From positions 384,001 to 448,000 of the forward strand of contig OZ220090.1 of NCBI GenBank assembly GCA_964291625.2: a stretch of DNA of 64,000 nucleotides. Direction: 5' to 3'. A program made the translations under genes and the position numbers. The first letter of the stretch is position 1; every line of letters begins with the position of its first letter. Source of the DNA: Candidatus Latescibacterota bacterium (GTDB lineage Bacteria; Latescibacterota; UBA2968; UBA8231). The notes under the pieces were generated by a model. The model was not told where the DNA came from. It did no database searches and saw only the letters and a list, made by a program, of their open reading frames with translations. This document shows positions 1 through 64,000 of the stretch, one piece after another.

Positions 1-817
1 AGGCAGGCGCCAGGGGGTTCCTGCAGAAGATGACCAGGAGGTCCCCGGTGGCGGGGATGCGCGTCGCCAGGAAGCCGGCGCACGGGTCGGTCAGCTCCGG
101 GACCAACTCGGGCCCGGACCAGGTGACGGCGTCGTCTTCGGAATAGCAGCGGGCGAGATACCCCTGCCGGGTGCGGCACATCATGATCAGCCGGCCGTCC
201 TCCAGCTCGACGACGCTCGGCTCTTCGGTGGAGTCCCCGAGGTCGACGAAGCTGCGGCTCGGCCACCAGGAGTACCCGTCGTCGTCCGAGTAGAAGCAGA
301 GGGAGACGCAGTGGTCCCCGGAGGTGAGCCAGAATCCCTCGACGGGAATGACGATGCGCCCCGACGACAGCCGGACCACCTTGTCGGCCTGGCTCTGGCA
401 CGACCCCGGGTAGTGGGCGGCGCAGACCGCCGAGCTCCAGCTCTCTCCCTCGTCCGCCGACCTGCGCACGTACACGTGCTGGTCCAGGGTCGGCGTGTGA
501 TCCCCCCATCCCTCGGGCCGCGCGCTGAGCACCTCCAGCGTGTAGAACAGCAGCACCTCGCCGCTCTCCAGCCGCAGCAGGGTGGGGGCGATCGTCTCGA
601 AGTTGTCCTCCCTCGGCAGCGGCGGGAACGGGTCCCCCCACGTGCGGCCGTCGTCCCGGGACCTGCGGGCCTCGAGCCAGCACTCGCCCTTCAGGGGGTT
701 GGTCTCGATGGCGTGAACGAAAAGCAGGGAGCCGTCCTCCATGCGGAGGATGCTGCCGGAGATGCCGCGGTGGGTGCGGTCGGGCGGCAGGGGGACGACC
801 ACGCGCTCCTCAAACAC
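1..817 (-). CDS. Asp-box (BNR) sialidase-family beta-propeller protein, runs off window start
   Basis: Manual translation from GTG at 817: MFEERVVVPLPP...; repeated Asp boxes SRDDGRTW, SADEGESW, SDDDGYSW, SEDDAVTW; EPSVVELEDGRL motif. Not in ORF track because it has no stop in the window. Confidence 0.85.
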   Translation of the reverse strand, partial: MFEERVVVPLPPDRTHRGISGSILRMEDGSLLFVHAIETNPLKGECWLEARRSRDDGRTWGDPFPPLPREDNFETIAPTLLRLESGEVLLFYTLEVLSARPEGWGDHTPTLDQHVYVRRSADEGESWSSAVCAAHYPGSCQSQADKVVRLSSGRIVIPVEGFWLTSGDHCVSLCFYSDDDGYSWWPSRSFVDLGDSTEEPSVVELEDGRLIMMCRTRQGYLARCYSEDDAVTWSGPELVPELTDPCAGFLATRIPATGDLLVIFCRNPLAPA

Positions 818-1022
818 GGGCGGGCCGGTCCTCGTCGGGGTGCCAGTGGGTCCAGGTCTCGCCCCCGTCCGTCGACTCGAGGACCGGCCAGCCGCCCATG
901 CCCAGGTGATCGCCGCCGTGCGAGGAGATGCAGCCGATGGCGAGGCGTCCACCGGAGAGCCGATGCAGGACGGGGAAGGCGTTGTAACGGCCCTCTTCCC
1001 TCGGGACGATGGTGTGCTTCAC
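810..1022 (-). pseudogene. Short N-terminal fragment of a second Asp-box/sialidase-like protein
   Basis: VKHTIVPREEGRYNAFPVLHRLSGGRLAIG...STDGGETW; one Asp box then stop, overlapping the start of the downstream sialidase-like gene. Confidence 0.5.
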
Positions 1023-1137
1023 GCCGGTGCTCCCTTGCAGGGCCGGGGGCCGCGGACGTGATTCCAGCACCCCGCCGGGGCAAGGTAGAGGAGGGGCGAA
1101 GGGCCAACAACCTCGGGGCGGCGCCTGTCATGAATCG

Positions 1138-1995
1138 ATGGAACTGACCGCAACCCTCCAGGATCTCGGCCTGCCCTCGGAGGCCCTGCTGTGGCAGGCG
1201 GTGCTGCTCACCGTCATCTCCTTCGGCGTCGGCATCGTGGGCGGCTTCGTCGGCCTCGCCCTCGGCACGGTGAGGCTGCCCGTCCTCCTCTTCCTCGGCA
1301 TGCCGTCGACCCTGGCGGCCGGGACCAACATCATCGTCAGCACCGCCAGCTCCCTCTTCGGGGCCCTGCGCCATATGCGGGAGGGGAGGGTCGACCTGCG
1401 GGTCGTCCTGATCATGGGCGTGCCCAGCTTCGCCGGCGCCTTTCTCGGCGGCTACTACGCCGGCGCCGCCCCCGAGGGACTGCTGGTCCTCGTGGTGGGG
1501 ATCCTCGTGCTCTGGCAGGGGATCGAGCTGGCCGCCAAGGCCCGCGCCGCGGCGGAGAGCTCCGGCGGTCCCGGGGCGGCCATGGCCGGCGCCCTGGCCG
1601 GTGGGACGGACCGCCGACGCCACCCGGCCCTGGCCGCGTCCATGGGACTGGTCATCGGCGTGACGGGGGGCGCCGTGGGCCTGATCCTGGGGAGCCTGCG
1701 GCTGCCGGGGCTGATCCGCGTCCTGGGCATGGACCCGCGAGTCGCCGCCGGGACCAACCTCTTCATCGGCTTCGCCATGGGCGCCTCGGGCTGGACGGGC
1801 CACGTCGCCCGGGGCCAGGTCGACTACCCCCTGGCGGTGCTCATGGGCCTGGCCGCCGTGGCCGGCGTCAACATCGGCGCCCGTCAGACCGGCCGCGCCG
1901 GCCTGCGCACCCTGCTGGCGTCGATGGGGGCGGTGCTGATCGTCGTCGGCGTCCTGATGGCCTGGCGGGGCGTGGACGGGTGGCTGCTCCGCTGA
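1138..1995 (+). CDS. Sulfite exporter TauE/SafE family membrane protein
   Basis: Two repeated halves (GGFVGLALG...LAAGTN / GGAVGLILG...VAAGTN), multiple TM helices; ATG at 1138. Confidence 0.85.
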   Translation: MELTATLQDLGLPSEALLWQAVLLTVISFGVGIVGGFVGLALGTVRLPVLLFLGMPSTLAAGTNIIVSTASSLFGALRHMREGRVDLRVVLIMGVPSFAGAFLGGYYAGAAPEGLLVLVVGILVLWQGIELAAKARAAAESSGGPGAAMAGALAGGTDRRRHPALAASMGLVIGVTGGAVGLILGSLRLPGLIRVLGMDPRVAAGTNLFIGFAMGASGWTGHVARGQVDYPLAVLMGLAAVAGVNIGARQTGRAGLRTLLASMGAVLIVVGVLMAWRGVDGWLLR

Positions 1996-1998
1996 GTC

Positions 1999-2769
1999 CT
2001 ACTCGGTGCGGCAGAGCAGGCCGCCGTCGACGGCCAGGTGGGTGCCGGTAACGAAGGAAGCCTCGTCCGACGCCAGGTAGAGGACGGCGTTGGCGATGTC
2101 GCCGCCGTGGCCCAGCCGTTTGGCCGGCACCATCTCGGCGTAGCGCCGCCGCTCCTCTTCCGGGACCTCCAGGTTGTCCCACAGTGGGGTGAGGATCGCC
2201 CCGGGCAGCACCGCGTTGACGCGGATGTCGGGACCGTAGTCGAGGGCGAGGACGCGCGTGAGTCCGAGGATCCCGGCCTTGGCTGAGTCGTACGCGGTGC
2301 AGGTGGCGAAGCTGACGAGGGAGTGGACGGAGCCGGTGTTGATGATCGCCCCTCCGCCGGTCTTGCGCATCACGGGGATGCCGAACTTCGAGGCCAGGAA
2401 GACCGCCTTCAGGCCGACGTTCAGGGTGAGGTCCCAGCCCGCTTCGTCGAGCTCGGTAGCGGAGCCGTGCCGGAAGGCGATGGCGTTGTTGTGCAGGATA
2501 TCGAGACGTCCGAAGCGCTCCTCGGTGCGGGCGACCATGCCCTCGATCTCGTCGGTCCGGCTCAGGTCGGTGCGGATGAACACGCTCTCACCCCCCGTTT
2601 CCCTGATTTCCGCGGCCACACGCTCTCCGTTGATCTCGTCGATGTCGGCCACCGCTACCGAGGCCCCTTCTTCGGCCAAGCGCCTTGCGGTCGCTTCTCC
2701 GATCCCGGAGGCGGCCCCGGTGACGATGGCTGTCTTGCCGGCGACGCGGCCGGGCTGGTCCGAGTCCAT
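1999..2769 (-). CDS. Short-chain dehydrogenase/reductase (classical SDR)
   Basis: TGAASGIG, NNA, YDSAK catalytic motif, IRVNAVLPG, VDGG. Confidence 0.95.
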   Translation of the reverse strand: MDSDQPGRVAGKTAIVTGAASGIGEATARRLAEEGASVAVADIDEINGERVAAEIRETGGESVFIRTDLSRTDEIEGMVARTEERFGRLDILHNNAIAFRHGSATELDEAGWDLTLNVGLKAVFLASKFGIPVMRKTGGGAIINTGSVHSLVSFATCTAYDSAKAGILGLTRVLALDYGPDIRVNAVLPGAILTPLWDNLEVPEEERRRYAEMVPAKRLGHGGDIANAVLYLASDEASFVTGTHLAVDGGLLCRTE

Positions 2770-2869
2770 GACAGTCTCCTCGTTGGGGGTCTGAAGGAAG
2801 GGACAGCCACCCGGGACCTCAAGATCTCAAGCCACGGATTTCCCTGGGGCATCCGGTCTCGACTTTTTT

Positions 2870-2898
2870 CTGCAAACGCATGCAAAATCACTTATCTT
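2870..2898 (+). promoter_or_regulatory. Putative sigma70 promoter (CTGCAA-17bp-TATCTT) with overlapping imperfect palindrome TGCAAACGCATGCA
   Basis: AT-rich patch in the divergent SDR/TonB intergenic region; RBS GAGGAGG precedes ATG 2937. Confidence 0.35.
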
Positions 2899-2936
2899 CC
2901 GGCCAATTCGGGACCGTCGATCAGAGGAGGCTGCTC

Positions 2937-5900
2937 ATGCTGAACCGTTCTTTGTATCGCCTTTCGGTAGCTGCCGCCCTCGCCGCTCTGGCGGGGGCCG
3001 GCACGGCACACGCCGCCGCCGGGAAGATCGCCGGCACGGTGACCGATGCCGGCACCGGGTCGGCGCTGGCCAATGCCAACGTCCTGCTGATGGAGACGGA
3101 GGCCGCCGCCTCCACCGATTCCGAGGGCCGCTTCTTCCTCCTCAACGTCTCCCCCGGGATCTACACCCTGAGAGTCACCTACGTAGGGTACCGCCCCGTC
3201 ATCATCGAGGAGGTGCGCGTGTCGGCGGACCTCACCACCAATCTCGAGTTCCGCCTCGGCGGCGAGGCGATCGAGGTCGAGGAGGTGGTGATCAAGGCGG
3301 AGCGCCCCATCATCGACAAGAACGCCACCAACGCGGTGCGCATCGTCGAGGCCGAAGACATCGAGATCCTGCCCGGCCGGGGACTGGGCTCGGTGATCAA
3401 CCTCCAGCCCGGGGTGGTCATTGACGAAGGCGCCCTGCACATCCGCGGCTCCCGCTCCGACGAGGTCGGCTACTTCGTCGACGGGGCCAGCGCCCGCAAC
3501 CCGGTTTCGGGAGGCAGGGCGGTCGCCGTGATCGACGAGGCCCTGCAGGAGATCCAGCTTCAGGCCGGCGGCTTCAATGCCGAGTACGGCGGCGCCAACG
3601 CCGGCATCATCCTCCAGGAACTGCGCACCGGCGCGCCCGACTGGGAGGTCGGGCTGCTGACCGAGAGCGATGGCTTCACCTCCAAGTACGAGGAACGCTT
3701 CGGAACCTACTCCTACGGCTACTCCAACCAGGTCCTCACCCTGAGCGGTCCGGTGGCCGGCAACAGGGTCCGGGCCTTCCTGGCCGGCCAGCGCCGGATC
3801 CAGGACTCGGTTCCCACCTATTGGGAGGGATTCGAGTTCGACGACTTGGTCGACACGGGAGACCGCGGCGGACGGATCCACTGGCGCGAGGACGAGGAAG
3901 GCAACGCCATCCCCGACACGGTGAACCTGCGGCTGCAGCCGGGCAACATCGATCACACCCGCTCGGAGCTCCTCAGCTTCAACGGCACCCTGCTCGTCGA
4001 CCTGCAGCCCTTCCAGTTGCGTCTCACCAGCCTCTACTCCACCTCGGAAGGGGAGAACAACGGCGCCCCCGTGTACAGCATGCTCAACACGGCGCGCCTC
4101 TCCGAGGACGAGACGGAGTCGAGTCTGCACAATCTCAAGGCCACCCACTTCCTCGGTCCGCGGACGTTCTACGAGGTGAACGTCAGTCTCTACGATCAGG
4201 GCCGCCGAGTCTTCGACCCGGCCTTCGGAGACGCCTACCTGCTCTACAACGACAGCCTCGCCGTGGCCCGGGTCGATCCCGAGTTCATCCCCTACTCGGC
4301 CCAGGGGATCTCGCTACGGTCGTATGATCTCAACGGCTTCCCCTTTGCCCGCCGGGGCGACCTGGCCGCCGGCTACGGCAAGGCGGAGGAGAGCTACTAC
4401 GGGGTCAGCGGCAGCCTGACGCGCCAGACCGACGCCCACGAGTACAAGGTCGGCTTCGACTTCCAGCGCTGGACCTCGCGGCGCTACGGCGTCAGCACGG
4501 GCGGCCTCCGCCTCGCCATCGAGAACACCTACCCGGAGCTGGATGCGGTCTACGACCAGTACTACGACGGGACGATCGCCGCCGGCGAGCTGCTGGACGC
4601 GATCATCGCCAAGGCCGAGACCTTGGATGACGGCGAGGGCAGCCTGGAGGACTTCGCCAGCCTCGTCCGCAATACCAGCCGGGCCGACTACTTCGGCTTC
4701 GACGCCTTCGGACGGCGGGACCAGGGCAGCGGCCTGGAGGCGCCGCGCCACCCGGTGCTGGCCTCGGCCTTCGTCCAGGACAAGGTCGAGTACGGGGATC
4801 TCATCGTGAACGCCGGCCTGCGCTGGGACTACTACGATGTCGACAGCTACCGTTTCAAGGACCCTGCGGCTCCCGAGCGGGACGACACGCGTTACACCAT
4901 CGATCTCGATTCGATGACGAAGACCCGCACCTTCAGCGAGCTCACCCCGAGGCTCGGGTTCTCCTTCCCCGTGTCGGACGTGACCGTATTCCACGTCCAG
5001 TACGGCCGCTTCACGCAGATGCCGGCCATGCGCTCCATGTTCGCCGGCGGGGCCCGGCTGGCCCTGGAGCTGGGCGGGCAGAACTTCATCTCCGTGCCCA
5101 CGGCCCTGGACATCGAGCCGGTCCGCACCACCCAGTACGAGATCGGGTTCGAGCGCCAGTTCACCGCGGACGCCTCCTTCGACATCACCGGCTTCTACCG
5201 GGACGTCAAGGGTCAGCTCCATCTGCAGCGGCAGGACGTCTCGGCCGAAGCGGTGAAAGCCAGTGCCTACAACTTCCTGCAGAACGGCGACTTCGCCACC
5301 ACCAAGGGTCTCGAGTTCGTCTTCAAGCTGCGCCGCGTCAACCGCCTGCGCAGCGAGCTCAACTATACCTTGTCGGACGCCCGCGGCACCGGGTCGTCGA
5401 TCAACTCGGCCGTCTCCGGGGTGGAGAACAACACCAACCTGCCGACGATCATCTCGCCCCTGGACTTCAACGAGACCCACCGGGGCAACATCTTCCTCGA
5501 CTACCGCTTCGCCGAGAACGACGGCGGCGCCATCCTGGAGAACCTGGGGGCCAACCTGCTGATGAAGTTCAGCAGCGGCCACAACTTCACCCTCTTCACC
5601 GGGTCCATCGGCCAGCGGGGGCCGGAGGAAGGCGGGATCCTGGCCGGCGACGATCCGCGATCGCGCAAGCCCGCCGAGAGCATCAACGTCTCCTCGACCC
5701 CGTGGACCTTCGAGGTCGATCTCAAGGTCGACAAGGGGGTCGATCTCTTCGGAGTCGACACCAATCTCTATCTGTACGTGTACAACCTCTTCAACCGCAG
5801 GAACGTGATCAACGTGTACGGCCGTACCGGAAACGCCGAGGACGACGGCTTCCTGACCAACCCGGATCTGAGCAGCCAGATCGTCGAGGCGAGCGGCGGC

Positions 5901-6026
5901 CAGACCTACCGGCAGCTGTACGAGGCGATCAACCTCGTCAACCGGCAGCACTACTGGACGACCCAGGGCGGCGACATTCTCGGCGATCCGCGCCAGATCC
6001 GCTTCGGCGTCGAGCTGGGACTCTAG
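2937..6026 (+). CDS. TonB-dependent receptor with N-terminal carboxypeptidase-regulatory-like domain
   Basis: Signal peptide; GKIAGTVTD...DSEGRFFLLNVSPGIY; plug motifs HIRGSRSDEVGYFVDG and GGFNAEYG; C-terminal PRQIRFGVELGL strand. Confidence 0.92.
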   Translation: MLNRSLYRLSVAAALAALAGAGTAHAAAGKIAGTVTDAGTGSALANANVLLMETEAAASTDSEGRFFLLNVSPGIYTLRVTYVGYRPVIIEEVRVSADLTTNLEFRLGGEAIEVEEVVIKAERPIIDKNATNAVRIVEAEDIEILPGRGLGSVINLQPGVVIDEGALHIRGSRSDEVGYFVDGASARNPVSGGRAVAVIDEALQEIQLQAGGFNAEYGGANAGIILQELRTGAPDWEVGLLTESDGFTSKYEERFGTYSYGYSNQVLTLSGPVAGNRVRAFLAGQRRIQDSVPTYWEGFEFDDLVDTGDRGGRIHWREDEEGNAIPDTVNLRLQPGNIDHTRSELLSFNGTLLVDLQPFQLRLTSLYSTSEGENNGAPVYSMLNTARLSEDETESSLHNLKATHFLGPRTFYEVNVSLYDQGRRVFDPAFGDAYLLYNDSLAVARVDPEFIPYSAQGISLRSYDLNGFPFARRGDLAAGYGKAEESYYGVSGSLTRQTDAHEYKVGFDFQRWTSRRYGVSTGGLRLAIENTYPELDAVYDQYYDGTIAAGELLDAIIAKAETLDDGEGSLEDFASLVRNTSRADYFGFDAFGRRDQGSGLEAPRHPVLASAFVQDKVEYGDLIVNAGLRWDYYDVDSYRFKDPAAPERDDTRYTIDLDSMTKTRTFSELTPRLGFSFPVSDVTVFHVQYGRFTQMPAMRSMFAGGARLALELGGQNFISVPTALDIEPVRTTQYEIGFERQFTADASFDITGFYRDVKGQLHLQRQDVSAEAVKASAYNFLQNGDFATTKGLEFVFKLRRVNRLRSELNYTLSDARGTGSSINSAVSGVENNTNLPTIISPLDFNETHRGNIFLDYRFAENDGGAILENLGANLLMKFSSGHNFTLFTGSIGQRGPEEGGILAGDDPRSRKPAESINVSSTPWTFEVDLKVDKGVDLFGVDTNLYLYVYNLFNRRNVINVYGRTGNAEDDGFLTNPDLSSQIVEASGGQTYRQLYEAINLVNRQHYWTTQGGDILGDPRQIRFGVELGL

Positions 6027-6047
6027 AGAGGGAAGGGGGAGCGACCC

Positions 6048-9000
6048 GTGAAGAAGCTCATCACCTTCGTGGCGGCCGGGGCGCTGCTGGGAGCCACCGG
6101 TGCCGTGGAAGGCCGCGGCCTCCAGGCCTACGGGGCGGCCAAGGCCGCCCAGGACGAGGCCAGACCCGGCCAGCAGGCCCTGATCAACGTCAACAACATG
6201 GCCATGTGGTTCCGGAGCGACGGCATGACCGGGCACAACCCTCTCAATGGCAATTCGGGCGTGACTTTTCCGCGCTCCACCGGCCAGGTCATCTACTGGG
6301 ACGGCCTGATCTGGGGTGGCATCGTCAAGGACGGCGATCCCCAGGAGTTGCGCGTCGGCGGCCAGACCTACGAGATCGGCACCGTTCCCGGCGGCATCGT
6401 CAGCCGGGGCGTGGCCGAGGATCCGGACGACCCCGGGGTGCGCATCTACCGCATCCGCCGGGACTTCCGGACCGCGGACCTGCGCCTCGACGTGTCCGAG
6501 ATGCAGGGGATTGGGCTGGGCGAGGTCACCGATGGTGACGTCGAGGAATTGCGGGCCCAGTACGAGCGCGACTGGCAGGAGTGGCCTTGGCAGAAGGGGG
6601 CGCCGTACTACGACAACGACGGCAGCGGCTCGTACGACCCGGATGTCGACGAACCGGGCGTGGCCGGGGCCGACCAGGTGGCCTGGTTCGTGGTCAACGA
6701 CCTCGCCGAGGGACCGGTCAACTCGCTCTACGGGTCCAAGCCCATCGGCCTGGAAGTGCAGATGCTGTTCTGGGCCTATGCCCGCACCGACGCCCTGGGA
6801 GACGTGATCTTCAAGAAGTTCACCGTCATCTACGAGGGCACGAGCGCCACCCCCGACACGGCCCGCATCGAGGACATGTACTTCGCCCAGTGGTCCGACC
6901 CGGACTTGGGCGACTTTGGCGACGACTTCGCCGGGTCCGACGTCGATCTGAGCCTGGGTTACGTGTACAACTCCTCGGACAACGATCACACCTACGAATT
7001 CTACGGGCTGGCGCCGCCGGCCGTGGGCTACGACTTCCTCCAGGGGCCTGTCGTACCGGTCTTCCTCAAGGACGAGAACGGCGACACCGTCCTCGACGAG
7101 CAGGGACAACCCGTCCTCGACACGAGTTCCCAAGCGATCTTCAACTTTGGCCTGCGTCCCGGCTTCCGCAACCTGCCCATGACCTCCTTCGTCTACTTCG
7201 CCGCCGGCTCGGCGATCAGCGATCCGGATCTTGGAGACTACGTCGGCACCCAGCAGTGGTACAACCTGCTGCGCGGCTTCCAGCCGCAGCCCGACATCGA
7301 CAATCCGGTGCCCTACACGAACCCCCTGACCGGCGAGGCCACCCTCTTCACCCTCGACGGCGATCCGACCACGGCCCAGGGCTGGAACGACGGCGTCCCC
7401 CTGCCCTCGGGAGACCGGCGCATCGTGCTGAATACGGGGCCTTTCGAGATGGCCCTGGGAGACACGCAGGAGGTGGTGGTGGCCCTGCTGGGCGGCATCT
7501 CCACCGACCGCCTGCGCAGCGTCTCCAAGCTCAAGTTCAGCGACCAGTTCGTGCAGGACGCGTACAACAGCTTCTTCCAGGTGCCGTCGCCGCCGGCGGG
7601 CCCCGACGTGCGGGTCACCGAGCTGGAGGCCCGGGTCCTGCTCGACTGGGGCTGGAACGACGAGGCGATCCGCCAGACCGAGGCCGATGACGGCTCGGGG
7701 TTCCTCTTCGAGGGCTACAACCTCTACCAGCTGCCCTCGGCCGAGGCCCCCCTCGACCAGGGGACCCGCCTGGCTACATATGACCTGGAGAACGGGGTCG
7801 CCGCGGTTCTCGGCATCGCCCTCGACGACGAGTCGGGGGTCATCCTGGAGGTGCCCCTTCAGGTCGGGTCCGACTTCGGGGTCCGGCGCCGGGCCTGGGT
7901 GACCCACGATGCCCTGCGCGGAGGCCCCCTGGTCAACGGTCAGGAGTACTACTTCGCGGTCACCGCCTACAACCGGAACACCGCCGAAGGGGCCGCCGTG
8001 ACCACCCTGGAGAGCAGCCCCCGGACGCTCATCTGCGTGCCCCGGAAGCCGCCCCTGGGGACCCGCTACGGCACCGAGGCGGACGACACCCTGCCTGTCG
8101 ACCACGTCGGAGGCAGCGAGGGAACGGTGGTGGTCAAGGTGGTGGACCCGACCCGCACCACCGGGCACTCCTATCAGGTCGAGTTCGGGGAGGAGGAAGG
8201 GGTGGTGGTCTGGGACCTGGTCAACACGACCTCGGGACAGACGGTCCTGGAGAACCAGACCGACCAGGCGGGATCGGCCTTCTATCTCCCCGATGACGGA
8301 TTCGAGGTGATGGTCTCCGGCCCGCCCCTCTCCATCAGGAGCTGGGAGTGGCTGCGCGACGGCGAGCCGAACAACGACGACCGCTGGCTCAGCGGGGTCA
8401 ACTGGGGAGGCAGCTCCTTCTTCGGCGGCGCCGACCTCGGGATGAACTTCTTCGGCAGCTCGATCACCACGGGGGCGGAGTTCGTCGCCGTCGAGATCCG
8501 CTTCAGCAACACGAACACCCAGAAGGCCTACCGCTACCTGAGAGGGGGAGACCCCAACTACGGATTCCAGGACTTCGTCGACGTGCCCTTCACCGTCTGG
8601 GACATCGACAGTGATCCGCCGAGGCAGTTGAACGCCGCCTTCGTGGAGAACAGCGAGTCCCCCGCCGAAGACGGCACTTGGCTCCCCGTCACTTTCGAGG
8701 AAGACCTCGGCGGGCGGGAGTACCTTTTCATCCTGAAGAGCGACTACAGCGACGAGTCACTGGCCCAATACGCGGAGAGCAACATAGCGGCCACCGCGGC
8801 AGACTTCGACGTCCTCTACGCCATGTGGCCGGTCCTGCGGCCCGGGCATGAGAATACGGAGCTGGCCGACGGCCAGGCCCTGCGTTTTACCCCCTACCGC
8901 GTCAACACCTCGGCCGATGTCTTCCGCTTCGAGGTGCCCGGCACCCTGTTCGATTCCGAGCAGCAGAAGGAGGACGTGGCCCTCATCAACGTCTTCCCCA

Positions 9001-9293
9001 ATCCTTACTACGGGGTCAACGAGGCCGAGACCTCCCCGTACAGCCACTTCGTTACCTTCAGCCACCTGCCGCCGAGGGCGACGGTGCGGCTCTACGACCT
9101 GGCCGGCAACCTGGTGCGGGTTCTGGAGAAGAGCGATCCCGCCTCGTTCCTGCGCTGGGACCTCAACAACCACAACGGCCTGCCGGTGGCCAGCGGCATC
9201 TACCTCGCCCACCTGGAGTTGCCCGACATCGGCGCGAACCGGACCCTGAAACTGGTGATCGTGCAGGAGCAGCAGTTCCTGGAGAGCTACTGA
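6048..9293 (+). CDS. Large secreted protein with C-terminal T9SS type-A/FlgD-Ig-like sorting domain
   Basis: Signal peptide; acidic DxD-rich body; FN3-like YYFAVTAYN segment; C-terminal INVFPNPYY...VRLYDLAGNLVRVL...WDLNNHNGLPVASGIYL. Confidence 0.8.
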   Translation: MKKLITFVAAGALLGATGAVEGRGLQAYGAAKAAQDEARPGQQALINVNNMAMWFRSDGMTGHNPLNGNSGVTFPRSTGQVIYWDGLIWGGIVKDGDPQELRVGGQTYEIGTVPGGIVSRGVAEDPDDPGVRIYRIRRDFRTADLRLDVSEMQGIGLGEVTDGDVEELRAQYERDWQEWPWQKGAPYYDNDGSGSYDPDVDEPGVAGADQVAWFVVNDLAEGPVNSLYGSKPIGLEVQMLFWAYARTDALGDVIFKKFTVIYEGTSATPDTARIEDMYFAQWSDPDLGDFGDDFAGSDVDLSLGYVYNSSDNDHTYEFYGLAPPAVGYDFLQGPVVPVFLKDENGDTVLDEQGQPVLDTSSQAIFNFGLRPGFRNLPMTSFVYFAAGSAISDPDLGDYVGTQQWYNLLRGFQPQPDIDNPVPYTNPLTGEATLFTLDGDPTTAQGWNDGVPLPSGDRRIVLNTGPFEMALGDTQEVVVALLGGISTDRLRSVSKLKFSDQFVQDAYNSFFQVPSPPAGPDVRVTELEARVLLDWGWNDEAIRQTEADDGSGFLFEGYNLYQLPSAEAPLDQGTRLATYDLENGVAAVLGIALDDESGVILEVPLQVGSDFGVRRRAWVTHDALRGGPLVNGQEYYFAVTAYNRNTAEGAAVTTLESSPRTLICVPRKPPLGTRYGTEADDTLPVDHVGGSEGTVVVKVVDPTRTTGHSYQVEFGEEEGVVVWDLVNTTSGQTVLENQTDQAGSAFYLPDDGFEVMVSGPPLSIRSWEWLRDGEPNNDDRWLSGVNWGGSSFFGGADLGMNFFGSSITTGAEFVAVEIRFSNTNTQKAYRYLRGGDPNYGFQDFVDVPFTVWDIDSDPPRQLNAAFVENSESPAEDGTWLPVTFEEDLGGREYLFILKSDYSDESLAQYAESNIAATAADFDVLYAMWPVLRPGHENTELADGQALRFTPYRVNTSADVFRFEVPGTLFDSEQQKEDVALINVFPNPYYGVNEAETSPYSHFVTFSHLPPRATVRLYDLAGNLVRVLEKSDPASFLRWDLNNHNGLPVASGIYLAHLELPDIGANRTLKLVIVQEQQFLESY

Positions 9294-9304
9294 GGAGACC
9301 TGTC

Positions 9305-10330
9305 ATGACTCGCATCGAAAAGACCGTCCCCCTGCTGCTGGCGGGCCTTCTCTTCCTCGGAGGCACCCAGGCCGACGCGGCCGGGCGCGACCGCATCGGA
9401 ACCTCCGCGGCGCCGGAGCTGCTGATTCCGGTGGGGGCCCGCGGCATGGCCCTCGGGGGCGCTTCCATCGCCACCGCCTCAGGGGTCGACGCCCTGTACT
9501 GGAATCCCGCGGGACTCTTCCGGTCCGCCAACCGGGTCGATCTGATGGTGTCGACCATGGACTACATCGCCGGGATCCAGGTCAACTACCTGGCCGTGGG
9601 CAGCCACTTTTCCGGCCTCGGCAACCTCGCCGTGAGTATCAAGTCGCTGGACATCGGGGACATCCCGATCACCACCGAGGGCCAACCTGACGGGACGGGG
9701 GGCAGCTTCAGGCCGACCTTCTTCACCGTGGGTGTTCACTACGGCCGCGGTCTGACGGACCGCATCGGCCTGGGCACCACCCTTCACTACATCACCAACC
9801 GGGTCGACCGCGCCCAGGCGACGGGTCTCTCCTTCAGCGCCGGGCTCCAGTATCTCGACCTGGCCGACATCCCGGGGCTGGACCTGGGGGTGACGGTCAA
9901 GCACATCGGCCAGCGAATGAGGTTCGAGGGGCCGGGTCTGCTGAACCGGGGCGACCTGGGTACCCTGCGGCGCGGCCCTTCCTTCTACAACGTCGAGGCG
10001 AGCTCGGCCGATCTGCCCTCGATCTTCGAGCTGGGCCTGTCCTGGAACCGCCCGCTGCCGGGGATGGCGGAGCTGAACCTCAGCTCCGTCTTCCAGCACC
10101 ACAACTACAGCTACGACCAGTACAAGGTGGGAGTCGAGTACGAGTACAACGACTTCCTGGCCTTGCGAGGCGGTTTCGACTACGCCTCCGACGCCGAGGA
10201 CGACACCTACCTCTTCGGCAACAGCTTCGGCCTCGGGTTGGGCCTGGGCCCCGGAACCCTCGACTACTCCTACGGCGGCGTCGACCGCTTCGACGCGCTC
10301 CACACCTTCACCTTCCAGCTCGGCTTCTGA
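9305..10330 (+). CDS. PorV/PorQ-family (UPF0164-like) outer-membrane beta-barrel
   Basis: LLIPVGARGMALGGA...ALYWNPAGL N-terminal motif; amphipathic strands; C-terminal Phe. Confidence 0.85.
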   Translation: MTRIEKTVPLLLAGLLFLGGTQADAAGRDRIGTSAAPELLIPVGARGMALGGASIATASGVDALYWNPAGLFRSANRVDLMVSTMDYIAGIQVNYLAVGSHFSGLGNLAVSIKSLDIGDIPITTEGQPDGTGGSFRPTFFTVGVHYGRGLTDRIGLGTTLHYITNRVDRAQATGLSFSAGLQYLDLADIPGLDLGVTVKHIGQRMRFEGPGLLNRGDLGTLRRGPSFYNVEASSADLPSIFELGLSWNRPLPGMAELNLSSVFQHHNYSYDQYKVGVEYEYNDFLALRGGFDYASDAEDDTYLFGNSFGLGLGLGPGTLDYSYGGVDRFDALHTFTFQLGF

Positions 10331-10364
10331 CTCCAGCTCCGTTTTCGAAACGGCCGCCGGTCCC

Positions 10365-13300
10365 ATGGGGACCCGGCGGCCGCGCCGTCGCCGTCCTGCT
10401 GTGGACCCTGCTGCCCTGGGGGTACGCCGAGGCCCAGTCCCAGGCGACCACCGGCGTGATCCGCGGTCTGGTGCAGGATCAGTTCGGCCGTCCCGTGGCC
10501 GGGGCCGGGATCGCCCTCCGGGAGAGCCGCACCAACTACGAGCGCAGCCTCGCCTCGTCGGACCTGGGGCGGTTCACCGCGGCCCTGCTGCCCCTCGGTT
10601 CCTACGAGGTGACCGTGCGCGCCCCCGGGTGGAGCGAGGTGCGCCGGACCGGGGTGCGGGTGCGCGTGGGGCAGACGGTGGAGCTGACGATCGAGCTCCT
10701 GCCGCAGATGGAGGAGGTCGTCGTCGAGGCCGCGGCGCCGGCGGTGGATGTCACCCGCAGCGGCCCGGCCACCCGCCTTCCGGAGGAGGCCGTGGGGGAG
10801 CTGCCCAACAACGGCCGCAACTTCCTCGACCTGACCTTGCTGACCCCGGGGGCGGCGATCGTCCAGGGCCCCGACGGCGACGAGCTGAGCATCGCCGGCC
10901 AGCGGGGCATCCACAACAACATCTCCGTGGACGGGGCCGACTTCAACAACCCCTTCTTCGGCGAGCAGCGCGGGGGCCAGCGCCCGGCCTTCACCTTCAA
11001 CCTCGACGCCGTCCAGGAGATGGTCGTCGTGCCCCAGGGGGCCAACGCCGAGTTCGGCCGTTCGAGCGGCGGCTTCGTCAACGTCATCACCAAGTCGGGC
11101 GGCAACGACCTGCGCGGCTCCCTGCACCTCTTCGGCAAGAGCTCGGCCCTGTCGGGCAAGGCCCGCCACGACGGCCTGGAGCGGGAGCCGGACTTCCGCC
11201 AGGGTCAGTTCGGCTTCACCCTCGGCGGGCCCCTGAAGAAGGACCGCGCCTTCTACTTCATCGCCTACGACCAGCAGGCCCTGCGCGACACCCGGCAGGC
11301 CGACGCGGAGCGCATCGACGCCCGGCTGCGCGCCTTCATGGACACCGCCTTCGACGGCGCCCTGGCCGGCGACTACGGCCCCATCGCCCGCACCGACGAC
11401 GCCCGGGCCCTGCTCGCCAAGGTCGACTGGCACCTCTCCGACCGCCACTACGCCACCCTCAAGTACAACCACACCCGGTCCGAGCAGGTGAACGGCACCT
11501 TCGACGTCGACTCGTGGGCGCGCAGCGCCAATGCCGTGGAGAGGGACTGGTCCCACGCCTTCAACGGCAGCCTGGTCTCGCTGTTGTCGCCGGCGGCGAC
11601 CAACGAGCTGCGCTTCCAGCTCTCCCGCGAGGACCGCCCGCGGCCCTACCGGGGCCCGGACAACCCCCGCACCGGGAGGCCCTTCCCGGACACAGCCATG
11701 GACTTCGACCACGGCTACCGCTTCGGGATGCCCTACTTCATCCCCGTGGAGTACCACGACACCCGCCTCCAGCTGCTGAACAACGTCTCCCTGGCCCGGG
11801 GCGGCCACCTCTTCAAGGCCGGCGTCGAGTGGAACCGCGTCGAGTCGGCGCAGACCTTCATCGGCTTCGCCAACGGCCGCTACATCTTCAGCTCGGTCGA
11901 GGGCTTCCTGAGCTTCGCCGAGCAGGGCCCCGGGTACGTGGAGTGCTCCGACGGCAGCACGGCTACCGGCGGAGACTGCCCCGAGGGTACCGAGATCACC
12001 GGACCGGTCCTGGTCTACCTGCAGCAGTCCGGCGTCGGCGGCCTGACCGTGGAGCAGGCCGGCACCCAGCAAATCCCGCAGCACGAGCTGGCCCTGTTCT
12101 TGCAGGACAGCTGGAAGGCCACCGACCGGCTCACCGTCGACTACGGCCTGCGCTGGGAGGCCCAGATCCAACCCGACCCGATCACCGATCCGGAGGACGT
12201 GTTCTACGCCGGCTTCATCGGCCGCGAGGTGACCAACGAGACCGGGAGCTACGAGTTCCCGTCCGACGGCCGCATCCCCTCCGACCGGGACATGCTCCAG
12301 CCCCGCCTGGGGGTGGCCTGGGACGTGCAGGGCGACGGCCGCACCCTGGCGCGCGCCAGCGCCGGCCTCTACCACGCCCGTATCCCCGGTCTCAACCTGG
12401 CCAGCTCGCGCTCGACCAACGGCTCCCGCGGACAGTCGATCTTCCGCTCCAGCGCCCTGACGCCGGTCCTGGGGCCGCCGCCGCCCTTCGGCGAGCTGCT
12501 TCCCGCGCCCCCCGGCGAACCGTTTCGCCCGAGCGTTTTCGTCTTCCACCGGGAGTTCGAGAACCCGCGCACCCTCAGCCTCCACGCGGGGCTCGAGCGG
12601 GAGCTGCACGCCTCGGTGGTGGGCTCCGTCGACTACACCCACGCCCGCACCGACGGCCTGACGCGCTTCGTCAACCACAACGACGCCGCCTTCGGCTCTC
12701 CGTGGTCCTCGGGCCTGGGGGCCGACGGCGGCAACGGCCTCGGGGACCTCACCGTGGTGGAGAGCACCGCCCGGTCGCGCTACCACGGCCTCGGCCTGGG
12801 CCTGCGGCGCACGGCGGGGGCGGGGGAGGTTCAGTTGCAGGTCAACTACACCCTGTCGTGGGACAGGTCCGACGACGACAACGAGCGCGACCCCTTCACC
12901 TTCCGCTACGTCGACCCCACGCGGCTGGAGCGCGAGTGGGGGTGGTCCGACCGCGATCAGCGCCACCGCCTCAACGCCTGGGCCCTGGCGCCGCTGCCCG
13001 GCGGACTGTTCCTCAACCAGCGTCTGAGCTGGTACTCGGCGCAGCCCGTCTCCGAGGCCTGCGGCGACGATGACCGCGGCACGGGCCAGCCGGCGGTCAA
13101 CCCCTGGGGCGCCCTCTCCGACCGCATCTGCCCGGACGGCACCATCCTCCGGCGCAACACCCTGCGCAAGGAGCGGGGGTTCTTCTCGTGGGACCTGCGC
13201 CTGACGCGGCCCATCCCGCTCGGGGAGGGCCGGCTGGAGGCGATCGTCGAGGTCTTCAACCTCCTCGACACCGACAACTACCGCGAGCCCTCGAGCGCCG

Positions 13301-13386
13301 GCCTGCTCTTCAACTTCGACGGCACCGTGCAGTCGGGCCTGGGAGACCCCCGCGAGGTGCAGGTCGGCCTGCGCTGCGCCTGGTAG
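10365..13386 (+). CDS. TonB-dependent receptor (Oar-like, carboxypeptidase-regulatory N-domain); start apparently shifted by 1 nt
   Basis: LPNNGRNFLDL, NNISVDGADFNN, AEFGRSSGGFVNVITKSG, final PREVQVGLRCAW. The signal peptide (RAVAVLLWTLLPWGYAEAQ) is in frame upstream of 10456; ATG 10365 joins it if one G of ATGGGG is removed. Confidence 0.85.
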
Positions 13387-13387
13387 C

Positions 13388-14623
13388 GTGGAACGTCTCG
13401 TCAGCCTCTTCGGCCTGCTGGTGATGGTCGCCCTGGCCTTCGCCCTGAGCGCCGACCGCCGCCGCGTCGACCTGCGCCTGGTGGCCGCCGGGGTGGGGCT
13501 GCAGTTCGTCCTCGCCCTGCTGGTCCTGAAGACGGGGCCGGGACAGGCCCTGTTCTCCCACGCCGGCGCCTTCTTCACCGGCCTCCTCGGCTACGTCGAC
13601 CTCGGCTCCCGCTTCGTCTTCGGCGACGCCTTCGAGGACCACTTCTTCGCCTTCAAGGTCCTGCCCACGATCATCTTCTTCTCGGCCCTCATGAGCGTCC
13701 TCTACCACCTCGGCCTGATGCAGCCGGTGGTGGCGGCCCTCGCCTGGGTCATGCGCCGCACCCTGCGGACCTCGGGCGCCGAGAGCCTGGCGGCGGCGGC
13801 CAACATCTTCATCGGCCAGACCGAGGCGCCCCTGGTGGTGCGGCCCTACGTGGCCGCCATGACCCGCTCGGAGCTGATGGCCCTGATGGTGGGCGGCTTC
13901 GCCACCATCGCCGGCGCCGTGCTGGCCGCCTTCGTCGGCCTCGGGATCGACGCCGCCCACCTGCTGGCGGCCTCGGTGATCTCGGCCCCGGCGGCGCTCA
14001 TGGCCGCCAAGGTGATGGAGCCCGAGTCGGAGGTCCCCGCCACCCGGGGGAGGGCGGCGGCGCGGGTGGAGCGCACCGCCGACAACGTCGTGGAGGCGGC
14101 GGCCAACGGCACCCTCGACGGGCTGCGGCTGGCCCTCAACGTGGCGGCCATGCTCATCGCCGCCCTGGGGCTGATCGCCCTCCTCGACGGGGTCCTGGGC
14201 TGGGCCGGCCGGGGCGCGGGCTGGGTCCTCGGCCTGGAGGGGATGGAGTGGTCCCTGTCGGCGGCCCTGGGCTACCTCTTCGCCCCCTTCGCCTGGCTCA
14301 TGGGCATCGAGGCCGCCGACTGCCTGCGCGCCGGCGAGCTGCTGGGCAAGAAGATGGTGGCCAACGAGTTCGTCTCCTACGTACAGTTGAGCCAATGGAT
14401 GCAGCCCGGCTCGGGGGTCGAGCTGAGCCAGCGCTCGGTGGTGATCCTGACCTACGCCCTGTGCGGCTTCGCCAACTTCAGCAGCATCGGCATCCAGATC
14501 GGCGGCATCGGCGGCATCGCCCCCGAACGGCGGTCCGACCTGGCCCGCCTCGGCTTCCGGGCCATGCTCGGCGGCACCCTGGCCTGCTTCATGACCGCCT
14601 GCGTGGCCGGGATCCTGCTGTAG
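13388..14623 (+). CDS. nupC: Concentrative Na+/H+:nucleoside cotransporter (NupC/CNT family)
   Basis: VLPTIIFFSAL, NIFIGQTEAPL, ATIAG, NEFVSY, CGFANFSSIGIQIGG motifs. Confidence 0.92.
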   Translation: MERLVSLFGLLVMVALAFALSADRRRVDLRLVAAGVGLQFVLALLVLKTGPGQALFSHAGAFFTGLLGYVDLGSRFVFGDAFEDHFFAFKVLPTIIFFSALMSVLYHLGLMQPVVAALAWVMRRTLRTSGAESLAAAANIFIGQTEAPLVVRPYVAAMTRSELMALMVGGFATIAGAVLAAFVGLGIDAAHLLAASVISAPAALMAAKVMEPESEVPATRGRAAARVERTADNVVEAAANGTLDGLRLALNVAAMLIAALGLIALLDGVLGWAGRGAGWVLGLEGMEWSLSAALGYLFAPFAWLMGIEAADCLRAGELLGKKMVANEFVSYVQLSQWMQPGSGVELSQRSVVILTYALCGFANFSSIGIQIGGIGGIAPERRSDLARLGFRAMLGGTLACFMTACVAGILL

Positions 14624-14646
14624 ATTCCACTCCCGGAGGAGGAACC

Positions 14647-15330
14647 ATGGTGCCACCACGAGACTCGGCGGCCCGTACCGCGGGGTGGCTGCTGCTGCTC
14701 ACCGCCGCCGCCACCGTCCTGGCGGTCATCGGCCGGGTGGGCGCCACCGAGCTTGTCCCGCTGTACGACTCTCTGACCGCCATCGCCGCCAACCCGGGGC
14801 TCTACGGGTTCGGCGGCGCGGCCCGGCTCGTCTCGGGATGCACCCTCTACGTCGGGGCCTGGTACCTGTTGCGCACCTGGATCATGCGCCGGCGCCTCGG
14901 CTCACGGCCGGTGCCGGTGCTGCTGGCGATCTCCGGAGCGGCCACGGCCATCTCCGGCGCCTGTGCGGTCGCCCTGGCGGCCACCGCGCCCCAGCTCTAC
15001 TTCGTGGGCGAGTTCGAATACGTGCCTCCGCCCACGGTCGTGCTGCTGCACGCCACCTGGATCACCGGCAAGGCCGGGTTCAGCCTGGCCGGTCTGGCCC
15101 TGATCGCGGCGGCCCACCGCCAGTGGCGCGCCGGGGGCTTCCTGCAACCGATCGCCCCGGTCTCGGCGGCGATCGGCGCCGGCATGCAGCTCATCTGGTT
15201 CGGGGCCGCGGTGGCGGCCCACTACATCACGGGACCCGCCTTCGTGGTGTGGCTGACGGGCATCGGCATCCTGCTGGTGACCGGCCGCGTGGAACAGCGC
15301 TTCGCCGCCCTGGCGGAGGAGGGATCGTAG
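14647..15330 (+). CDS. Hypothetical multi-pass membrane protein
   Basis: RBS GGAGGAGG before ATG 14647; about six hydrophobic helices; tightly packed between neighbours. Confidence 0.7.
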   Translation: MVPPRDSAARTAGWLLLLTAAATVLAVIGRVGATELVPLYDSLTAIAANPGLYGFGGAARLVSGCTLYVGAWYLLRTWIMRRRLGSRPVPVLLAISGAATAISGACAVALAATAPQLYFVGEFEYVPPPTVVLLHATWITGKAGFSLAGLALIAAAHRQWRAGGFLQPIAPVSAAIGAGMQLIWFGAAVAAHYITGPAFVVWLTGIGILLVTGRVEQRFAALAEEGS

Positions 15331-15331
15331 C

Positions 15332-16633
15332 ATGGAGACCCCGATGAACACGGATCGCCGCACCTTTCTGGGCCATCTCCTCGCCGCTGGCTGGGGGCTG
15401 GGCAGCGCCTCGCTCCTGCGCGCCCAGGACCTGGTGCCGCCCTCGGGCGAGGCCCGCAGGAAGATCGCCTTCCTCGGCACGGTGGTGCATACGCACTCGC
15501 ATTCCCAGCACTTCCTCGACCGCATGGCCATGGGGTACGGCTGGGGCGGGCACTGGCAGGAGCCGCGCCTCGAGATCGCCTCGGTCTACCTCGACCAGTT
15601 CCCGGAGAGAGACCTGGGGCGGCAACGTGTCGACAAGTACGGGCTGAGGCTCTATCCCAGCATCGAGGAAGCCCTCACCCTCGGCACCGGCCAGCTCGCC
15701 GTCGACGGGGTGGTCATCATCGCCGAGCACGGGGACTACCCCAGCAACGAGAAGGGTCAGAGACTCTACCCGCGCTACAAGTGGTTCAAGGAGTGCGTGA
15801 AGGTCTTCGAGCAGTCCGGCCGGTCGGTTCCGGTCTTCAACGACAAGCACCTCTCCACCGACTGGGAGGAGTGCGTCGAGATGGTGGAGGACTCCAGGCG
15901 CCTCGATTTCCCGTTCTTCGCCGGCTCCTCCCTTCCGGTCACGCGCCGCATGCCCTGCCTCGACATGCCCCACGGGACCCCTCTCGCCGAGAGCGTCTGC
16001 GTCGCCTACGGCGGCCCCGACAGCTACGACATCCACGCCCTGGAGACGGCCCAGTGCATGTCGGAACGCCGCCAGGGCGGCGAGGTCGGCATCCGGAGCG
16101 TCCTCGCCCTTCGCGATCAGGCGATGTGGGACCACGTCTTCCGCAGCGACCGGGCCGGCACCCGCCGCCTGATCGAATCCGCATTGACCCGCAGCCACAA
16201 CCTCCCAGTGAGCGGCGGCTACTACACCGACCCCATCACCTGCGAGTGGGCCCGCGACAACTTCGCCCGGGCCACCGGCTACTTCATCGAGCACCGCGAC
16301 GGGTTCCGCACCTCCATGTTCCTGGTCGGCATCCAGGACTTCAACTACGCCGGGCTTCGCGCCGATACAGGTGAGATCATCTCGACCCAGATGTATCTTC
16401 CCATGCCGACCCACGGCTCCACCACCGCCGACTTCTTCAACCCCCTCGTGCGGCACATCGAGGAGACCGTCCTCACCGGCCAGGTCCCGTACCCCGCCGA
16501 ACGCACCCTCCTCACCTCCGGCATGGTCATCGCCGGAGTGGAGAGTCTGCACCGGGGCGGCGTGCCGGTCGACACGCCGGAGATGGCGGTGCGCTACACG
16601 GTGGGGCCGGAATCGACCTACTGGCGGGGGTGA
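15332..16633 (+). CDS. Tat-signal hypothetical protein, Gfo/Idh/MocA-like oxidoreductase fold
   Basis: DRRTFLG twin-arginine motif; VDGVVIIAEHGDYP, VFNDKHLS, AGSSLP, YDIHALE. Confidence 0.7.
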   Translation: METPMNTDRRTFLGHLLAAGWGLGSASLLRAQDLVPPSGEARRKIAFLGTVVHTHSHSQHFLDRMAMGYGWGGHWQEPRLEIASVYLDQFPERDLGRQRVDKYGLRLYPSIEEALTLGTGQLAVDGVVIIAEHGDYPSNEKGQRLYPRYKWFKECVKVFEQSGRSVPVFNDKHLSTDWEECVEMVEDSRRLDFPFFAGSSLPVTRRMPCLDMPHGTPLAESVCVAYGGPDSYDIHALETAQCMSERRQGGEVGIRSVLALRDQAMWDHVFRSDRAGTRRLIESALTRSHNLPVSGGYYTDPITCEWARDNFARATGYFIEHRDGFRTSMFLVGIQDFNYAGLRADTGEIISTQMYLPMPTHGSTTADFFNPLVRHIEETVLTGQVPYPAERTLLTSGMVIAGVESLHRGGVPVDTPEMAVRYTVGPESTYWRG

Positions 16634-16641
16634 GGGGATCT

Positions 16642-16716
16642 GTGAGCAACGGCGACCTCAACTGGATCGCGAACTACATCTGGGGCATCGCCGACGACGT
16701 CCTGCGCGACCTCTAA
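16642..16716 (+). pseudogene. hsdM: N-terminal 24 codons of Type I R-M methyltransferase, cut by IS
   Basis: GTG...: MSNGDLNWIANYIWGIADDVLRDL*; the gene continues as YVRGKYRDVILPMTVLRR right after the IS at 18014. Confidence 0.9.
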
Positions 16717-18013
16717 GGAACTGTCCAGAAATAAGTGCTGTTCTTTTTGGTGGCAGGGTGTTACCTTTGATGCGTGGACACGGAGAGCACTCTGCGGGCG
16801 AAATACAAAGCCCTGGCGCCGGTGTTGAACGAGCGCACGGGACGGTTGTGGGCCGCGTCGGAGGCGCAAGCCCTGGGGCATGGCGGCATTGCCGTGGTGG
16901 CTCGGGCCACGGGCCTGTCGCGGACCCGGATCGCTCGCGGCCTGCAGGAACTGCAGTCGGACGCCCCGTTGGATCCCGGCCGGGTGCGTCGGCCGGGCGG
17001 CGGTCGCAAGCGACGCGTCGACACCGACGTGACGCTGTTGTCGGACCTCAACGCCCTGGTCGAACCGGTCACCGCCGGGGCGCCGGACGACAGCCCCTTG
17101 CGATGGACGTCGAAGAGCACCCGCAAGTTGGCGGCCGAGTTGCAGGCCCTGGGCCATTCGGTGAGTCCTGGCCTCGTCAGCGGACTGTTGCGCGAGCTTG
17201 GCTACACGCTGCAGGCCAATCGCAAGACGAGAGAAGGCACCCAACACCCGGATCGGGACGCCCAGTTTCACTATCTCAACGACCAGGTCCAAAGGGCCCA
17301 GGCTCAAGGCCAGCCGGTCATTTCGGTGGACACCAAGAAGAAGGAGCTGATCGGCGACTTCAAGAACGGGGGCCGGGCCTGGCGTCCGAAGGGCGAGCCG
17401 GAGCGCGTGAAGGTGCACGATTTCGTCATCCCCGCCCAGGGCAAGGCGATTCCCTACGGGGTCTACGACCTGAACCGCAACGAAGGCTGGGTCAGCGTCG
17501 GGGTCGACCACGACACGGCCGGTTTCGCGGTGAACGCCATCCGCAGCTGGTGGAAACGCATGGGGCGTCCGGCCTACCCGGCGGCCTCGCACCTGTGGAT
17601 CACGGCCGATGCGGGGGGCAGCAACGGCCCGAGACTGCGGCTGTGGAAATGGGAATTGCAGCGCTTCGCCGATCGCACGGGCCTGACGATCACCGTCTGT
17701 CACTATCCTCCGGGCACGAGCAAGTGGAACCGCATCGAGCATCGCCTGTTCTCCTATATCGCCAAGAACTGGCGAGGCCAGCCGTTGGTCAGTCTGGCCA
17801 CGGTGGTCAACCTGATCGGCCGGACGACCACGAAGAAAGGGCTTCGGGTACGCGCGGAGATCGACAAGCGATCGTATCCCAAAGCGGTGGTCGTCAAGGA
17901 CGAGCAAATGGAGCGCATCGATCTCTCGCCCCATGAGTTTCACGGGGACTGGAACTACACGATCCGGCCCACAGCGGCCAGCCGAAGTGAATCATCTGTT
18001 TCGTGACAAAGCC
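16716..18013 (+). mobile_element. ISAzo13-family insertion sequence (~1.3 kb) inserted in hsdM
   Basis: Imperfect terminal IRs (AGGAACTGTCCAGAAATAAGTG vs reverse complement AGGCTTTGTCACGAAACAGATG); short TA/CTA target duplication; removal restores GAC CTC TAC GTG CGC. Confidence 0.88.
16774..18006 (+). CDS. ISAzo13-family DDE transposase
   Basis: ISVDTKKKELIGDF, PYGVYD, ITADAGGSNG, HYPPGTSKWNRIEHRLFS, FHGDWNY; stop codon lies in the right IR. Confidence 0.93.
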   Translation: MDTESTLRAKYKALAPVLNERTGRLWAASEAQALGHGGIAVVARATGLSRTRIARGLQELQSDAPLDPGRVRRPGGGRKRRVDTDVTLLSDLNALVEPVTAGAPDDSPLRWTSKSTRKLAAELQALGHSVSPGLVSGLLRELGYTLQANRKTREGTQHPDRDAQFHYLNDQVQRAQAQGQPVISVDTKKKELIGDFKNGGRAWRPKGEPERVKVHDFVIPAQGKAIPYGVYDLNRNEGWVSVGVDHDTAGFAVNAIRSWWKRMGRPAYPAASHLWITADAGGSNGPRLRLWKWELQRFADRTGLTITVCHYPPGTSKWNRIEHRLFSYIAKNWRGQPLVSLATVVNLIGRTTTKKGLRVRAEIDKRSYPKAVVVKDEQMERIDLSPHEFHGDWNYTIRPTAASRSESSVS

Positions 18014-20379
18014 TACGTGCGCGGCAAGTACCGCGACGTGATCCTGCCCATGACCGTGCTGCGCCGGCTGGACGCGGTGCTGGAGGAGAGCAAGCAGGAG
18101 GTCCTGGGGATGAAGGCCACCCTCGACCAGGCCGGCGTCGTCGAGCAGGACGCCACCCTGCGGCAGACCGCCGGGCAGGCCTTCTACAACACCTCGAAGT
18201 TCACCCTGAAGGACCTGAGGGCCCGCGCCAACCGCCAGCAGCTCGAGGCCGACTTCCGGGCCTGGCTCGACGGGTTCTCGCCCAACGTGCAGGACATCCT
18301 CGACAACTTCGAGTTCCGCAACCAGATCCAGCGGCTCTCCCGGGCCGACGCCCTGGGCACGCTGATCGAGAAGCTGACCTCGCCCGACATCAACCTGAGC
18401 CCGGTCCCGGTCCACGGTTCCGACGGCACGGTCCGGCACCCCGGCCTGGACAACCACGGCATGGGCACGATCTTCGAGGAGCTGATCCGGCGCTTCAACG
18501 AGGAGAACAACGAGGAGGCGGGCGAGCACTGGACCCCCCGCGACGCCGTGACCCTGATGGCCAAGCTCGTCTTCCTGCCCGTGGCCGACCGGATCAAGTC
18601 CGGCACCTACCTGATCTACGACGGGGCCTGCGGCACCGGGGGCATGCTGACCGTGGCCGAAGACGTGCTCCAGCAGCTCGCCGCCGACCACGGCCGGCAG
18701 GTCTCCACCCATCTCTATGGCCAGGAGATCAATGCCGAGACCTACGCCATCTGCAAGGCCGACCTGCTGCTGAAGGGGGAAGGGGACGCGGCCGACAACA
18801 TCGTGGGCGGCCCCGAGCACTCGACCCTGGCCAACGACGCCTTCCCGTCCCGCGAGTTCGACTTCATGCTCTCCAATCCGCCCTACGGCAAGAGCTGGAA
18901 GACCGACCTGGAACGCATGGGCGGCAAGCGCGACATGCGCGACCCGCGCTTCGTGATCGAGCACGACGGCGATCCCGAGTACTCCCTGGTCACCCGCTCC
19001 AGCGACGGCCAGATGCTCTTCCTCGCCAACAAGCTCTCCAAGATGAAGCCGGGCGGCAGCCGCATCGCCGAGGTCCACAACGGCAGCTCCCTGTTCACCG
19101 GCGACGCCGGCCAGGGCGAGAGCAACATCCGCCGCTGGATCATCGAGAACGACTGGCTGGAGGCGATCGTCGCCCTGCCCCTCAACATGTTCTACAACAC
19201 CGGCATCGCCACCTACGTCTGGGTCCTCAGCAACCGCAAGCCGGAGCACCGCCGCGGCAAGGTGCAGCTGATCGACGCTACCGGGTGGCACCGGCCCCTG
19301 CGCAAGAACCTGGGCAAGAAGAACTGCGAGCTCGGCGAGGAGGACATCCAGCGTATCTGCGACACCTTTCTCGCCTTCGAGGAGAGCGAGCAGAGCAAGA
19401 TCTTCGACAACGCCGCCTTCGGCTACTGGAAGGTGACGGTCGAGCGGCCGCTGCGCCTCGAAGGAGCCGACCCCGACCGCGCCTGCAAGGCCGCCGAGAT
19501 CAAGAAGCTGAAGGAGAGCTGCGAGCGCAGCGAGAGTGCTCCGGCTGTCATCAGGAAGATCCACAAGCGAGGCACGGAAGCCGATCCGCTACGCGGCCGG
19601 TTCGAGGCGACGGTGAACGGCCGACACGCCGTGGTGGAGTACGAGCCGGACACCGCCCTGCGCGACACCGAGCAGATCCCGCTGCAGGAGGAGGGCGGCA
19701 TCGAGGCGTTCCTGCGGCGGGAGGTCCTGCCATATGCCCCCGACGCCTGGTACCAGCCGGACAGCGTGAGAATCGGCTACGAGATCAGCTTCACGCGGTA
19801 TTTCTACAAGCCCCAGCCGATGCGCACGCTGGAGGAGATCGGTGCGGACATCCTGGCGTTGGAGAGGGAGACGGAAGGGCTGCTCGACGATCTGCCCCTG
19901 GTGCGCGAACCGGCGACTGAGTACGGCAAGCCGCGCATCTACGTGGATACCTCGGTGATCGGCGGCTGCCATGACGATGAATTCCGCGAGCCATCGATGC
20001 AGTTGTTCGAGATGTTTCGCCAGGGAGAAGCCACGATGCTTCTCTCGGGCATCACTCTGGATGAACTAGCGGATGCTCCGCCCCCATCAGGCAGGCCACC
20101 AGCACCGTTCCCTCGGAACACAAGGAGCTCCTTGCCGTTTCAAGAGAGGCAGAAGAGCTCGCCGATGCCTACATCGCGGCTGGGGCCATGGGTGGGGCCA
20201 ACCTGAACGATGCGCTGCACATCGCTCTCGCGACCCTGGCCAAGGCCGATGTCCTGGTGAGCTGGAACTTCAGGCACATGGTGAACTGGCGGCGCATCAG
20301 GGCCTGCAACGAGGTCAATCGCAAGAATGGATACCATGCCATCGACATTCGCACCCCGGAGGAAACCGTCCATGACTGA
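18014..20379 (+). CDS. hsdM: Type I R-M N6-adenine methyltransferase (main body) fused to C-terminal PIN domain; 1-nt frameshift in C-run at ~20081-20085
   Basis: GEHWTPR, YDGACGTGGML, SNPPY, IGYEISFTRYFY; no stop before KPRIYVDTSVIGGCHDDEF; other frame continues ...DALHIALATLAKADVLVSWNFRHMVN to TGA 20379. Confidence 0.85.
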
Positions 20380-20587
20380 AGACCGTCCCACCAAGAAGAG
20401 ATTCGACTGCGTCAAGTTCATGCGCGAGGCCCGCGCCCGCAGTGCCGCAAAGACAGCCCACATGACGACTGGCGAACGGATTGAGTGGTTCAATACCCGT
20501 CGGTATGACGACCCCGTGCTGGAAGAAATGGCCGCGCGATTGCGCCAATCCATACAGGACAGGGCGACGGATAGCCGCGCAGACTGA
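20372..20587 (+). CDS. Small protein coupled to the PIN domain, putative antitoxin
   Basis: ATG overlaps the PIN stop, GGAGG RBS; MTEDRPTKKRFDCVKFMREARARS...MTTGERIEWF resembles the small partners found after this PIN subfamily. Confidence 0.65.
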   Translation: MTEDRPTKKRFDCVKFMREARARSAAKTAHMTTGERIEWFNTRRYDDPVLEEMAARLRQSIQDRATDSRAD

Positions 20588-20619
20588 CAGGCCGAGAAGC
20601 GATTCCACCGGAGGGAGCA

Positions 20620-20754
20620 ATGCCTTACGCGGAAGACTGGAACGACCCGAAGGCCATGTTGCGAGACGCCGTGCTCTGCCATTTCGACGACACCACGCCG
20701 CGACCCAGGTTGATTCGCCTTCATTCTGTCCGCGATGAGGTCCACTTGGCATGA
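20620..20754 (+). pseudogene. HicB-like antitoxin C-terminal fragment (family often mis-annotated '2-oxoisovalerate dehydrogenase')
   Basis: Manual translation MPYAEDWNDPKAMLRDAVLCHFDDTTPRPRLIRLHSVRDEVHLA*; RDAVxCHF...IRLHxVxDEV motif; TGA overlaps hsdS ATG. Confidence 0.55.
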
Positions 20755-22187
20755 AATCGCCAAACGTCCGGGAATTGAAGCCGTATCCGGAAATGAAGGA
20801 CTCTGGCGTCGAGTGGCTCGGGGAAGTGCCTGCGCATTGGGAGGTCAAACCCAACCGCACCCTCTTTGATGAGGTAAGGGAGCGAGGTCGACCAGAAGAA
20901 CCGATGCTATCAGTAACGATCAAACGGGGTGTCATACGCCAGAGTGACCTCCTGGAGAATGCATCAAAGAAGGATGGTTCAAACCTGGACAAATCGGCCT
21001 ACAAACTGGTCAAACCTGGGGACATCGCATACAACAAGATGAGAGCATGGCAAGGTGCGGTGGGGGCGTCTGAGTATCGAGGCATCGTTAGTCCTGCCTA
21101 CGTTGTTGAGCGTCCACGCAATGGAGTCAGCTCTGGCTTCCTCCATTACTTGCTTCGGATGCCCGGTTTCGCAAAAGAGGCCGAACGCTGGTCATACGGG
21201 ATTACATCGGACATGTGGAGCCTACGGCCTGAACACTTCAAGATGATCTACGCATGCCTTCCTCCTTCCATCGAACAAACCGCCATCGTCCGCTTCCTCG
21301 ACCACGCCGACCGACGCATCCGGCGCTACATCCGCGCCAAGCAGAAGCTGATTGCGCTGCTGGAGGAGCAGAAGCAGGCCATCATCCACCAAGCCGTTAT
21401 AGGCCAGATGGACCTCCGGACTGGACGCCCCTATCCGTCGTACAAGGACTCAGGCGTGGAGTGGTTAGGCGACTTGCCTGATCATTGGGAAGTGAGACGG
21501 ATAGGCAGTCTTGCCAAAGTAGGTAATGGCTCGACACCTGCTCGCAGTAATCAAGCATATTGGAGTGACGGTTCGTATCCCTGGCTGAACAGTTCCAGCG
21601 TGAACCAGGGTAGGATAACGGAGGCTGACCAGTTCGTAACAGAGACAGCGCTTCGAGAGTGCCATTTGCCGAGAGTCCCTGCGGACAGCGTGCTTGTTGG
21701 AATCACCGGGCAGGGAAAGACGCGGGGTATGGCCGCAGTGTTGGCGATTGAAGTGACGATCAACCAGCATTTGGCGTACATAACACCAAGAGCCGGCAGG
21801 GCGTGGTTGACCTCCGGCTATCTTCACATGTGCCTCACTGCGGCGTATACAGAGTTGCGCGCAATCAGCAGCGCTTCCGGCAGCACTAAGGGTGCCCTGA
21901 CATGCGAGGACATCAAGTCCTTCAGCGTTCCACTGCCTCCGATGGAGGAACAAGAAGCGGTGCTCTTGTCGATCAGGAGGAGTCTTACCCCTCTAGAGAA
22001 CTGTGTGGACCTAGCGCAGCGCCAGATTGAACTTCTGAAGGGGTACCGCGCCCGCCTCATCGCGGATGTCGTCACCGGCAAGCTCGATGTGCGCGGGGCG
22101 GCGGCTGGGTTGCCTTCGGAAGACATCCCCGGGGACCTCGATAAGCCAGCGGAAGAGGACGGAGTCGACAGAGAGATAGCCGTATGA
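20751..22187 (+). CDS. hsdS: Type I R-M specificity subunit
   Basis: Duplicated conserved region KDSGVEWLG-x-x-P-x-HWEV, two AT-richer TRDs, PPxxEQ motifs, LIADVVTGKLDVR end. Confidence 0.95.
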   Translation: MKSPNVRELKPYPEMKDSGVEWLGEVPAHWEVKPNRTLFDEVRERGRPEEPMLSVTIKRGVIRQSDLLENASKKDGSNLDKSAYKLVKPGDIAYNKMRAWQGAVGASEYRGIVSPAYVVERPRNGVSSGFLHYLLRMPGFAKEAERWSYGITSDMWSLRPEHFKMIYACLPPSIEQTAIVRFLDHADRRIRRYIRAKQKLIALLEEQKQAIIHQAVIGQMDLRTGRPYPSYKDSGVEWLGDLPDHWEVRRIGSLAKVGNGSTPARSNQAYWSDGSYPWLNSSSVNQGRITEADQFVTETALRECHLPRVPADSVLVGITGQGKTRGMAAVLAIEVTINQHLAYITPRAGRAWLTSGYLHMCLTAAYTELRAISSASGSTKGALTCEDIKSFSVPLPPMEEQEAVLLSIRRSLTPLENCVDLAQRQIELLKGYRARLIADVVTGKLDVRGAAAGLPSEDIPGDLDKPAEEDGVDREIAV

Positions 22188-22241
22188 CGCTCGGCCAGCC
22201 GAGCCATCCCTATTATGTTTCCATCGCAAAGGAGGCAACGC

Positions 22242-22759
22242 ATGACAGACGGGAGCAAGTGGCGTGCGGTGGAGAGCGTGCCCGGCCGACTCAGCGGGGC
22301 CTGGGTTTTCGGGGGCACTCGGCTGCCCGTGTCGGCCCTCTTCGGCAACTGGCGGAGGGCGCGACCGTCCACGACTTCATCGAGTGGTTCGGCGGGGTGG
22401 ACGAAGAACAGATGCGGGATGTAATGAGAGTCACCGTATCCATTGACGAAGAGACCTATCGGCTCGCCCGAGTCCGAGCGGCGGAATTGGACACCTCGGT
22501 GTCAGCCTTGGTACGGGGCTACCTGGAGAGCTTGGTCGAGGACGACGGCTCTGGCGCGACGGCGACCGGTAGCAGAGACGCAGAGAAAGAGGCCAAGCGT
22601 CGGCGTGAGTTGATGAGGCGGGTCTTCCAAGACTTCGACGCCCGTGGCATCGGCCTGAGGATGTCCGATAATAGCCAGGTCCGAGGCTCAGGCGGCGGCC
22701 GCCGCCGAAGTCCAAGACAACCGTGGGTGACCGCCATGGACTCTCTCCAGACTAACTAG
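22242..22759 (+). CDS. DUF433-like domain fused to ribbon-helix-helix antitoxin-like domain; 1-nt frameshift at ~22349
   Basis: PGRLSGAWVFGGTRLPVSALFGN/LAEGATVHDFIEWF (DUF433-like), then MRVTVSIDEETYRLARVRAAELDTSVSALVRGYL (RHH). Confidence 0.65.
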
Positions 22760-22763
22760 CGGA

Positions 22764-25700
22764 ATGCCCACCGACACCACCGAACGCGGCCTCGAGCGCC
22801 TTATCTGCACCACCCTGGCCGGCCATCCCTGTGACGCGCCTCCGGGCCCCACTGTAGGCGAGCCTCCAGCCCCCTACACCGGGTCCGGTTGGAGCGGCGG
22901 GAACTTCCACGACTACGACCGCGAGTACTGCGTCGACCTGGCCCAGCTCTCCGCCTTCCTGCGCGCCACCCAGCCGGAAGCATCCGAGTCCCTGAGCCTG
23001 TCCGAAACCGGCCCGACGCGCCGCCGGTTCCTGGCCCGGCTCCAGGGAGAGATCAGCAAGCGGGGCACCATCGACGTGCTGCGCCACGGCATCCGGCACG
23101 GGGCCCACGATCTCGACCTGTTTTACGGCACGCCCTCGGCCGACAACCCGGAGGCGCAGGAGCGCTTCGGGCAGAACCGCTTTACCGTCACCCGCCAGCT
23201 CCGCTACAGCCGCGACGAGACCCAGCGGGCCCTCGACATCGGGCTGTTCATCAACGGCCTGCCGGTCCTCACCTTCGAGCTGAAGAACAGCCTCACCAAG
23301 CAGACGGTCGACGACGCCGTCCAGCAGTACCAGCGCGACCGCAACCCGCGGGAGAGGCTGTTCGAACTGGGCCGCTGCGTTGCCCACTTCGCCGTGGACG
23401 AGAGCGAGGTCCGGTTCTGCACCCACCTCCGGGGCAAGGCCTCGTGGTTCCTGCCCTTCAACCGGGGCTGGAACGACGGCGCCGGCAACCCGCCCAACGC
23501 CAGCGGCATCAAGGCCGACTACCTGTGGCGCGAGGTGCTGACCCCGGAGAGTCTGACCGACATCCTCGAGAACTACGCCCAGGTGGTGGAGGCGAGGGAC
23601 GAGAAGACGGGCCGGCGGAGCCGGAGCCAGGTCTGGCCGCGCTACCACCAGCTCGACGTGGTGCGCCGCCTGCTCTCGGACGCGGGCGACCGCGGCGCCG
23701 GAGAGCGCTACCTGATCCAGCACTCGGCCGGCAGCGGCAAGAGCAACTCCATCGCCTGGCTGGCCCACCAGTTGATCGGGCTGACGCGGGACGGCGTTCC
23801 CGCCTTCGATTCGATCATCGTCGTCACCGACCGGGTGATCCTGGACCGGCAGATCCGCGACACGATCCGCCAGTACGCCCAAGTCTCGGCGACCGTGGGT
23901 CACGCCGACCGCTCCGGCGACCTGCGCCGGTTCATCGAGAGCGGCAAGAAGATCATCATCTCCACGGTGCAGAAGTTCCCCTTCATCCTCGACGAGATCG
24001 GCAACGAGCAGCGGGGGCGCCGCTTCGCCATCATCATCGACGAGGCCCACTCGAGCCAGGGAGGCCGCGCCAGCTCGGCCATGGCCCGGGCCCTCTCCGA
24101 GGCCGGGGAAGAGGAGGAGGACGAGACTTTCGAGGACCGCATCAACCGCCTCATGGAGTCGCGCAAGCTGCTGCCCAACGCCAGCTACTTCGCCTTTACC
24201 GCCACGCCGAAGAACAAGACCCTGGAGAGATCTTCGGCGCCCCCGACCCGCGGCCCGACGGGGCGGTCCGGCACCACGCCTTCCACAGCTACACCATGAA
24301 GCAGGCGATCCAGGAGGGCTTCATCCTCGACGTGCTCGCCCACTACATGCCGGTGGCCAGCTACTACAGGCTCGCCAAGACCGTGGAGGAGGACCCGGAG
24401 TTCGACGTGAGGAAGGCCCAGAAGAAGCTGCGCCGCTTCGTCGAGGGCAGCGGCCACGCCATCCGGCTCAAGGCCGAGATCATGGTCGACCACTTCCACG
24501 ACCAGGTCCTGGCCCAGGGCAAGGTCGGCGGCCAGGCCCGGGCCATGGTGGTCACCAACGGCGTCGAGCGGGCGATCCAGTACTACCACGCCATCCGCGA
24601 CTACCTCCTGGAGCGCAAGAGCCCCCACCGGGCGATCGTCGCCTTCTCGGGGGAGCACGACTTCGGCGGGGGCCGGGTGACCGAGGCCTCCCTGAACGAA
24701 TTCCCCTCCGGCCGGATCGCCGAGCAGTTCCAGGGGGAGCCATACCGCTTCCTGGTCTGCGCCGACAAGTTCCAGACCGGGTACGACGAGCCCCCCTGCT
24801 GCACACGATGTACGTCGACAAGACGCTCTCCGGTATCAAGGCGGTGCAGACCCTGTCCCGGCTCAACCGGGCCCACCCGAAGAAGCACGACGTCTTTGTC
24901 CTCGACTTCCTCAACGACGAGGAGATCATCAAGCACGCCTTCTCCGACTACTACCGGGCCACGATCCTGGCCGACGAGACCGACCCCGACAAGCTCCACG
25001 ACCTGCAGGCGGACCTGGACGGCGCCCAGGTATACGACCCCGCGCAGGTCGACGACCTGGTCGAGCGCTACCTCGGCGGCGCCGAGCGCGACCAGCTCGA
25101 CCCGATCCTCGACGCCTGCGTGGCGGTCTACCGGAGTCTGGACGAGGACCGGCAGGTCGACTTCAAGGGCCAGGCCAAGGGCTTCGTGCGGACCTACGCC
25201 TTCCTCTCCTCCGTGCTGCCCTACAGCGACGAGGGCTGGGAGAAGCGCTCGATCTTCCTGAACTTCCTGATCCCGAAGCTGCCGGCGCCCGAGGAGGAGG
25301 ACCTGTCGAAGGGGATCCTCGACGCCATCGACCTCGACAGCTACCGGGTGGAGAAGCAGGAGATGAGGAAGATCCTGCTGCCCGACGAGGACGCCGAGGT
25401 CGACCCGGTGCCGGCCGCCGGGGGAGGGCACCGCCCCGAGCAGGAGCTGGACCGGCTGTCGAACATCCTCAGGACCTTCAACGACCACTGGGGCACCGAC
25501 TGGGAGGACGGCGACCGTGTGGGACAGCTGATCACCGAGGTGATACCCTCCAAGGTGGCCGCCGACACCGCCTTCCGGAACGCCCGCCAGAACTCGGACC
25601 GCGAGAACACCCGCATCGAGGGCGACAAGGTGCTGATCCGGGTCATGAACTCGGTGATGAAGGACGACACCCAGTTGTTCAAGAAGTTCATGGACGACCC

Positions 25701-25767
25701 CGGATTCCAGCGCTGGATGGCGGATACGGTCTTCGGGCTTGCGTACGAGCAGGCCCGGGGCCCCTGA
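22764..25767 (+). CDS. hsdR: Type I R-M restriction subunit, two apparent frameshifts (~24226, ~24793)
   Basis: DIGLFINGLPVLTFELKN nuclease motif, QHSAGSGKS, DEAH, FTATP, KFQTGYDEP, QTLSRLNR across three frames; shifts at GAGAGA and CCCCCC. Confidence 0.9.
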
Positions 25768-25778
25768 ACAAGCTGCAC

Positions 25779-26594
25779 GTGGAGCCTGAGCGACAACAAG
25801 GGAGGTCTGCGGCTCCGGACCGTCCCACGCCTCGCGTGAAGGCGTTCTGCGTCGGCCAGGCGAAGTCGGGTACCGCCTCGATAGCAGGACTGCTGTCCGC
25901 CAACTACCGTGTGGCCCATGAGCCCGAACGGGCGGCAACGCTCGACCTGATCCTCCGGCACGGGCGCGGTGAACTCTCGGACATGGCCGTCCGGGAACGT
26001 CTGCGCGAGCGGGATGTCCGGCTCGACCTCGAGTACGACGTGGCATGGGCGAACCAATTCCTCATCCGTCACCTGCTGGTCGTCTTTCCCACCGCGAGAT
26101 TCATCGTGCTGATCCGAGACTGCTACACGTGGCTGCCGTCGATCACCGATCACCTCGCCCTCCGCGATGTGCCCGGTGACGTTCGCGAGTTCATGAAGTG
26201 GTGGTTCAGGCCGGACCAGTATCCGCACGGAGCCGCCGATCGCGTCCTCGAGGCCCGCGGGCTGTTCTCGGTATCGGCCTACCTTCACGCGTGGAACCGG
26301 CATGTCGACTCCTGCATCGGGTCGATTCCAGCCGAACGGCGGTTGGTGCTGCGGACCAACGAGCTCGGTGCCTCACATCGGCGCTTGGCGGGCTTCCTGG
26401 AGATACCCGTCAGCTCTCTCGACGCGGCCCAGGGCCACGTCAACCGCGGTACGCCGATGGAGCCAATAGCATCTGTCGTGGCCCCCGGATACATCGACGA
26501 GATGGTACACTCCATCTGCGGGGTCAACATGGCGCGTTACTTCCCCTCGATAGGAGACAGGCTGCCTCGACCATGCATGGAAGCGCCGCACTGA
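25779..26594 (+). CDS. Sulfotransferase-family P-loop protein
   Basis: 5'-PSB-like FCVGQAKSGTAS; 3'-PB-like FIVLIRDCYTWLPS; LAGFL...HVN C-terminal motif. Confidence 0.75.
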   Translation: MEPERQQGRSAAPDRPTPRVKAFCVGQAKSGTASIAGLLSANYRVAHEPERAATLDLILRHGRGELSDMAVRERLRERDVRLDLEYDVAWANQFLIRHLLVVFPTARFIVLIRDCYTWLPSITDHLALRDVPGDVREFMKWWFRPDQYPHGAADRVLEARGLFSVSAYLHAWNRHVDSCIGSIPAERRLVLRTNELGASHRRLAGFLEIPVSSLDAAQGHVNRGTPMEPIASVVAPGYIDEMVHSICGVNMARYFPSIGDRLPRPCMEAPH

Positions 26595-29058
26595 CCGCTC
26601 AGGTCCGCGCACGGGTGGATGCGGACGAAGAGCTCGATGTCGAGGCCGGACTGTTGGTTCTTGGGGCACTCGAGGGGGACGAGGCGCTGGATCGTGCCCT
26701 GTCGGAGGATGCTGACGCTGCGGAAGCACGACCGGATGCAGAGGCCGATGCGGTCCAGGCCCCTGCGAGACGTGCGTACCTCGACAAGATCTCGGTCCAG
26801 GGGTTTCGCGGTATCGGCTCCGGTTGCGACCTGAAGATCACCCCCGGCCCCGGCCTTACGCTGGTTGTGGGGCGCAACGGCAGCGGCAAGTCGAGCTTCG
26901 CGGAAGCTCTGGAGCTCTTGCTGACCGGCAAGAACCGGCGCTGGGAGGACCGGTCGGCGGTCTGGAAGGAGGGTTGGCGGAACCTGCACTGGTCCGGATC
27001 CGGCGGAGATCGCGGCGACCTTTTCGGTCGAAGAGCGGCCACAGCCGCTTGCCGCAAGACGCGTGTGGGTGGAGGGTGCTGATCTGGATGCCGGCACCGA
27101 TGAGGTGGATGGTGTCCAGGGAGGCCAACTCCCGCGCCGCGGCCCTGGGCTGGGACGAGGCGATCGTCAGTCCTATCGTCCCGTTTCTGCCCTACAACGA
27201 ACTGGGATCGATTCCTGACTCCCGGCCTACGGAGCTCTACGACATGATGTCGGCGGCCCTGGGTCTGGAGGCGCTGGTGGAGGCTCGCCAGCGGTTGCGT
27301 CAGCGGAGACTTGACCGTGGCAAGCGGATTCGTACCGCGGAGGACGAACGGCGAGAGTGGTTCTCCCAGGTCGAGGGACTCGACGATGAACGGGCGCGGA
27401 CCTGCGCCCAGGCAATCAAGAGAGCCAAGTCGACCACATGGGATCTCGACGCGGTGGAACTGATCCTGGAGGGAGCACTCGAACCGGAGGGCGAGGGAGT
27501 AATCGCCCTGCTGGGTGAACTCGCCACCCTCCCCGTTCCGGGCGCCGAAGAAGTGCAGTTGGCGGCAGACGAGTTGCGGGCGGCTACAGAGGCTGTGAGG
27601 TCCGCCGAACGGACCGATGCCGGCCGCGCCCGGCAGACCGCCGACCTGCTCGACCGCGCACTTGTGGTGCACGCCGCACATGGAGATCAACCATGCCCGG
27701 TCTGCGGCTCCGGGGAGTTGACCGTTGAGTGGCGGTCGCGTACGGAGGCCGAAGTGGCACGCTTGCGTACAGAGGCGGGTACGGCGGACCAGGCTCAGAA
27801 GACGCTTGGCAGGGCTCGCCGTGCCGCCCAGGCCCTGGTGGCCGCGCCGCCGGAGATTCTGGGTCGTTCGGACACGGCGGGTCTCGACGCGACCGCCCTG
27901 CAGGAGGCCTGGAGAGGTTGGGCGGGTCTCCGGGAAGCAGCGGATGGCAGCCTGATCGAGCACCTGGCAGAGGAACACCGCAAGCTCGCCGCCACCGCGG
28001 ACTCGTTCCGGGCGCAGGCCGCCGCCGAGTTGGCGCGCCTGGAGGAAGCCTGGCGTCCCCTGGTCGATACCCTGCGCTCCTGGCTGCCAACCGCACGCGA
28101 CGCGGTGCAGGCTTCCCGGGTGGTCCCGTATCTGAGTAGCGCGGAGAAGTGGCTCAACTCGGAGACCGACCTGATCCGGGCCGAACGGTTCGGTCCCATT
28201 GCGAAGCGGGCCTCGGAGGTGTGGGAGACTCTGAGACAGAACAGCAGCGTGACGCTGGATCACCTCAAGCTCGAGGGTTCGGCGACCCAGCGTCATCTCG
28301 TCTTGGACGTCAGCGTCGACGGAACCGACGGGCAGGCCCTCGGAGTGATGAGCCAGGGCGAGATACACGCCCTTGCTCTCAGTCTGTTCCTGCCACGGGT
28401 GCTGCTGCCGGAATCCCCCTTCGGATTCGTCGTGATCGACGATCCGGTGCAGGCGATGGACCCGGGGAAAGTCGACGGTCTGGCGCGCGTGCTCTCCATG
28501 GTGTCCCAGGAGCGGCAGGTCGTCGTCTTCACCCATGACGAACGACTGCCCGAGTCGGTTCGTCGGCTGCAGATTCCGGCACAGGTGGTCGAAGTCACGC
28601 GCCAATCCGGCTCGCAGGTGGCGTGCCGGACCATCGGCGACCCGGTTGCGCAGTACCTGGCCGATGCCCGGGCGCTGCAGCACACCGACGACCTTCCGAC
28701 GGAAGCCGCGGCGCGGGCTTTGCCCCAGTTCTGCCGCCTGGCCATCGAAGCGGCGTGCACGGAGGTCGTCCGCCGCCGACGCATCGGGCGCGGTGAGCCG
28801 CACTCCGACACGGACGAGGTGTTGAACGACGCCCGCACGCTGACCCAGAAACTCGCCCTCGCTCTGTTCGACGACGTCGAGCGCGGAGGAGAGGTGCTGG
28901 CCCGTCTCAACAGGTCCGACTCCAGATGGGCCGATGCAGTCCGGTGGGCGAACCGGGGTGTGCACGGAGCTGCGGGGGGCACGCCGGACCTGGCGTCGAT
29001 GGTCGGGTCCACCGAGCGACTGGCAGGATGGCTCGTCATGCTCGATGGCAACCCATGA
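26573..29058 (+). CDS. SMC/Rad50-like ABC ATPase with coiled coil, CPVC zinc hook and C-terminal HEPN-like domain (RloC-like); several indels at ~27000-27185
   Basis: ISVQGFRGIG; Walker A GRNGSGKS; CPVC at 27694; signature SQGE; Walker B/D-loop VVIDDPVQAMD; FTHD; C-terminal CRLAIE...RWANRGVH. Confidence 0.8.
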
Positions 29059-29432
29059 CTCCCGTCGAGATCATCGATGCGGCCGACGCGCTGGTAGAAC
29101 CCCGCAACAGCAGCCGGGTACAAGGATGGCCGAGGATTGCAGCAGTGCTCTGCCGACATGCGATCGAGGAGGCCCTTCGGCAATACTGGTCCCTGCGCGA
29201 GCCCGGCCTGGACCGCTGCAGCGGACGCGCACAACTGCTGTGCCTCACCGTCTACCTGAGAGACCGCGACCTAGGCCGCGAGACTTTCTCCGCGTGGTCC
29301 GATCTGAGCCGTGCCTGTCACCACCACGCATACGAGCTCGCTCCGACAGCCGAGGAATTGCGGAACTTGCTGGACGTGGCACGGCGGTTCACGTGCGAGG
29401 TTTCGCGCCAGATTGCTGCCCACCGGACGTGA
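29055..29432 (+). CDS. Stand-alone HEPN-like protein
   Basis: ATGA overlap with the ATPase; all-helical 125 aa with CRHAIEEAL and R-x4-H motif RACHHH. Confidence 0.7.
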   Translation: MTPVEIIDAADALVEPRNSSRVQGWPRIAAVLCRHAIEEALRQYWSLREPGLDRCSGRAQLLCLTVYLRDRDLGRETFSAWSDLSRACHHHAYELAPTAEELRNLLDVARRFTCEVSRQIAAHRT

Positions 29433-29587
29433 CTCCCATACGCCTGTCGCCGTGATCCGAGCGGCTCCTCGGCTGATCCACCGCCGCCCCCGCTGGCCCC
29501 CTGCGGTGGCAACGTCGACTGGGCCGACCTCGACGACTGACGGATCGTCGTCGCCTACGAGCAGGCCGGGGCCTCTGAACAGGTGTC

Positions 29588-29616
29588 TTGACACGATCGA
29601 TTTATTGTTGTATATC
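29588..29616 (+). promoter_or_regulatory. Putative sigma70 promoter TTGACA-17bp-TATATC
   Basis: Perfect -35, 17-bp spacer, AT-rich; 19 nt between -10 and ATG 29636; -10 flanked by GTTG/CAAC. Confidence 0.55.
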
Positions 29617-29635
29617 CAACTGTCTGAGAGTGGAT

Positions 29636-30808
29636 ATGCAACAATTCGTGGATCGTCCCCGTTTGCTGGCCGCAGTCTCGGAGGGCCTTCGAGAGGCGCC
29701 GGTCGTCGCCCTGCTGGGCGCTCGGCAGGTTGGCAAGACCACGCTGGCCCGGCAGGTCGCGGCGGCGTGGCCGGGACCGACGAGGGTCCTCGATCTCGAA
29801 GTGGCCGCTGTCCGGGAGGGGCTCGCCCAGACGCCGGAGGCCGTCCTTCGCCATGGCGAAGGCCTGGTAGTCATCGACGAGGTGCAGCGGATGCCGGCCC
29901 TCTTCGAGATCCTGCGCCCGATCTGCGACGATCCGTCGCGCAAGGGGGTCTTTCTCCTGTTGGGCAGCGCTTCGTGGGATCTGATCCGGGGTGTCTCGGA
30001 AACCCTCGCGGGCCGGGTGCTGTTCGTCGATGTCGCCGGCTTCTCGCTCTCGGAGGTCGGTGCCGATCATCAACGTCGGCTGTGGATGCGAGGCGGTTTT
30101 CCGCGCGCCTGGCTGGCTTCGTCCTCCGCCGCATGGGGGCGATGGATGCAGGCCTTCACGCAGACATTCCTGGAGCGCGACATCCCCGGCCTGGGATCAC
30201 GCGTGTCGCCGGCCGCGATCGGTCGGTTCTGGCGGATGCTCGCCCACTCTCACGGTCAGGTCTGGAACGCGTCCTCGCTGGCGCGTTCCATGGACGCCAC
30301 CCCCACCTCCGTGAACCGCTACCGCGACCTGCTGGCCGGCACGTTCATGATTCGCGTCCTGCCGCCGTGGTTCGAGAACCTCGGCAAGCGGCTGGTGAAG
30401 TCGCCGAAGGTGTATCTGCGCGACAGCGGCATCCTGCACTTCCTGCTCGGGCTCGAGGATGCCGACGAGCTGCCGATGCATCCACGGTACGGCGCTAGCT
30501 GGGAAGGATTCGCCCTGGAACAGACCCTGGTCGCCCTCGGTGCTCGCGATGCCTTCTTTTACGCCACCCAGCGCGGCGCGGAGCTGGACCTGATGCTGCT
30601 GCGAAGGGGCAGGCGCTGGGGCTTCGAGTTCAAGTGCACCGACGCGCCCCGCACGACGAAGGCGATGCACATTGCCATCGAAGACCTCGGCCTGGAGCAC
30701 CTGTGGGTCGTCTACCCCGGCCGTCTCCGCTACCCGATCACGGACGGAATTACCGCACTGCCGCTGGCCGAAGTGGACGAGACCACCATCCGTACCTGCC
30801 CGGCGTAA
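29636..30808 (+). CDS. AAA_14 + DUF4143 ATP-binding protein with C-terminal PD-(D/E)xK-like domain
   Basis: GARQVGKT, IDEVQ, LLGSAS, ETLAGR, RGGFP, KSPKVYLRDSG, ELDL...FEFK. Confidence 0.9.
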   Translation: MQQFVDRPRLLAAVSEGLREAPVVALLGARQVGKTTLARQVAAAWPGPTRVLDLEVAAVREGLAQTPEAVLRHGEGLVVIDEVQRMPALFEILRPICDDPSRKGVFLLLGSASWDLIRGVSETLAGRVLFVDVAGFSLSEVGADHQRRLWMRGGFPRAWLASSSAAWGRWMQAFTQTFLERDIPGLGSRVSPAAIGRFWRMLAHSHGQVWNASSLARSMDATPTSVNRYRDLLAGTFMIRVLPPWFENLGKRLVKSPKVYLRDSGILHFLLGLEDADELPMHPRYGASWEGFALEQTLVALGARDAFFYATQRGAELDLMLLRRGRRWGFEFKCTDAPRTTKAMHIAIEDLGLEHLWVVYPGRLRYPITDGITALPLAEVDETTIRTCPA

Positions 30809-30812
30809 CCTC

Positions 30813-32747
30813 GTGCCTGCATTGCGCGCCCGCGTCGAGCCCACCACACGGTGCCGCCGATGGCGTCCTCGAGGATCGGGGCCACCGACGGATCGCCTCC
30901 TCCTCCTCGGCCTCCTGATCACCGCCGCCTCCGCGGCCCCCCTGGCCGCCGCCGTCGACCTGGCCGACCTCCACGACTGGCGGATCGTCGTCGCGCCCGG
31001 CGCCATCGCCTCCGAGGAGTACGCGGCCGAGGAGCTCCGCGCGCACCTGGTCCTCGCCGGCGGCCCCGAGCTGCAGATCGTCTCCGCGGCTGAAGGCCCC
31101 GGCGGCCACTTCTTCATCGGCCCGGACGCCGCCAGCCAGAGTCCCGCCGGCTTCGATCCCGCCGACTACGGCCCCGAGGACCTGCGCATCGTCGTGCGGC
31201 CCGGGGCCATCGTCGTGGCCGGCGGCCGGCCGCGGGGGACCCTCTACGGGGTCTACACCTTCCTCGAGGATTACCTCGGCGTGCGCTTCGTCACCGCCGA
31301 CCACACCCACGTGCCGCCCCTGGGCCCGGAGCGCCGTATCGAGGCCGTGGACCGGGTCTACCGGCCGCCCCTGGAGTGGCGCTGGTCCGACTTCGAGAGC
31401 AACTACGCGCGCCCGGACTTCGCCGCCCGGCTGCGGCTGAACGCGGGGCGGGTCGAGGCCCTGCCCCCGGGCAGCGACGACTGGAGCCTGGTGGGCCGCT
31501 ACGGCGGCCGCTCTCCCGTGCACTTGGTGGAGCACTCCTTCAACGCCCTGCTGCCGCCCTCGGAGTACGCCGTCGACCATCCCGAGTACTACTGCCTCTT
31601 CGAGGGCGAGCGCTGGGCCCACCGCCGCTACGAGGACGGCCGCTTCCACGAGGACCTGCAGCCGTGCATGACCCACCCCGAGGTCCTGCGCCTGATCACC
31701 CGCGCGGCCCTGGGGCAGCTGGCGGCCCGCCCCCGCCAGATGGACGTCAGCGTCGGCCAGAACGACGGCAGCGTCTGGTGCCAGTGCCCGTCGTGCCGGG
31801 CGATCAACGAGCGCGAGGGCACGCCCATGGGCTCGCTGCTGACGCTGGTGAACGCGGTCGCCGACGAGGCGGCCGCCGCCCACCCGGGGCGGCTGGTCTC
31901 GACCCTGGCCTACGCCTACAGCGCGCCGCCGCCGCGCTCCCTGAGGCCGCGGGAGAACGTCCTGATCACTTGGTGCAGCATCGACGCCTGCTTCATCCAC
32001 GCCCTCGACGACCCGGACTGCCCGGACAACGCCGCCCAGTACGCCCAGCTGGAGGCCTGGTCCCGGATCGCGCCGAACCTGCACGTGTGGGACTACTACA
32101 TGAACCACGACCGCCGCGGGTTCCAGCTGCCCCTGCCCAACCTGCGGTGGGTCGACCGCAACGTGCGCGCCGAGGTCAGGCTCGGCGTCCGGGGCCTGTT
32201 CACCCAGGCCTTCAGCAGCTCCCACGGCAACGAGTTCGAGGGCCTGCGCAACTACCTGCTGAGCCGGCTCATGTGGGACCCCTCCCTCGACGGGCGGACG
32301 CTCATGGACGAGTGGCTGGACCTCCACTACGGCCCGGCGGCCCCGCCCATGCGGCGCTGGATCGACCGCCTCCACGACCGGTCCCAGGCCAGCGGCCTGC
32401 ACCGCCACAGCCTCGGGGGCCGCTACGACGAGTACGGCCTCGACGAGTCGGACGCCATCGCCGGCCTGGAGGCGGTGGAGGAGGCGATGCGGCTGGCCGA
32501 CAGCGACGCGGTGAGGCGCCGCGTCGGGAAGGCCTCCGTCTGGGCCTGGCGGGCCACCCTCGAGCCGGTGTGGTACGCCACGGAAGGGGTCGACCTCGAC
32601 CCGGGGCAGGCGGAGGAGCTGCGCGCCCGGGCGAAGCGGTTCTTCGAGCTGTGCCGCGAGCACGACGTGCGGCGCACCGCCTCCGGCAGCTGGTTCGCCA
32701 TCGAGAAGGCGGAGGCGCGGGTGCGCGCCGCCATCGGAGACTGGTAG
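30813..32747 (+). CDS. DUF4838 domain-containing secreted protein (putative glycoside hydrolase); start uncertain
   Basis: Signal-like LLLLGLLITAASAAPLAA; GGRPRGTLYGVYTFLEDYLGVRF; HPEYY; QPCMTHPEV; CQCPSC; TLAY; VWDY. Confidence 0.8.
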   Translation: MPALRARVEPTTRCRRWRPRGSGPPTDRLLLLGLLITAASAAPLAAAVDLADLHDWRIVVAPGAIASEEYAAEELRAHLVLAGGPELQIVSAAEGPGGHFFIGPDAASQSPAGFDPADYGPEDLRIVVRPGAIVVAGGRPRGTLYGVYTFLEDYLGVRFVTADHTHVPPLGPERRIEAVDRVYRPPLEWRWSDFESNYARPDFAARLRLNAGRVEALPPGSDDWSLVGRYGGRSPVHLVEHSFNALLPPSEYAVDHPEYYCLFEGERWAHRRYEDGRFHEDLQPCMTHPEVLRLITRAALGQLAARPRQMDVSVGQNDGSVWCQCPSCRAINEREGTPMGSLLTLVNAVADEAAAAHPGRLVSTLAYAYSAPPPRSLRPRENVLITWCSIDACFIHALDDPDCPDNAAQYAQLEAWSRIAPNLHVWDYYMNHDRRGFQLPLPNLRWVDRNVRAEVRLGVRGLFTQAFSSSHGNEFEGLRNYLLSRLMWDPSLDGRTLMDEWLDLHYGPAAPPMRRWIDRLHDRSQASGLHRHSLGGRYDEYGLDESDAIAGLEAVEEAMRLADSDAVRRRVGKASVWAWRATLEPVWYATEGVDLDPGQAEELRARAKRFFELCREHDVRRTASGSWFAIEKAEARVRAAIGDW

Positions 32748-33016
32748 TGGCGACGGTCTTCATCCCCCGGCGGCTGCGGCCCCTGAGCGGTGGCCGGGGA
32801 CAGCTCCGCGTGGAGGGCGCCACGGTGCGCCAGGTGATCGAGGCCCTGGAGGCCGAGTGCCCCGGGATCAGGGCCCGGCTCTACGACGCCGAGCACGACG
32901 CCCTGACCCGCGGCATGGCGGTCACCGTCGACGGCGTCACCGGGGAGCTGGGCCTGCTGGAGAAGGTCGGCCCCGAGAGCGAGGTCCACTTCCTGCCCGC
33001 CATCGCCGGCGGCTGA
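32747..33016 (+). CDS. MoaD/ThiS-family ubiquitin-like sulfur carrier
   Basis: GTG overlaps the upstream TAG; VEGATVRQVIEALE..CPG; C-terminal FLPAIAGG. Confidence 0.85.
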   Translation: MATVFIPRRLRPLSGGRGQLRVEGATVRQVIEALEAECPGIRARLYDAEHDALTRGMAVTVDGVTGELGLLEKVGPESEVHFLPAIAGG

Positions 33017-33056
33017 ACCGGTTGCCATCGTTGGCACCATCGGCGTTTTTGATGGC

Positions 33057-34412
33057 ATGATCGACGTACGCCGGCTGCGAGCCGAGCCCGATGCCATGCG
33101 CCGCGCCATCGCCCTGCGCCGGGTCGACCCCGCGAAGGCCGACGTGGACCGCTTCCTCGAGGTCGACGGACAGCGCCGCGCCCTGCAGCAGGAGATCGAC
33201 GGCCTCAACTCGCAGAAGAAGGAGCTGGCCCGCCTCGGCCGCTCCGACCCCCAGGCCGCGCGCCAGAAAGGCCAGGAGCTGCGCGAGAAGGGACGCGAGC
33301 TGGACGCGCGCCTGGCCGGGCTGACCGCCGAGTGGCAGGCGATCCTCGAGTGGTTCCCCAACTGGCCCCACCCGGAGATGCCCGAGGGCGCCGGCGAGGA
33401 GGAGAACGCCGAGGAGTGCGTGTGGCTGCCGGGCGGCGGCTACCTGCCGCGGGAACAGCTCGGGTCCGGGCACCACTCGGCGGCGGCCATGCCGGAGGGC
33501 GCCATCCACGGGGAGGGGGAGTTCGAGCCCCGTGACCACTCCGAGCTGTCGGCGGACCTCGGCGCCGACACCCTGCAGGCCTCCAAGGTCTCGGGCTCCC
33601 GCTTCACCTACCTGACGGGGGACCTGGCGCGGATGCAGTACGCCCTGCAGCAGCTCCTCGCCGACGAGATGCTGCGCCGCGGTTACGAGATGATGGTGCC
33701 GCCCCTGCTCGTGCGGGAGCGCTCCCTCCACGGCACCTCCCACTTCCCCGAGGGCCGCGACCAGGTCTACGCCATCCAGACCGACAACGTCGAGGAGGGG
33801 ACCCAGCTCTTCCTGGTGGGCTCGTCGGAGCCGGCCAACTTCAGCTACTTCATGGACCGCACCCTCGACGAGGCCGACCTGCCCGTGAAGCTCTTCGCCT
33901 TCACCGCCTGCTTCCGCTCCGAGGCCGGCTCCTGGGGCAAGGACGTGAAGGGCATCAAGCGGCTCCACCAGTTCGACAAGCTGGAGATGAACGCCGTCTG
34001 CACCCCCGGCCAGTCGGAGGCGATGTACGAGGAGTTCGGCCAGATCAACGAGTGGCTCCTGCAGCAGCTGCGGCTGCCCTACCGCATGGTCGACAAGTGC
34101 GGGGGCGACGCCGGGTACCTCGCCAGCCACCGTCAGCGCGACGGCGAGGTGTGGATGCCCGGGACGGGGGAGTTCATGGAGGTCATGACCGACACCAACA
34201 CCACCGACTACCAGTCCCGCCGCATGAACATCCGCTACCGCCCCCGCGAGGGCGGCAGCCTGGTCTTCTGCCACACCGTCAACGACACGGGCTGCGCCAT
34301 GGGCCGCATGCTCATCGCCATCGTCGAGAACTACCAGCAGGCCGACGGCTCGGTGAAGGTGCCCGAGGTCCTGCGGGCGGTGGTCGGCAAGGCCCGCATC
34401 CAGCCCTCCTGA
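33057..34412 (+). CDS. serS: Serine--tRNA ligase (divergent active-site motifs)
   Basis: N-terminal coiled-coil arm; motif 2 CFRSEAGS...RLHQFDKLEM; DYQSRR; GR..IAIVENYQQADG. Confidence 0.88.
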   Translation: MIDVRRLRAEPDAMRRAIALRRVDPAKADVDRFLEVDGQRRALQQEIDGLNSQKKELARLGRSDPQAARQKGQELREKGRELDARLAGLTAEWQAILEWFPNWPHPEMPEGAGEEENAEECVWLPGGGYLPREQLGSGHHSAAAMPEGAIHGEGEFEPRDHSELSADLGADTLQASKVSGSRFTYLTGDLARMQYALQQLLADEMLRRGYEMMVPPLLVRERSLHGTSHFPEGRDQVYAIQTDNVEEGTQLFLVGSSEPANFSYFMDRTLDEADLPVKLFAFTACFRSEAGSWGKDVKGIKRLHQFDKLEMNAVCTPGQSEAMYEEFGQINEWLLQQLRLPYRMVDKCGGDAGYLASHRQRDGEVWMPGTGEFMEVMTDTNTTDYQSRRMNIRYRPREGGSLVFCHTVNDTGCAMGRMLIAIVENYQQADGSVKVPEVLRAVVGKARIQPS

Positions 34413-34429
34413 CCTTCGGGCCGCCACCG

Positions 34430-35788
34430 ATGGCAGAGATCCCCCGCATCGGCACCGACCGGCAGCTCCTCGTCGACACGTTCTGGATCGAGGACAGCCG
34501 CGGCGTGACCCGCAGGCTCCACGAGCCGATGCGCCGCAACACGGCGATCGCCGCGGACCGGCCCTGGGAGCGGGGCGGCGTCTCCTACATGACCGTCTTT
34601 GCCGATGACGGCCGATTTCGGGCCTGGTACCGCTGCGACGGCGACAACCCGATCCGCGACGACCAGCGCCAGCCCCTGATCGCCTGCGCCGAGAGCGGCG
34701 ACGGCGTCCACTGGGAGAAGCCGTCCCTGGGCCTGGTCGAGTTCGAGGGCTCCACCGACAACAACCTTGTCTGGCAGGGGCCGGGCAACAACCTCTCCCT
34801 CTTTCGCGACGACGGCCCGGGAGTGCCCGCCGACGAGCGCTACAAAGGCATCGTCCGGACCTCCGACCTCCTGGCCCTGGTCTCCCCCGACGGCCTGCGG
34901 TGGCGACTGCGCCGGGAGGAGCCGATCCACACGGACCGGCCCTTCGACTCCCACAACATCGCCTTCCGGGACCTCTTCCGCGGCGACTACGTCATCTACG
35001 CCCGCGGCGTGGCGGGCCGGGGCGACTTCAAGGGCGGTGTCCGCTGGGTGCGGCGCTCGACCTCCTCCGACTTCGAGAGCTGGAGCGAGTGGGAGTCCAT
35101 GGACGTGGGGCGCGAGCCGGACGAGCACCTCTACACCAACGCCTGCGTGCCCTACGAGCGCGCCCCGGGCACCTACCTCATGTTCCCCTCGCGCTTCGTG
35201 AAGGAGCGGAAGCCGGTGCCCGACTGGCCCCACGGCTCCGGCGTGAACGACATCCTCTTCCTGTCGAGCCGCGACGGCGTGCGCTTCGACGCCTCCCTGC
35301 GCGAGGCCTTCCTGCGGCCCGGACCCAACCCCGACAACTGGCACGAGCGCGCCGTCTACATGGAGCACGGCCTGCTGCACACCGCGCCGGGGGAGATCTC
35401 CCTCTTCGGCATGGAGAGCTGGCGCCTGCCCTCGAACCGCATCCGGCGCTACACCCTGCGCACCGACGGTTTCGTCTCCGTCAACGCCGGCTTCGCCGGG
35501 GGCGAGTTCACCACGCCCGCCTTCGTCTTCTCCGGCGGCGAGCTGGAGCTGAACTACTCCACCTCGGCCGCGGGCTCCCTGGGAGTGGAGCTTCAGCGGC
35601 CCGACGGTACCCCCGTCGAGGGGCGCACCCTCGCCGACTTCGGCGATCGCTACGGCGACGAGATCGAGGGCGCCGTGAGCTGGAACGGCCGCGGGGTGGG
35701 GGACCTGGCGGGAGAGCCGGTGCGCCTGCGCTTCACCCTGCAGGACGCGGACCTCTACGCCTTCCGCTTCCGCGATCCGGAGGGCTGA
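34430..35788 (+). CDS. Hypothetical GH32/GH43-like five-bladed beta-propeller protein
   Basis: DRQLLVD, AESGDGVHWEKPSLGL, SRDG, RTDGFVSV; paralog of 43507-45000. Confidence 0.7.
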   Translation: MAEIPRIGTDRQLLVDTFWIEDSRGVTRRLHEPMRRNTAIAADRPWERGGVSYMTVFADDGRFRAWYRCDGDNPIRDDQRQPLIACAESGDGVHWEKPSLGLVEFEGSTDNNLVWQGPGNNLSLFRDDGPGVPADERYKGIVRTSDLLALVSPDGLRWRLRREEPIHTDRPFDSHNIAFRDLFRGDYVIYARGVAGRGDFKGGVRWVRRSTSSDFESWSEWESMDVGREPDEHLYTNACVPYERAPGTYLMFPSRFVKERKPVPDWPHGSGVNDILFLSSRDGVRFDASLREAFLRPGPNPDNWHERAVYMEHGLLHTAPGEISLFGMESWRLPSNRIRRYTLRTDGFVSVNAGFAGGEFTTPAFVFSGGELELNYSTSAAGSLGVELQRPDGTPVEGRTLADFGDRYGDEIEGAVSWNGRGVGDLAGEPVRLRFTLQDADLYAFRFRDPEG

Positions 35789-35809
35789 GCCACCGGGGTT
35801 GTGCGAGCC

Positions 35810-37534
35810 TCACCGGAAGTGGGGCGTGTTCCGCAGGTGGTACTCCAGCAGGTGGCCGCGGGCGCCGATGTAGAACACGCCGTCCTCGAAGCCCTCCACG
35901 ATCTGGTAGAGGTCCGGGATCGGCGCCTTGTCGAGATCGACGAGGCGCTCGGCGGAGACATCGATCTTGAAGACCCGGGTCTTCGAGACGCCGTAGATGT
36001 CGCCGTCGCGGCCGGCGGTGAGGTGGACGATGCCGTGGGCCTCGGGCACGCCCGCGAGCGGGGTGCCCCCCTCATCGAGGCTCCAGCGCACCATCACCCG
36101 CCGTTGCTCCGGGCTGAAGGCGAAGAGGCCGCCCGTGTCGGTGGATCCGTAGACCAGGCCGGTGGCGGGGCTGCAGGCGAGGTTGCCGACGGCGATCGCC
36201 CCCCATTCGGGGATGCACTCGAAGACGCGGCGCTCCTCCCGCGGGCAGAACATGAAGAGCCGCGCCTCGGTGGTCGTCTCCACGCAGCCGCGGCCGCCGC
36301 GGATGCTGGTGCCGCCGTAGACCCAGGTCTCGTCGGAGGCGACCGACTGCACCGACTGGTCCTCGTCGCGGAAGACCTTCTTCTCCTCCGTCTCCGGGTC
36401 GAACCGCGCCAGGCCGCCGCCGGGGACGTGGTAGTTGGCGCGGCAGGCGATGTAGATGCGGCCGTCGGGGCCGACGGTGTACTCGAAGGGCCGGTTCATC
36501 TCCGGCCCGAGGCGGCCGAAGTTGCGGGGGTTGGCTTCCGGGTGCTCGCCGCCGTCCCCGGGCCGGGGGTTCCACGGCAGGGCCGGGTCGTAGGCGGCGA
36601 AGTAGCCGCCGCCGTAGCTGCCCATGTAGACCTTGCCGCCGCAGGCGATGACGTCGTAGACCTCGCCGCCTCCCCAGCCGACCTTGCCCAGATCCTCCAG
36701 GTGCCGCGAGACCGGGTCGAAGCGGAAGATGTGCATGGAGATGATCGTGGCGCCGTAGATGCGGCCGTCGGGCCCGCGGTGGAGGCCGCAGATGTCGGTG
36801 GCCACCGTGGGGCGGTAGTCGGCGCGGCGCTCCTCCCCGTCGACGGTCCAGGTGACTCCGTCCTGGCGGAAGCTGGAGGCGGCGATGGTGCGGTTCACCG
36901 CGGAGGAGGAGGGGGCCGGCTCGGGGTCCTCGCCGTCGGCCAGGACCCGCGTGGAGTCCGTGGACGGGTCGTAGGCGACGCGGCCCGAGGGGTCGCGCTG
37001 GATGCCGCAGACGACCTCGCCTTCGGCGGAGACGTGCTTGGGGCTGCACCAGACCTGCTGGCCCGGCACGTGGGGCGGCGGTGCCTGCACGCCGTGGTCG
37101 TGCCAGGCGTCGGCCTCCGGGTCGTAGCTGACGAGCCGGCCCTGGGGGTGGGTGCCGAGCCAGACGCGGCCGCCGGGGCCGAGGACGGCGTTGTAGAACC
37201 GCTGCTCGCTCATCAGGGGGAAGCCGTGGGAGCGCAGGCCGTGCTCCGGGGTCCACGACTGCAGGACGTGGCCGTACTCGTAGATCCCGTGGAGGGTGTG
37301 GACCCAGAGGGTGCCGTTCCGGGGGTCGACGTTGCACTGGAACTCGCGGCCGCAGATCCAGTGGCGCTCGACGATCTCGCCGGTGTCGGCGTCGATGCCG
37401 AAGAGGACCGAGCCCTCCTGGCCGAACTCGCCGCCCCAGAGGATGTCGATGCCGCGCCTGTGGTCCCGCGACACCCAGCCTCCCCCCATCCAGCCGCCCA
37501 CCACCGGACGGCCCACGTCGTAGAACACGCCCAT
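35810..37534 (-). CDS. Hypothetical beta-propeller repeat protein
   Basis: Repeated GPDGRIY/GPGGRVW and YDP/FDP blade motifs; RBS GGGAG before ATG. Confidence 0.75.
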   Translation of the reverse strand: MGVFYDVGRPVVGGWMGGGWVSRDHRRGIDILWGGEFGQEGSVLFGIDADTGEIVERHWICGREFQCNVDPRNGTLWVHTLHGIYEYGHVLQSWTPEHGLRSHGFPLMSEQRFYNAVLGPGGRVWLGTHPQGRLVSYDPEADAWHDHGVQAPPPHVPGQQVWCSPKHVSAEGEVVCGIQRDPSGRVAYDPSTDSTRVLADGEDPEPAPSSSAVNRTIAASSFRQDGVTWTVDGEERRADYRPTVATDICGLHRGPDGRIYGATIISMHIFRFDPVSRHLEDLGKVGWGGGEVYDVIACGGKVYMGSYGGGYFAAYDPALPWNPRPGDGGEHPEANPRNFGRLGPEMNRPFEYTVGPDGRIYIACRANYHVPGGGLARFDPETEEKKVFRDEDQSVQSVASDETWVYGGTSIRGGRGCVETTTEARLFMFCPREERRVFECIPEWGAIAVGNLACSPATGLVYGSTDTGGLFAFSPEQRRVMVRWSLDEGGTPLAGVPEAHGIVHLTAGRDGDIYGVSKTRVFKIDVSAERLVDLDKAPIPDLYQIVEGFEDGVFYIGARGHLLEYHLRNTPHFR

Positions 37535-37560
37535 GCTCGTCTCCCTCGGTTAGTCTCTCG

Positions 37561-38534
37561 CTACGGGGCCAGCCAGCCGCCGCTGTCGCGGAAGCCCGGG
37601 AAGCGCAGGACCTGGGCCGCCGTTTGTCCCATGAGCAGCCGGCGTTCCTCCGGCGTCAGGTCGGGGAAGACCTCGCCGGGCAGCCGCACGACCTCGCCGT
37701 ACCCGGGATCGACGTCGATCCACGGGAAGTCGGTGGCCCACATCATGCGGCCGGCGCCGAAGACCATGCGCAGGCTGTCTCCCCAGCCGGCCAGGTCGGG
37801 GTAGGGGTAGCCCTGCTTCGTGAAGGCGTAGTGGCCGGAGAAGTGGACGTAGACGTTCGGGTAGGGGTAGCGTCCCCGCGTGTTGCGGGGGATGCGCCCC
37901 ACCTTCAGGCCCAGGGTCGAGTAGCGGGTCTCCGGCGGCATCGGCACGTCGGCCTGGGGACGGCCCTTCTCGTCCCACCAGAACCTCGGCCCGGGGCAGA
38001 CCATGAGGTGGTTGAAGACGACCCGCACCTGGGGGAAGGCCTCGAAGAGGTGGGGGACGACGTGGGCGTCCACGGCCCGCGGGTAGAGCCAGATCACGTA
38101 GTCCCGCCGGGCCGCGCGCTCCCAGATGGGGTAGACGGGCAGGCGGCGCACGTCCACGGGCTCGAAGGGGTCGGCGGGGCCCCCCAGCCGGCTGAGGCGG
38201 AAGCCGATGACGCGGCCGTCGCTGGCCTCGGCGAGCCGGTCCATGTGGCCGCCCGGATCCTCGCAGTCGGGAGGGACCAGCCCGATCCCGAGGAAGCGGT
38301 CCGGGTGCTCGCGCAGGCAGTGGAGCAGGTAGGCGTGGACCTCGAGGCTGGTACCCCCGATCTGCACCAGCACGGCGCCGTCGACGCCGTGGCTCCCATG
38401 CGCTCCAGGAGCCGCTCCACCGGCGCCTCGCGCTCGGCTGGCAGGTGGTCGTTCACCTCCCGCGGGAACTCGGCCGACTGCCGCGCGAAGACGTGCAGGT
38501 GGGCGTCGATGACGGGGGAGGGCCGGGGCTTCAC
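37561..38534 (-). CDS. Amidohydrolase family 2 protein; 1-nt frameshift at ~38391
   Basis: IDAHLHVF (N-part) joins HGVDGAVLVQ...NHL...MWATDFPW (C-part) if one C is added. Confidence 0.85.
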
Positions 38535-39271
38535 GGGGTGGTCTCCGCTTCGGGGCGGGGCTCCCGCCGGAAGAGCTGGCGGCGGTCGGCGGTGGTGAGG
38601 CGGTCGGCGAAGCGGGCGAAGGCGTCGGGGTTGAAGGTCGCCTCGGAACAGACCTCGTAGATGAGGATGATCGAGCGCCGGCCCTGGCGCGAGCGGTTGG
38701 CCAGGGAGGTGTGCAGGCCGTGGCTGTTGAAGACGACGGCCGTCCCGGCCTCGCCCTCGAAGACGCGGTGTCCCGGCATCTCCGACGGATCGGCCACGAG
38801 AGGATAGGGGCCGGCCTCCGGTCGGTGGCTGCCGGGTACGTAGGCGAAGGCGCCCTCCCGGCGGGAGACCGGGTCGAGGTAGATCTGCACCTTCAGGTGC
38901 AGGGGGGTGGAGCGCGGGACGTCGTAGTGCCAGCCGACGTAGCTGAGGGGCGCCGGCGGCAGGGTGCGGAACTGGGCCATGAGGAAGGTGACCTGGCCGC
39001 CGGTGAAGGCCATGAGGTGGCCGTACCAGGACGGGTGATCGACGAGGTCGAGGAAGAGCGGGTCCCGCGGCAGGGGGTCGGGGATGTCGAAGAAGGCCGC
39101 CGGCCGGGTGCCCTGCGAGACCCCCTCGAGCCAGTCCGGCCGGGCCTCGGCCGCCTCCCGGGAGAAGGCCTCCTGGACGCGGGACAGCTCCTCCCCGGAC
39201 AGCGCCCCGGGCAGGGGGACGACGCCGTCGGCGCGCCAGCGGCAGGTCTGCTCGGGGGTCGGTCCGTTCAC
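38531..39271 (-). CDS. Phytanoyl-CoA dioxygenase (PhyH) family Fe/2OG dioxygenase
   Basis: WHYD, YVPGSH, AGTAVVFN..GLH, NRS...RRS. Confidence 0.85.
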   Translation of the reverse strand: MNGPTPEQTCRWRADGVVPLPGALSGEELSRVQEAFSREAAEARPDWLEGVSQGTRPAAFFDIPDPLPRDPLFLDLVDHPSWYGHLMAFTGGQVTFLMAQFRTLPPAPLSYVGWHYDVPRSTPLHLKVQIYLDPVSRREGAFAYVPGSHRPEAGPYPLVADPSEMPGHRVFEGEAGTAVVFNSHGLHTSLANRSRQGRRSIILIYEVCSEATFNPDAFARFADRLTTADRRQLFRREPRPEAETTP

Positions 39272-39347
39272 GGCATGGGCTCCTTCGAGGGGCCGCAAGT
39301 TAGTGACGGTCCCTGCCCTTACGCCACCGGAACCCCGGGGCGTCATT

Positions 39348-39375
39348 TTGACCCTGCTGGAGGGCCGGCTATCTT
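39348..39375 (+). promoter_or_regulatory. Putative sigma70 promoter TTGACC-16bp-TATCTT
   Basis: In the divergent intergenic region upstream of the cupin gene (RBS GAGGAGG). Confidence 0.4.
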
Positions 39376-39411
39376 GGCCGCGCCGTTCACCCCCAAAGAG
39401 GAGGATCCGCC

Positions 39412-39773
39412 TTGGTCATCCGCAGCTGGCGCGACGCCAAACCCCACGTGGGCCACGAGAACAAGATCATCTGGTCCGTCTTCCGCTCGAAGGGCATCGA
39501 GGACCTGGAGGAGGGCGAGGCCTGCCTCCTCGGGATCTCCGGGGTCACCGTGCACCGCCTGCAGCCGGGGTGCGACGGGGACTACCACGACCACGAGAAC
39601 AAGGAGCAGGTCTACTACTTCACCGAGGGCCGGGCGAAGATGAAGATCGACGGCGAGATCTACGAGGTCCGCGCCGGCGACGCCGTGCACCTGCCGCCGA
39701 AGTGCATGCACCAGATCGTCAACGACACCGACGACTGGGTGGAGCACCTCATCATCAGCGCCACGGTGGACGA

Positions 39774-39777
<4 letters not shown>
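39412..39777 (+). CDS. Cupin domain protein
   Basis: HDHENKEQVYY...GDAVHLPPKCMHQIVN. Confidence 0.88.
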
Positions 39778-41252
<1,475 letters not shown>

Positions 41253-41442
41253 GCGGGGGGTTCCGCGGCACGGCTCCGGCCCGAGGCGAGTCGGCGGTCC
41301 CGGCATCCCGGAGCCAGCTGATCCCTGCCTTCGCCGGACAGCGGCGAGCGCGGGTCAGGCTCCCGGCCTGCGAAGGCCCACACGAAACTGCCTGGCGGAC
41401 TCGACCTCGGACGCTGAAGTCCCAGGGCAGGGGACCGGCAGT

Positions 41443-42273
41443 TCAGGCCCCTCCCGCCGCCGCCATGCGCGGCTCCGCCAGGGAACGCCAGTTGTCGTAG
41501 TAGCGGCGGGTCCGTTCCGGCAGGGCGGGGCGCACGTTGTCGGCCAGCAGCCAGCGCTGGTCGCCCTTCTCGCCCTCGTCATACGCCGACCGGTGGTCGA
41601 TGAGGGCGCCCATCAGGGTGGAGCGGTCCTTCATGTCCTCGGGTTTGAGGCCCCGGTGGATGGTGTTGCCGTTCCAGAAGATGGTCTGGCCCTTCTCGAG
41701 GTCGATCCGCTGCCCTCCGGGCAACTCGCCCTGGCCGCCCTCCATCAGGCACTCCTTCTCCTCGTCGGTGCGGAAGCGCCGGTGGCTGCCCGGTACGATC
41801 CACAGGCAGGGATCGTCCACCAGGGCCATGTGCCACTTCACCATGTGCTTCCGGTGCCGGGCGAGGAGGGCCATCTCCTCCTCGTAGCCGGCGTTCCTGT
41901 CCTGGCCGCCCACGTCCCGGTGCCAGTTGCCCTTGTAGTCCCCGGCAATGGCGCACAGGTGCACCCATCCCAGCCGCAGCTCGTCCCCGAGGAGGGGGCG
42001 CACGCAACGCGCCACCTCCTCCGAGCCCAGGTACTCGGCGAAGACCGGCTCGCCGAACTCCGGGGCCATGAGCCCGCTCACGAAGGCCGGCTCCGCTCCC
42101 GGGCCGCCGGTGCGGATCCCGCCGTCGTCGTCCACCACCTCTCCCGAGCGGATGCGGTCCGCCACCCGGAGCGCCGCCGCCGCCAGCTCCTCCAGCATCC
42201 GCGGCTCCACGGCGTCGCCGGCGATGAAGTAGCCCTGCTCCCGGTACTGGTCGGCCCGTTCCCGGCCGGTCAT
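41443..42273 (-). CDS. PhyH-family dioxygenase
   Basis: YREQGY, WHRD, IVPGSH, GQTIFWNGNTIHRG. Confidence 0.85.
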   Translation of the reverse strand: MTGRERADQYREQGYFIAGDAVEPRMLEELAAAALRVADRIRSGEVVDDDGGIRTGGPGAEPAFVSGLMAPEFGEPVFAEYLGSEEVARCVRPLLGDELRLGWVHLCAIAGDYKGNWHRDVGGQDRNAGYEEEMALLARHRKHMVKWHMALVDDPCLWIVPGSHRRFRTDEEKECLMEGGQGELPGGQRIDLEKGQTIFWNGNTIHRGLKPEDMKDRSTLMGALIDHRSAYDEGEKGDQRWLLADNVRPALPERTRRYYDNWRSLAEPRMAAAGGA

Positions 42274-42320
42274 GTCACCGCTCTCCCGCAGTTGAGTGGT
42301 CTCTCCTCGGCGCCCACGGA

Positions 42321-43433
42321 TCAGTCCCGCTTGTAGGCCGCCATCTGCTCCATGTACTCCTCCCGCCCCTGGGCCCCTTTCTTGCTGTACATGCGGCCCG
42401 GGTGGGGCAGGATCTTCATGCTTCGGTCCTCGAGGGGCAGAGCGACCGGCGCGTGCCCCCGCCGGTGCGACTCGCGCAGGGCGATGCCGATCTCCAGGCC
42501 CTTGCGCATGTTGTCGCCGCTGGTCCTCGGCTCGCGGCCGGTCTCGAGGGCCTCGACGATGGCGCGCACGCTCGATGTCAGGCGGAAGCCGACCTCGCGC
42601 CAGCCTTCGTCGTCGTACCCGAGGTCCCAGGTGCCGGCTCTCTCGAACAGACCCTCCCGCTCGTGCAGCACCCTGTCGTCTCCGTCGTCGACGGCATCGT
42701 GATAGGAGAACTGCAGCCAGTCGCTGAGGAAGACGCCGTTCTCGGTGAGCACCTCGATCCCCCGCCGGCCCACGGGGTCCATGTGGACGTGGGCGAGGAT
42801 GCCGTTGGCGAAGCGGATGACGCCGCCCATGCCCTGGTCCCCCTCGTCCCAGGGGTCGCCGCGGACCCAGCCCGTGACCCACTCGACGCCGGCGTCGCCG
42901 GCCATGAGGCGCGTCACGCCGAGGCTCTGGCAGCCGCCGCCGAGGATCTCGTTGTGGGAGTGATAGACGTTGATGGCGCGGACCTCGCCGACCTCGCCCG
43001 AGTCGACCATCTCCCGGAACCGCCAGAACTGGGGCAGGTTGCGCCAGGCGTCGCCGCAGGCGAAGGGGATCCCCCGGGCCCGGCAGGTCTCGACCATGCG
43101 GTCGGCGTCGGCCAGGCTGGAGGCGATCGGCTTCTCCGAGAAGATCGCTCCCACGCCGGCCTCGGCGCAGTCGATCACGGCCTGGGGGTTGACGCTGACG
43201 GGCAGCACCGGCGCGGCGATGTCGAGACGCTCCTTCGCCAGCATCTCGTGATAGTCGCTGTAGACGTTGACCCCGAAGCGGCGTTGGAAGAGCTCCAGGT
43301 TCTCGGGGTCGGTGTCGGCGGCGGCCACCAGCTCGGTCTTCGGGTTGACCACGTAGGCCCGGGCGTGGTTGGAGCCCATGCGGCCGACCCCGATGATGCC
43401 GACGCGGTAGGGGGGTGTTCTCGATGCGCTCAT
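42321..43433 (-). CDS. Gfo/Idh/MocA oxidoreductase
   Basis: VGIIGVGRMG, EKPIA motif. Confidence 0.9.
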   Translation of the reverse strand: MSASRTPPYRVGIIGVGRMGSNHARAYVVNPKTELVAAADTDPENLELFQRRFGVNVYSDYHEMLAKERLDIAAPVLPVSVNPQAVIDCAEAGVGAIFSEKPIASSLADADRMVETCRARGIPFACGDAWRNLPQFWRFREMVDSGEVGEVRAINVYHSHNEILGGGCQSLGVTRLMAGDAGVEWVTGWVRGDPWDEGDQGMGGVIRFANGILAHVHMDPVGRRGIEVLTENGVFLSDWLQFSYHDAVDDGDDRVLHEREGLFERAGTWDLGYDDEGWREVGFRLTSSVRAIVEALETGREPRTSGDNMRKGLEIGIALRESHRRGHAPVALPLEDRSMKILPHPGRMYSKKGAQGREEYMEQMAAYKRD

Positions 43434-43506
43434 CTCTGGTCCCTTCGGTTTGTGGGTGGCCCTATGTTATGGTGCCGGCAGCGGGGAGGTCCATGCGGGA
43501 GGCCCC

Positions 43507-45000
43507 ATGGGAACCGTGATCGACGTTGGATGCGACAAGCAGCTGTTCATCGATCACCGTTTCATCGCCGAGGGCCGGGACGTGGAGCTGCGCGTGAACC
43601 CGCCGGTCAAGAGGCCGGGGCCGATCCTGGAGAGCGACCGCCCCTGGGACGCCTTCAACCTGATCTACTTCAGCCTCGCCGAGGACGGGGGCCGCTTCCG
43701 GATGTGGTATCAGGCCTACGACAACGACCAGTGGAACGGCGGCGGGCCCCGCCTGTGCTACGCCGAGTCGGTCGACGGCCTCTCCTGGGAGAAGCCCCAC
43801 CTCGGCCTGGTGGAGTACAAGGGGTCCCGGGAGAACAACATCCTCCTGGAGTACAGCAAGCTGGCCTTCGTCTTCGTCGATCCCCACGGGGCTCCCGGAC
43901 AGCGCTTCAAGATGTTGACCACCGGCATGGACGGCATCCAGCCGCTCACCGGCGCCCGGGTCGGGACCTCCGCCGACGGCCTGCGGTGGTCCGTGGCGGG
44001 GGAGAACTCCTCGAACATCCGCGGGGACACGCAGAAGGTCGCCTTCTGGGACGGCCGCATCGGCCGTTACGTCGTCTACATGAAGCTGCAGATCCAGGAC
44101 GGGGAGCCGGCGTACCCGATGGTGCGGCCGATCCCCAGCAACCCCCCCGTGGTCGCCCCCCGGACCGTGCGCCCGGGGCGGGCCATCGGCCGGCTGGAGA
44201 TGGACGAGATCATGGACCCCTGGCCGGACGAGGAGGTCCAGGCGGTGCTCGTGGCCGACGAGCTCGATCCGCCGGGCAGCGACATCTACCACCACCTGGT
44301 CTACCGCTATCCCTACGCCGCCGACGCCTACTTCATGTTCCCCTTCACCTACCAGCACTTCCGCGACGACGAGACCGACGTCGGCAACGACGGCGTCAAC
44401 GACACCCAGTTCTGCGCCAGCCGCGACGGCGTCCACTGGATGCGCTACGACCGCCGGCCCTACATCTCCCGCGGCCTGCCGGGGGAACCGGACTGCGGCC
44501 TCGCCCACGCCACCCCCTACGTGATCCGCCGCGGGGACCTCCTCTACCACTACTACACCGGCTGGCCCTGGACCCACGGCGGCTTCCGGCGGCTCTCCGG
44601 GGCCGAGCGCCGGGACCGCGTCAACTGGGGCCGGGGGTTCTACGGCGTCACCGTGCAGCGCCTCGACGGCTTCGTCTCGGTGGACGCTCCCTATGGGGGC
44701 GGGTCGATCCTCACGCCTCTCCTGCGCTTCGACGGCGCGGCGCTCCAGCTCAACGTCGACGTCGCCGCCATGGGCGAGCTGCGGGTCGAGCTCCAGGACG
44801 AGAGCGGGACCCCCATCGAGGGATACGGCCTCGACGACTGCGACCGGGTGCTCTTCAACGACGTGGCCTGGACCGTCACCTGGCGGGGGAGCGGCGACCT
44901 GACATCCCTGCGTGGGCGCCCGGTGCGGCTGCGCATCGTCATGCGCTCGGCCCGGCTCTTCGCCTTCCAGTTCCGGGACCCAGCGGACGGCCCGGGCTGA
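43507..45000 (+). CDS. Hypothetical GH32/GH43-like beta-propeller protein
   Basis: DKQLFID, YAESVDGLSWEKPHLGL, SRDG, RLDGFVSV; paralog of 34430-35788. Confidence 0.7.
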   Translation: MGTVIDVGCDKQLFIDHRFIAEGRDVELRVNPPVKRPGPILESDRPWDAFNLIYFSLAEDGGRFRMWYQAYDNDQWNGGGPRLCYAESVDGLSWEKPHLGLVEYKGSRENNILLEYSKLAFVFVDPHGAPGQRFKMLTTGMDGIQPLTGARVGTSADGLRWSVAGENSSNIRGDTQKVAFWDGRIGRYVVYMKLQIQDGEPAYPMVRPIPSNPPVVAPRTVRPGRAIGRLEMDEIMDPWPDEEVQAVLVADELDPPGSDIYHHLVYRYPYAADAYFMFPFTYQHFRDDETDVGNDGVNDTQFCASRDGVHWMRYDRRPYISRGLPGEPDCGLAHATPYVIRRGDLLYHYYTGWPWTHGGFRRLSGAERRDRVNWGRGFYGVTVQRLDGFVSVDAPYGGGSILTPLLRFDGAALQLNVDVAAMGELRVELQDESGTPIEGYGLDDCDRVLFNDVAWTVTWRGSGDLTSLRGRPVRLRIVMRSARLFAFQFRDPADGPG

Positions 45001-45052
45001 GGACGCCGGTCCCGGTTGCCCCCGGGGCAGCCAGCGGCTTTTCTATCGCCCC

Positions 45053-46447
45053 GTGAGCGAGAGCATCGAAGAAGCCGTCGCCGCCGAGATCGAGGCGCGC
45101 TCGGAGGCCTGGGAGAACCTGCTCGTCCTGGCCGACGACATCGGCGTGCGCGTCGCCGGCAGCGAGGGCGAGGTCCGGGCCCGCGACTTCCTGCTGCGGA
45201 CCTTTCAGGGCTACGGACTCGACGACGTCCACCTTGAGCCCTTCCAGCACCGGGCCTGGCGGCCGGAGCGCGAGGAGCTGGCCGTCGTCGCCCCGGAGGC
45301 GGGCCGCCCGATCCCCTGCCGGTGCGGGGGCCTCTCGCCGTCGACGCCGGAAGCCGGGGTCGAAGGGGAGGTCGTCTTCCTCGAGCGCTGCGACGCCGAG
45401 GAGCTGGAGCAGCGCGCCGCCGAGGTGCGGGGGCGCATCGTCGTGGCGCCGTACTACCCCTTCGCCCGCCAGCTCAAGACCCCCCTGGCGGCCCGCTTCG
45501 GGGCCGCCGCCCTCCTGGAGCACCGCAACTACGCGGGCGCCCTGCAGCCGGCGCGCACCTGCTGCTTCCAGCGGGTCGGCGACCTGCCGGTGGCCTCCAT
45601 CAGCCTCGAGGACGCGGAGTATCTCAAGCGGCTGCAGCAGCGGCGGGGGCCGGTGCGGCTCCGCCTCACCCTGGACAGCCGCATCGAGACCCGCGAGTCG
45701 TGGAATGTCGTCGGCCAGCTCACCGGGACCGCCGTTCCACACGAGATCCTGGTCGCCGGGGGCCACTACGACACCTGGCACGTCGGCCCCGGCGCCATCG
45801 ACAACGCCGCCGGGGTGGTCGCCGTGGTCGAGGCGGCGCGCGCCCTCGCCCGCCACCGGCAACACCTGCGGCGCACGGTGCGGTTCGTCGCCTTCGGCGT
45901 CGAGGAGTCCGGACTGGTGGGAGCCTGGGCCTACACGCGCCGCCACGCCGCCGAGCTTGACGACACCTGGCTGATGATCAACAACGACGTCGGCGGGCGG
46001 CCCTCGGGCCTGGGCATCTCCGGCGCCGAGGAACTCGTGCCGGTCCTCGAGACGGTAGCCTCCCGCGTCCGGGTGGAAGGGCTGGAGAGGCCCTTCGGCG
46101 TCTCCTGCGGGGTCCCGAGCTGGGGCTCCGACCACTTCCCGTTCTTCGCCCACGGCGTGCCCACCGTGGGCGTGGGGACCGAGTCGGTCACGCCGGAGGA
46201 CCGCTTCTACGGCCACAGCCCGGCCGACACGGCGGACAAGGTCTACCCCCGGGGGCTGAGCGAGAGCGCCGCCGTCAACGCCCGGGTCCTGCTGCACGTG
46301 GCCAACCTGGAGGAGCGGCCGGCGCCGCGGCGCACGCTTGCGGAGCTGGAGGCGTCCTTCGCCGGCCATCCGCTGGAGGAGGCGATGGAGCTCCTCGACG
46401 TGTGGCCGCCGGAGCGCGCTCTCGAGAGGTACTTCGACCCGGCATGA
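45053..46447 (+). CDS. M28-family metallopeptidase with PA domain
   Basis: GHYD, GAIDNAAG, EESGLVG, NND, SDHFPF, HSPADTADK. Confidence 0.88.
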   Translation: MSESIEEAVAAEIEARSEAWENLLVLADDIGVRVAGSEGEVRARDFLLRTFQGYGLDDVHLEPFQHRAWRPEREELAVVAPEAGRPIPCRCGGLSPSTPEAGVEGEVVFLERCDAEELEQRAAEVRGRIVVAPYYPFARQLKTPLAARFGAAALLEHRNYAGALQPARTCCFQRVGDLPVASISLEDAEYLKRLQQRRGPVRLRLTLDSRIETRESWNVVGQLTGTAVPHEILVAGGHYDTWHVGPGAIDNAAGVVAVVEAARALARHRQHLRRTVRFVAFGVEESGLVGAWAYTRRHAAELDDTWLMINNDVGGRPSGLGISGAEELVPVLETVASRVRVEGLERPFGVSCGVPSWGSDHFPFFAHGVPTVGVGTESVTPEDRFYGHSPADTADKVYPRGLSESAAVNARVLLHVANLEERPAPRRTLAELEASFAGHPLEEAMELLDVWPPERALERYFDPA

Positions 46448-48294
46448 GACCGGCTCTCACCTCTCCGCGGGGCGCCCGGTACGACCTGCAGGGCGCGGCC
46501 GGCCACTACCTGAAGGCCGTCACCGACCAGTGGCTGCTTCCGGCGCCGGCGGCGAATCCCGCCATGCTCGAGATCTTCCGGGACCGGGACCGCACGCCGC
46601 CGCGGGACCTCGTGCCTTGGGCAGGGGAGTTCGCCGGCAAGTACCTGACCCACGCCGTGCAGATCCTGCGCCTCACCGGCGACCGGGGGCTGCGCCGGCA
46701 CCTGCGCGCCTTCGTCGCCGACCTGGTGGCCCTGCAGGCGGAGGACGGCTACCTGGGCCCCTGGCCCCGGGACCACCGGCTCACGGGCACGGCGCCCAAC
46801 GCCATGGGCGGCCGGGGGACCTGGGACGCCTGGGGCCACTACCACGTGATGCTCGGCCTGCTGCTGTGGCACGAGGAGACGGGGGACCGCGCCGCACTGG
46901 GCTGCGCCGCCCGCATGGGAGACCTGCTGTGCGGCCGCTTCCTCGGGGTGAAGCGCAGGGGCCGCCGCCTCGTCGACACGGGCAGCACCGAGATGAACCT
47001 GGCCCCCGTGCACTCCCTGACCCTGCTCCACCGGAGGACGCGGGAGCCCCGCTACCTCGACCTGGCGCGCCAGATCGTCGACGAGTTCGCCGCCGCCGGC
47101 CGCGACGGCGCCCCCCTGGCGGGGGACTACGTCAACACGGCTTTGGCGGGCCAGCCCTTCTTCGAGACCCCCAAGCCCCGGTGGGAATCCCTGCACCCGG
47201 TCATGGGCATGCTCGACGTCGGCCTGATCACGGGCGACGAGGAGTTGCTCCGGGCCTTCGAGCACATCTGGTGGAGCATCGCCGAGCTCGACCGCCACAA
47301 CAACGGCGGCTTCAGCTCCGGCGAGAAGGCCCAGGGAAACCCCTACCACCCGGGCGCCATCGAGACCTGCTGCACCATTGCCTGGATGGCGGCCAGCGTC
47401 GAGATGCTGCGGCTCACGGGAGACCCGCTGGTGGCCGACGAGCTTGAGCTGTCCACCCTCAACTCCGGCCTCGGCCTGCACTCCCACTCGGGCCGCTGGG
47501 TGACCTACGACACCCCCATGGACGGGGTCCGCAAGGCGAGCGCCCACGACATCGTCTTCCAGGCGCGCGAGGGCAGCCCCGAGCTCAACTGCTGCTCGGT
47601 GAACGGCCCCCGGGCCCTTGGCATGATCTCCGACTGGGCGGTCATGACGGACGAGGACGAATCCCTCGCCCTCAACTGGTACGGCCCGGGGCGGATCCAG
47701 GCCGAGGTCGCGGGCACCCCCGTGACCCTGAAGAGCGCCACCGACTACCCGGTGGAGCCGGCGGTGCAGCTGTCGGTCGCGCCCCGGCGGGCCTCCGAGT
47801 TCACCCTGCGGCTGCGCATCCCGCGCTGGTCGGAGCGCACCCGGGCCCGCGTCAACGGCGAGCCCGTGAGGGGGGTGCGCGCCGGGAGCTGGCTGGATCT
47901 CCGGCGCCGCTGGAAGCGCGGCGACCGCGTCGACCTGCGCTTCGACTTCCGGCCTCACCGCTGGGTGGGGGAGCGGGAGTGCCGCGGCCTCACGTCCCTC
48001 TACCGCGGCCCCCTGCTCCTGGCCTGGGACCGCCGCTTCAGCGACTGCGACGAGGGCGACCTGCCGGCCCTCGACGCCAGGGAGCTGCGCCTGCAGCGCG
48101 TGGAGTGGACGGGACCCGTCCCGGCGCCGGAGCTGCTGGTGCGCTGCCGCGGGGCCGGGGGGCGCGACCTGACCCTCTGCGACTTCGCCAGCGCCGGCGA
48201 GGGGGGATCGCCCTACCGGAGCTGGCTGAAGGTGCGCCACGCCGGCCGCCCCCGGAGGTTCACCCGCGACAACCCGCTGCGCTCCTTCCGCTGA
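46444..48294 (+). CDS. Glycoside hydrolase family 127 (beta-L-arabinofuranosidase-like)
   Basis: QAEDGYLG, ETCCTIAW and LNCC Zn/catalytic Cys motifs, TDYP, LRIPRW, RGPLLL. Confidence 0.85.
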   Translation: MRPALTSPRGARYDLQGAAGHYLKAVTDQWLLPAPAANPAMLEIFRDRDRTPPRDLVPWAGEFAGKYLTHAVQILRLTGDRGLRRHLRAFVADLVALQAEDGYLGPWPRDHRLTGTAPNAMGGRGTWDAWGHYHVMLGLLLWHEETGDRAALGCAARMGDLLCGRFLGVKRRGRRLVDTGSTEMNLAPVHSLTLLHRRTREPRYLDLARQIVDEFAAAGRDGAPLAGDYVNTALAGQPFFETPKPRWESLHPVMGMLDVGLITGDEELLRAFEHIWWSIAELDRHNNGGFSSGEKAQGNPYHPGAIETCCTIAWMAASVEMLRLTGDPLVADELELSTLNSGLGLHSHSGRWVTYDTPMDGVRKASAHDIVFQAREGSPELNCCSVNGPRALGMISDWAVMTDEDESLALNWYGPGRIQAEVAGTPVTLKSATDYPVEPAVQLSVAPRRASEFTLRLRIPRWSERTRARVNGEPVRGVRAGSWLDLRRRWKRGDRVDLRFDFRPHRWVGERECRGLTSLYRGPLLLAWDRRFSDCDEGDLPALDARELRLQRVEWTGPVPAPELLVRCRGAGGRDLTLCDFASAGEGGSPYRSWLKVRHAGRPRRFTRDNPLRSFR

Positions 48295-48648
48295 GCCGCC
48301 GGCTCGCGCCCCCCCGGTCGTCACCGAGGTGTTCCTGCCCGAGACTACCCTTGCCGAGATGGCCTGCCACCGGCAGCAACGAGCGGCACGGCCCGCAGCT
48401 GCCGACCCAGGTGACGCGGCGACCTCCACTCAGGTATCGGTGCAGGCGGCGCGGCAGCTCTTGTCCGCGAGTCCTGGTGGCGCCCTGCTTGGCCGTGGGG
48501 CACTCCCCGGCATCCGACCCCGTCCGCATGGCCCCCGGCCACGCCGACGAGTCCGAGAATGTGCCTGCCGGCCGAACCGGCCGTTTCACGGCGCATCCAC
48601 ACCATCCGGCTGCGCCGGGCGGCGCGAGTTGCTCGTACCCTTCCGGAG

Positions 48649-49092
48649 CTAGGGAACGGGTGCAGTTGCGCGAGCCCCGGCGTATACATACAGCATCCAG
48701 TAAATGGCGACGCCCGAGAGCCCGACGAACATCCAGATCGGCCACAGCCAGCGCGTGACCCGGCGGTGGCGGGCGTAGCGTCCCTTCCAGGCATGGAGAA
48801 GCGCGGCGAAGACGAGGGGAACCATGCCCGCGGCGAGGATGACGTGGGGGACGAGGATGGCGAAGTAGAGGGGCCGGGTCCAGTCGCGGAGGGGGTAGGG
48901 GACGGAGCCGACGCGCAGGTGATAGACGGAGTACGAGGCCAGGAACAGGGCCGACATGGCCACGGCCCCGAGCATGCACAGGCGATGCGGACCCTGGCGT
49001 CCGGAGCGGATGAAGAGGAAGCCCGCCGTGAGCAAGAGGGTGGCGGCGCCGTTGAGGGCGGCGTTCAGAGTTGGGAGATCGGTGACTGACAC
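48649..49092 (-). CDS. DUF420 family membrane protein
   Basis: LPTLNAALN, HRLCM, FLASYSVYH, YFAILVPH..LA, HRRVTRWLWPIW. Confidence 0.85.
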   Translation of the reverse strand: MSVTDLPTLNAALNGAATLLLTAGFLFIRSGRQGPHRLCMLGAVAMSALFLASYSVYHLRVGSVPYPLRDWTRPLYFAILVPHVILAAGMVPLVFAALLHAWKGRYARHRRVTRWLWPIWMFVGLSGVAIYWMLYVYAGARATAPVP

Positions 49093-49121
49093 GTCTGCCG
49101 CGGAGGACAGCTCCGCCCCCG

Positions 49122-49154
49122 GTGGGAGGCCTCCGTTCCGGGGAGGCCTCCCAC
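49122..49154. terminator. 13-bp perfect hairpin directly 3' of tRNA-Thr (terminator or processing stem)
   Basis: GTGGGAGGCCTCC-7nt-GGAGGCCTCCCAC; no clear U-tract. Confidence 0.5.
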
Positions 49155-49158
49155 GCTA

Positions 49159-49234
49159 TGGAGCCACCCGCCGGAGTCGAACCGGCGACCTACTCATTAC
49201 GAGTGAGTTGCTCTACCAACTGAGCTAGGGTGGC
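49159..49234 (-). tRNA. tRNA-Thr(CGT)
   Basis: Reverse complement GCCACCCTAGCTCAGTTGGTAGAGCAACTCACT-CGT-AATGAGTAGGTCGCCGGTTCGACTCCGGCGGGTGGCTCCA; 76 nt, encoded CCA. Confidence 0.97.
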
Positions 49235-49345
49235 CAAGATGTTGCGGCGCAACCGGATGGGAGAAATCGAAAGCTCTCCTGCGGAACTGCGCCGGCACCG
49301 GTGAAATCTACGGGGCGACGCGGAATCCGGTCAACGGCCCCCGGC

Positions 49346-50557
49346 TCAGAGGAAGCTGAACAGGCGCGCCACCCGGTCGACGAACCGTGATCGGCTGCGG
49401 CCTCCGCCCGATGGTCTCAGGTCGACGCCGGTATCGCAGGCGAAACGGAGCAGACCGATGCTGGTGGCGTACTCGGGGGTCTGCACGGACTCGGGAGCGA
49501 TGATCTCGGTGGGAACGCCGATGCGCACCGGCATGCCCAGGGCCTCCTCGCCGAACCGGTCGATGTTCCGCAGCAGGGCGCCGCCGCCGGTGAAGACCAT
49601 GCCGGTGGTCAGCAGGTGACCGCAGCCGCTGCTCTCGATTTCCTGGGCGACGAACTCCAGCATCTCCTGCTGCCGCGCCTCGATGATGCCGTCGAGATCC
49701 TCCCGCTTGATCGTGTGAGATCGCCCCGCGGTGGTCTGGAAGGTAAGGGGCTCGCCCGCCTCCTCGGCATCGGTGCACACGCCGCCGAAGTTGCACTTCA
49801 ACTCTTCCGCCTCCCGTGGCGAGGTGTTGAGCACCATCGACAGGTCTCGGGTGATGTCCTGGCCGCCCAGAGGCACCTCGGTGAGGTGGCGCAGGGAGCC
49901 GCCGGCGTACAGGGCCATGTCGCAGGTGCCGGCGCCGAGGTCCAGGAGGCCGACCCCCATGTCGCGTTCGTCCGTGCTCAGCAGCGAAGCGGCGGTGGCC
50001 ACCGATTCCACCAGGAACCCGGCGATGGCCACGCCCGCTTCCTCCGCGGCGCGCTGCAGCGTGGTGCAGGCCTGGTCGGAGGCCGTTGCGCTCAGAGTCT
50101 CGACCTCGAGCTTGTGTCCGTGGAGCCAGAGGGGGTTCTGCACCGGCTCGCCGTCGACGGCGTAGCTCTGCACGAAGCGGTGCAGGATCGCGGCCTCCGA
50201 CGGCGGCGCCGTGGCCTCGGCGGCGGCCAGGGCGCGCTCCACATCCTCGTCGTCGATCGGGTCGGAGGGGCCGGAGATGGCCACGGCGCTGCGGCTCGCA
50301 TGGGCCTGCACGTCACGGCCGGCGATGCCGGCGTAGGCTCCGGTGATGCGCAGTCCGGCGGCGCGCTCCGCTTCGGCCACGGCTGTCCGCATCGACTCCA
50401 CCAGGAGAGGCATGTCGATGACGGCGCTGCGGCGGATGCCACGGCAGGGGCTGGTGCCGATCCCCAGAACCTTGCAGTCCCCGCTGGACTCGGCCTGGCC
50501 CACGAGGCAGCGGACGCGGGAAGCTCCGATATCGAGTATGACGACGGGTGATGACAT
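49346..50557 (-). CDS. ftsA: Cell division protein FtsA
   Basis: LDIGAS, GIRRSAVID, LDLGAGT, GGQDITRDL, AEELK, IIEAR, VFTGGG, PVRIG, YATSIGL, C-terminal amphipathic helix. Confidence 0.9.
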   Translation of the reverse strand: MSSPVVILDIGASRVRCLVGQAESSGDCKVLGIGTSPCRGIRRSAVIDMPLLVESMRTAVAEAERAAGLRITGAYAGIAGRDVQAHASRSAVAISGPSDPIDDEDVERALAAAEATAPPSEAAILHRFVQSYAVDGEPVQNPLWLHGHKLEVETLSATASDQACTTLQRAAEEAGVAIAGFLVESVATAASLLSTDERDMGVGLLDLGAGTCDMALYAGGSLRHLTEVPLGGQDITRDLSMVLNTSPREAEELKCNFGGVCTDAEEAGEPLTFQTTAGRSHTIKREDLDGIIEARQQEMLEFVAQEIESSGCGHLLTTGMVFTGGGALLRNIDRFGEEALGMPVRIGVPTEIIAPESVQTPEYATSIGLLRFACDTGVDLRPSGGGRSRSRFVDRVARLFSFL

Positions 50558-50777
50558 GGATCGTATGCCTGTCCCCTTTGGTGGTTGGCTGGTTCTGCCG
50601 CCATCGCGACAGGGTCGGGCGAAGGCCCGCCCTTTGGACGGCAGGTGGAGATCGAGGACGGGCCCGGAGGCCGGGGAATGCGGGGAGGGGACTTCTGATG
50701 CCGCTTGGAGAGCCCCCGGGGGAGGAGGCTCCAGACCGTTCCGGGGCACTTCGAGACGGAACGGCAGAGTATTAGTC

Positions 50778-50846
50778 AAGGTAGCTTGGGACCACCCCCG
50801 CAGTCAAGCGAATTCGCTTGACCGGGTATTGGGTCAGGCGTAAGAT
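50778..50846. promoter_or_regulatory. Back-to-back sigma70 promoters for ftsA (-) and ssb (+) around a perfect 20-bp palindrome
   Basis: GTCAAGCGAATTCGCTTGAC at 50803-50822; plus strand TTGACC-17-TAAGAT; minus strand TTGACT-18-TACCTT. Confidence 0.6.
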
Positions 50847-50901
50847 AGTTCGCCCGCCATCGCGGGGTCCCGCGGCCTACCAAATCCCAGAGGAGAACTC
50901 C

Positions 50902-51389
50902 ATGGCACGGGGGGTCAACAAGGTCATCCTGATCGGCAACCTCGGGGGCGATCCCGAGGTCCGTTACACGCCGAACGGCGCTGCTGTCGCCAACGTCAGC
51001 CTGGCCACCAACGAGAGCTGGACCGACCGCAGCGGCGAGCGCCAGGAGCGCACCGAGTGGCACCGTCTCGTTCTCTGGAGCAAACTGGCCGAGATCGCGG
51101 CCAGTACCTGCACAAGGGCAGCAAGATCTTCGTGGAGGGGCGGCTGCAGACCCGTTCCTGGGACGACCAGAGCGGCCAGAAGCGCTACACCACCGAGGTG
51201 GTGGTCAACGACATGCAGATGCTCGACGGCCGCGGCGAGGGCGGCGGCCCCGGAGGTCCTCCTCCGGGTGGTCCCTCCGACGGCGGCGCGACCGGCGGTG
51301 ACTTTCAGCCGACGGGTGAGTCCGGTGGCCCCCAAGGTGGGGCCGGGGGACCGCAGAGTCCGGCCGAAGACGACGACCTGCCCTTCTGA
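50902..51389 (+). CDS. ssb: Single-stranded DNA-binding protein; 1-nt frameshift at ~51100
   Basis: [22 protein letters not shown]...TEWHR, then [19 protein letters not shown], Gly/Pro tail, DDDLPF. Confidence 0.93.
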
Positions 51390-51412
51390 CATCGCAGGCG
51401 GCCGACCCCGCC

Positions 51413-52281
51413 GTGGCGGGCAGTTATCTTCACCTGCACCTGGCGACCGGCGCCTTTCGTTCCGCTTTCGGGGACGATCCTCCTCGCCGTCCAGCACAGC
51501 ACGCCGCCTTTCTGGCCGGCTCTGTCGCCCCCGACCTGGGCTTTTTCCCGGGAGGGCCGTCGGCCTTTTCCCAGCGCGTCCATCACCAGAGCACCGCCGA
51601 TCTCGTTCGCTCGCTGCTGGCCGTCGCCGACGATGAGATCGAGGCCGCCTTTGCCGCCGGATGGGCGTTGCACGTGTGCACCGACGTGACCACCCATCCC
51701 GTCGTCAATCGCCGCGCCGACGACCTGCGCCAGGAACGGAGCGGGCAGCCTCCGAGCCGCCTCGACCTCTGGCACAAGCGCGTCGAATGGGGAATGGACT
51801 GTCATGTACTGGGTGTCCTGGAGCCCCAGCCCCTGTGGCGCGCCGAGCTGCACTATCCGGTCCGAGCCGGGCGCCCGAGCCTGTTGGCGACGGCCGCAAC
51901 CCAGGTCTTCGAAGAGGGGATCGACGACGGCGCCCTTCGCGCGGGCTGGTCCTCCACGGTCCGCTGGCTGCGCCGCCTGGCGCCGATCTTCGTCTGGACG
52001 GGGGCGTGCCGCTCTCCCGGCCGCGGCCGGACCGCGGCCTCCGTCGGCCCGGTGGTGCAACCGCTGGCCAGGAGCGTGGGCCGCCTGCTCCAGAACCACG
52101 AGAGGCGGGAGGACGAGGCCGCGGTGTTGTCGCCCGAACCGCCGCCGGCCGTATTCGTCGACTCCATGATGGGGGCCGCGAGAACGGCGGTGACCACCTT
52201 CCTGCTCCACCTGCGTGACCGTTTCGAGGATCTGCCCAATCTCGATCTGGACACCGGTGAGCCGGTTGCAGGAGGACCGGG

Positions 52282-52285
<4 letters not shown>
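51413..52285 (+). CDS. Zinc-dependent phospholipase C family protein
   Basis: N-terminal [31 protein letters not shown]. Confidence 0.7.
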
Positions 52286-56692
<4,407 letters not shown>

Positions 56693-56698
56693 CGGACG

Positions 56699-57859
56699 AT
56701 GGCCGGAGGCCTTCCGGTGCAGCTGACCTCCCTGGTCCTGCTGGCCGGCACCGTTCTCTACCTCGGCGTCGTGGTCTGGCTGCTGACCGGCATCGGCCGC
56801 AGCCGGCGCGCCCCGGGAACGGCCCTCCCGCCGCCTCCGGTGTCGGTGGTCGTCGCCGCCCGCGACGAGGGCGACAGGATCGGGGCCTGCGTCCGCTCCC
56901 TGGCCGGGCAGAGCTACGGCGGAGCCCTGCAGATCGTCGTCGTCGACGACCGCTCGGGGGACGATACGGGCCGCGTGCTGGCGGCGCTCCGCTCAAACTG
57001 GCGGGCGGCGGCCGAACTGGTCCTGGTGCGGGCGCCGGACCCGCCGCTCTACGCCTGCCCGAAGAAGAGCGCCCTGGCCGCCGGGATCGACAGGGCCGAA
57101 GGGGAGATCCTGCTGTTCACCGACGCCGACTGCCAGCCCCCCCCGGAGTGGGTGGGGGCGATGGTCTCGCGGTTCGACGGCGGCGTCGGGCTGGTGGCGG
57201 GGTATGCCTATCCCCATCCCCTCGCCGGCGTCCGGCAACGAGTGCTGGCGCTGGACAACCTGGGGGTGGCCGCCCTGGCGGAGGGCAGCATCGGCATGGA
57301 GGCTCCGTTGGCCTGCACGGGGAGGAGCCTGGCGTACCGGCGCGCCGTGTACGACGAAGTCGGCGGATTCGAGGCCATCGGCCACCTCGTCAGCGGCGAT
57401 GACGTCTACTTCCTGCGGCTGGTGACGGCGCGGACCGGCTGGGGCGTCCGTTACTGCGCCGACGAGGCTGCGGCGGTGCCCTCCGCCCCGCCGCCGCTCG
57501 GCTGGCGCGCGTTGCTTGATCAGAAGGTGCGGCATGCCTCCAAGGCCTCCCGCTACGAGGGCGGCGCCCGGTGGCTCGGGGCCGCCGTGTACCTCTACCA
57601 CGCGGCCCTCCTCGCCGGCGGCCTGCTGGCGGCGGGCGGGAACCAGGCGACCTTCTTTCTCTGCTGCTGGCTGACGCGGTGGCTGGCCGACCTGATCCTC
57701 CTCGCCCGGTTCGCGCCGCGAGCCTGCGACCGATTCGGCCTCCTCCTCCTGCCGGTGGTGGAGATCCTCTATATTCCCTATGTGCTGCTCCTGGTACCCC
57801 TGGGGCGTGCCGGATGGTTCCGCTGGAGGAGCGGCCCCGCTCCCCTCTCCCGATCCTGA
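56699..57859 (+). CDS. GT2 glycosyltransferase (membrane-anchored)
   Basis: SVVVAARDE, DDRSGD, KKSAL, TDAD, SGDD, QKVRH. Confidence 0.9.
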   Translation: MAGGLPVQLTSLVLLAGTVLYLGVVVWLLTGIGRSRRAPGTALPPPPVSVVVAARDEGDRIGACVRSLAGQSYGGALQIVVVDDRSGDDTGRVLAALRSNWRAAAELVLVRAPDPPLYACPKKSALAAGIDRAEGEILLFTDADCQPPPEWVGAMVSRFDGGVGLVAGYAYPHPLAGVRQRVLALDNLGVAALAEGSIGMEAPLACTGRSLAYRRAVYDEVGGFEAIGHLVSGDDVYFLRLVTARTGWGVRYCADEAAAVPSAPPPLGWRALLDQKVRHASKASRYEGGARWLGAAVYLYHAALLAGGLLAAGGNQATFFLCCWLTRWLADLILLARFAPRACDRFGLLLLPVVEILYIPYVLLLVPLGRAGWFRWRSGPAPLSRS

Positions 57860-57874
57860 AAGCAAGACACGGTC

Positions 57875-58987
57875 ATGGCCTTGTTCTCTCCGAGAGCGGT
57901 CCCGCGTTACATCGAGCGCTACGGCTACGCCTTCTCCTGGAGGCGGCTGTGGAACGCCTCCAAGGTCCTTGCCTCCATGGGACTGTCGTGGGGCCTTCGC
58001 CGCCCCGTCGTGTGGGGGCGGCCCTTCATGCTGATGGTGGAGCCCACGAACCTGTGCAACCTCAGGTGTCCTCTGTGCCCCTCGGGCAACGGCGAGATGT
58101 CCCGGGAGCGCGGCAACATGGACCTCGGGCACTACAGGAAGCTGATCGACGAAACCGGGGACGACCTGGTCCTCCTGCTCCTGTGGAACCAGGGAGAGCC
58201 CTTCATCAACAAGGGCCTCGTGGAGATGATCCGCTACGCGCACGACAAGCGGATCCCCACGATCACGAGCACCAACGGCCACTTCGTGCGCTCCCGGGAG
58301 GAGGCCCTCGAGCTGGTGGACAGCGGCCTCGACGAGATCATCATCTCCCTCGACGGGGTCGACCAGGAGACCTACGAGCGCTACCGCGTGGGCGGCAAGC
58401 TGGAGCGGGTCCTGGGGGCAGCGAGACTGCTGGCAGAGGCCAAACGCGAGCGCTGCTCGCGGACCCCGCTGGTCAATCTCCAGTTCATCGTCTTCCGCCA
58501 CAACGAGGAGGACCTGACCGAGGCCGAGCGCCTGGCGCGGGAGCTCGAGGCCGACCAGTTCCTCGTCAAGACCGCCCAGGTCTACTCTCCGGAAGAGGCC
58601 GCCACCTTCCTTCCGGAGCAGGACCTCTACCGCCGCTATGAGGGGCTGGAGGAGAGCGGCCGGCCCCCGGGCCCGGAGGGGAACGGGTTGCGGGTGAAGG
58701 GACAGCCGGCGCGGGGCTGCAAGGTCCTCTGGTACAGCTCCATGATCAACTGGAACGGCGACGTGGCCCCTTGCTGCTTCGACAAGGATGTCGACTACCG
58801 GCTGGGGAACGCGTTCTCCGCCGATGCCAACGGTAGCGAGGGCACCTTCGGGGAGGCCTGGCGGGGCCGCGCCTATGCGGACTTTCGCCGCACCGTGCAC
58901 GCGGACCGCGGCGCCGTCGACATGTGCCGCAACTGCTCCGAGGGCTACCGCGGCATGTTCTCCCTGGTGAAGGAGCTGCGCGGCTGA
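57875..58987 (+). CDS. Radical SAM protein with SPASM/twitch domain
   Basis: CNLRCPLC (CxxxCxxC), GEPF, STNG; C-terminal C...PCC...CRNC. Confidence 0.92.
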   Translation: MALFSPRAVPRYIERYGYAFSWRRLWNASKVLASMGLSWGLRRPVVWGRPFMLMVEPTNLCNLRCPLCPSGNGEMSRERGNMDLGHYRKLIDETGDDLVLLLLWNQGEPFINKGLVEMIRYAHDKRIPTITSTNGHFVRSREEALELVDSGLDEIIISLDGVDQETYERYRVGGKLERVLGAARLLAEAKRERCSRTPLVNLQFIVFRHNEEDLTEAERLARELEADQFLVKTAQVYSPEEAATFLPEQDLYRRYEGLEESGRPPGPEGNGLRVKGQPARGCKVLWYSSMINWNGDVAPCCFDKDVDYRLGNAFSADANGSEGTFGEAWRGRAYADFRRTVHADRGAVDMCRNCSEGYRGMFSLVKELRG

Positions 58988-59000
58988 TCCCGCCGGCCCG

Positions 59001-60209
59001 GTGATCGTGGACCTGGTCCCGGCGGCCCTGGCCATCTGCGCGGCGGTGTACGCGGCCGGCTTGCTGTGGTTCGGGTTCGGGGCGTTGCGGCCCCGGAGGC
59101 CTCCATCGGCCTCGGGGGATGAACCACCTTCCGTGGCCGTCGTCGTGGCCGCTCGCGACGAGGCGGGGCATGTGGAGGCCTGCCTCGAGGCGCTGTGCGC
59201 CCAGACCTACCCGGCCAGCCGCTACGAGGTCGTGCTCGTCGACGACGGGTCCCGCGACGGCACCGGCTCCCTGGCCCGGGCCGCCGCCGGGCGCCTGGCT
59301 GAGGAGGGGCCGCGCATCCGGGTGCTCGACGGGCCGTCCCGGTACGGCTCGGCCGGGTCCAAGAAGTCGGCCCTCGGCCTGGGCATCTCCGAGTCCAGCA
59401 CCGACCTGATCCTCACCACCGACGCCGACTGCCGGGTGCCCCGGACCTGGGTGGCGGCCATGGCCGGCGCCTTCGCCGAGGATGTGGGGGCCGTCATCGG
59501 CTTCTCCCAGATCGGCCGGCCCGGGGCCGTGAGCGGGCTCCTGGCGCGCTGGGAGGCCCTCGATTTCCTGCAGCTCATGACCGCCGCCGCCGGCAGCTGC
59601 GCTCTCGGCCATCCCATGGCCGCCACGGGCCAGAACCTCGCCTTCCGCCGCTCCGCCTACGACCGGGTGGGAGGCTACGCGTCCATCCTCCATCGGGTCT
59701 CCGGAGACGACGTGCTGCTCCTGCAACTGATCCGCCGTGCCCGGCGCTGGCGCCTCGTCTTCCGTGACGACCCCGGCGGCCATGTGGTCCACCCTCCGTC
59801 CGCCAGCCTCGGCCGCTTTCTCGGTCAGCGCGCCCGGTGGGCCTCCAACGCTCCCGGCCAAGGCCGGCTGGACCCGGTCTTCTTCACCTGTATCCTGGCG
59901 ACCTTCGGCCTGTCCGTGGGTCTGACCGTCAGCCCACTGCTATGGTCCGCCGGCCTCCTGACCCCCGCAGGGACCGGGGCCCTGTGGCTGGCGAAGGCGG
60001 TTCCGGAACTCGGCCTGGCACTGGTCGGGGCGGCCCGCTTCGGGCGCCGCGATCTGCTCGGGATCTTTCCGCTGTGGGCCCTGCTGCACCCGGTCTACAC
60101 CGCCGTCGTCGGCGGCTTCGGCGCCCTGGGCTTCTACCGTTGGAAGGGGAGATCCGCAGCGCTCGGACGCCGCTCCCGGAGGGAGGATTCCGCCGCCACC
60201 GGCCGGTGA
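59001..60209 (+). CDS. GT2 glycosyltransferase (membrane-anchored)
   Basis: VVVAARDE, DDGSRD, KKSAL, TDAD, SGDD, QRARW. Confidence 0.9.
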   Translation: MIVDLVPAALAICAAVYAAGLLWFGFGALRPRRPPSASGDEPPSVAVVVAARDEAGHVEACLEALCAQTYPASRYEVVLVDDGSRDGTGSLARAAAGRLAEEGPRIRVLDGPSRYGSAGSKKSALGLGISESSTDLILTTDADCRVPRTWVAAMAGAFAEDVGAVIGFSQIGRPGAVSGLLARWEALDFLQLMTAAAGSCALGHPMAATGQNLAFRRSAYDRVGGYASILHRVSGDDVLLLQLIRRARRWRLVFRDDPGGHVVHPPSASLGRFLGQRARWASNAPGQGRLDPVFFTCILATFGLSVGLTVSPLLWSAGLLTPAGTGALWLAKAVPELGLALVGAARFGRRDLLGIFPLWALLHPVYTAVVGGFGALGFYRWKGRSAALGRRSRREDSAATGR

Positions 60210-60225
60210 GAGCGCGGCCTCCCCC

Positions 60226-61158
60226 TCAGAGCCTCCCCGCCAGCATCTCCATCAGCAGGCCGTAGCGGATGCCACGGGTCGAGACGATCACCCCGGGGGA
60301 CCGCAGGCGATGGAGGCAGTGCCGCAGGATGAGGGAACCGGCGCCGATGATGTCGGCGCGGGCGTCGCTCACTTGAGGCAGGGCCTTGATCTGCTCCCAG
60401 GTCATACCCAGCAGGCGATCGCTGAGGCGCCGCACCTCGCCCGCGGACAGGAAGTGACCGTCGACGCCCGCCGCATCGAACCGGGGGGCGCCGAGGTCGA
60501 GGGCGCCCAGGGTGGTGATCGTGCCGGCAACTCCCACGATGGCCGGGTCGCCCGGCCATTGCGGCAACTCGTCGAAAGCGGCGCTGATGAGGTTGGCGGC
60601 GCGAGCCCGTTCGTCGGCGGCGGGCGGCAGCGCGGAGAAGCAGCGTTCGGTGACCCGCACCGCCCCCACGTCGATCGACCGGGAGCGCTCCACCCCGGCG
60701 GCGGAACCCAGGGCCAGCTCGGTGGAGCCGCCGCCGATGTCCAGCACCGCGTACCGAGCCGGGAGGTCGAGCCCGAAAGCGGCTCCGGCGAAAGTGTGGC
60801 GGGCCTCCTCCTCGCCACTGAGCTCGGTCAGCTCGATCCCCGTGCGCCGGGCCACGACGTCGATGAACTCGAGGCTGTTGGCCGCGTCCCTCAGGGCCGA
60901 GGTCCCGAAGGCGCGGATGCGGCGGGCGCCGAGCCCCTCGGCGCGGCGGCGGTAGCGGGCGAGGAATCCGCAGACCCGGTCGACGGCGTCGGCTCCGATG
61001 CGGCGCTCGGCGTCGACGCCCTGTCCCAGGCGGGCGATGGCGTGGGCGTCGTCGAGGATGTCGATCTCGCCTCCGGGGCCGGTGCGCCCCGTGACCATCA
61101 GGATGGTGTTGGTGCCGAGGTCGATGGCGGCCTGCACCGCGGCGGCGGCGCGGCTCAT
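60226..61158 (-). CDS. ppx: Ppx/GppA exopolyphosphatase
   Basis: AAIDLGTNT, RLGQG, TSALRDAAN, SGEEEA, DIGGGSTE, RADII, GIRYG. Confidence 0.92.
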   Translation of the reverse strand: MSRAAAAVQAAIDLGTNTILMVTGRTGPGGEIDILDDAHAIARLGQGVDAERRIGADAVDRVCGFLARYRRRAEGLGARRIRAFGTSALRDAANSLEFIDVVARRTGIELTELSGEEEARHTFAGAAFGLDLPARYAVLDIGGGSTELALGSAAGVERSRSIDVGAVRVTERCFSALPPAADERARAANLISAAFDELPQWPGDPAIVGVAGTITTLGALDLGAPRFDAAGVDGHFLSAGEVRRLSDRLLGMTWEQIKALPQVSDARADIIGAGSLILRHCLHRLRSPGVIVSTRGIRYGLLMEMLAGRL

Positions 61159-62438
61159 GCGCCGGCGCAGCGCTCGCGGCTCTTGATCAGGGCCGTCAGC
61201 TCCGATGGCGTCTGGCAGAGCAGCATGGCGTCCCGCGTCTCGGCGGCGTGCATCAGCGAGGCGATCTGTCCGAGGACGGGGATGTAGGTGCGGTAGTTCT
61301 GCTGCGGGGTCAGCAGCAGGAAGATGTAGCGCACGGCGCCGCCAGGGCCGCTGAAGTCGACACCCTCGGGACAGATCCCGAGGGAACCGATGATGCTCGG
61401 AAGGCCGGGCAGGGGGGCGTGGGGGATCGCCGTCTCCCGGCCTATGGAGGTGGGGGACTTGCGCTCCCTGGCGCGGGCGGCCTCGAGGACCGTATCTCGC
61501 TGGGACGGGGGCACCTGTTTCTCGTCCACCAGGATGTCGACCATCTGGTCGATCGCATCCCACTTGTCCCGTGGATGCAGATCCAGCCGGATCGTGTGTT
61601 CCCAGAGGATGTTGCTCAGCCGGTTGCCGCCGGGGGACCGGGAGCGGACCATCAGCACCGAGCAAGGTGCCTTGTAAGCGATCTCGTCCGGGATCGAGCC
61701 GGCGAGGAACTCCTCCTGCCGCCAGTCGTTGGAGCCCCCGAGGACGAGCAGGTCGTCCTTCCGGGAAAGCTCGATCAGGGGTGCCGTGACCTCCGTGGCC
61801 GGCACCACCCGGCAGGGCGCGTCGATCTCCAGCAGGCGCAGCTGCATCTGCAGGTCGTCGCCCAGTTGCCGGCAGTAGCGCTCGAGGAGGGGGTCGTCCC
61901 CCTGCGCCCGGTGGTACCTGGCGACGCGCACGGCGAGCATTTCCGACGCCCAGGTTCTGGCGAGTTGGTGAGCCACCTCCAGGCCCAGAAGGGAGTTGGT
62001 GCCGCCGCCGGTGGGAACCAGCACCCGGCGGGCGGTCTCGAAGCCCTTGTCCTTGAAGATCAGGGTGTCCACGTCCAGGGCTTTCGTCAGGTCCCGGTTG
62101 GGGGAGGAGAGGACGGTGGTCCGGTCGACGTCGCCGTACCAACCCATGAGCAGGACATCGCAGTTCCAGCGCTTGAGACCATCCCGCACCGCCCCATTCA
62201 CGGTCTCGCCGTGCACGAGATGAGGGACTGCGCTCACACCCATGCCGTCGGCGAGGCCGGCGGCGCGCCGGAGCTGTTCGTCCAGCCGCGGCCGGGGAGC
62301 CTGATCCGGGGTGACCACGTGGGTGAGGTGGAGCTCCCCCCGGGGATCCGTGGCCAAGGTGGCGGCGAGCCGGACGAGGGCGTCCTCCGTCGCCGGGTTC
62401 TCAAGGGCGACGAGGATCCGCACGGCGGATTTCGGCAT
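61155..62438 (-). CDS. Tandem universal stress domains fused to PTS EIIA (Ntr/Fru-type) domain
   Basis: ILVALENP...LLMGW; RVLVPTGGG...APCSVLMVR; C-terminal RERKSPTSIG..TAIPHA phospho-His motif. Confidence 0.8.
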   Translation of the reverse strand: MPKSAVRILVALENPATEDALVRLAATLATDPRGELHLTHVVTPDQAPRPRLDEQLRRAAGLADGMGVSAVPHLVHGETVNGAVRDGLKRWNCDVLLMGWYGDVDRTTVLSSPNRDLTKALDVDTLIFKDKGFETARRVLVPTGGGTNSLLGLEVAHQLARTWASEMLAVRVARYHRAQGDDPLLERYCRQLGDDLQMQLRLLEIDAPCRVVPATEVTAPLIELSRKDDLLVLGGSNDWRQEEFLAGSIPDEIAYKAPCSVLMVRSRSPGGNRLSNILWEHTIRLDLHPRDKWDAIDQMVDILVDEKQVPPSQRDTVLEAARARERKSPTSIGRETAIPHAPLPGLPSIIGSLGICPEGVDFSGPGGAVRYIFLLLTPQQNYRTYIPVLGQIASLMHAAETRDAMLLCQTPSELTALIKSRERCAGA

Positions 62439-62702
62439 GCTCGTCAACAAGGCGGGCCGGCGCCGGAGAAGCGCTGGGACCGCCGGGCATCGGGGATGGG
62501 GGAGGTGCGGGCCGTGGAGATGGTCGCGCCTTTCCCGTATGGTCTTGAAGATACGCAGGGCCCCTCGGAATCGCCACCGGACTCGACTTCTGGCAATTGC
62601 TGTAACTCAAGTGTTTTTCGTGGCTTGCGCCGGTCCGAGGAGGGTTGCGGCAGGGTCAGGGCATGAGTAGCTTTTGCGGTTCGATGGAGGGTGGGTCCAT
62701 CC

Positions 62703-63389
62703 ATGGCCGTCGTAACCGTTGCTCGTCAGCTGGGAAGCGGGGGAGACCTCATCGCCGAGAGGGTTGCCGGGGTTCTGGGATACGACCACGTCGATCGGCG
62801 GCTGGTCGAGGAGATCGCGAACATCACCGACACCTCCCCCGAAGAGGTGGAGAAGTACGACGAGAAGGGAGAGGGGAGGGTTCGCTACTTCCTGAAGCGC
62901 CTCCTCGTTCCGGAGATGACTCCCGGCGGGTTCCCGCTTTCCTCGGCGGCCTACTTTCCCGAGTTCGGCCTGGAGTTCCCCTATGTCATGGAGCGGGCCG
63001 GCGCCGATCAGCCCGCCTACCTCGACCGCGGCACCTACCAACTGTTGATCACCACCCTCGTGCAGGACTTCGGCGAGACCGGCAAGGCAGTGGTCGTCGG
63101 CCGCGCCAGCCAGGTGATCCTCGCCCAGAATCCGCGGGCCCTGCACGTGAAGATCATCGCTCCCTTCGACCTGCGTTGCGAGCGGGTCCGCGAGGGGAGG
63201 GAGGTCACGGCCGAGCAGGCCGAGGAACTGGTGCAGCAGCACGACCGTTGGCGCAAGCAGTACCTGCGCAACCACCACGACGCCGACTGGGACGACCTGC
63301 TCCTCTACCACCTCACCATAAACACCGGCAAGGTCGATGCGGAGGACGCCGTCGACCTGATCGTCAGGTACGCAAACCGCCAGGGCTAG
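62703..63389 (+). CDS. Cytidylate kinase-like family protein
   Basis: VTVARQLGSGG, VVVGR, HVKIIAP, YHLTINT. Confidence 0.85.
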   Translation: MAVVTVARQLGSGGDLIAERVAGVLGYDHVDRRLVEEIANITDTSPEEVEKYDEKGEGRVRYFLKRLLVPEMTPGGFPLSSAAYFPEFGLEFPYVMERAGADQPAYLDRGTYQLLITTLVQDFGETGKAVVVGRASQVILAQNPRALHVKIIAPFDLRCERVREGREVTAEQAEELVQQHDRWRKQYLRNHHDADWDDLLLYHLTINTGKVDAEDAVDLIVRYANRQG

Positions 63390-63405
63390 AGCCCGGGGAG
63401 ACGGA

Positions 63406-64000
63406 ATGGGAAAGCTGAAGGCAGCACTGATCGGAGGCGGAGGGCCGGGCAACTTCTTCGGACACGTGCACAAACGCGCCATCGCCCTCGACAACAGCCG
63501 GGAGCTGGTGGCCGGCGCTCTGCGCAGCGATCCCAGGGAAGCCATCGCGGCGGCGGCCGACTACGACGTGACCGGATACGCCAGCCATTCGGAGCTGCTG
63601 GAGGCGGTGAAAAAGGGGGACCAGCCCCTCGACTACGTGACCATCGTGACCCCCAACCACGCCCACTACGAACCGGCGAGGGACTTCGTGGAAGCGGGCA
63701 TTCCCGTGCTCTGCGAGAAGCCGATCACCATGACGGTGGAGGAGGCCGAGGACCTTCAGCGCCGTGTCGAGGCCCGGGGCGTTCCCTTCGTCCTCGCCCA
63801 TACCTACACCGGCCATCCGATGATGATGCTTGCCAAGGAGCTGGTGCGTCAGGGCCGGATCGGACAGGTTCGCAAGATCGAGGCGTTCTACAACCAGGGC
63901 TGGCTGGCCACCGCCCTGGAGACGGAAGGACTGCAGCAGGCCGAGTGGCGAACCGACCCGTCCCGGACGGGCATCTCCAACTGCGGCGGCGATATCGGCA
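63406..64000 (+). CDS. Gfo/Idh/MocA oxidoreductase, runs off window end
   Basis: Manual translation [22 protein letters not shown]...VTPNHAH...CEKP...QGWL...GDIG. Confidence 0.88.

Follow-up and report, generated by a model that had tools for sequence, protein, structure and literature searches.

The window (the whole stretch of DNA analysed, 64,000 nucleotides from a Candidatus Latescibacterota bacterium) carries a conserved type I restriction-modification (R-M) operon in decayed form, with its genes in the order hsdM::PIN, orf71, (small ORF), hsdS, (small ORFs) and hsdR. The parts of the locus, with the evidence for each, are:

16643..16715, + strand: 5' fragment of hsdM with a GTG start, codons 1-24 (MSNGDLNWIANYIWGIADDVLRDL) plus the TA of codon 25; 92% match to residues 1-25 of the intact relative P0126 (G000:C2:400642-400716).
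16716..18013, + strand: ISAzo13-family insertion sequence of 1298 bp, transposase ORF at 16774-18006 (PF07592, E 1.7e-140; NF033519, 577 bits).
18014..19900, + strand: body of hsdM (HsdM_N, PF12161, and N6_Mtase, PF02384; NPPY and DGACGTGG motifs), running to ...LLDDLPL, where a stop codon is absent; 95% identity to the intact fused P0126.
19901..19927, + strand: linker VREPATEYG, its R-E-P at least 90% conserved in fused proteins.
19928..20085, + strand: N-terminal half of the PIN domain in the hsdM frame (KPRIYVDTSV...LDELADAPP), holding the first Asp and the invariant Glu; from translation, homolog searches and alignment.
20081..20085, + strand: frameshift site, CCCTCC changed to CCCCC by a 1-nt deletion relative to relatives; from DNA alignment and the contig of run X24.
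20086..20379, + strand: C-terminal half of the PIN domain in the -1 frame (IRQATSTVP...NDALHIALATLAKADVLVSWNFRHMVN...), stop TGA at 20377-20379; 1103 homologs, the closest 82-83% identical.
20372..20587, + strand: orf71, intact 71-aa partner gene, putative antitoxin; from homologs, adjacency, predicted structure and complex model.
20620..20754, + strand: 44-aa ORF, a possible remnant, like the C-terminus of a 70-aa protein that precedes the HicA toxin gene in the unfused relative L088.
20751..22187, + strand: hsdS, 478 aa, open (PF01420; full-length tblastn matches in related loci).
22215..22759, + strand: small genes between hsdS and hsdR, a DUF433-like piece and an RHH-like ORF (sub-threshold PF04255, PF01402 and PF19891).
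22764..25767, + strand: hsdR in three frames (Pfam HSDR_N, ResIII and SWI2_SNF2; tblastn with the intact HsdR of L017 and L043).

State of the operon in the window

The long ORF is an HsdM by Pfam (PF12161, E 7e-19; PF02384, E 4.6e-52), its translation has the AdoMet-binding and NPPY motifs as DGACGTGG and SNPPYG, and, as is characteristic of HsdM, hsdS and hsdR share its locus, though hsdR is frameshifted; the intact relative P0126 is matched by the PADLOC model MTase_I with an E of 2e-235. The gene is no longer intact and translatable, being split at codon 25 by the ISAzo13-family element, which is flanked by a TA duplication (16714-16715 and 18014-18015). Contigs of all four public runs (4/4) join 16712 to 18013/18014, omitting 1300-1301 nt. 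Partial copies of the element occur elsewhere in the genome. The frame of hsdR changes near 24227-24242 (GAGAGATC) and again at 24790-24797, a C6 run with 2 extra letters; relative to the window, the contigs of X24 and X3 omit 2 letters at 24793. Between hsdS and hsdR, the DUF433-like piece shifts frame near 22348, and the contigs of relatives have one more base there (22348/22349). The 44-aa ORF ahead of hsdS has no Pfam match of its own, with nothing above threshold in Pfam or NCBIfam. Only orf71 and hsdS are still open. The window's own fusion copy cannot work, because hsdM is interrupted by the insertion sequence and both the PIN part and hsdR are frameshifted, and the locus is a pseudogenised defence island. 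For this genome that is an ordinary outcome.

The junction between HsdM and PIN

An earlier note on this DNA had read HsdM as fused in frame to a PIN domain, with a 71-aa ORF overlapping the PIN stop, and both observations hold; the interruption of hsdM and the three frames of hsdR had gone unremarked in it. Past ...ETEGLLDDLPL the hsdM frame meets no stop and goes on, as read from the letters, into VREPATEYG-KPRIYVDTSVIGGCHDDEF...LDELADAPP; the remaining PIN part (IRQATSTVP...DALHIALA...SWNFRH...) is read in the -1 frame, beginning at 20086 and closed by the TGA at 20377-20379, and the ATG of orf71 at 20372 gives an 8-nt overlap with that stop. The TGA at 19918-19920, which the note had considered might be brought into frame by an indel and so make two separate genes, lies out of the hsdM frame; the letters of this region (GACTGAGTAC) are identical in L004 and L084, two relatives whose fusion is intact, and DNA alignment with them finds no indel across 19860-20080.

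The note had also proposed that one extra C at 20081-20085 would complete the PIN domain. A 1-nt break does lie there, but in the DNA alignment close relatives have GCTCCGCCCTCCGTCAGG where the window has GCTCCGCCC-CCATCAGG; the C5 run therefore arose through the loss of one nucleotide and is not a miscounted homopolymer. A programmed frameshift at this run is ruled out, as close relatives read through CCCTCC without a shift. Across the frameshift, a contig of 412 nt from public run X24, covering 19987-20398, has 0 differences and 0 gaps relative to the window; X24 may be the source sample, and the agreement is therefore not independent. In the same genome rpoB and rpoC are each whole and in a single open frame, so the assembly is not generally frameshifted. 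On the X24 contig and these two intact genes, sequencing error is an unlikely source of the frameshifts.

When long proteins (416-1325 aa) were searched with the PIN N-half, 58 clusters came up, all 58 with N6_Mtase and 51 of them at least 788 aa long, with the same in-frame HsdM-PIN junction, which on these comparisons is evidently more than chance. The note's remaining ground for doubt, a lack of intact fused homologs, falls away because such homologs exist and are numerous: G019, G040 and G007, the last of the same genus and 96% identical, have full-length open frames of 814-827 aa, and a single open frame of 814-948 aa is found at 15 loci, in none of which has a stop been regained between HsdM and PIN. 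Linker residues R655, E656 and P657 are each at least 90% conserved in the alignment of fused proteins. Each of 16 fused loci has hsdS downstream, and in 10 of these the flank also contains hsdR. All fused copies seen come from metagenome-assembled genomes. The PIN part is broken in several close relatives (short calls P0006, P0008, P0009 and P0060; P0179 with an aberrant C-terminus), so the domain is often lost.

Public records label the fused proteins only 'N-6 DNA methylase'. The best matches in a plasmid search (PLSDB) span methylase residues 1-651 only, with no fused form among the matches listed. A second kind of fusion, at L081, where a PIN ends a 649-aa open frame, is not established, its N-terminal part having no Pfam family. 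A full-text literature search found no paper on an HsdM-PIN fusion; Supplementary Figure S7 of PMC5499597 may bear on the point.

The reading of hsdM and PIN as separate genes, their continuity or the frameshift being an assembly error, is largely refuted and barely credible. Related long-read metagenome assemblies do contain frameshifts (in L006, hsdM is in three frames), as such an artefact would have it; against this stand the repetition of the in-frame junction in 58 protein clusters from several sources, the alignments with L004 and L084, the X24 contig, with the qualification just given as to its source, and the unbroken rpoB and rpoC.

The PIN domain and its small partner

Against PF01850 (cut-off 23.6 bits) the N-half in the window gives no match and the C-half alone 15.3 bits; among intact relatives P0045 (29.4 bits) and P0171 (23.8 bits) are above the cut-off and P0126 (19.0 bits) is just below it. 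Pfam and NCBIfam give nothing above threshold for the window's two PIN halves or orf71, NCBIfam has no match to the intact PIN and orf71 relatives, and no PADLOC model matches the PIN, orf71 or the small ORFs. The only domains found in P0126 are HsdM_N, N6_Mtase and PIN. Residues 661-810 of its predicted structure have a pLDDT of 85-94, and this PIN part matches VapC and FitB chains in Foldseek with probability 1.0 and TM(target) 0.6-0.7; the AlphaFold model of the full-length fused protein has a mean pLDDT of 56 with the HsdM part unusable. The acidic residues to which the note had pointed are the conserved ones: across 80 aligned PINs Glu46 never varies, with Asp7, Asp95 and Asp108 conserved in 90% or more; across 49 aligned fused proteins D669 and E708 never vary, with D757 and D770 again at 90% or more; and the window's two halves together keep all four. 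On predicted structure and alignment, the C-terminal domain of the methylase is a VapC-like PIN nuclease domain, joined to it by a VREP linker of about 10 residues.

The small ORF that the note had placed behind the PIN as its putative antitoxin proves to be a conserved partner. At least 74 of 80 PIN copies are directly followed by a homolog of orf71, at a distance of -7 to +31 nt, and it is present behind every HsdM-attached copy, and at two loci PIN::orf71 is a single ORF. The protein carries the motif K-x-FDCV-x2-MR-x2-R, F11, D12, R18 and R21 being among its conserved residues, and is predicted to fold into three helices. A model of the PIN-orf71 complex has an ipSAE of 0.74, the best control 0.02. 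Among 80 solved complexes 58 attain the mark of the PIN-orf71 model, and among 110 mismatched pairs 2 do; the score is the model's own confidence and was obtained with custom alignments, so that this calibration is only roughly valid. Three runs have at least 96% of contacts in common, with a partner pLDDT of at least 75; the modelled interface comprises PIN residues 7-13, 39-52, 90-95 and 113-114, and orf71 is thereby predicted to cover the catalytic face.

No family of Pfam, NCBIfam or PADLOC takes in orf71, its profile finds no relative among PDB sequences (best E 0.18), and it has no clear fold match: Foldseek gives none at E 0.001 or better, the best Z of 4.4 in a wide VIA-align search is at the level of common helical arrangements, and the ESM Atlas has unnamed clusters only. 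Sequence and fold searches found no RHH, AbrB or HTH DNA-binding domain in it. P0188, an apparent 354-aa 'orf71 repeat' protein, was a spurious match; it is a homeodomain protein.

The PIN-orf71 module occurs across many bacterial and some archaeal phyla, and 66 of 84 PIN copies are unattached to hsdM. In a quick tree all 18 HsdM-attached PINs, with two tandem copies of the same loci, form a clade (SH-aLRT 98) nested among free PIN-partner modules. These relationships indicate that PIN and orf71 are by origin a free-standing two-gene module, toxin gene first, one lineage of which was fused to hsdM and then spread with the operon in Latescibacterota, Acidobacteriota, Gemmatimonadota and Gammaproteobacteria; a single origin of the fusion is compatible with them. 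The note's suggestion of an addiction module captured by hsdM agrees with this tree, in which the fused PINs are one clade among free modules. In the unfused relative L088 the space between hsdM and hsdS holds a HicA toxin module with an upstream 70-aa gene; this slot evidently accepts insertions, since a different toxin module sits there.

Possible roles of the fused protein

The nesting of a toxin gene in a type I R-M operon is a classic form of layered immunity, for which PrrC is the model; since toxin and R-M enzyme are separate proteins there, their physical coupling is difficult to investigate. PrrC is described, in the accounts of nested toxins given in PMC12707154 and 10.1101/2024.01.29.577857, as a latent RNase inside the type I hsdMSR operon (EcoprrI), thought to be silenced by the R-M proteins and to serve as a backup when restriction is blocked. 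HsdM-PIN is like it in that a latent RNase, here a predicted one, is encoded within a type I operon. PrrC, however, is a separate protein with ABC-ATPase-type and anticodon-nuclease domains and no dedicated small inhibitor, whereas HsdM-PIN has a VapC-like PIN covalently fused to HsdM and a partner gene of its own; in P0126 the PrrC-type domains (ABC-ATPase-like N-domain, anticodon-nuclease C-domain) are absent, and PADLOC finds methyltransferase models only.

With VapBC and FitAB the PIN-orf71 pair shares the PIN fold, the conserved acidic pocket, overlapping start and stop codons and a small adjacent gene whose product, as modelled here, lies over the active site. The gene order is reversed, toxin first with the partner downstream (in at least 74/80 copies), and orf71, in the searches above, shows no DNA-binding domain like that of classical VapB antitoxins; an upstream antitoxin with a DNA-binding N-terminal domain, as in the VapBC kind, is thus not what PIN-orf71 has. 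In the fused clade, again unlike VapBC and FitAB, an 812-aa methylase carries the toxin as its C-terminal domain. Matelska et al. 2017 (PMC5499597) reported transcriptional coupling of PIN-like toxin-antitoxin genes with the type I subunits hsdM, hsdS and hsdR; their passages on the R-M link note no direct interaction shown by then and have the PIN genes as neighbours, not as an HsdM fusion. The preprint of Payne et al. 2024 (10.1101/2024.01.29.577857), in its treatment of toxin and nuclease genes nested in a defence operon, connects nesting with linked transfer and backup defence; the Hma-embedded candidates it gives are PIN proteins paired with ABC ATPases, unlike HsdM-PIN.

The explanation we favour, as a probable one, is that a toxin-antitoxin-like module was captured by a type I methylase, in the window now a pseudogene, with the RNase kept silent by orf71. 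The three-helix orf71, with its conserved arginines, would sit on the acidic catalytic face and hold the PIN inactive, and the fusion would provide one latent RNase per HsdM of the methylase core. Were orf71 lost or displaced, the PIN would cut RNA and the cell would arrest; candidate triggers are shut-off of host expression by a phage, anti-restriction proteins attacking the methylase complex, and loss of the locus. The cell would gain a second line of defence of the abortive kind, the R-M locus would be stabilised, or both. Such a guardian or addiction function is what we infer for HsdM-PIN, along with its toxicity, its RNase activity, neutralisation by orf71 and the link to phage or anti-restriction proteins. 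The note's picture of a PrrC-like guardian set free by phage inhibition stands as a hypothesis.

It seems rather unlikely that the module is purely addictive, PIN-orf71 only stabilising the R-M locus by post-segregational killing, with a stable HsdM-PIN outliving a labile orf71 once the genes are lost, and no sensing of phage through the methylase. The toxin-antitoxin-like layout, the patchy distribution over phyla and the retention of orf71 in every fused locus speak for this, as does the window, where the toxin parts are broken and orf71 is open, the usual order of decay of an addiction module; yet it leaves the conserved covalent fusion and its VREP linker unexplained, since adjacency would suffice. 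We give appreciably less weight to a functionally uncoupled fusion, arisen by loss of a stop codon, in which the PIN works or idles apart from HsdM and has spread only via the mobile operon. The HicA module in the same slot of L088 would fit this, as would the unfused PIN toxin-antitoxin genes known inside type I operons from the passages of PMC5499597 on the R-M link; one well-supported fused clade in at least 4 phyla, catalytic residues kept down to about 54-60% identity of the PIN N-half, the conserved linker residues and the failure of any of the 15 full-length loci to regain a stop all argue against it. The conserved fusion could nevertheless have been kept as a hitch-hiker on a successful mobile R-M operon. 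DNA flap nucleases are among the PIN-like domains, and a PIN tethered to a DNA-bound core might be an accessory nuclease of the restriction reaction, whose substrates at the enzyme on foreign DNA would be RNA, R-loops or flapped DNA, with orf71 as regulator and not antitoxin. The flap nucleases are indeed placed with the PIN-like domains where PMC5499597 treats that group, but the nearest structures here are VapC and FitB toxins and not FEN-like nucleases, the module is mostly without nearby R-M genes (66/84 PIN copies being off hsdM) and the fused operons still have hsdR, which make this role very improbable.

It is possible, though doubtful, that type I R-M systems with HsdM-PIN form a class that guards itself, in which a disturbed core, or synthesis of orf71 lost during infection, makes the restriction complex itself an RNase of abortive infection. 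In the M2S core the C-termini of the two HsdM subunits would bring two latent PIN RNase domains together, and the conserved arginines of orf71 would plug both active sites; DNA-mimic anti-restriction proteins, failed assembly or proteolysis would be what disturbs the core. If this is true, sensor (the R-M core) and effector (the toxin) would be combined in one polypeptide.

The analysis defines a widespread toxin-first PIN module whose partner protein stands outside the families of Pfam, NCBIfam and PADLOC. In HsdM-PIN the coupling of toxin to R-M enzyme has been made covalent, and the fused form is conserved over several phyla. The 812-aa protein and its 71-aa partner make a defined construct with which to ask whether the R-M core controls the toxin, how the toxin might be released, and whether the arrangement serves defence or selfish maintenance.

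The HsdM-PIN gene of the window and its decay

The window, part of contig 2 of genome G000 and about 70% G+C, carries an HsdM-PIN architecture. The earlier note had described a type I methyltransferase running through a short linker into a split PIN domain (a VapC-like nuclease) with a 71-aa ORF (orf71) behind it, and translation of the window recovers each of these elements where it had placed them. The usual C-terminal helix of HsdM (...ILALERETEGLLDDLPL) is not followed by a stop; the frame runs on as VREPATEYG-KPRIYVDTSVIGGCHDDEF...LDELADAPP, while the remaining PIN part (IRQATSTVPSEH...NDALHIALATLAKADVLVSWNFRHMVN...) is encoded one frame back, up to the TGA at 20377-20379.

Features of the window locus
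16643-16715: hsdM 5' fragment, first 24 codons, matching the N-terminus of the intact fused relative P0126
17933-20206: hsdM ORF, with HsdM_N and N6_Mtase domains (Pfam)
20372 (start): orf71, 71 aa, overlapping the PIN stop by 8 nt
20620-20754: 44-aa ORF before hsdS
22215-22759: small ORFs between hsdS and hsdR, both below threshold: a DUF433-like piece (17.4 bits) and one resembling RHH/CopG
22764-25767: hsdR, in three successive frames compared with intact relatives

Aligned at the DNA level against its two nearest intact relatives, the window is free of indels over 19860-20080, and the frameshift site reads GCTCCGCCCTCCGTCAGG in the relatives and GCTCCGCCC-CCATCAGG in the window; the C5 run of the window's PIN is thus due to the loss of one base. 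A 412-nt contig from public sequencing run X24 matches the window over 19987-20398 with no differences and no gaps, though X24, with 0.54 of sampled words, may be the source sample, so that this contig is not independent evidence. The relatives' contigs that cross the site in runs X1 and X2 show one gap each, and rpoB and rpoC of G000 (open frames of 1308 and 1389 aa) are each unbroken. We therefore treat the frameshift as genuine and not as general assembly noise. Five close relatives (P0006, P0008, P0009, P0060 and P0179) are called as short C-terminal PIN pieces (63-127 aa) or with aberrant ends; other assemblies thus seem to have recurrent breaks in PIN as well, as real lesions or as assembly errors.

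A 1298-bp ISAzo13-family element, flanked on both sides by a TA duplication, parts the hsdM 5' fragment from the rest of the gene; its excision gives back ...DL-Y-VRGKY, and contigs of all four public runs join 16712 to 18013/18014, being the uninterrupted hsdM of other organisms. Partial copies with 91-95% identity occur on contig 1 of G000 (1527989-1531691) and elsewhere, so the element has been active in the lineage. The two frame changes of hsdR, near 24230 (a GAGAGA stretch) and near 24793 (a C6 run that is two letters shorter in other contigs), both look like 2-letter insertions. The DUF433-like piece changes frame near 22348, where relatives' contigs have one extra base (22348/22349), and this region looks like another broken small module of the operon. 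Only orf71 and hsdS are still open. This is a defence island in decay whose toxin-bearing gene has been hit twice, and the window's own HsdM-PIN copy is dead.

Intact fusions, their origin and spread

When a 5.8-billion-protein collection was searched with the N-terminal half of PIN only (ORF residues 660-717), limited to proteins of 416-1325 aa, all 58 clusters found carried N6_Mtase, and 51 of them are at least 788 aa long, typically 812-817. Where sources name these proteins, it is only as 'N-6 DNA methylase'. Single-frame full-length matches among 41 related genomes come from G007 (same genus, 96% identity, 814 aa), G019 (825 aa) and G040 (827 aa), and among loci from GTDB species genomes plus the G007 allele (L084), 15 hold HsdM and PIN in one uninterrupted frame of 814-948 aa. 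Intact fused homologs thus exist, and the earlier note's ground for refutation, that there would be none, does not apply. Among 49 aligned fused proteins D669 and E708 are invariant, and D757, D770 and the linker residues R655-E656-P657 are at least 90% conserved. A 649-aa open frame at locus L081 (1049-2998) also ends in a PIN of this family, its N-terminal 500 aa resembling neither a Pfam family nor the window HsdM; it could represent another fusion partner, or merely an open upstream frame.

Of 84 PIN copies, 18 share one open frame with upstream hsdM sequence and 66 are free-standing, about 155 aa long and starting MKPRIY.... All 18 attached copies fall in one clade (SH-aLRT 98) that sits within the free PINs, and the tandem second copies of two of these loci belong to it as well. 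Since the tree is a quick maximum-likelihood one with a midpoint root only, this is compatible with a single capture event rather than proof of it; it does support the capture part of the earlier suggestion that hsdM had acquired an addiction module. The fused clade spans Latescibacterota, Acidobacteriota, Gemmatimonadota and one Gammaproteobacterium; the operon has therefore moved horizontally. At fused loci hsdS comes next in 16/16, and a related hsdR lies inside the 7-kb flank in 10/16.

In G030, a closely related unfused hsdM (85-86% identity) ends ...LLAEILGSGEQRETTT* and has in the same slot (locus L088) a 70-aa gene and, behind it, the gene of a HicA toxin (PF07927, 32.1 bits). The hsdM-hsdS junction is thus a landing site that toxin modules use recurrently, and the gap seems to be a slot for exchange of different ones. 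The window's 44-aa ORF, 77-80% conserved in loci L004 and L017, resembles the C-terminus of the 70-aa protein (L088 3495-3946 region). Compared with the inserted module, the methylase and restriction cores are far more widely shared: matches of at least 90% to the bodies of hsdM and hsdR (18000-19900 and 23000-25600) occur in very many contigs of all four public runs, with summed word depth from hundreds to tens of thousands, and the PIN/orf71/hsdS region is matched by few contigs.

The PIN domain and its small partner

Each half of the window's PIN is too short for Pfam: the N-terminal half has no match, and the C-terminal half scores 15.3 bits where 23.6 would be needed; the intact relatives P0045, P0171 and P0126 score 29.4, 23.8 and 19.0 bits with PF01850 (same cut-off). 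AlphaFold models full-length P0126 poorly (mean pLDDT 56), yet residues 661-810 reach 85-94, and Foldseek matches this PIN part to VapC and FitB toxins (3h87, 5ecw, 5x3t, 2bsq and others) with probability 1.0 and TM(target) 0.6-0.7. The catalytic residues are conserved in the alignment of 80 PIN domains, with Glu46 invariant and Asp7, Asp95, Asp108 and the S-W-N-F-x-H motif at least 90% conserved; all are still encoded across the window's two halves.

A PIN alignment, run against GTDB species represented by one genome each, confirmed 581 stretches, from which 80 loci were kept; these belong to many phyla of bacteria and to three lineages of archaea. Adjacency of orf71 to PIN is obligate: by family profile, a homolog lies -7 to +31 nt downstream in at least 74 of 80 PIN copies, with none detected at five, and one stands behind every HsdM-attached PIN. 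Exhaustive phmmer with orf71 gave 59 representative clusters, mostly of 60-80 aa, with the common motif K-x-FDCV-x2-MR-x2-RDR...DP-x-L; the family has no model in Pfam, NCBIfam or PADLOC and no PDB relative by sequence. Its predicted fold of three helices (core pLDDT > 90) found no convincing relative in structure searches.

A complex of the L084 PIN with its own orf71, predicted from our alignments A4 and A5, scored 0.74 (median of three runs), with 0.02 for the best control. Among solved complexes 58 of 80 attain the former mark, as do 2 of 110 mismatched pairs. At least 96% of contacts are common to the runs, and the partner's pLDDT is at least 75. The modelled interface joins the catalytic face of PIN (residues 7-13, 39-52, 90-95 and 113-114) to orf71 residues 10-25, among them the conserved F11, D12, R18 and R21, and so supports, as a prediction, orf71 as a putative inhibitor sitting over the PIN active site. 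The putative antitoxin of the earlier note is the conserved partner of PIN and would act as its inhibitor.

Some fused operons carry further copies. At L014 and L024 a second PIN and orf71 form one ORF (8150-8815 and 7740-8411, respectively); the conserved Asp of D-A-x-H is V or A there and SWNF is SWDY, so these second PINs may be inactive. Two to four tandem orf71 paralogues follow hsdM::PIN in L025 and L033 (about 7420-8430), L014 and L043, and L005 has a duplication that comprises a C-terminal piece of hsdM together with PIN and orf71.

A tethered toxin in a type I operon

HsdM-PIN belongs to the known theme of toxins embedded in type I restriction-modification (R-M) operons, here covalent and with an unclassified partner family. 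PrrC in EcoprrI is a functional analogue with no domains in common; VapBC and FitAB have the same toxin fold and differ in gene order and antitoxin type. Matelska et al. 2017 (PMC5499597) describe PIN toxin-antitoxin genes that are transcribed together with type I subunits, state that no direct interaction had been shown, and make no mention of a fusion in their section on this coupling.

We consider it fairly probable that a captured toxin-antitoxin-like module serves, tethered to HsdM, as a backup toxin or for addiction: PIN would be an RNase toxin, orf71 its antitoxin-like inhibitor, and the tether would make PIN release depend on what becomes of the R-M complex or locus. The toxin may be a guardian triggered by phage or may serve addiction alone. 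The earlier interpretation is thus partly supported: architecture and capture hold, the guardian function is a conjecture, and the local copy is dead. That the fusion is functionally uncoupled and hitch-hikes with the operon is improbable, and a part for PIN in the restriction chemistry itself seems more doubtful still; that HsdM-PIN is an artefact is scarcely credible beside the intact single-frame homologs. Full-text literature searches found no description of the HsdM-PIN fusion; a pseudogene in the window leads to a conserved one, through which the coupling of a toxin to an R-M enzyme becomes directly testable.

Follow-up and report, generated by a model that had tools for sequence, protein, structure and literature searches.

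The stretch of DNA analysed here (the window, 64,000 nucleotides) carries on its forward strand one copy of what sequence comparison identifies as a widespread, unnamed two-gene module: a Rad50/RloC-like ABC ATPase (gene A, 26573-29058) followed by a small partner protein with a predicted HEPN fold (gene B, 29055..29432). RloC and PrrC, each a single protein, are the classic cases in which a DNA-state sensor is linked to a suicide enzyme that cuts tRNA. The two-gene family keeps the sensor of RloC and divides the effector between one HEPN-like module that is fused and one that is free. We regard the pair as a new, two-component version of the RloC-type ATPase-HEPN systems, with a mechanism that we infer. 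That the window locus belongs to a widespread RloC-like operon type with the mechanism proposed below, and is disrupted in its assembled form, is a tentative reading to which we give slightly less than an even chance.

Architecture and disruption of the ATPase gene

Gene A passes through frames 2, 0 and 1. Its start (MHGSAALT, 26573) agrees with that of aligned relatives, and its first segment (26573..26998, frame 2) encodes an N-terminal helical extension of ~65 aa and the beginning of the ABC head, including the Walker A motif GRNGSGKS (26870-26893), with Pfam matches to AAA_23 (4e-13), AAA_15 and SMC_N. The main segment (27184..29058, frame 1) matches SMC_N and AAA_21 and holds columns that are invariant across relatives. 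It contains a coiled-coil-like insert with the hook motif CPVC (27694-27705), the signature SQGE (28351-28362), Walker B VVIDDP (28429-28446), the H-loop FTHD (28528-28539), and the tail motifs CRLAIE (28732-28749) and RWANRGVH (28942-28965) before the stop codon at 29056-29058. The partner reading frame contains CRHAIEE (29151-29171) and RACHHH (29310-29327). All of these motifs, and the start, lie at or inside the positions where a preliminary description of this DNA had placed them.

Relatives of the ATPase number in the thousands. The best 120 are mostly 803-843 aa long and are 44-89% identical to the query over 93-100% of its length; 13 of these 120 are shorter forms (364-738 aa), and intact relatives of gene A have ~825 aa. 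The ABC motifs (Walker A, signature, Walker B/D-loop, H-loop) are present in the window and invariant in 21/21 aligned full-length relatives, as is the CPVC region (C372-P-x-C375, pattern C-P-x-C). Conservation across thousands of relatives and invariance in all 21 place the features of gene A far beyond chance, and the conserved C-P-x-C marks a predicted zinc hook, to which the relative P0084 adds a weak Rad50_zn_hook match (E 0.015). The insert that splits the ABC head has ~345 residues, is rich in A, E, R and L and poor in proline, and its arms have matched Pro/Gly breaks ~55-62 residues to each side of the hook. The long coiled coil proposed earlier thus stands as coiled-coil-like, judged from composition and symmetric breaks. 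Motifs, alignment and arm composition bear out the proposed RloC-like architecture of ABC head, zinc-hook insert and helical C-terminal domain.

The reading frame of gene A is disrupted at 26999..27183, a stretch delimited by DNA alignment, three-frame translation and residues R200/P201, which are invariant in relatives. DNA alignment to two intact relatives (L001 and L005) resolves the indels that the preliminary description had noted at 27000-27185 into five small insertions of 1, 1, 3, 2 and 1 nt, at 26999, 27125, 27135-27137, 27170-27171 and 27183. Three-frame translation follows the coding sequence through frames 2, 0, 1, 0 and 1, and the conserved VTYRPFL is regained only when the extra bases are ignored. 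As assembled, the window's gene A cannot yield a full-length ATPase, and the module in the window is inactive unless the five insertions are assembly errors. That they are errors of consensus or assembly, in an island that varies between strains, and that the organism's gene is intact, is nearly an even call that we lean marginally against. All five fall within 185 nt, in a gene of 2.5 kb that is otherwise clean and whose protein stays ~89% identical to an intact relative, invariant residues return once they are ignored, and the neighbouring hsdR is likewise split over three frames, with long genes outside the island reading through. Most of the five insertions, however, lie outside homopolymer runs, and the same gene is truly inactivated in relatives, by a Mutator-family transposase in L003 and by split open reading frames in L015 and L048; frame breaks restricted to defence genes would also fit decay of the island.

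Conservation, distribution and context of the gene pair

Of 79 related loci, drawn from many phyla, 75 have a partner homologue directly downstream of the ATPase gene and on the same strand; three of the four exceptions end at a contig edge and one (L048) is broken. In the window the two genes share the ATGA at 29055-29058, the stop/start overlap of the ATPase and a 125-aa frame reported in the preliminary description. A start codon giving this 4-nt overlap is available in 48/75 loci, and the partner start overlaps gene A or lies within 30 nt of it in 72/75. The genes therefore form a conserved pair (75/79 loci), usually with overlapping stop and start. An all-against-all comparison of open reading frames, with a coding filter, across the 79 loci found no third gene common to more than 11 of them. 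The fusion search returned four longer proteins, and no stable or clean ATPase-partner fusion occurs among the longer proteins examined. P0323, from that search, and P0281, from the search of partner representatives, contain both domains but look like frame-shifted read-through; P0325 carries transposase families in its precomputed Pfam annotations, and P0322 is a NERD-UvrD helicase fusion.

The family has at least 519 loci among species representatives. The phyla of soil and sediment in which it is common are Actinomycetota (with Streptomyces and Nocardia), Acidobacteriota, Gemmatimonadota, Dormiibacterota, Chloroflexota and Myxococcota, all of them under-represented in defence screens. The partner family has 1349 representatives at E<=0.001 (clusters at 50% identity). 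Present annotation stops at "AAA family ATPase" for one gene and "hypothetical protein" for the other. In RefSeq, a Streptomyces plasmid copy is labelled "AAA family ATPase", with a GO term for double-strand break repair assigned by electronic inference only.

The window's pair lies between a type I restriction-modification (R-M) cassette and a PDC-S01 ATPase, at a spot that varies among close relatives. It directly follows hsdR here and in L003. Linkage to R-M belongs to this lineage (the window and L003) and does not extend across the family, in which R-M linkage was found in one of 76 related loci (L003) in addition to the window. PADLOC models match 29 of the 280 nearest neighbours (E<=1e-12), spread over 21/76 loci (a raw count); the remaining 55/76 lack any PADLOC neighbour, and ordinary metabolic genes are frequent among the neighbours. 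One copy of the pair (L052) is embedded in a BREX locus, and GmrSD-like enzymes adjoin the pair in Streptomyces and Blastococcus. No match was found among 50,697 phage records. Upstream in the window, a sulfotransferase-like gene (25779..26594, forward strand; Pfam Sulfotransfer_4, 8.6e-9) overlaps the ATPase start by 22 nt. It is not conserved across loci and, among relatives, is shared only with the close L001 and L003 (called as a gene in L003, present as homologous DNA with no gene called in L001), so it is probably lineage context outside the module.

HEPN-like folds of the tail and the partner

The 125-aa product of gene B was described earlier as a second HEPN protein, and modelling agrees: the partner is predicted to have a HEPN fold. 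Its AF2 model has pLDDT 87.6 and pTM 0.83, and the closest full-domain PDB matches of this model in Foldseek are HEPN structures with TM 0.63-0.72 and probability ~1, at E-values of only 0.07-0.24. They include 2q00 (TM 0.70/0.72), 2hsb (0.69), HepT (7bxo, 0.65) and the sacsin HEPN domain; most other listed Foldseek rows are pre-60S ribosomal chains with TMq ~0.3. The stored Atlas model of a partner homologue (P0153) agrees, with TM 0.68/0.72 to a PF05168 cluster.

Downstream of the H-loop, gene A ends in a 140-aa helical tail (28636..29055) that appears HEPN-like from alignment, residue counts, hhalign and the model of a homologue. For the tail, two clusters resemble the stored Atlas model of P0040, a 60%-identical homologue (TM given by query/by row): one at 0.59/0.68, with PF05168 (HEPN) carried by 38% of its members, and a DUF3644 cluster at 0.60/0.47. 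DUF3644 counts as a HEPN domain according to 10.1101/2024.01.29.577857. The homologue's model suggests that the ATPase tail, too, is HEPN-like. At the sequence level, no Pfam, NCBIfam or PADLOC model matched the tail or the partner, HEPN-clan and RloC/PrrC models among Pfam, NCBIfam and PDB profiles matched neither, and profile searches of the PDB with both returned nothing beyond chance-level hits on designed helical proteins; a DUF6047 match to the partner (E 0.01) was treated as noise. The two families align with each other over their whole length (hhalign P 9e-4, improving to 2e-4 when the alignments were enlarged), and profile comparison thus identifies tail and partner as remote paralogues.

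The two domains have in common an Arg-x3-Glu and one His. In the tail, C33, R34 and E38 (CRLAIE) and H110, the last residue of RWANRGVH (28963-28965), each occur in 76/76 sequences. In the partner, E38, W81 and H89 are invariant in 74/74 and R34 is present in 73/74, with R34, R27, Q60, S85 and Y93 at 90% or more across phyla. The preliminary description had read RWANRGVH and RACHHH as R/H signatures of HEPN nucleases, an assignment that residue counts in 76 tails and 74 partners reject, since Rx4-6H is conserved in neither domain. An Arg precedes the invariant tail His at -7 in 31/76 sequences, at -6 in 2/76 and at -5 in 0/76; in the partner R86 occurs in 43/74 and H91 in 50/74, and the invariant His is H89. 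The invariant Arg-x3-Glu and His (R34/E38/H110 in the tail, R34/E38/H89 in the partner) instead resemble, in sequence, the anticodon-nuclease triad of PrrC and RloC, an Arg-X3-Glu-X36-52-His arrangement that PMC2610378 gives as essential for anticodon nuclease activity. The partner spacing from Glu to His is x50; the invariant tail His stands 71 residues after Glu, and a nearer His, 17 after Glu, is present in 51/76. In the hhalign alignment partner H89 faces a tail Asn and the tail His faces partner Tyr93, and because the two histidines fall in different columns their equivalence is not established.

Proposed mechanism and comparison with known systems

The module probably serves as an RNase switch that is set off by stress or phage. 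By analogy with RloC, the ATPase and its zinc hook may sense DNA ends, damage or lost restriction. Gene B would be translated from the start codon that overlaps the gene A stop, and its product would pair with the gene A tail as a hetero-HEPN dimer, as HEPN RNases form composite sites. An ATP-driven rearrangement could then lead to cleavage of tRNA or other RNA, arrest of translation and abortive infection. In the most novel form of this reading, the free HEPN subunit would dock on a half-competent fused HEPN tail and complete the nuclease site, and loading or exchange of this subunit, rather than an internal conformational switch, would turn the system on and off; we consider this form possible but doubtful. 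Counted against the proposed mechanism in general are the missing sequence-model matches of tail and partner, the unconserved Rx4-6H, the Glu-His spacing of 71 in the tail versus 36-52, the two histidines that do not align, the tail fold taken from a homologue's model, the many loci with no PADLOC neighbour, the lack of a stable fusion that would argue for contact, the lack of phage matches and the weak Foldseek E-values.

The partner might instead restrain the nuclease, gene B serving as an inhibitor or antitoxin-like decoy on the dimer face of the tail until the ATPase releases it on a trigger and two tails pair. Gene B is nearly always a separate polypeptide, with no stable fusion among the longer matches, co-translation through overlapping stop and start suits a stoichiometric inhibitor, and partner-restrained HEPN toxins such as RnlA-RnlB and HepT-MntA are known. 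Repeated inactivation of gene A (by an insertion sequence in L003, by frameshifts in both L015 and L048, and by the five insertions in the window) would also fit a toxic gene. Yet gene B keeps invariant polar residues across phyla, more like an active or ligand-binding site than a fast-evolving antitoxin, and it lies downstream of gene A, unlike the upstream antitoxin of most type II pairs (PMC11869752); we judge the inhibitor reading unlikely. It is quite improbable, in our view, that neither domain is a nuclease and that the tail and gene B are helical adaptors of an SMC/Rad50-like DNA-handling complex, which would act on DNA itself or call in an effector whose gene lies elsewhere. Such a complex would accord with the missing Rx4-6H, with LmuB, SMC and Rad50 heads as the best PADLOC and PDB relatives of gene A, with the double-strand break repair term of the Streptomyces plasmid copy (electronic inference only) and with the proposal, in PMC3710099, that motif-less HEPN domains are non-catalytic RNA binders. 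It sits poorly with Arg, Glu and His being invariant in both domains, in the pattern of the proven PrrC/RloC triad; the pair has no conserved neighbour encoding a nuclease or another effector, and a patchy distribution and varying context are unlike housekeeping repair.

An active module would bring into defence catalogues a sizeable system that has no name yet, and would offer a tractable test of HEPN-site gating by partner exchange. Should the two-component reading with a site completed by gene B be true, the pair would be the first ATPase-gated hetero-HEPN RNase and would define a large unnamed immune family, with at least 519 loci and 1349 partner clusters at 50% identity.

The likeness to RloC (for example that of Geobacillus kaustophilus, 804 aa) extends to size, to an ABC head interrupted by a helical insert whose centre bears a CxxC hook, to a helical C-terminal domain in which Arg-x3-Glu and a His further along are invariant, and to occasional R-M linkage; the comparison is by features and the published triad. 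By its published description RloC is self-contained and switched internally, whereas here a second conserved gene encodes a free paralogous domain in 75/79 loci, which upholds the earlier view that this is not classical single-gene RloC or PrrC. The Glu-His spacing of RloC, 36-52, also differs from the 71 of the tail. The RloC family model AAA_13 (PF13166; cut-off 36 bits) gives 21.1, 23.9, 29.2 and 35.8 bits in four of four full-length relatives, sub-threshold matches that cover model positions 443-573 only, the signature and Walker B region; in the window's gene A pieces, Pfam searches gave no AAA_13 match. PrrC, embedded in the type Ic R-M system EcoprrI, shares an ABC ATPase with a C-terminal nuclease bearing an Arg-Glu-His triad, and the position of the window and L003 pairs right behind hsdR recalls its R-M setting. 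PrrC lacks both coiled coil and zinc hook, and the R-M enzyme keeps it silent.

In PADLOC and PDB sequence searches gene A scores best, by partial matches, with LmuB (2e-14 and 2e-11), SMC (6.6e-10) and Rad50 (5e-9). LmuB is not known to have a C-terminal HEPN-like tail. Lamassu membership was rejected on these partial LmuB matches and on the 79 loci, in which LmuA- and LmuC-like genes are not conserved next to the pair, as the preliminary description had supposed. No named system among the PADLOC models fits the pair; the match to the PADLOC candidate PDC-S06 spans only model positions 622-694 of 851 (E 2.7e-11), and membership of PDC-S06 was rejected on that ground. Full-text literature searches found no zinc-hook ABC ATPase-HEPN accompanied by a second gene for a HEPN protein, and the ABC-ATPase classification of Krishnan et al. 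2020 may already list the clade.

HepT of MntA-HepT and minimal HEPN proteins of archaea and Thermus are the nearest solved folds to the partner (TM 0.63-0.72, 10-17% identity). These proteins use Rx4-6H, which is not conserved here, and are partnered with nucleotidyltransferases, not ATPases. The idea of a site shared between unlike domains has its counterpart in Cas13, where two unlike HEPN domains form one composite site (see also 10.64898/2025.12.03.690598). Both HEPN domains of Cas13 are on one chain and the enzyme is RNA-guided, whereas in the pair described here one HEPN-like domain is fused to an ATPase and the other is free.

The ATPase gene and its downstream partner

The ATPase gene starts with MHGSAALT at 26573 on the forward strand, and its first ORF carries the Walker A motif GRNGSGKS (26870-26893). 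Beyond a disturbed stretch, the main ORF runs in frame 1 to a stop at 29056-29058 and encodes CPVC (27694-27705), SQGE (28351-28362), VVIDDP (28429-28446) and FTHD (28528-28539), with CRLAIE (28732-28749) and RWANRGVH (28942-28965) in the C-terminal tail. The 125-aa partner ORF (29055-29432, same strand), which contains CRHAIEE (29151-29171) and RACHHH (29310-29327), begins with the ATG of an ATGA that overlaps the ATPase stop. These motifs and the overlap lie where the preliminary description placed them. That description also reported indels at 27000-27185, and DNA alignment against L001 and L005, both intact relatives, resolves them into five insertions in the window: 1, 1, 3, 2 and 1 extra nt at 26999, 27125, 27135-27137, 27170-27171 and 27183. 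In three-frame translation the frame passes from 2 to 0 to 1, returns briefly to 0 and then resumes in 1; the insertions mask residues that are invariant in relatives (e.g., Y-R-P-F-L). The remainder of the gene is clean and the protein is ~89% identical to an intact 826-aa relative. The insertions may be an assembly error or, alternatively, recent decay. Long genes outside the variable island that holds the pair have uninterrupted reading frames, but the adjoining hsdR is broken up over three frames as well. The ATPase is truly inactivated in some relatives, by a Mutator-family transposase inside the gene in L003 and by split ORFs in L015 and L048. The L003 insertion that encodes this transposase (2.6e-35) is 1.4 kb long (8383-9821).

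Among 8000 proteins scored against the 639-aa main piece of the ATPase, 3153 matched at E ≤ 0.001. The best 120 of these are mostly 803-843 aa long, with 44-89% identity and 93-100% query coverage, and include 13 shorter forms (364-738 aa). In an alignment of 21 full-length members, neither the ABC motifs nor C-P-x-C vary, and the tail residues C719, R720, E724 and H796 are likewise invariant. Pfam detects only generic ABC/SMC models (SMC_N, AAA_23, AAA_15, AAA_21), with no model matching the last 140 residues; NCBIfam gives weak RecF, Rad50 and SMC matches far under their cut-offs, and among solved structures the nearest in sequence are the heads of SMC and Rad50. An insert rich in A, E, R and L and poor in Pro separates the two head halves and has Pro/Gly breaks ~55-62 residues on each side of the hook, a composition that, as distinct from a direct coiled-coil prediction, fits a putative antiparallel arm.

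A locus scan with one genome per species returned at least 600 pattern matches, at least 519 of them encoding an ATPase relative, and 79 distinct loci were retained for pair analysis. Record titles assign loci to Gemmatimonadota, Acidobacteriota, Latescibacterota, Spirochaetia, Chloroflexota, Dormiibacterota and Myxococcota, and many to Actinomycetota (Streptomyces, Nocardia, Pseudonocardia, Actinoplanes, Blastococcus). The proposal that the two genes form a conserved pair is borne out: in 75 of the 79 loci a small-protein profile places a partner homologue immediately after the ATPase, on the same strand (E 1e-65 to 1e-25, plus one copy cut at a contig end), and of the other four, L016, L019 and L035 stop at a contig edge and L048 is broken. 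In 48/75 loci the partner has a possible start codon that would overlap the ATPase stop by 4 nt; the genes overlap in some way in 60/75 and lie within 30 nt in 72/75. Clustering of all coding-like ORFs yielded no third conserved gene in more than 11 of the 79 loci, which, with the partner present in 75, indicates that the module consists of two genes.

Fold and conserved residues of the partner and tail

A word-indexed search found 52 close partner relatives, and an exhaustive profile search found 1349 representatives (50% identity) at E ≤ 0.001 and 967 at 1e-10; the best 150 of the 1349 are nearly all 91-165 aa long. The AlphaFold2 model of the partner (28-sequence alignment) has five helices, with pLDDT 87.6 and pTM 0.83. 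Its nearest full-domain Foldseek matches in the PDB are HEPN domains: sacsin (3o10), Thermus (1wwp, 1ufb), Sulfolobus (2q00, TM 0.70/0.72), Archaeoglobus (2hsb, TM 0.69) and the HepT toxins (7bxo, 5yep, 6m6u; TM 0.63-0.65). These matches have a probability of ~1 but E values of just 0.07-0.24, and the other rows listed are mostly pre-60S ribosomal chains with TMq ~0.3. The independent Atlas model of a partner homologue (P0153) has TM 0.68/0.72 to a cluster whose members all carry PF05168 (HEPN). From these models we accept a predicted HEPN fold for the partner, as had been suggested. A partner-type domain also occurs in P0322 (856 aa), at residues 58-172, N-terminal to NERD and a UvrD-like helicase; its source cluster has 2 member sequences from 2 contigs, and it is a distinct conflict-type architecture or else two genes read through as one.

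The tail fold was taken from residues 695-835 of the Atlas model of P0040, a homologue 60% identical to the window protein. TM values by query/by row are 0.59/0.68 to a cluster with PF05168 in 38% of members; two DUF3644 clusters give 0.60/0.47 and 0.61/0.34. Anantharaman et al. and Payne et al. both place DUF3644 among HEPN domains. End-to-end profile-profile alignment of partner and tail covers 112 columns (P 9e-4), and larger alignments (74 and 76 sequences) extend this to 115 columns (P 2e-4, probability 46%). The two profiles also cross-match each other's first helices in two read-through proteins. The tail is probably a diverged, HEPN-like paralogue of the partner, with evidence at the level of a lead.

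Residues were counted over 76 tails and 74 partners. Tail C33, R34, E38 and H110 each occur in 76/76, G108 in 71/76 and N106 in 60/76; partner E38, W81 and H89 occur in 74/74 and R34 in 73/74. The reading of RWANRGVH and RACHHH as HEPN motifs does not hold across the family: the tail Arg is present in 31/76 (Lys in 20/76), none of the 76 tails carries Arg at position -5 relative to the His, and partner R86 and H91 occur in just 43/74 and 50/74. Conservation therefore does not fall on the canonical HEPN Rx4-6H; what both domains conserve is Arg-x3-Glu on an early helix and one later His. In PMC2610378, which describes RloC, a triad of precisely this kind, Arg-X3-Glu-X36-52-His, defines the PrrC/RloC nuclease, and each of its residues is essential (PrrC R320/E324/H356; RloC R692/E696/H737). 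The partner Glu-His spacing (x50) falls inside this range, whereas that of the tail (x71) falls outside it, and their invariant His residues occupy separate hhalign columns.

Genomic setting of the pair

Gene order in the window is an ISAzo13-type transposase (16771-18003; Pfam DDE_Tnp_ISAZ013, 1.7e-140), hsdM, short ORFs, hsdS, an RHH-like ORF, frame-broken hsdR (22764-25767), a sulfotransferase-like gene (25779-26594), the pair, a DUF4143/AAA_14 ATPase (29588-30808; PADLOC candidate PDC-S01, 2.5e-84), DUF4838 and serS. L001, with flanks 94-95% identical to the window in nucleotide sequence, lacks 16662-25730 (IS and type I R-M) and 29556-30915 (DUF4143 gene); the pair remains there, together with serS and the sulfotransferase region. 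L003 retains hsdR, the sulfotransferase gene and the pair, and has an IS within the ATPase. These differences in gene content place the pair in a variable spot.

The ~9 kb at 16662-25730, with the transposase and R-M cassette (hsdM, hsdS, hsdR), resembles a mobile insertion adjoining the pair because it is missing from L001, which is otherwise 94-95% identical, and the DUF4143 gene, missing at this position in L001 and L003, is a second variable insertion next to the pair. The hsdR pieces lie at 22764-24299, to ~24800 and at 24808-25767 in three frames, so this gene is also broken as assembled. The hsdM ORF (757 aa; region 17933-20379) continues without a stop into ~100 non-methylase residues and overlaps a 63-aa ORF (20188-20379); neither piece has a Pfam match, and the extension may reflect a further frame problem or the fusion of a small gene. 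G+C is 0.57-0.59 over hsdS and its flanks (20001-22000) versus 0.65-0.74 elsewhere, which is consistent with a foreign origin of the cassette. The 3' end of the sulfotransferase-like gene overlaps the ATPase start by 22 nt; L003 keeps the gene (6237-7019) and L001 its DNA, and it was not found next to the pair in other loci.

Across 76 loci, the two nearest called genes per side (280 proteins) include 29 with PADLOC matches at E ≤ 1e-12, in 21 loci, four of which were judged weak: L007, L013 and L025 (ankyrin, methyltransferase-like and UvrA-like proteins) and L059. In L052 (3416-14225), a clear case, the pair sits within a BREX locus, with PglX and an ATPase-TOPRIM protein (HEC-04) upstream and PglZ and BrxL downstream. 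In the other clear cases GmrSD-like type IV enzymes adjoin it in L067, L070, L071, L078 and L079, an SngC/BrxH-like helicase in L045, type IV REases in L022 and L072, PtuA in L015 and HsdR in L003. Among the first 148 neighbours, Pfam also identified transposases, an integrase and genes of the PIN, RES and HNH types, alongside numerous ordinary metabolic genes. The 21/76 loci, a raw count rather than a measured enrichment, are suggestive of an association with defence genes. In three Actinomycetota loci (L004 4277-6901, L012 9821-12439, L017 5573-8521), the pair is followed directly by a gene for an 873-983-aa protein that combines TPR repeats with an adenylate/guanylate cyclase domain; an AAA_22 match occurs in L012 only. 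The ATPase occurs in three plasmid records, two from Streptomyces plasmids, and in none of 50,697 phage records; plasmid pM92 annotates the pair as 'AAA family ATPase' and 'hypothetical protein'.

Possible mechanism and relation to known systems

What the analysis shows is a conserved pair, its architecture, a HEPN fold for the partner and invariant residues in both domains; the mechanism is a proposal. HEPN RNases generally act as dimers, and our model, which draws partly on this rule, is tentative, at a little short of an even chance: the sensor ATPase and hook would switch on RNA cleavage by tail and partner. The fused tail would join its co-translated free paralogue as a hetero-HEPN pair, with the ATPase and hook detecting either the state of the DNA or a cue of anti-restriction, and an ATP-driven rearrangement would turn on cleavage, probably of tRNA. 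The main rival makes the partner a decoy inhibitor, as might suit a near-universally separate protein, but the partner keeps invariant polar residues, and we consider this unlikely. An SMC-like role with no nuclease would agree with the missing Rx4-6H; the invariant R, E and H and the lack of another effector gene argue against it and leave it improbable.

Cleavage by a tail-partner pair would liken the module to RloC in its proposed way of working. It departs from RloC in sequence, since AAA_13, the PrrC/RloC model, scores 21.1-35.8 bits against a cut-off of 36 in four of four relatives, with sub-threshold matches covering the signature and Walker B region only, and in design, with two genes in place of a single polypeptide. 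On both counts, the earlier view that this is not classical single-gene RloC stands. PADLOC matches to the ATPase (LmuB, PDC-S06, mad3) are partial and confined to the head. Lamassu, which the preliminary description had also set aside, is rejected on this head-only LmuB match and on the lack of a further conserved gene beside the pair, and PDC-S06 on its head-only match. No PADLOC 2.0 system fits the module, and no published description was found in the literature searched. Interest is moderate to good for the family and lower for the window, where the copy is broken and the mechanism putative. The module is an RloC-related two-gene form outside the named PADLOC 2.0 systems.
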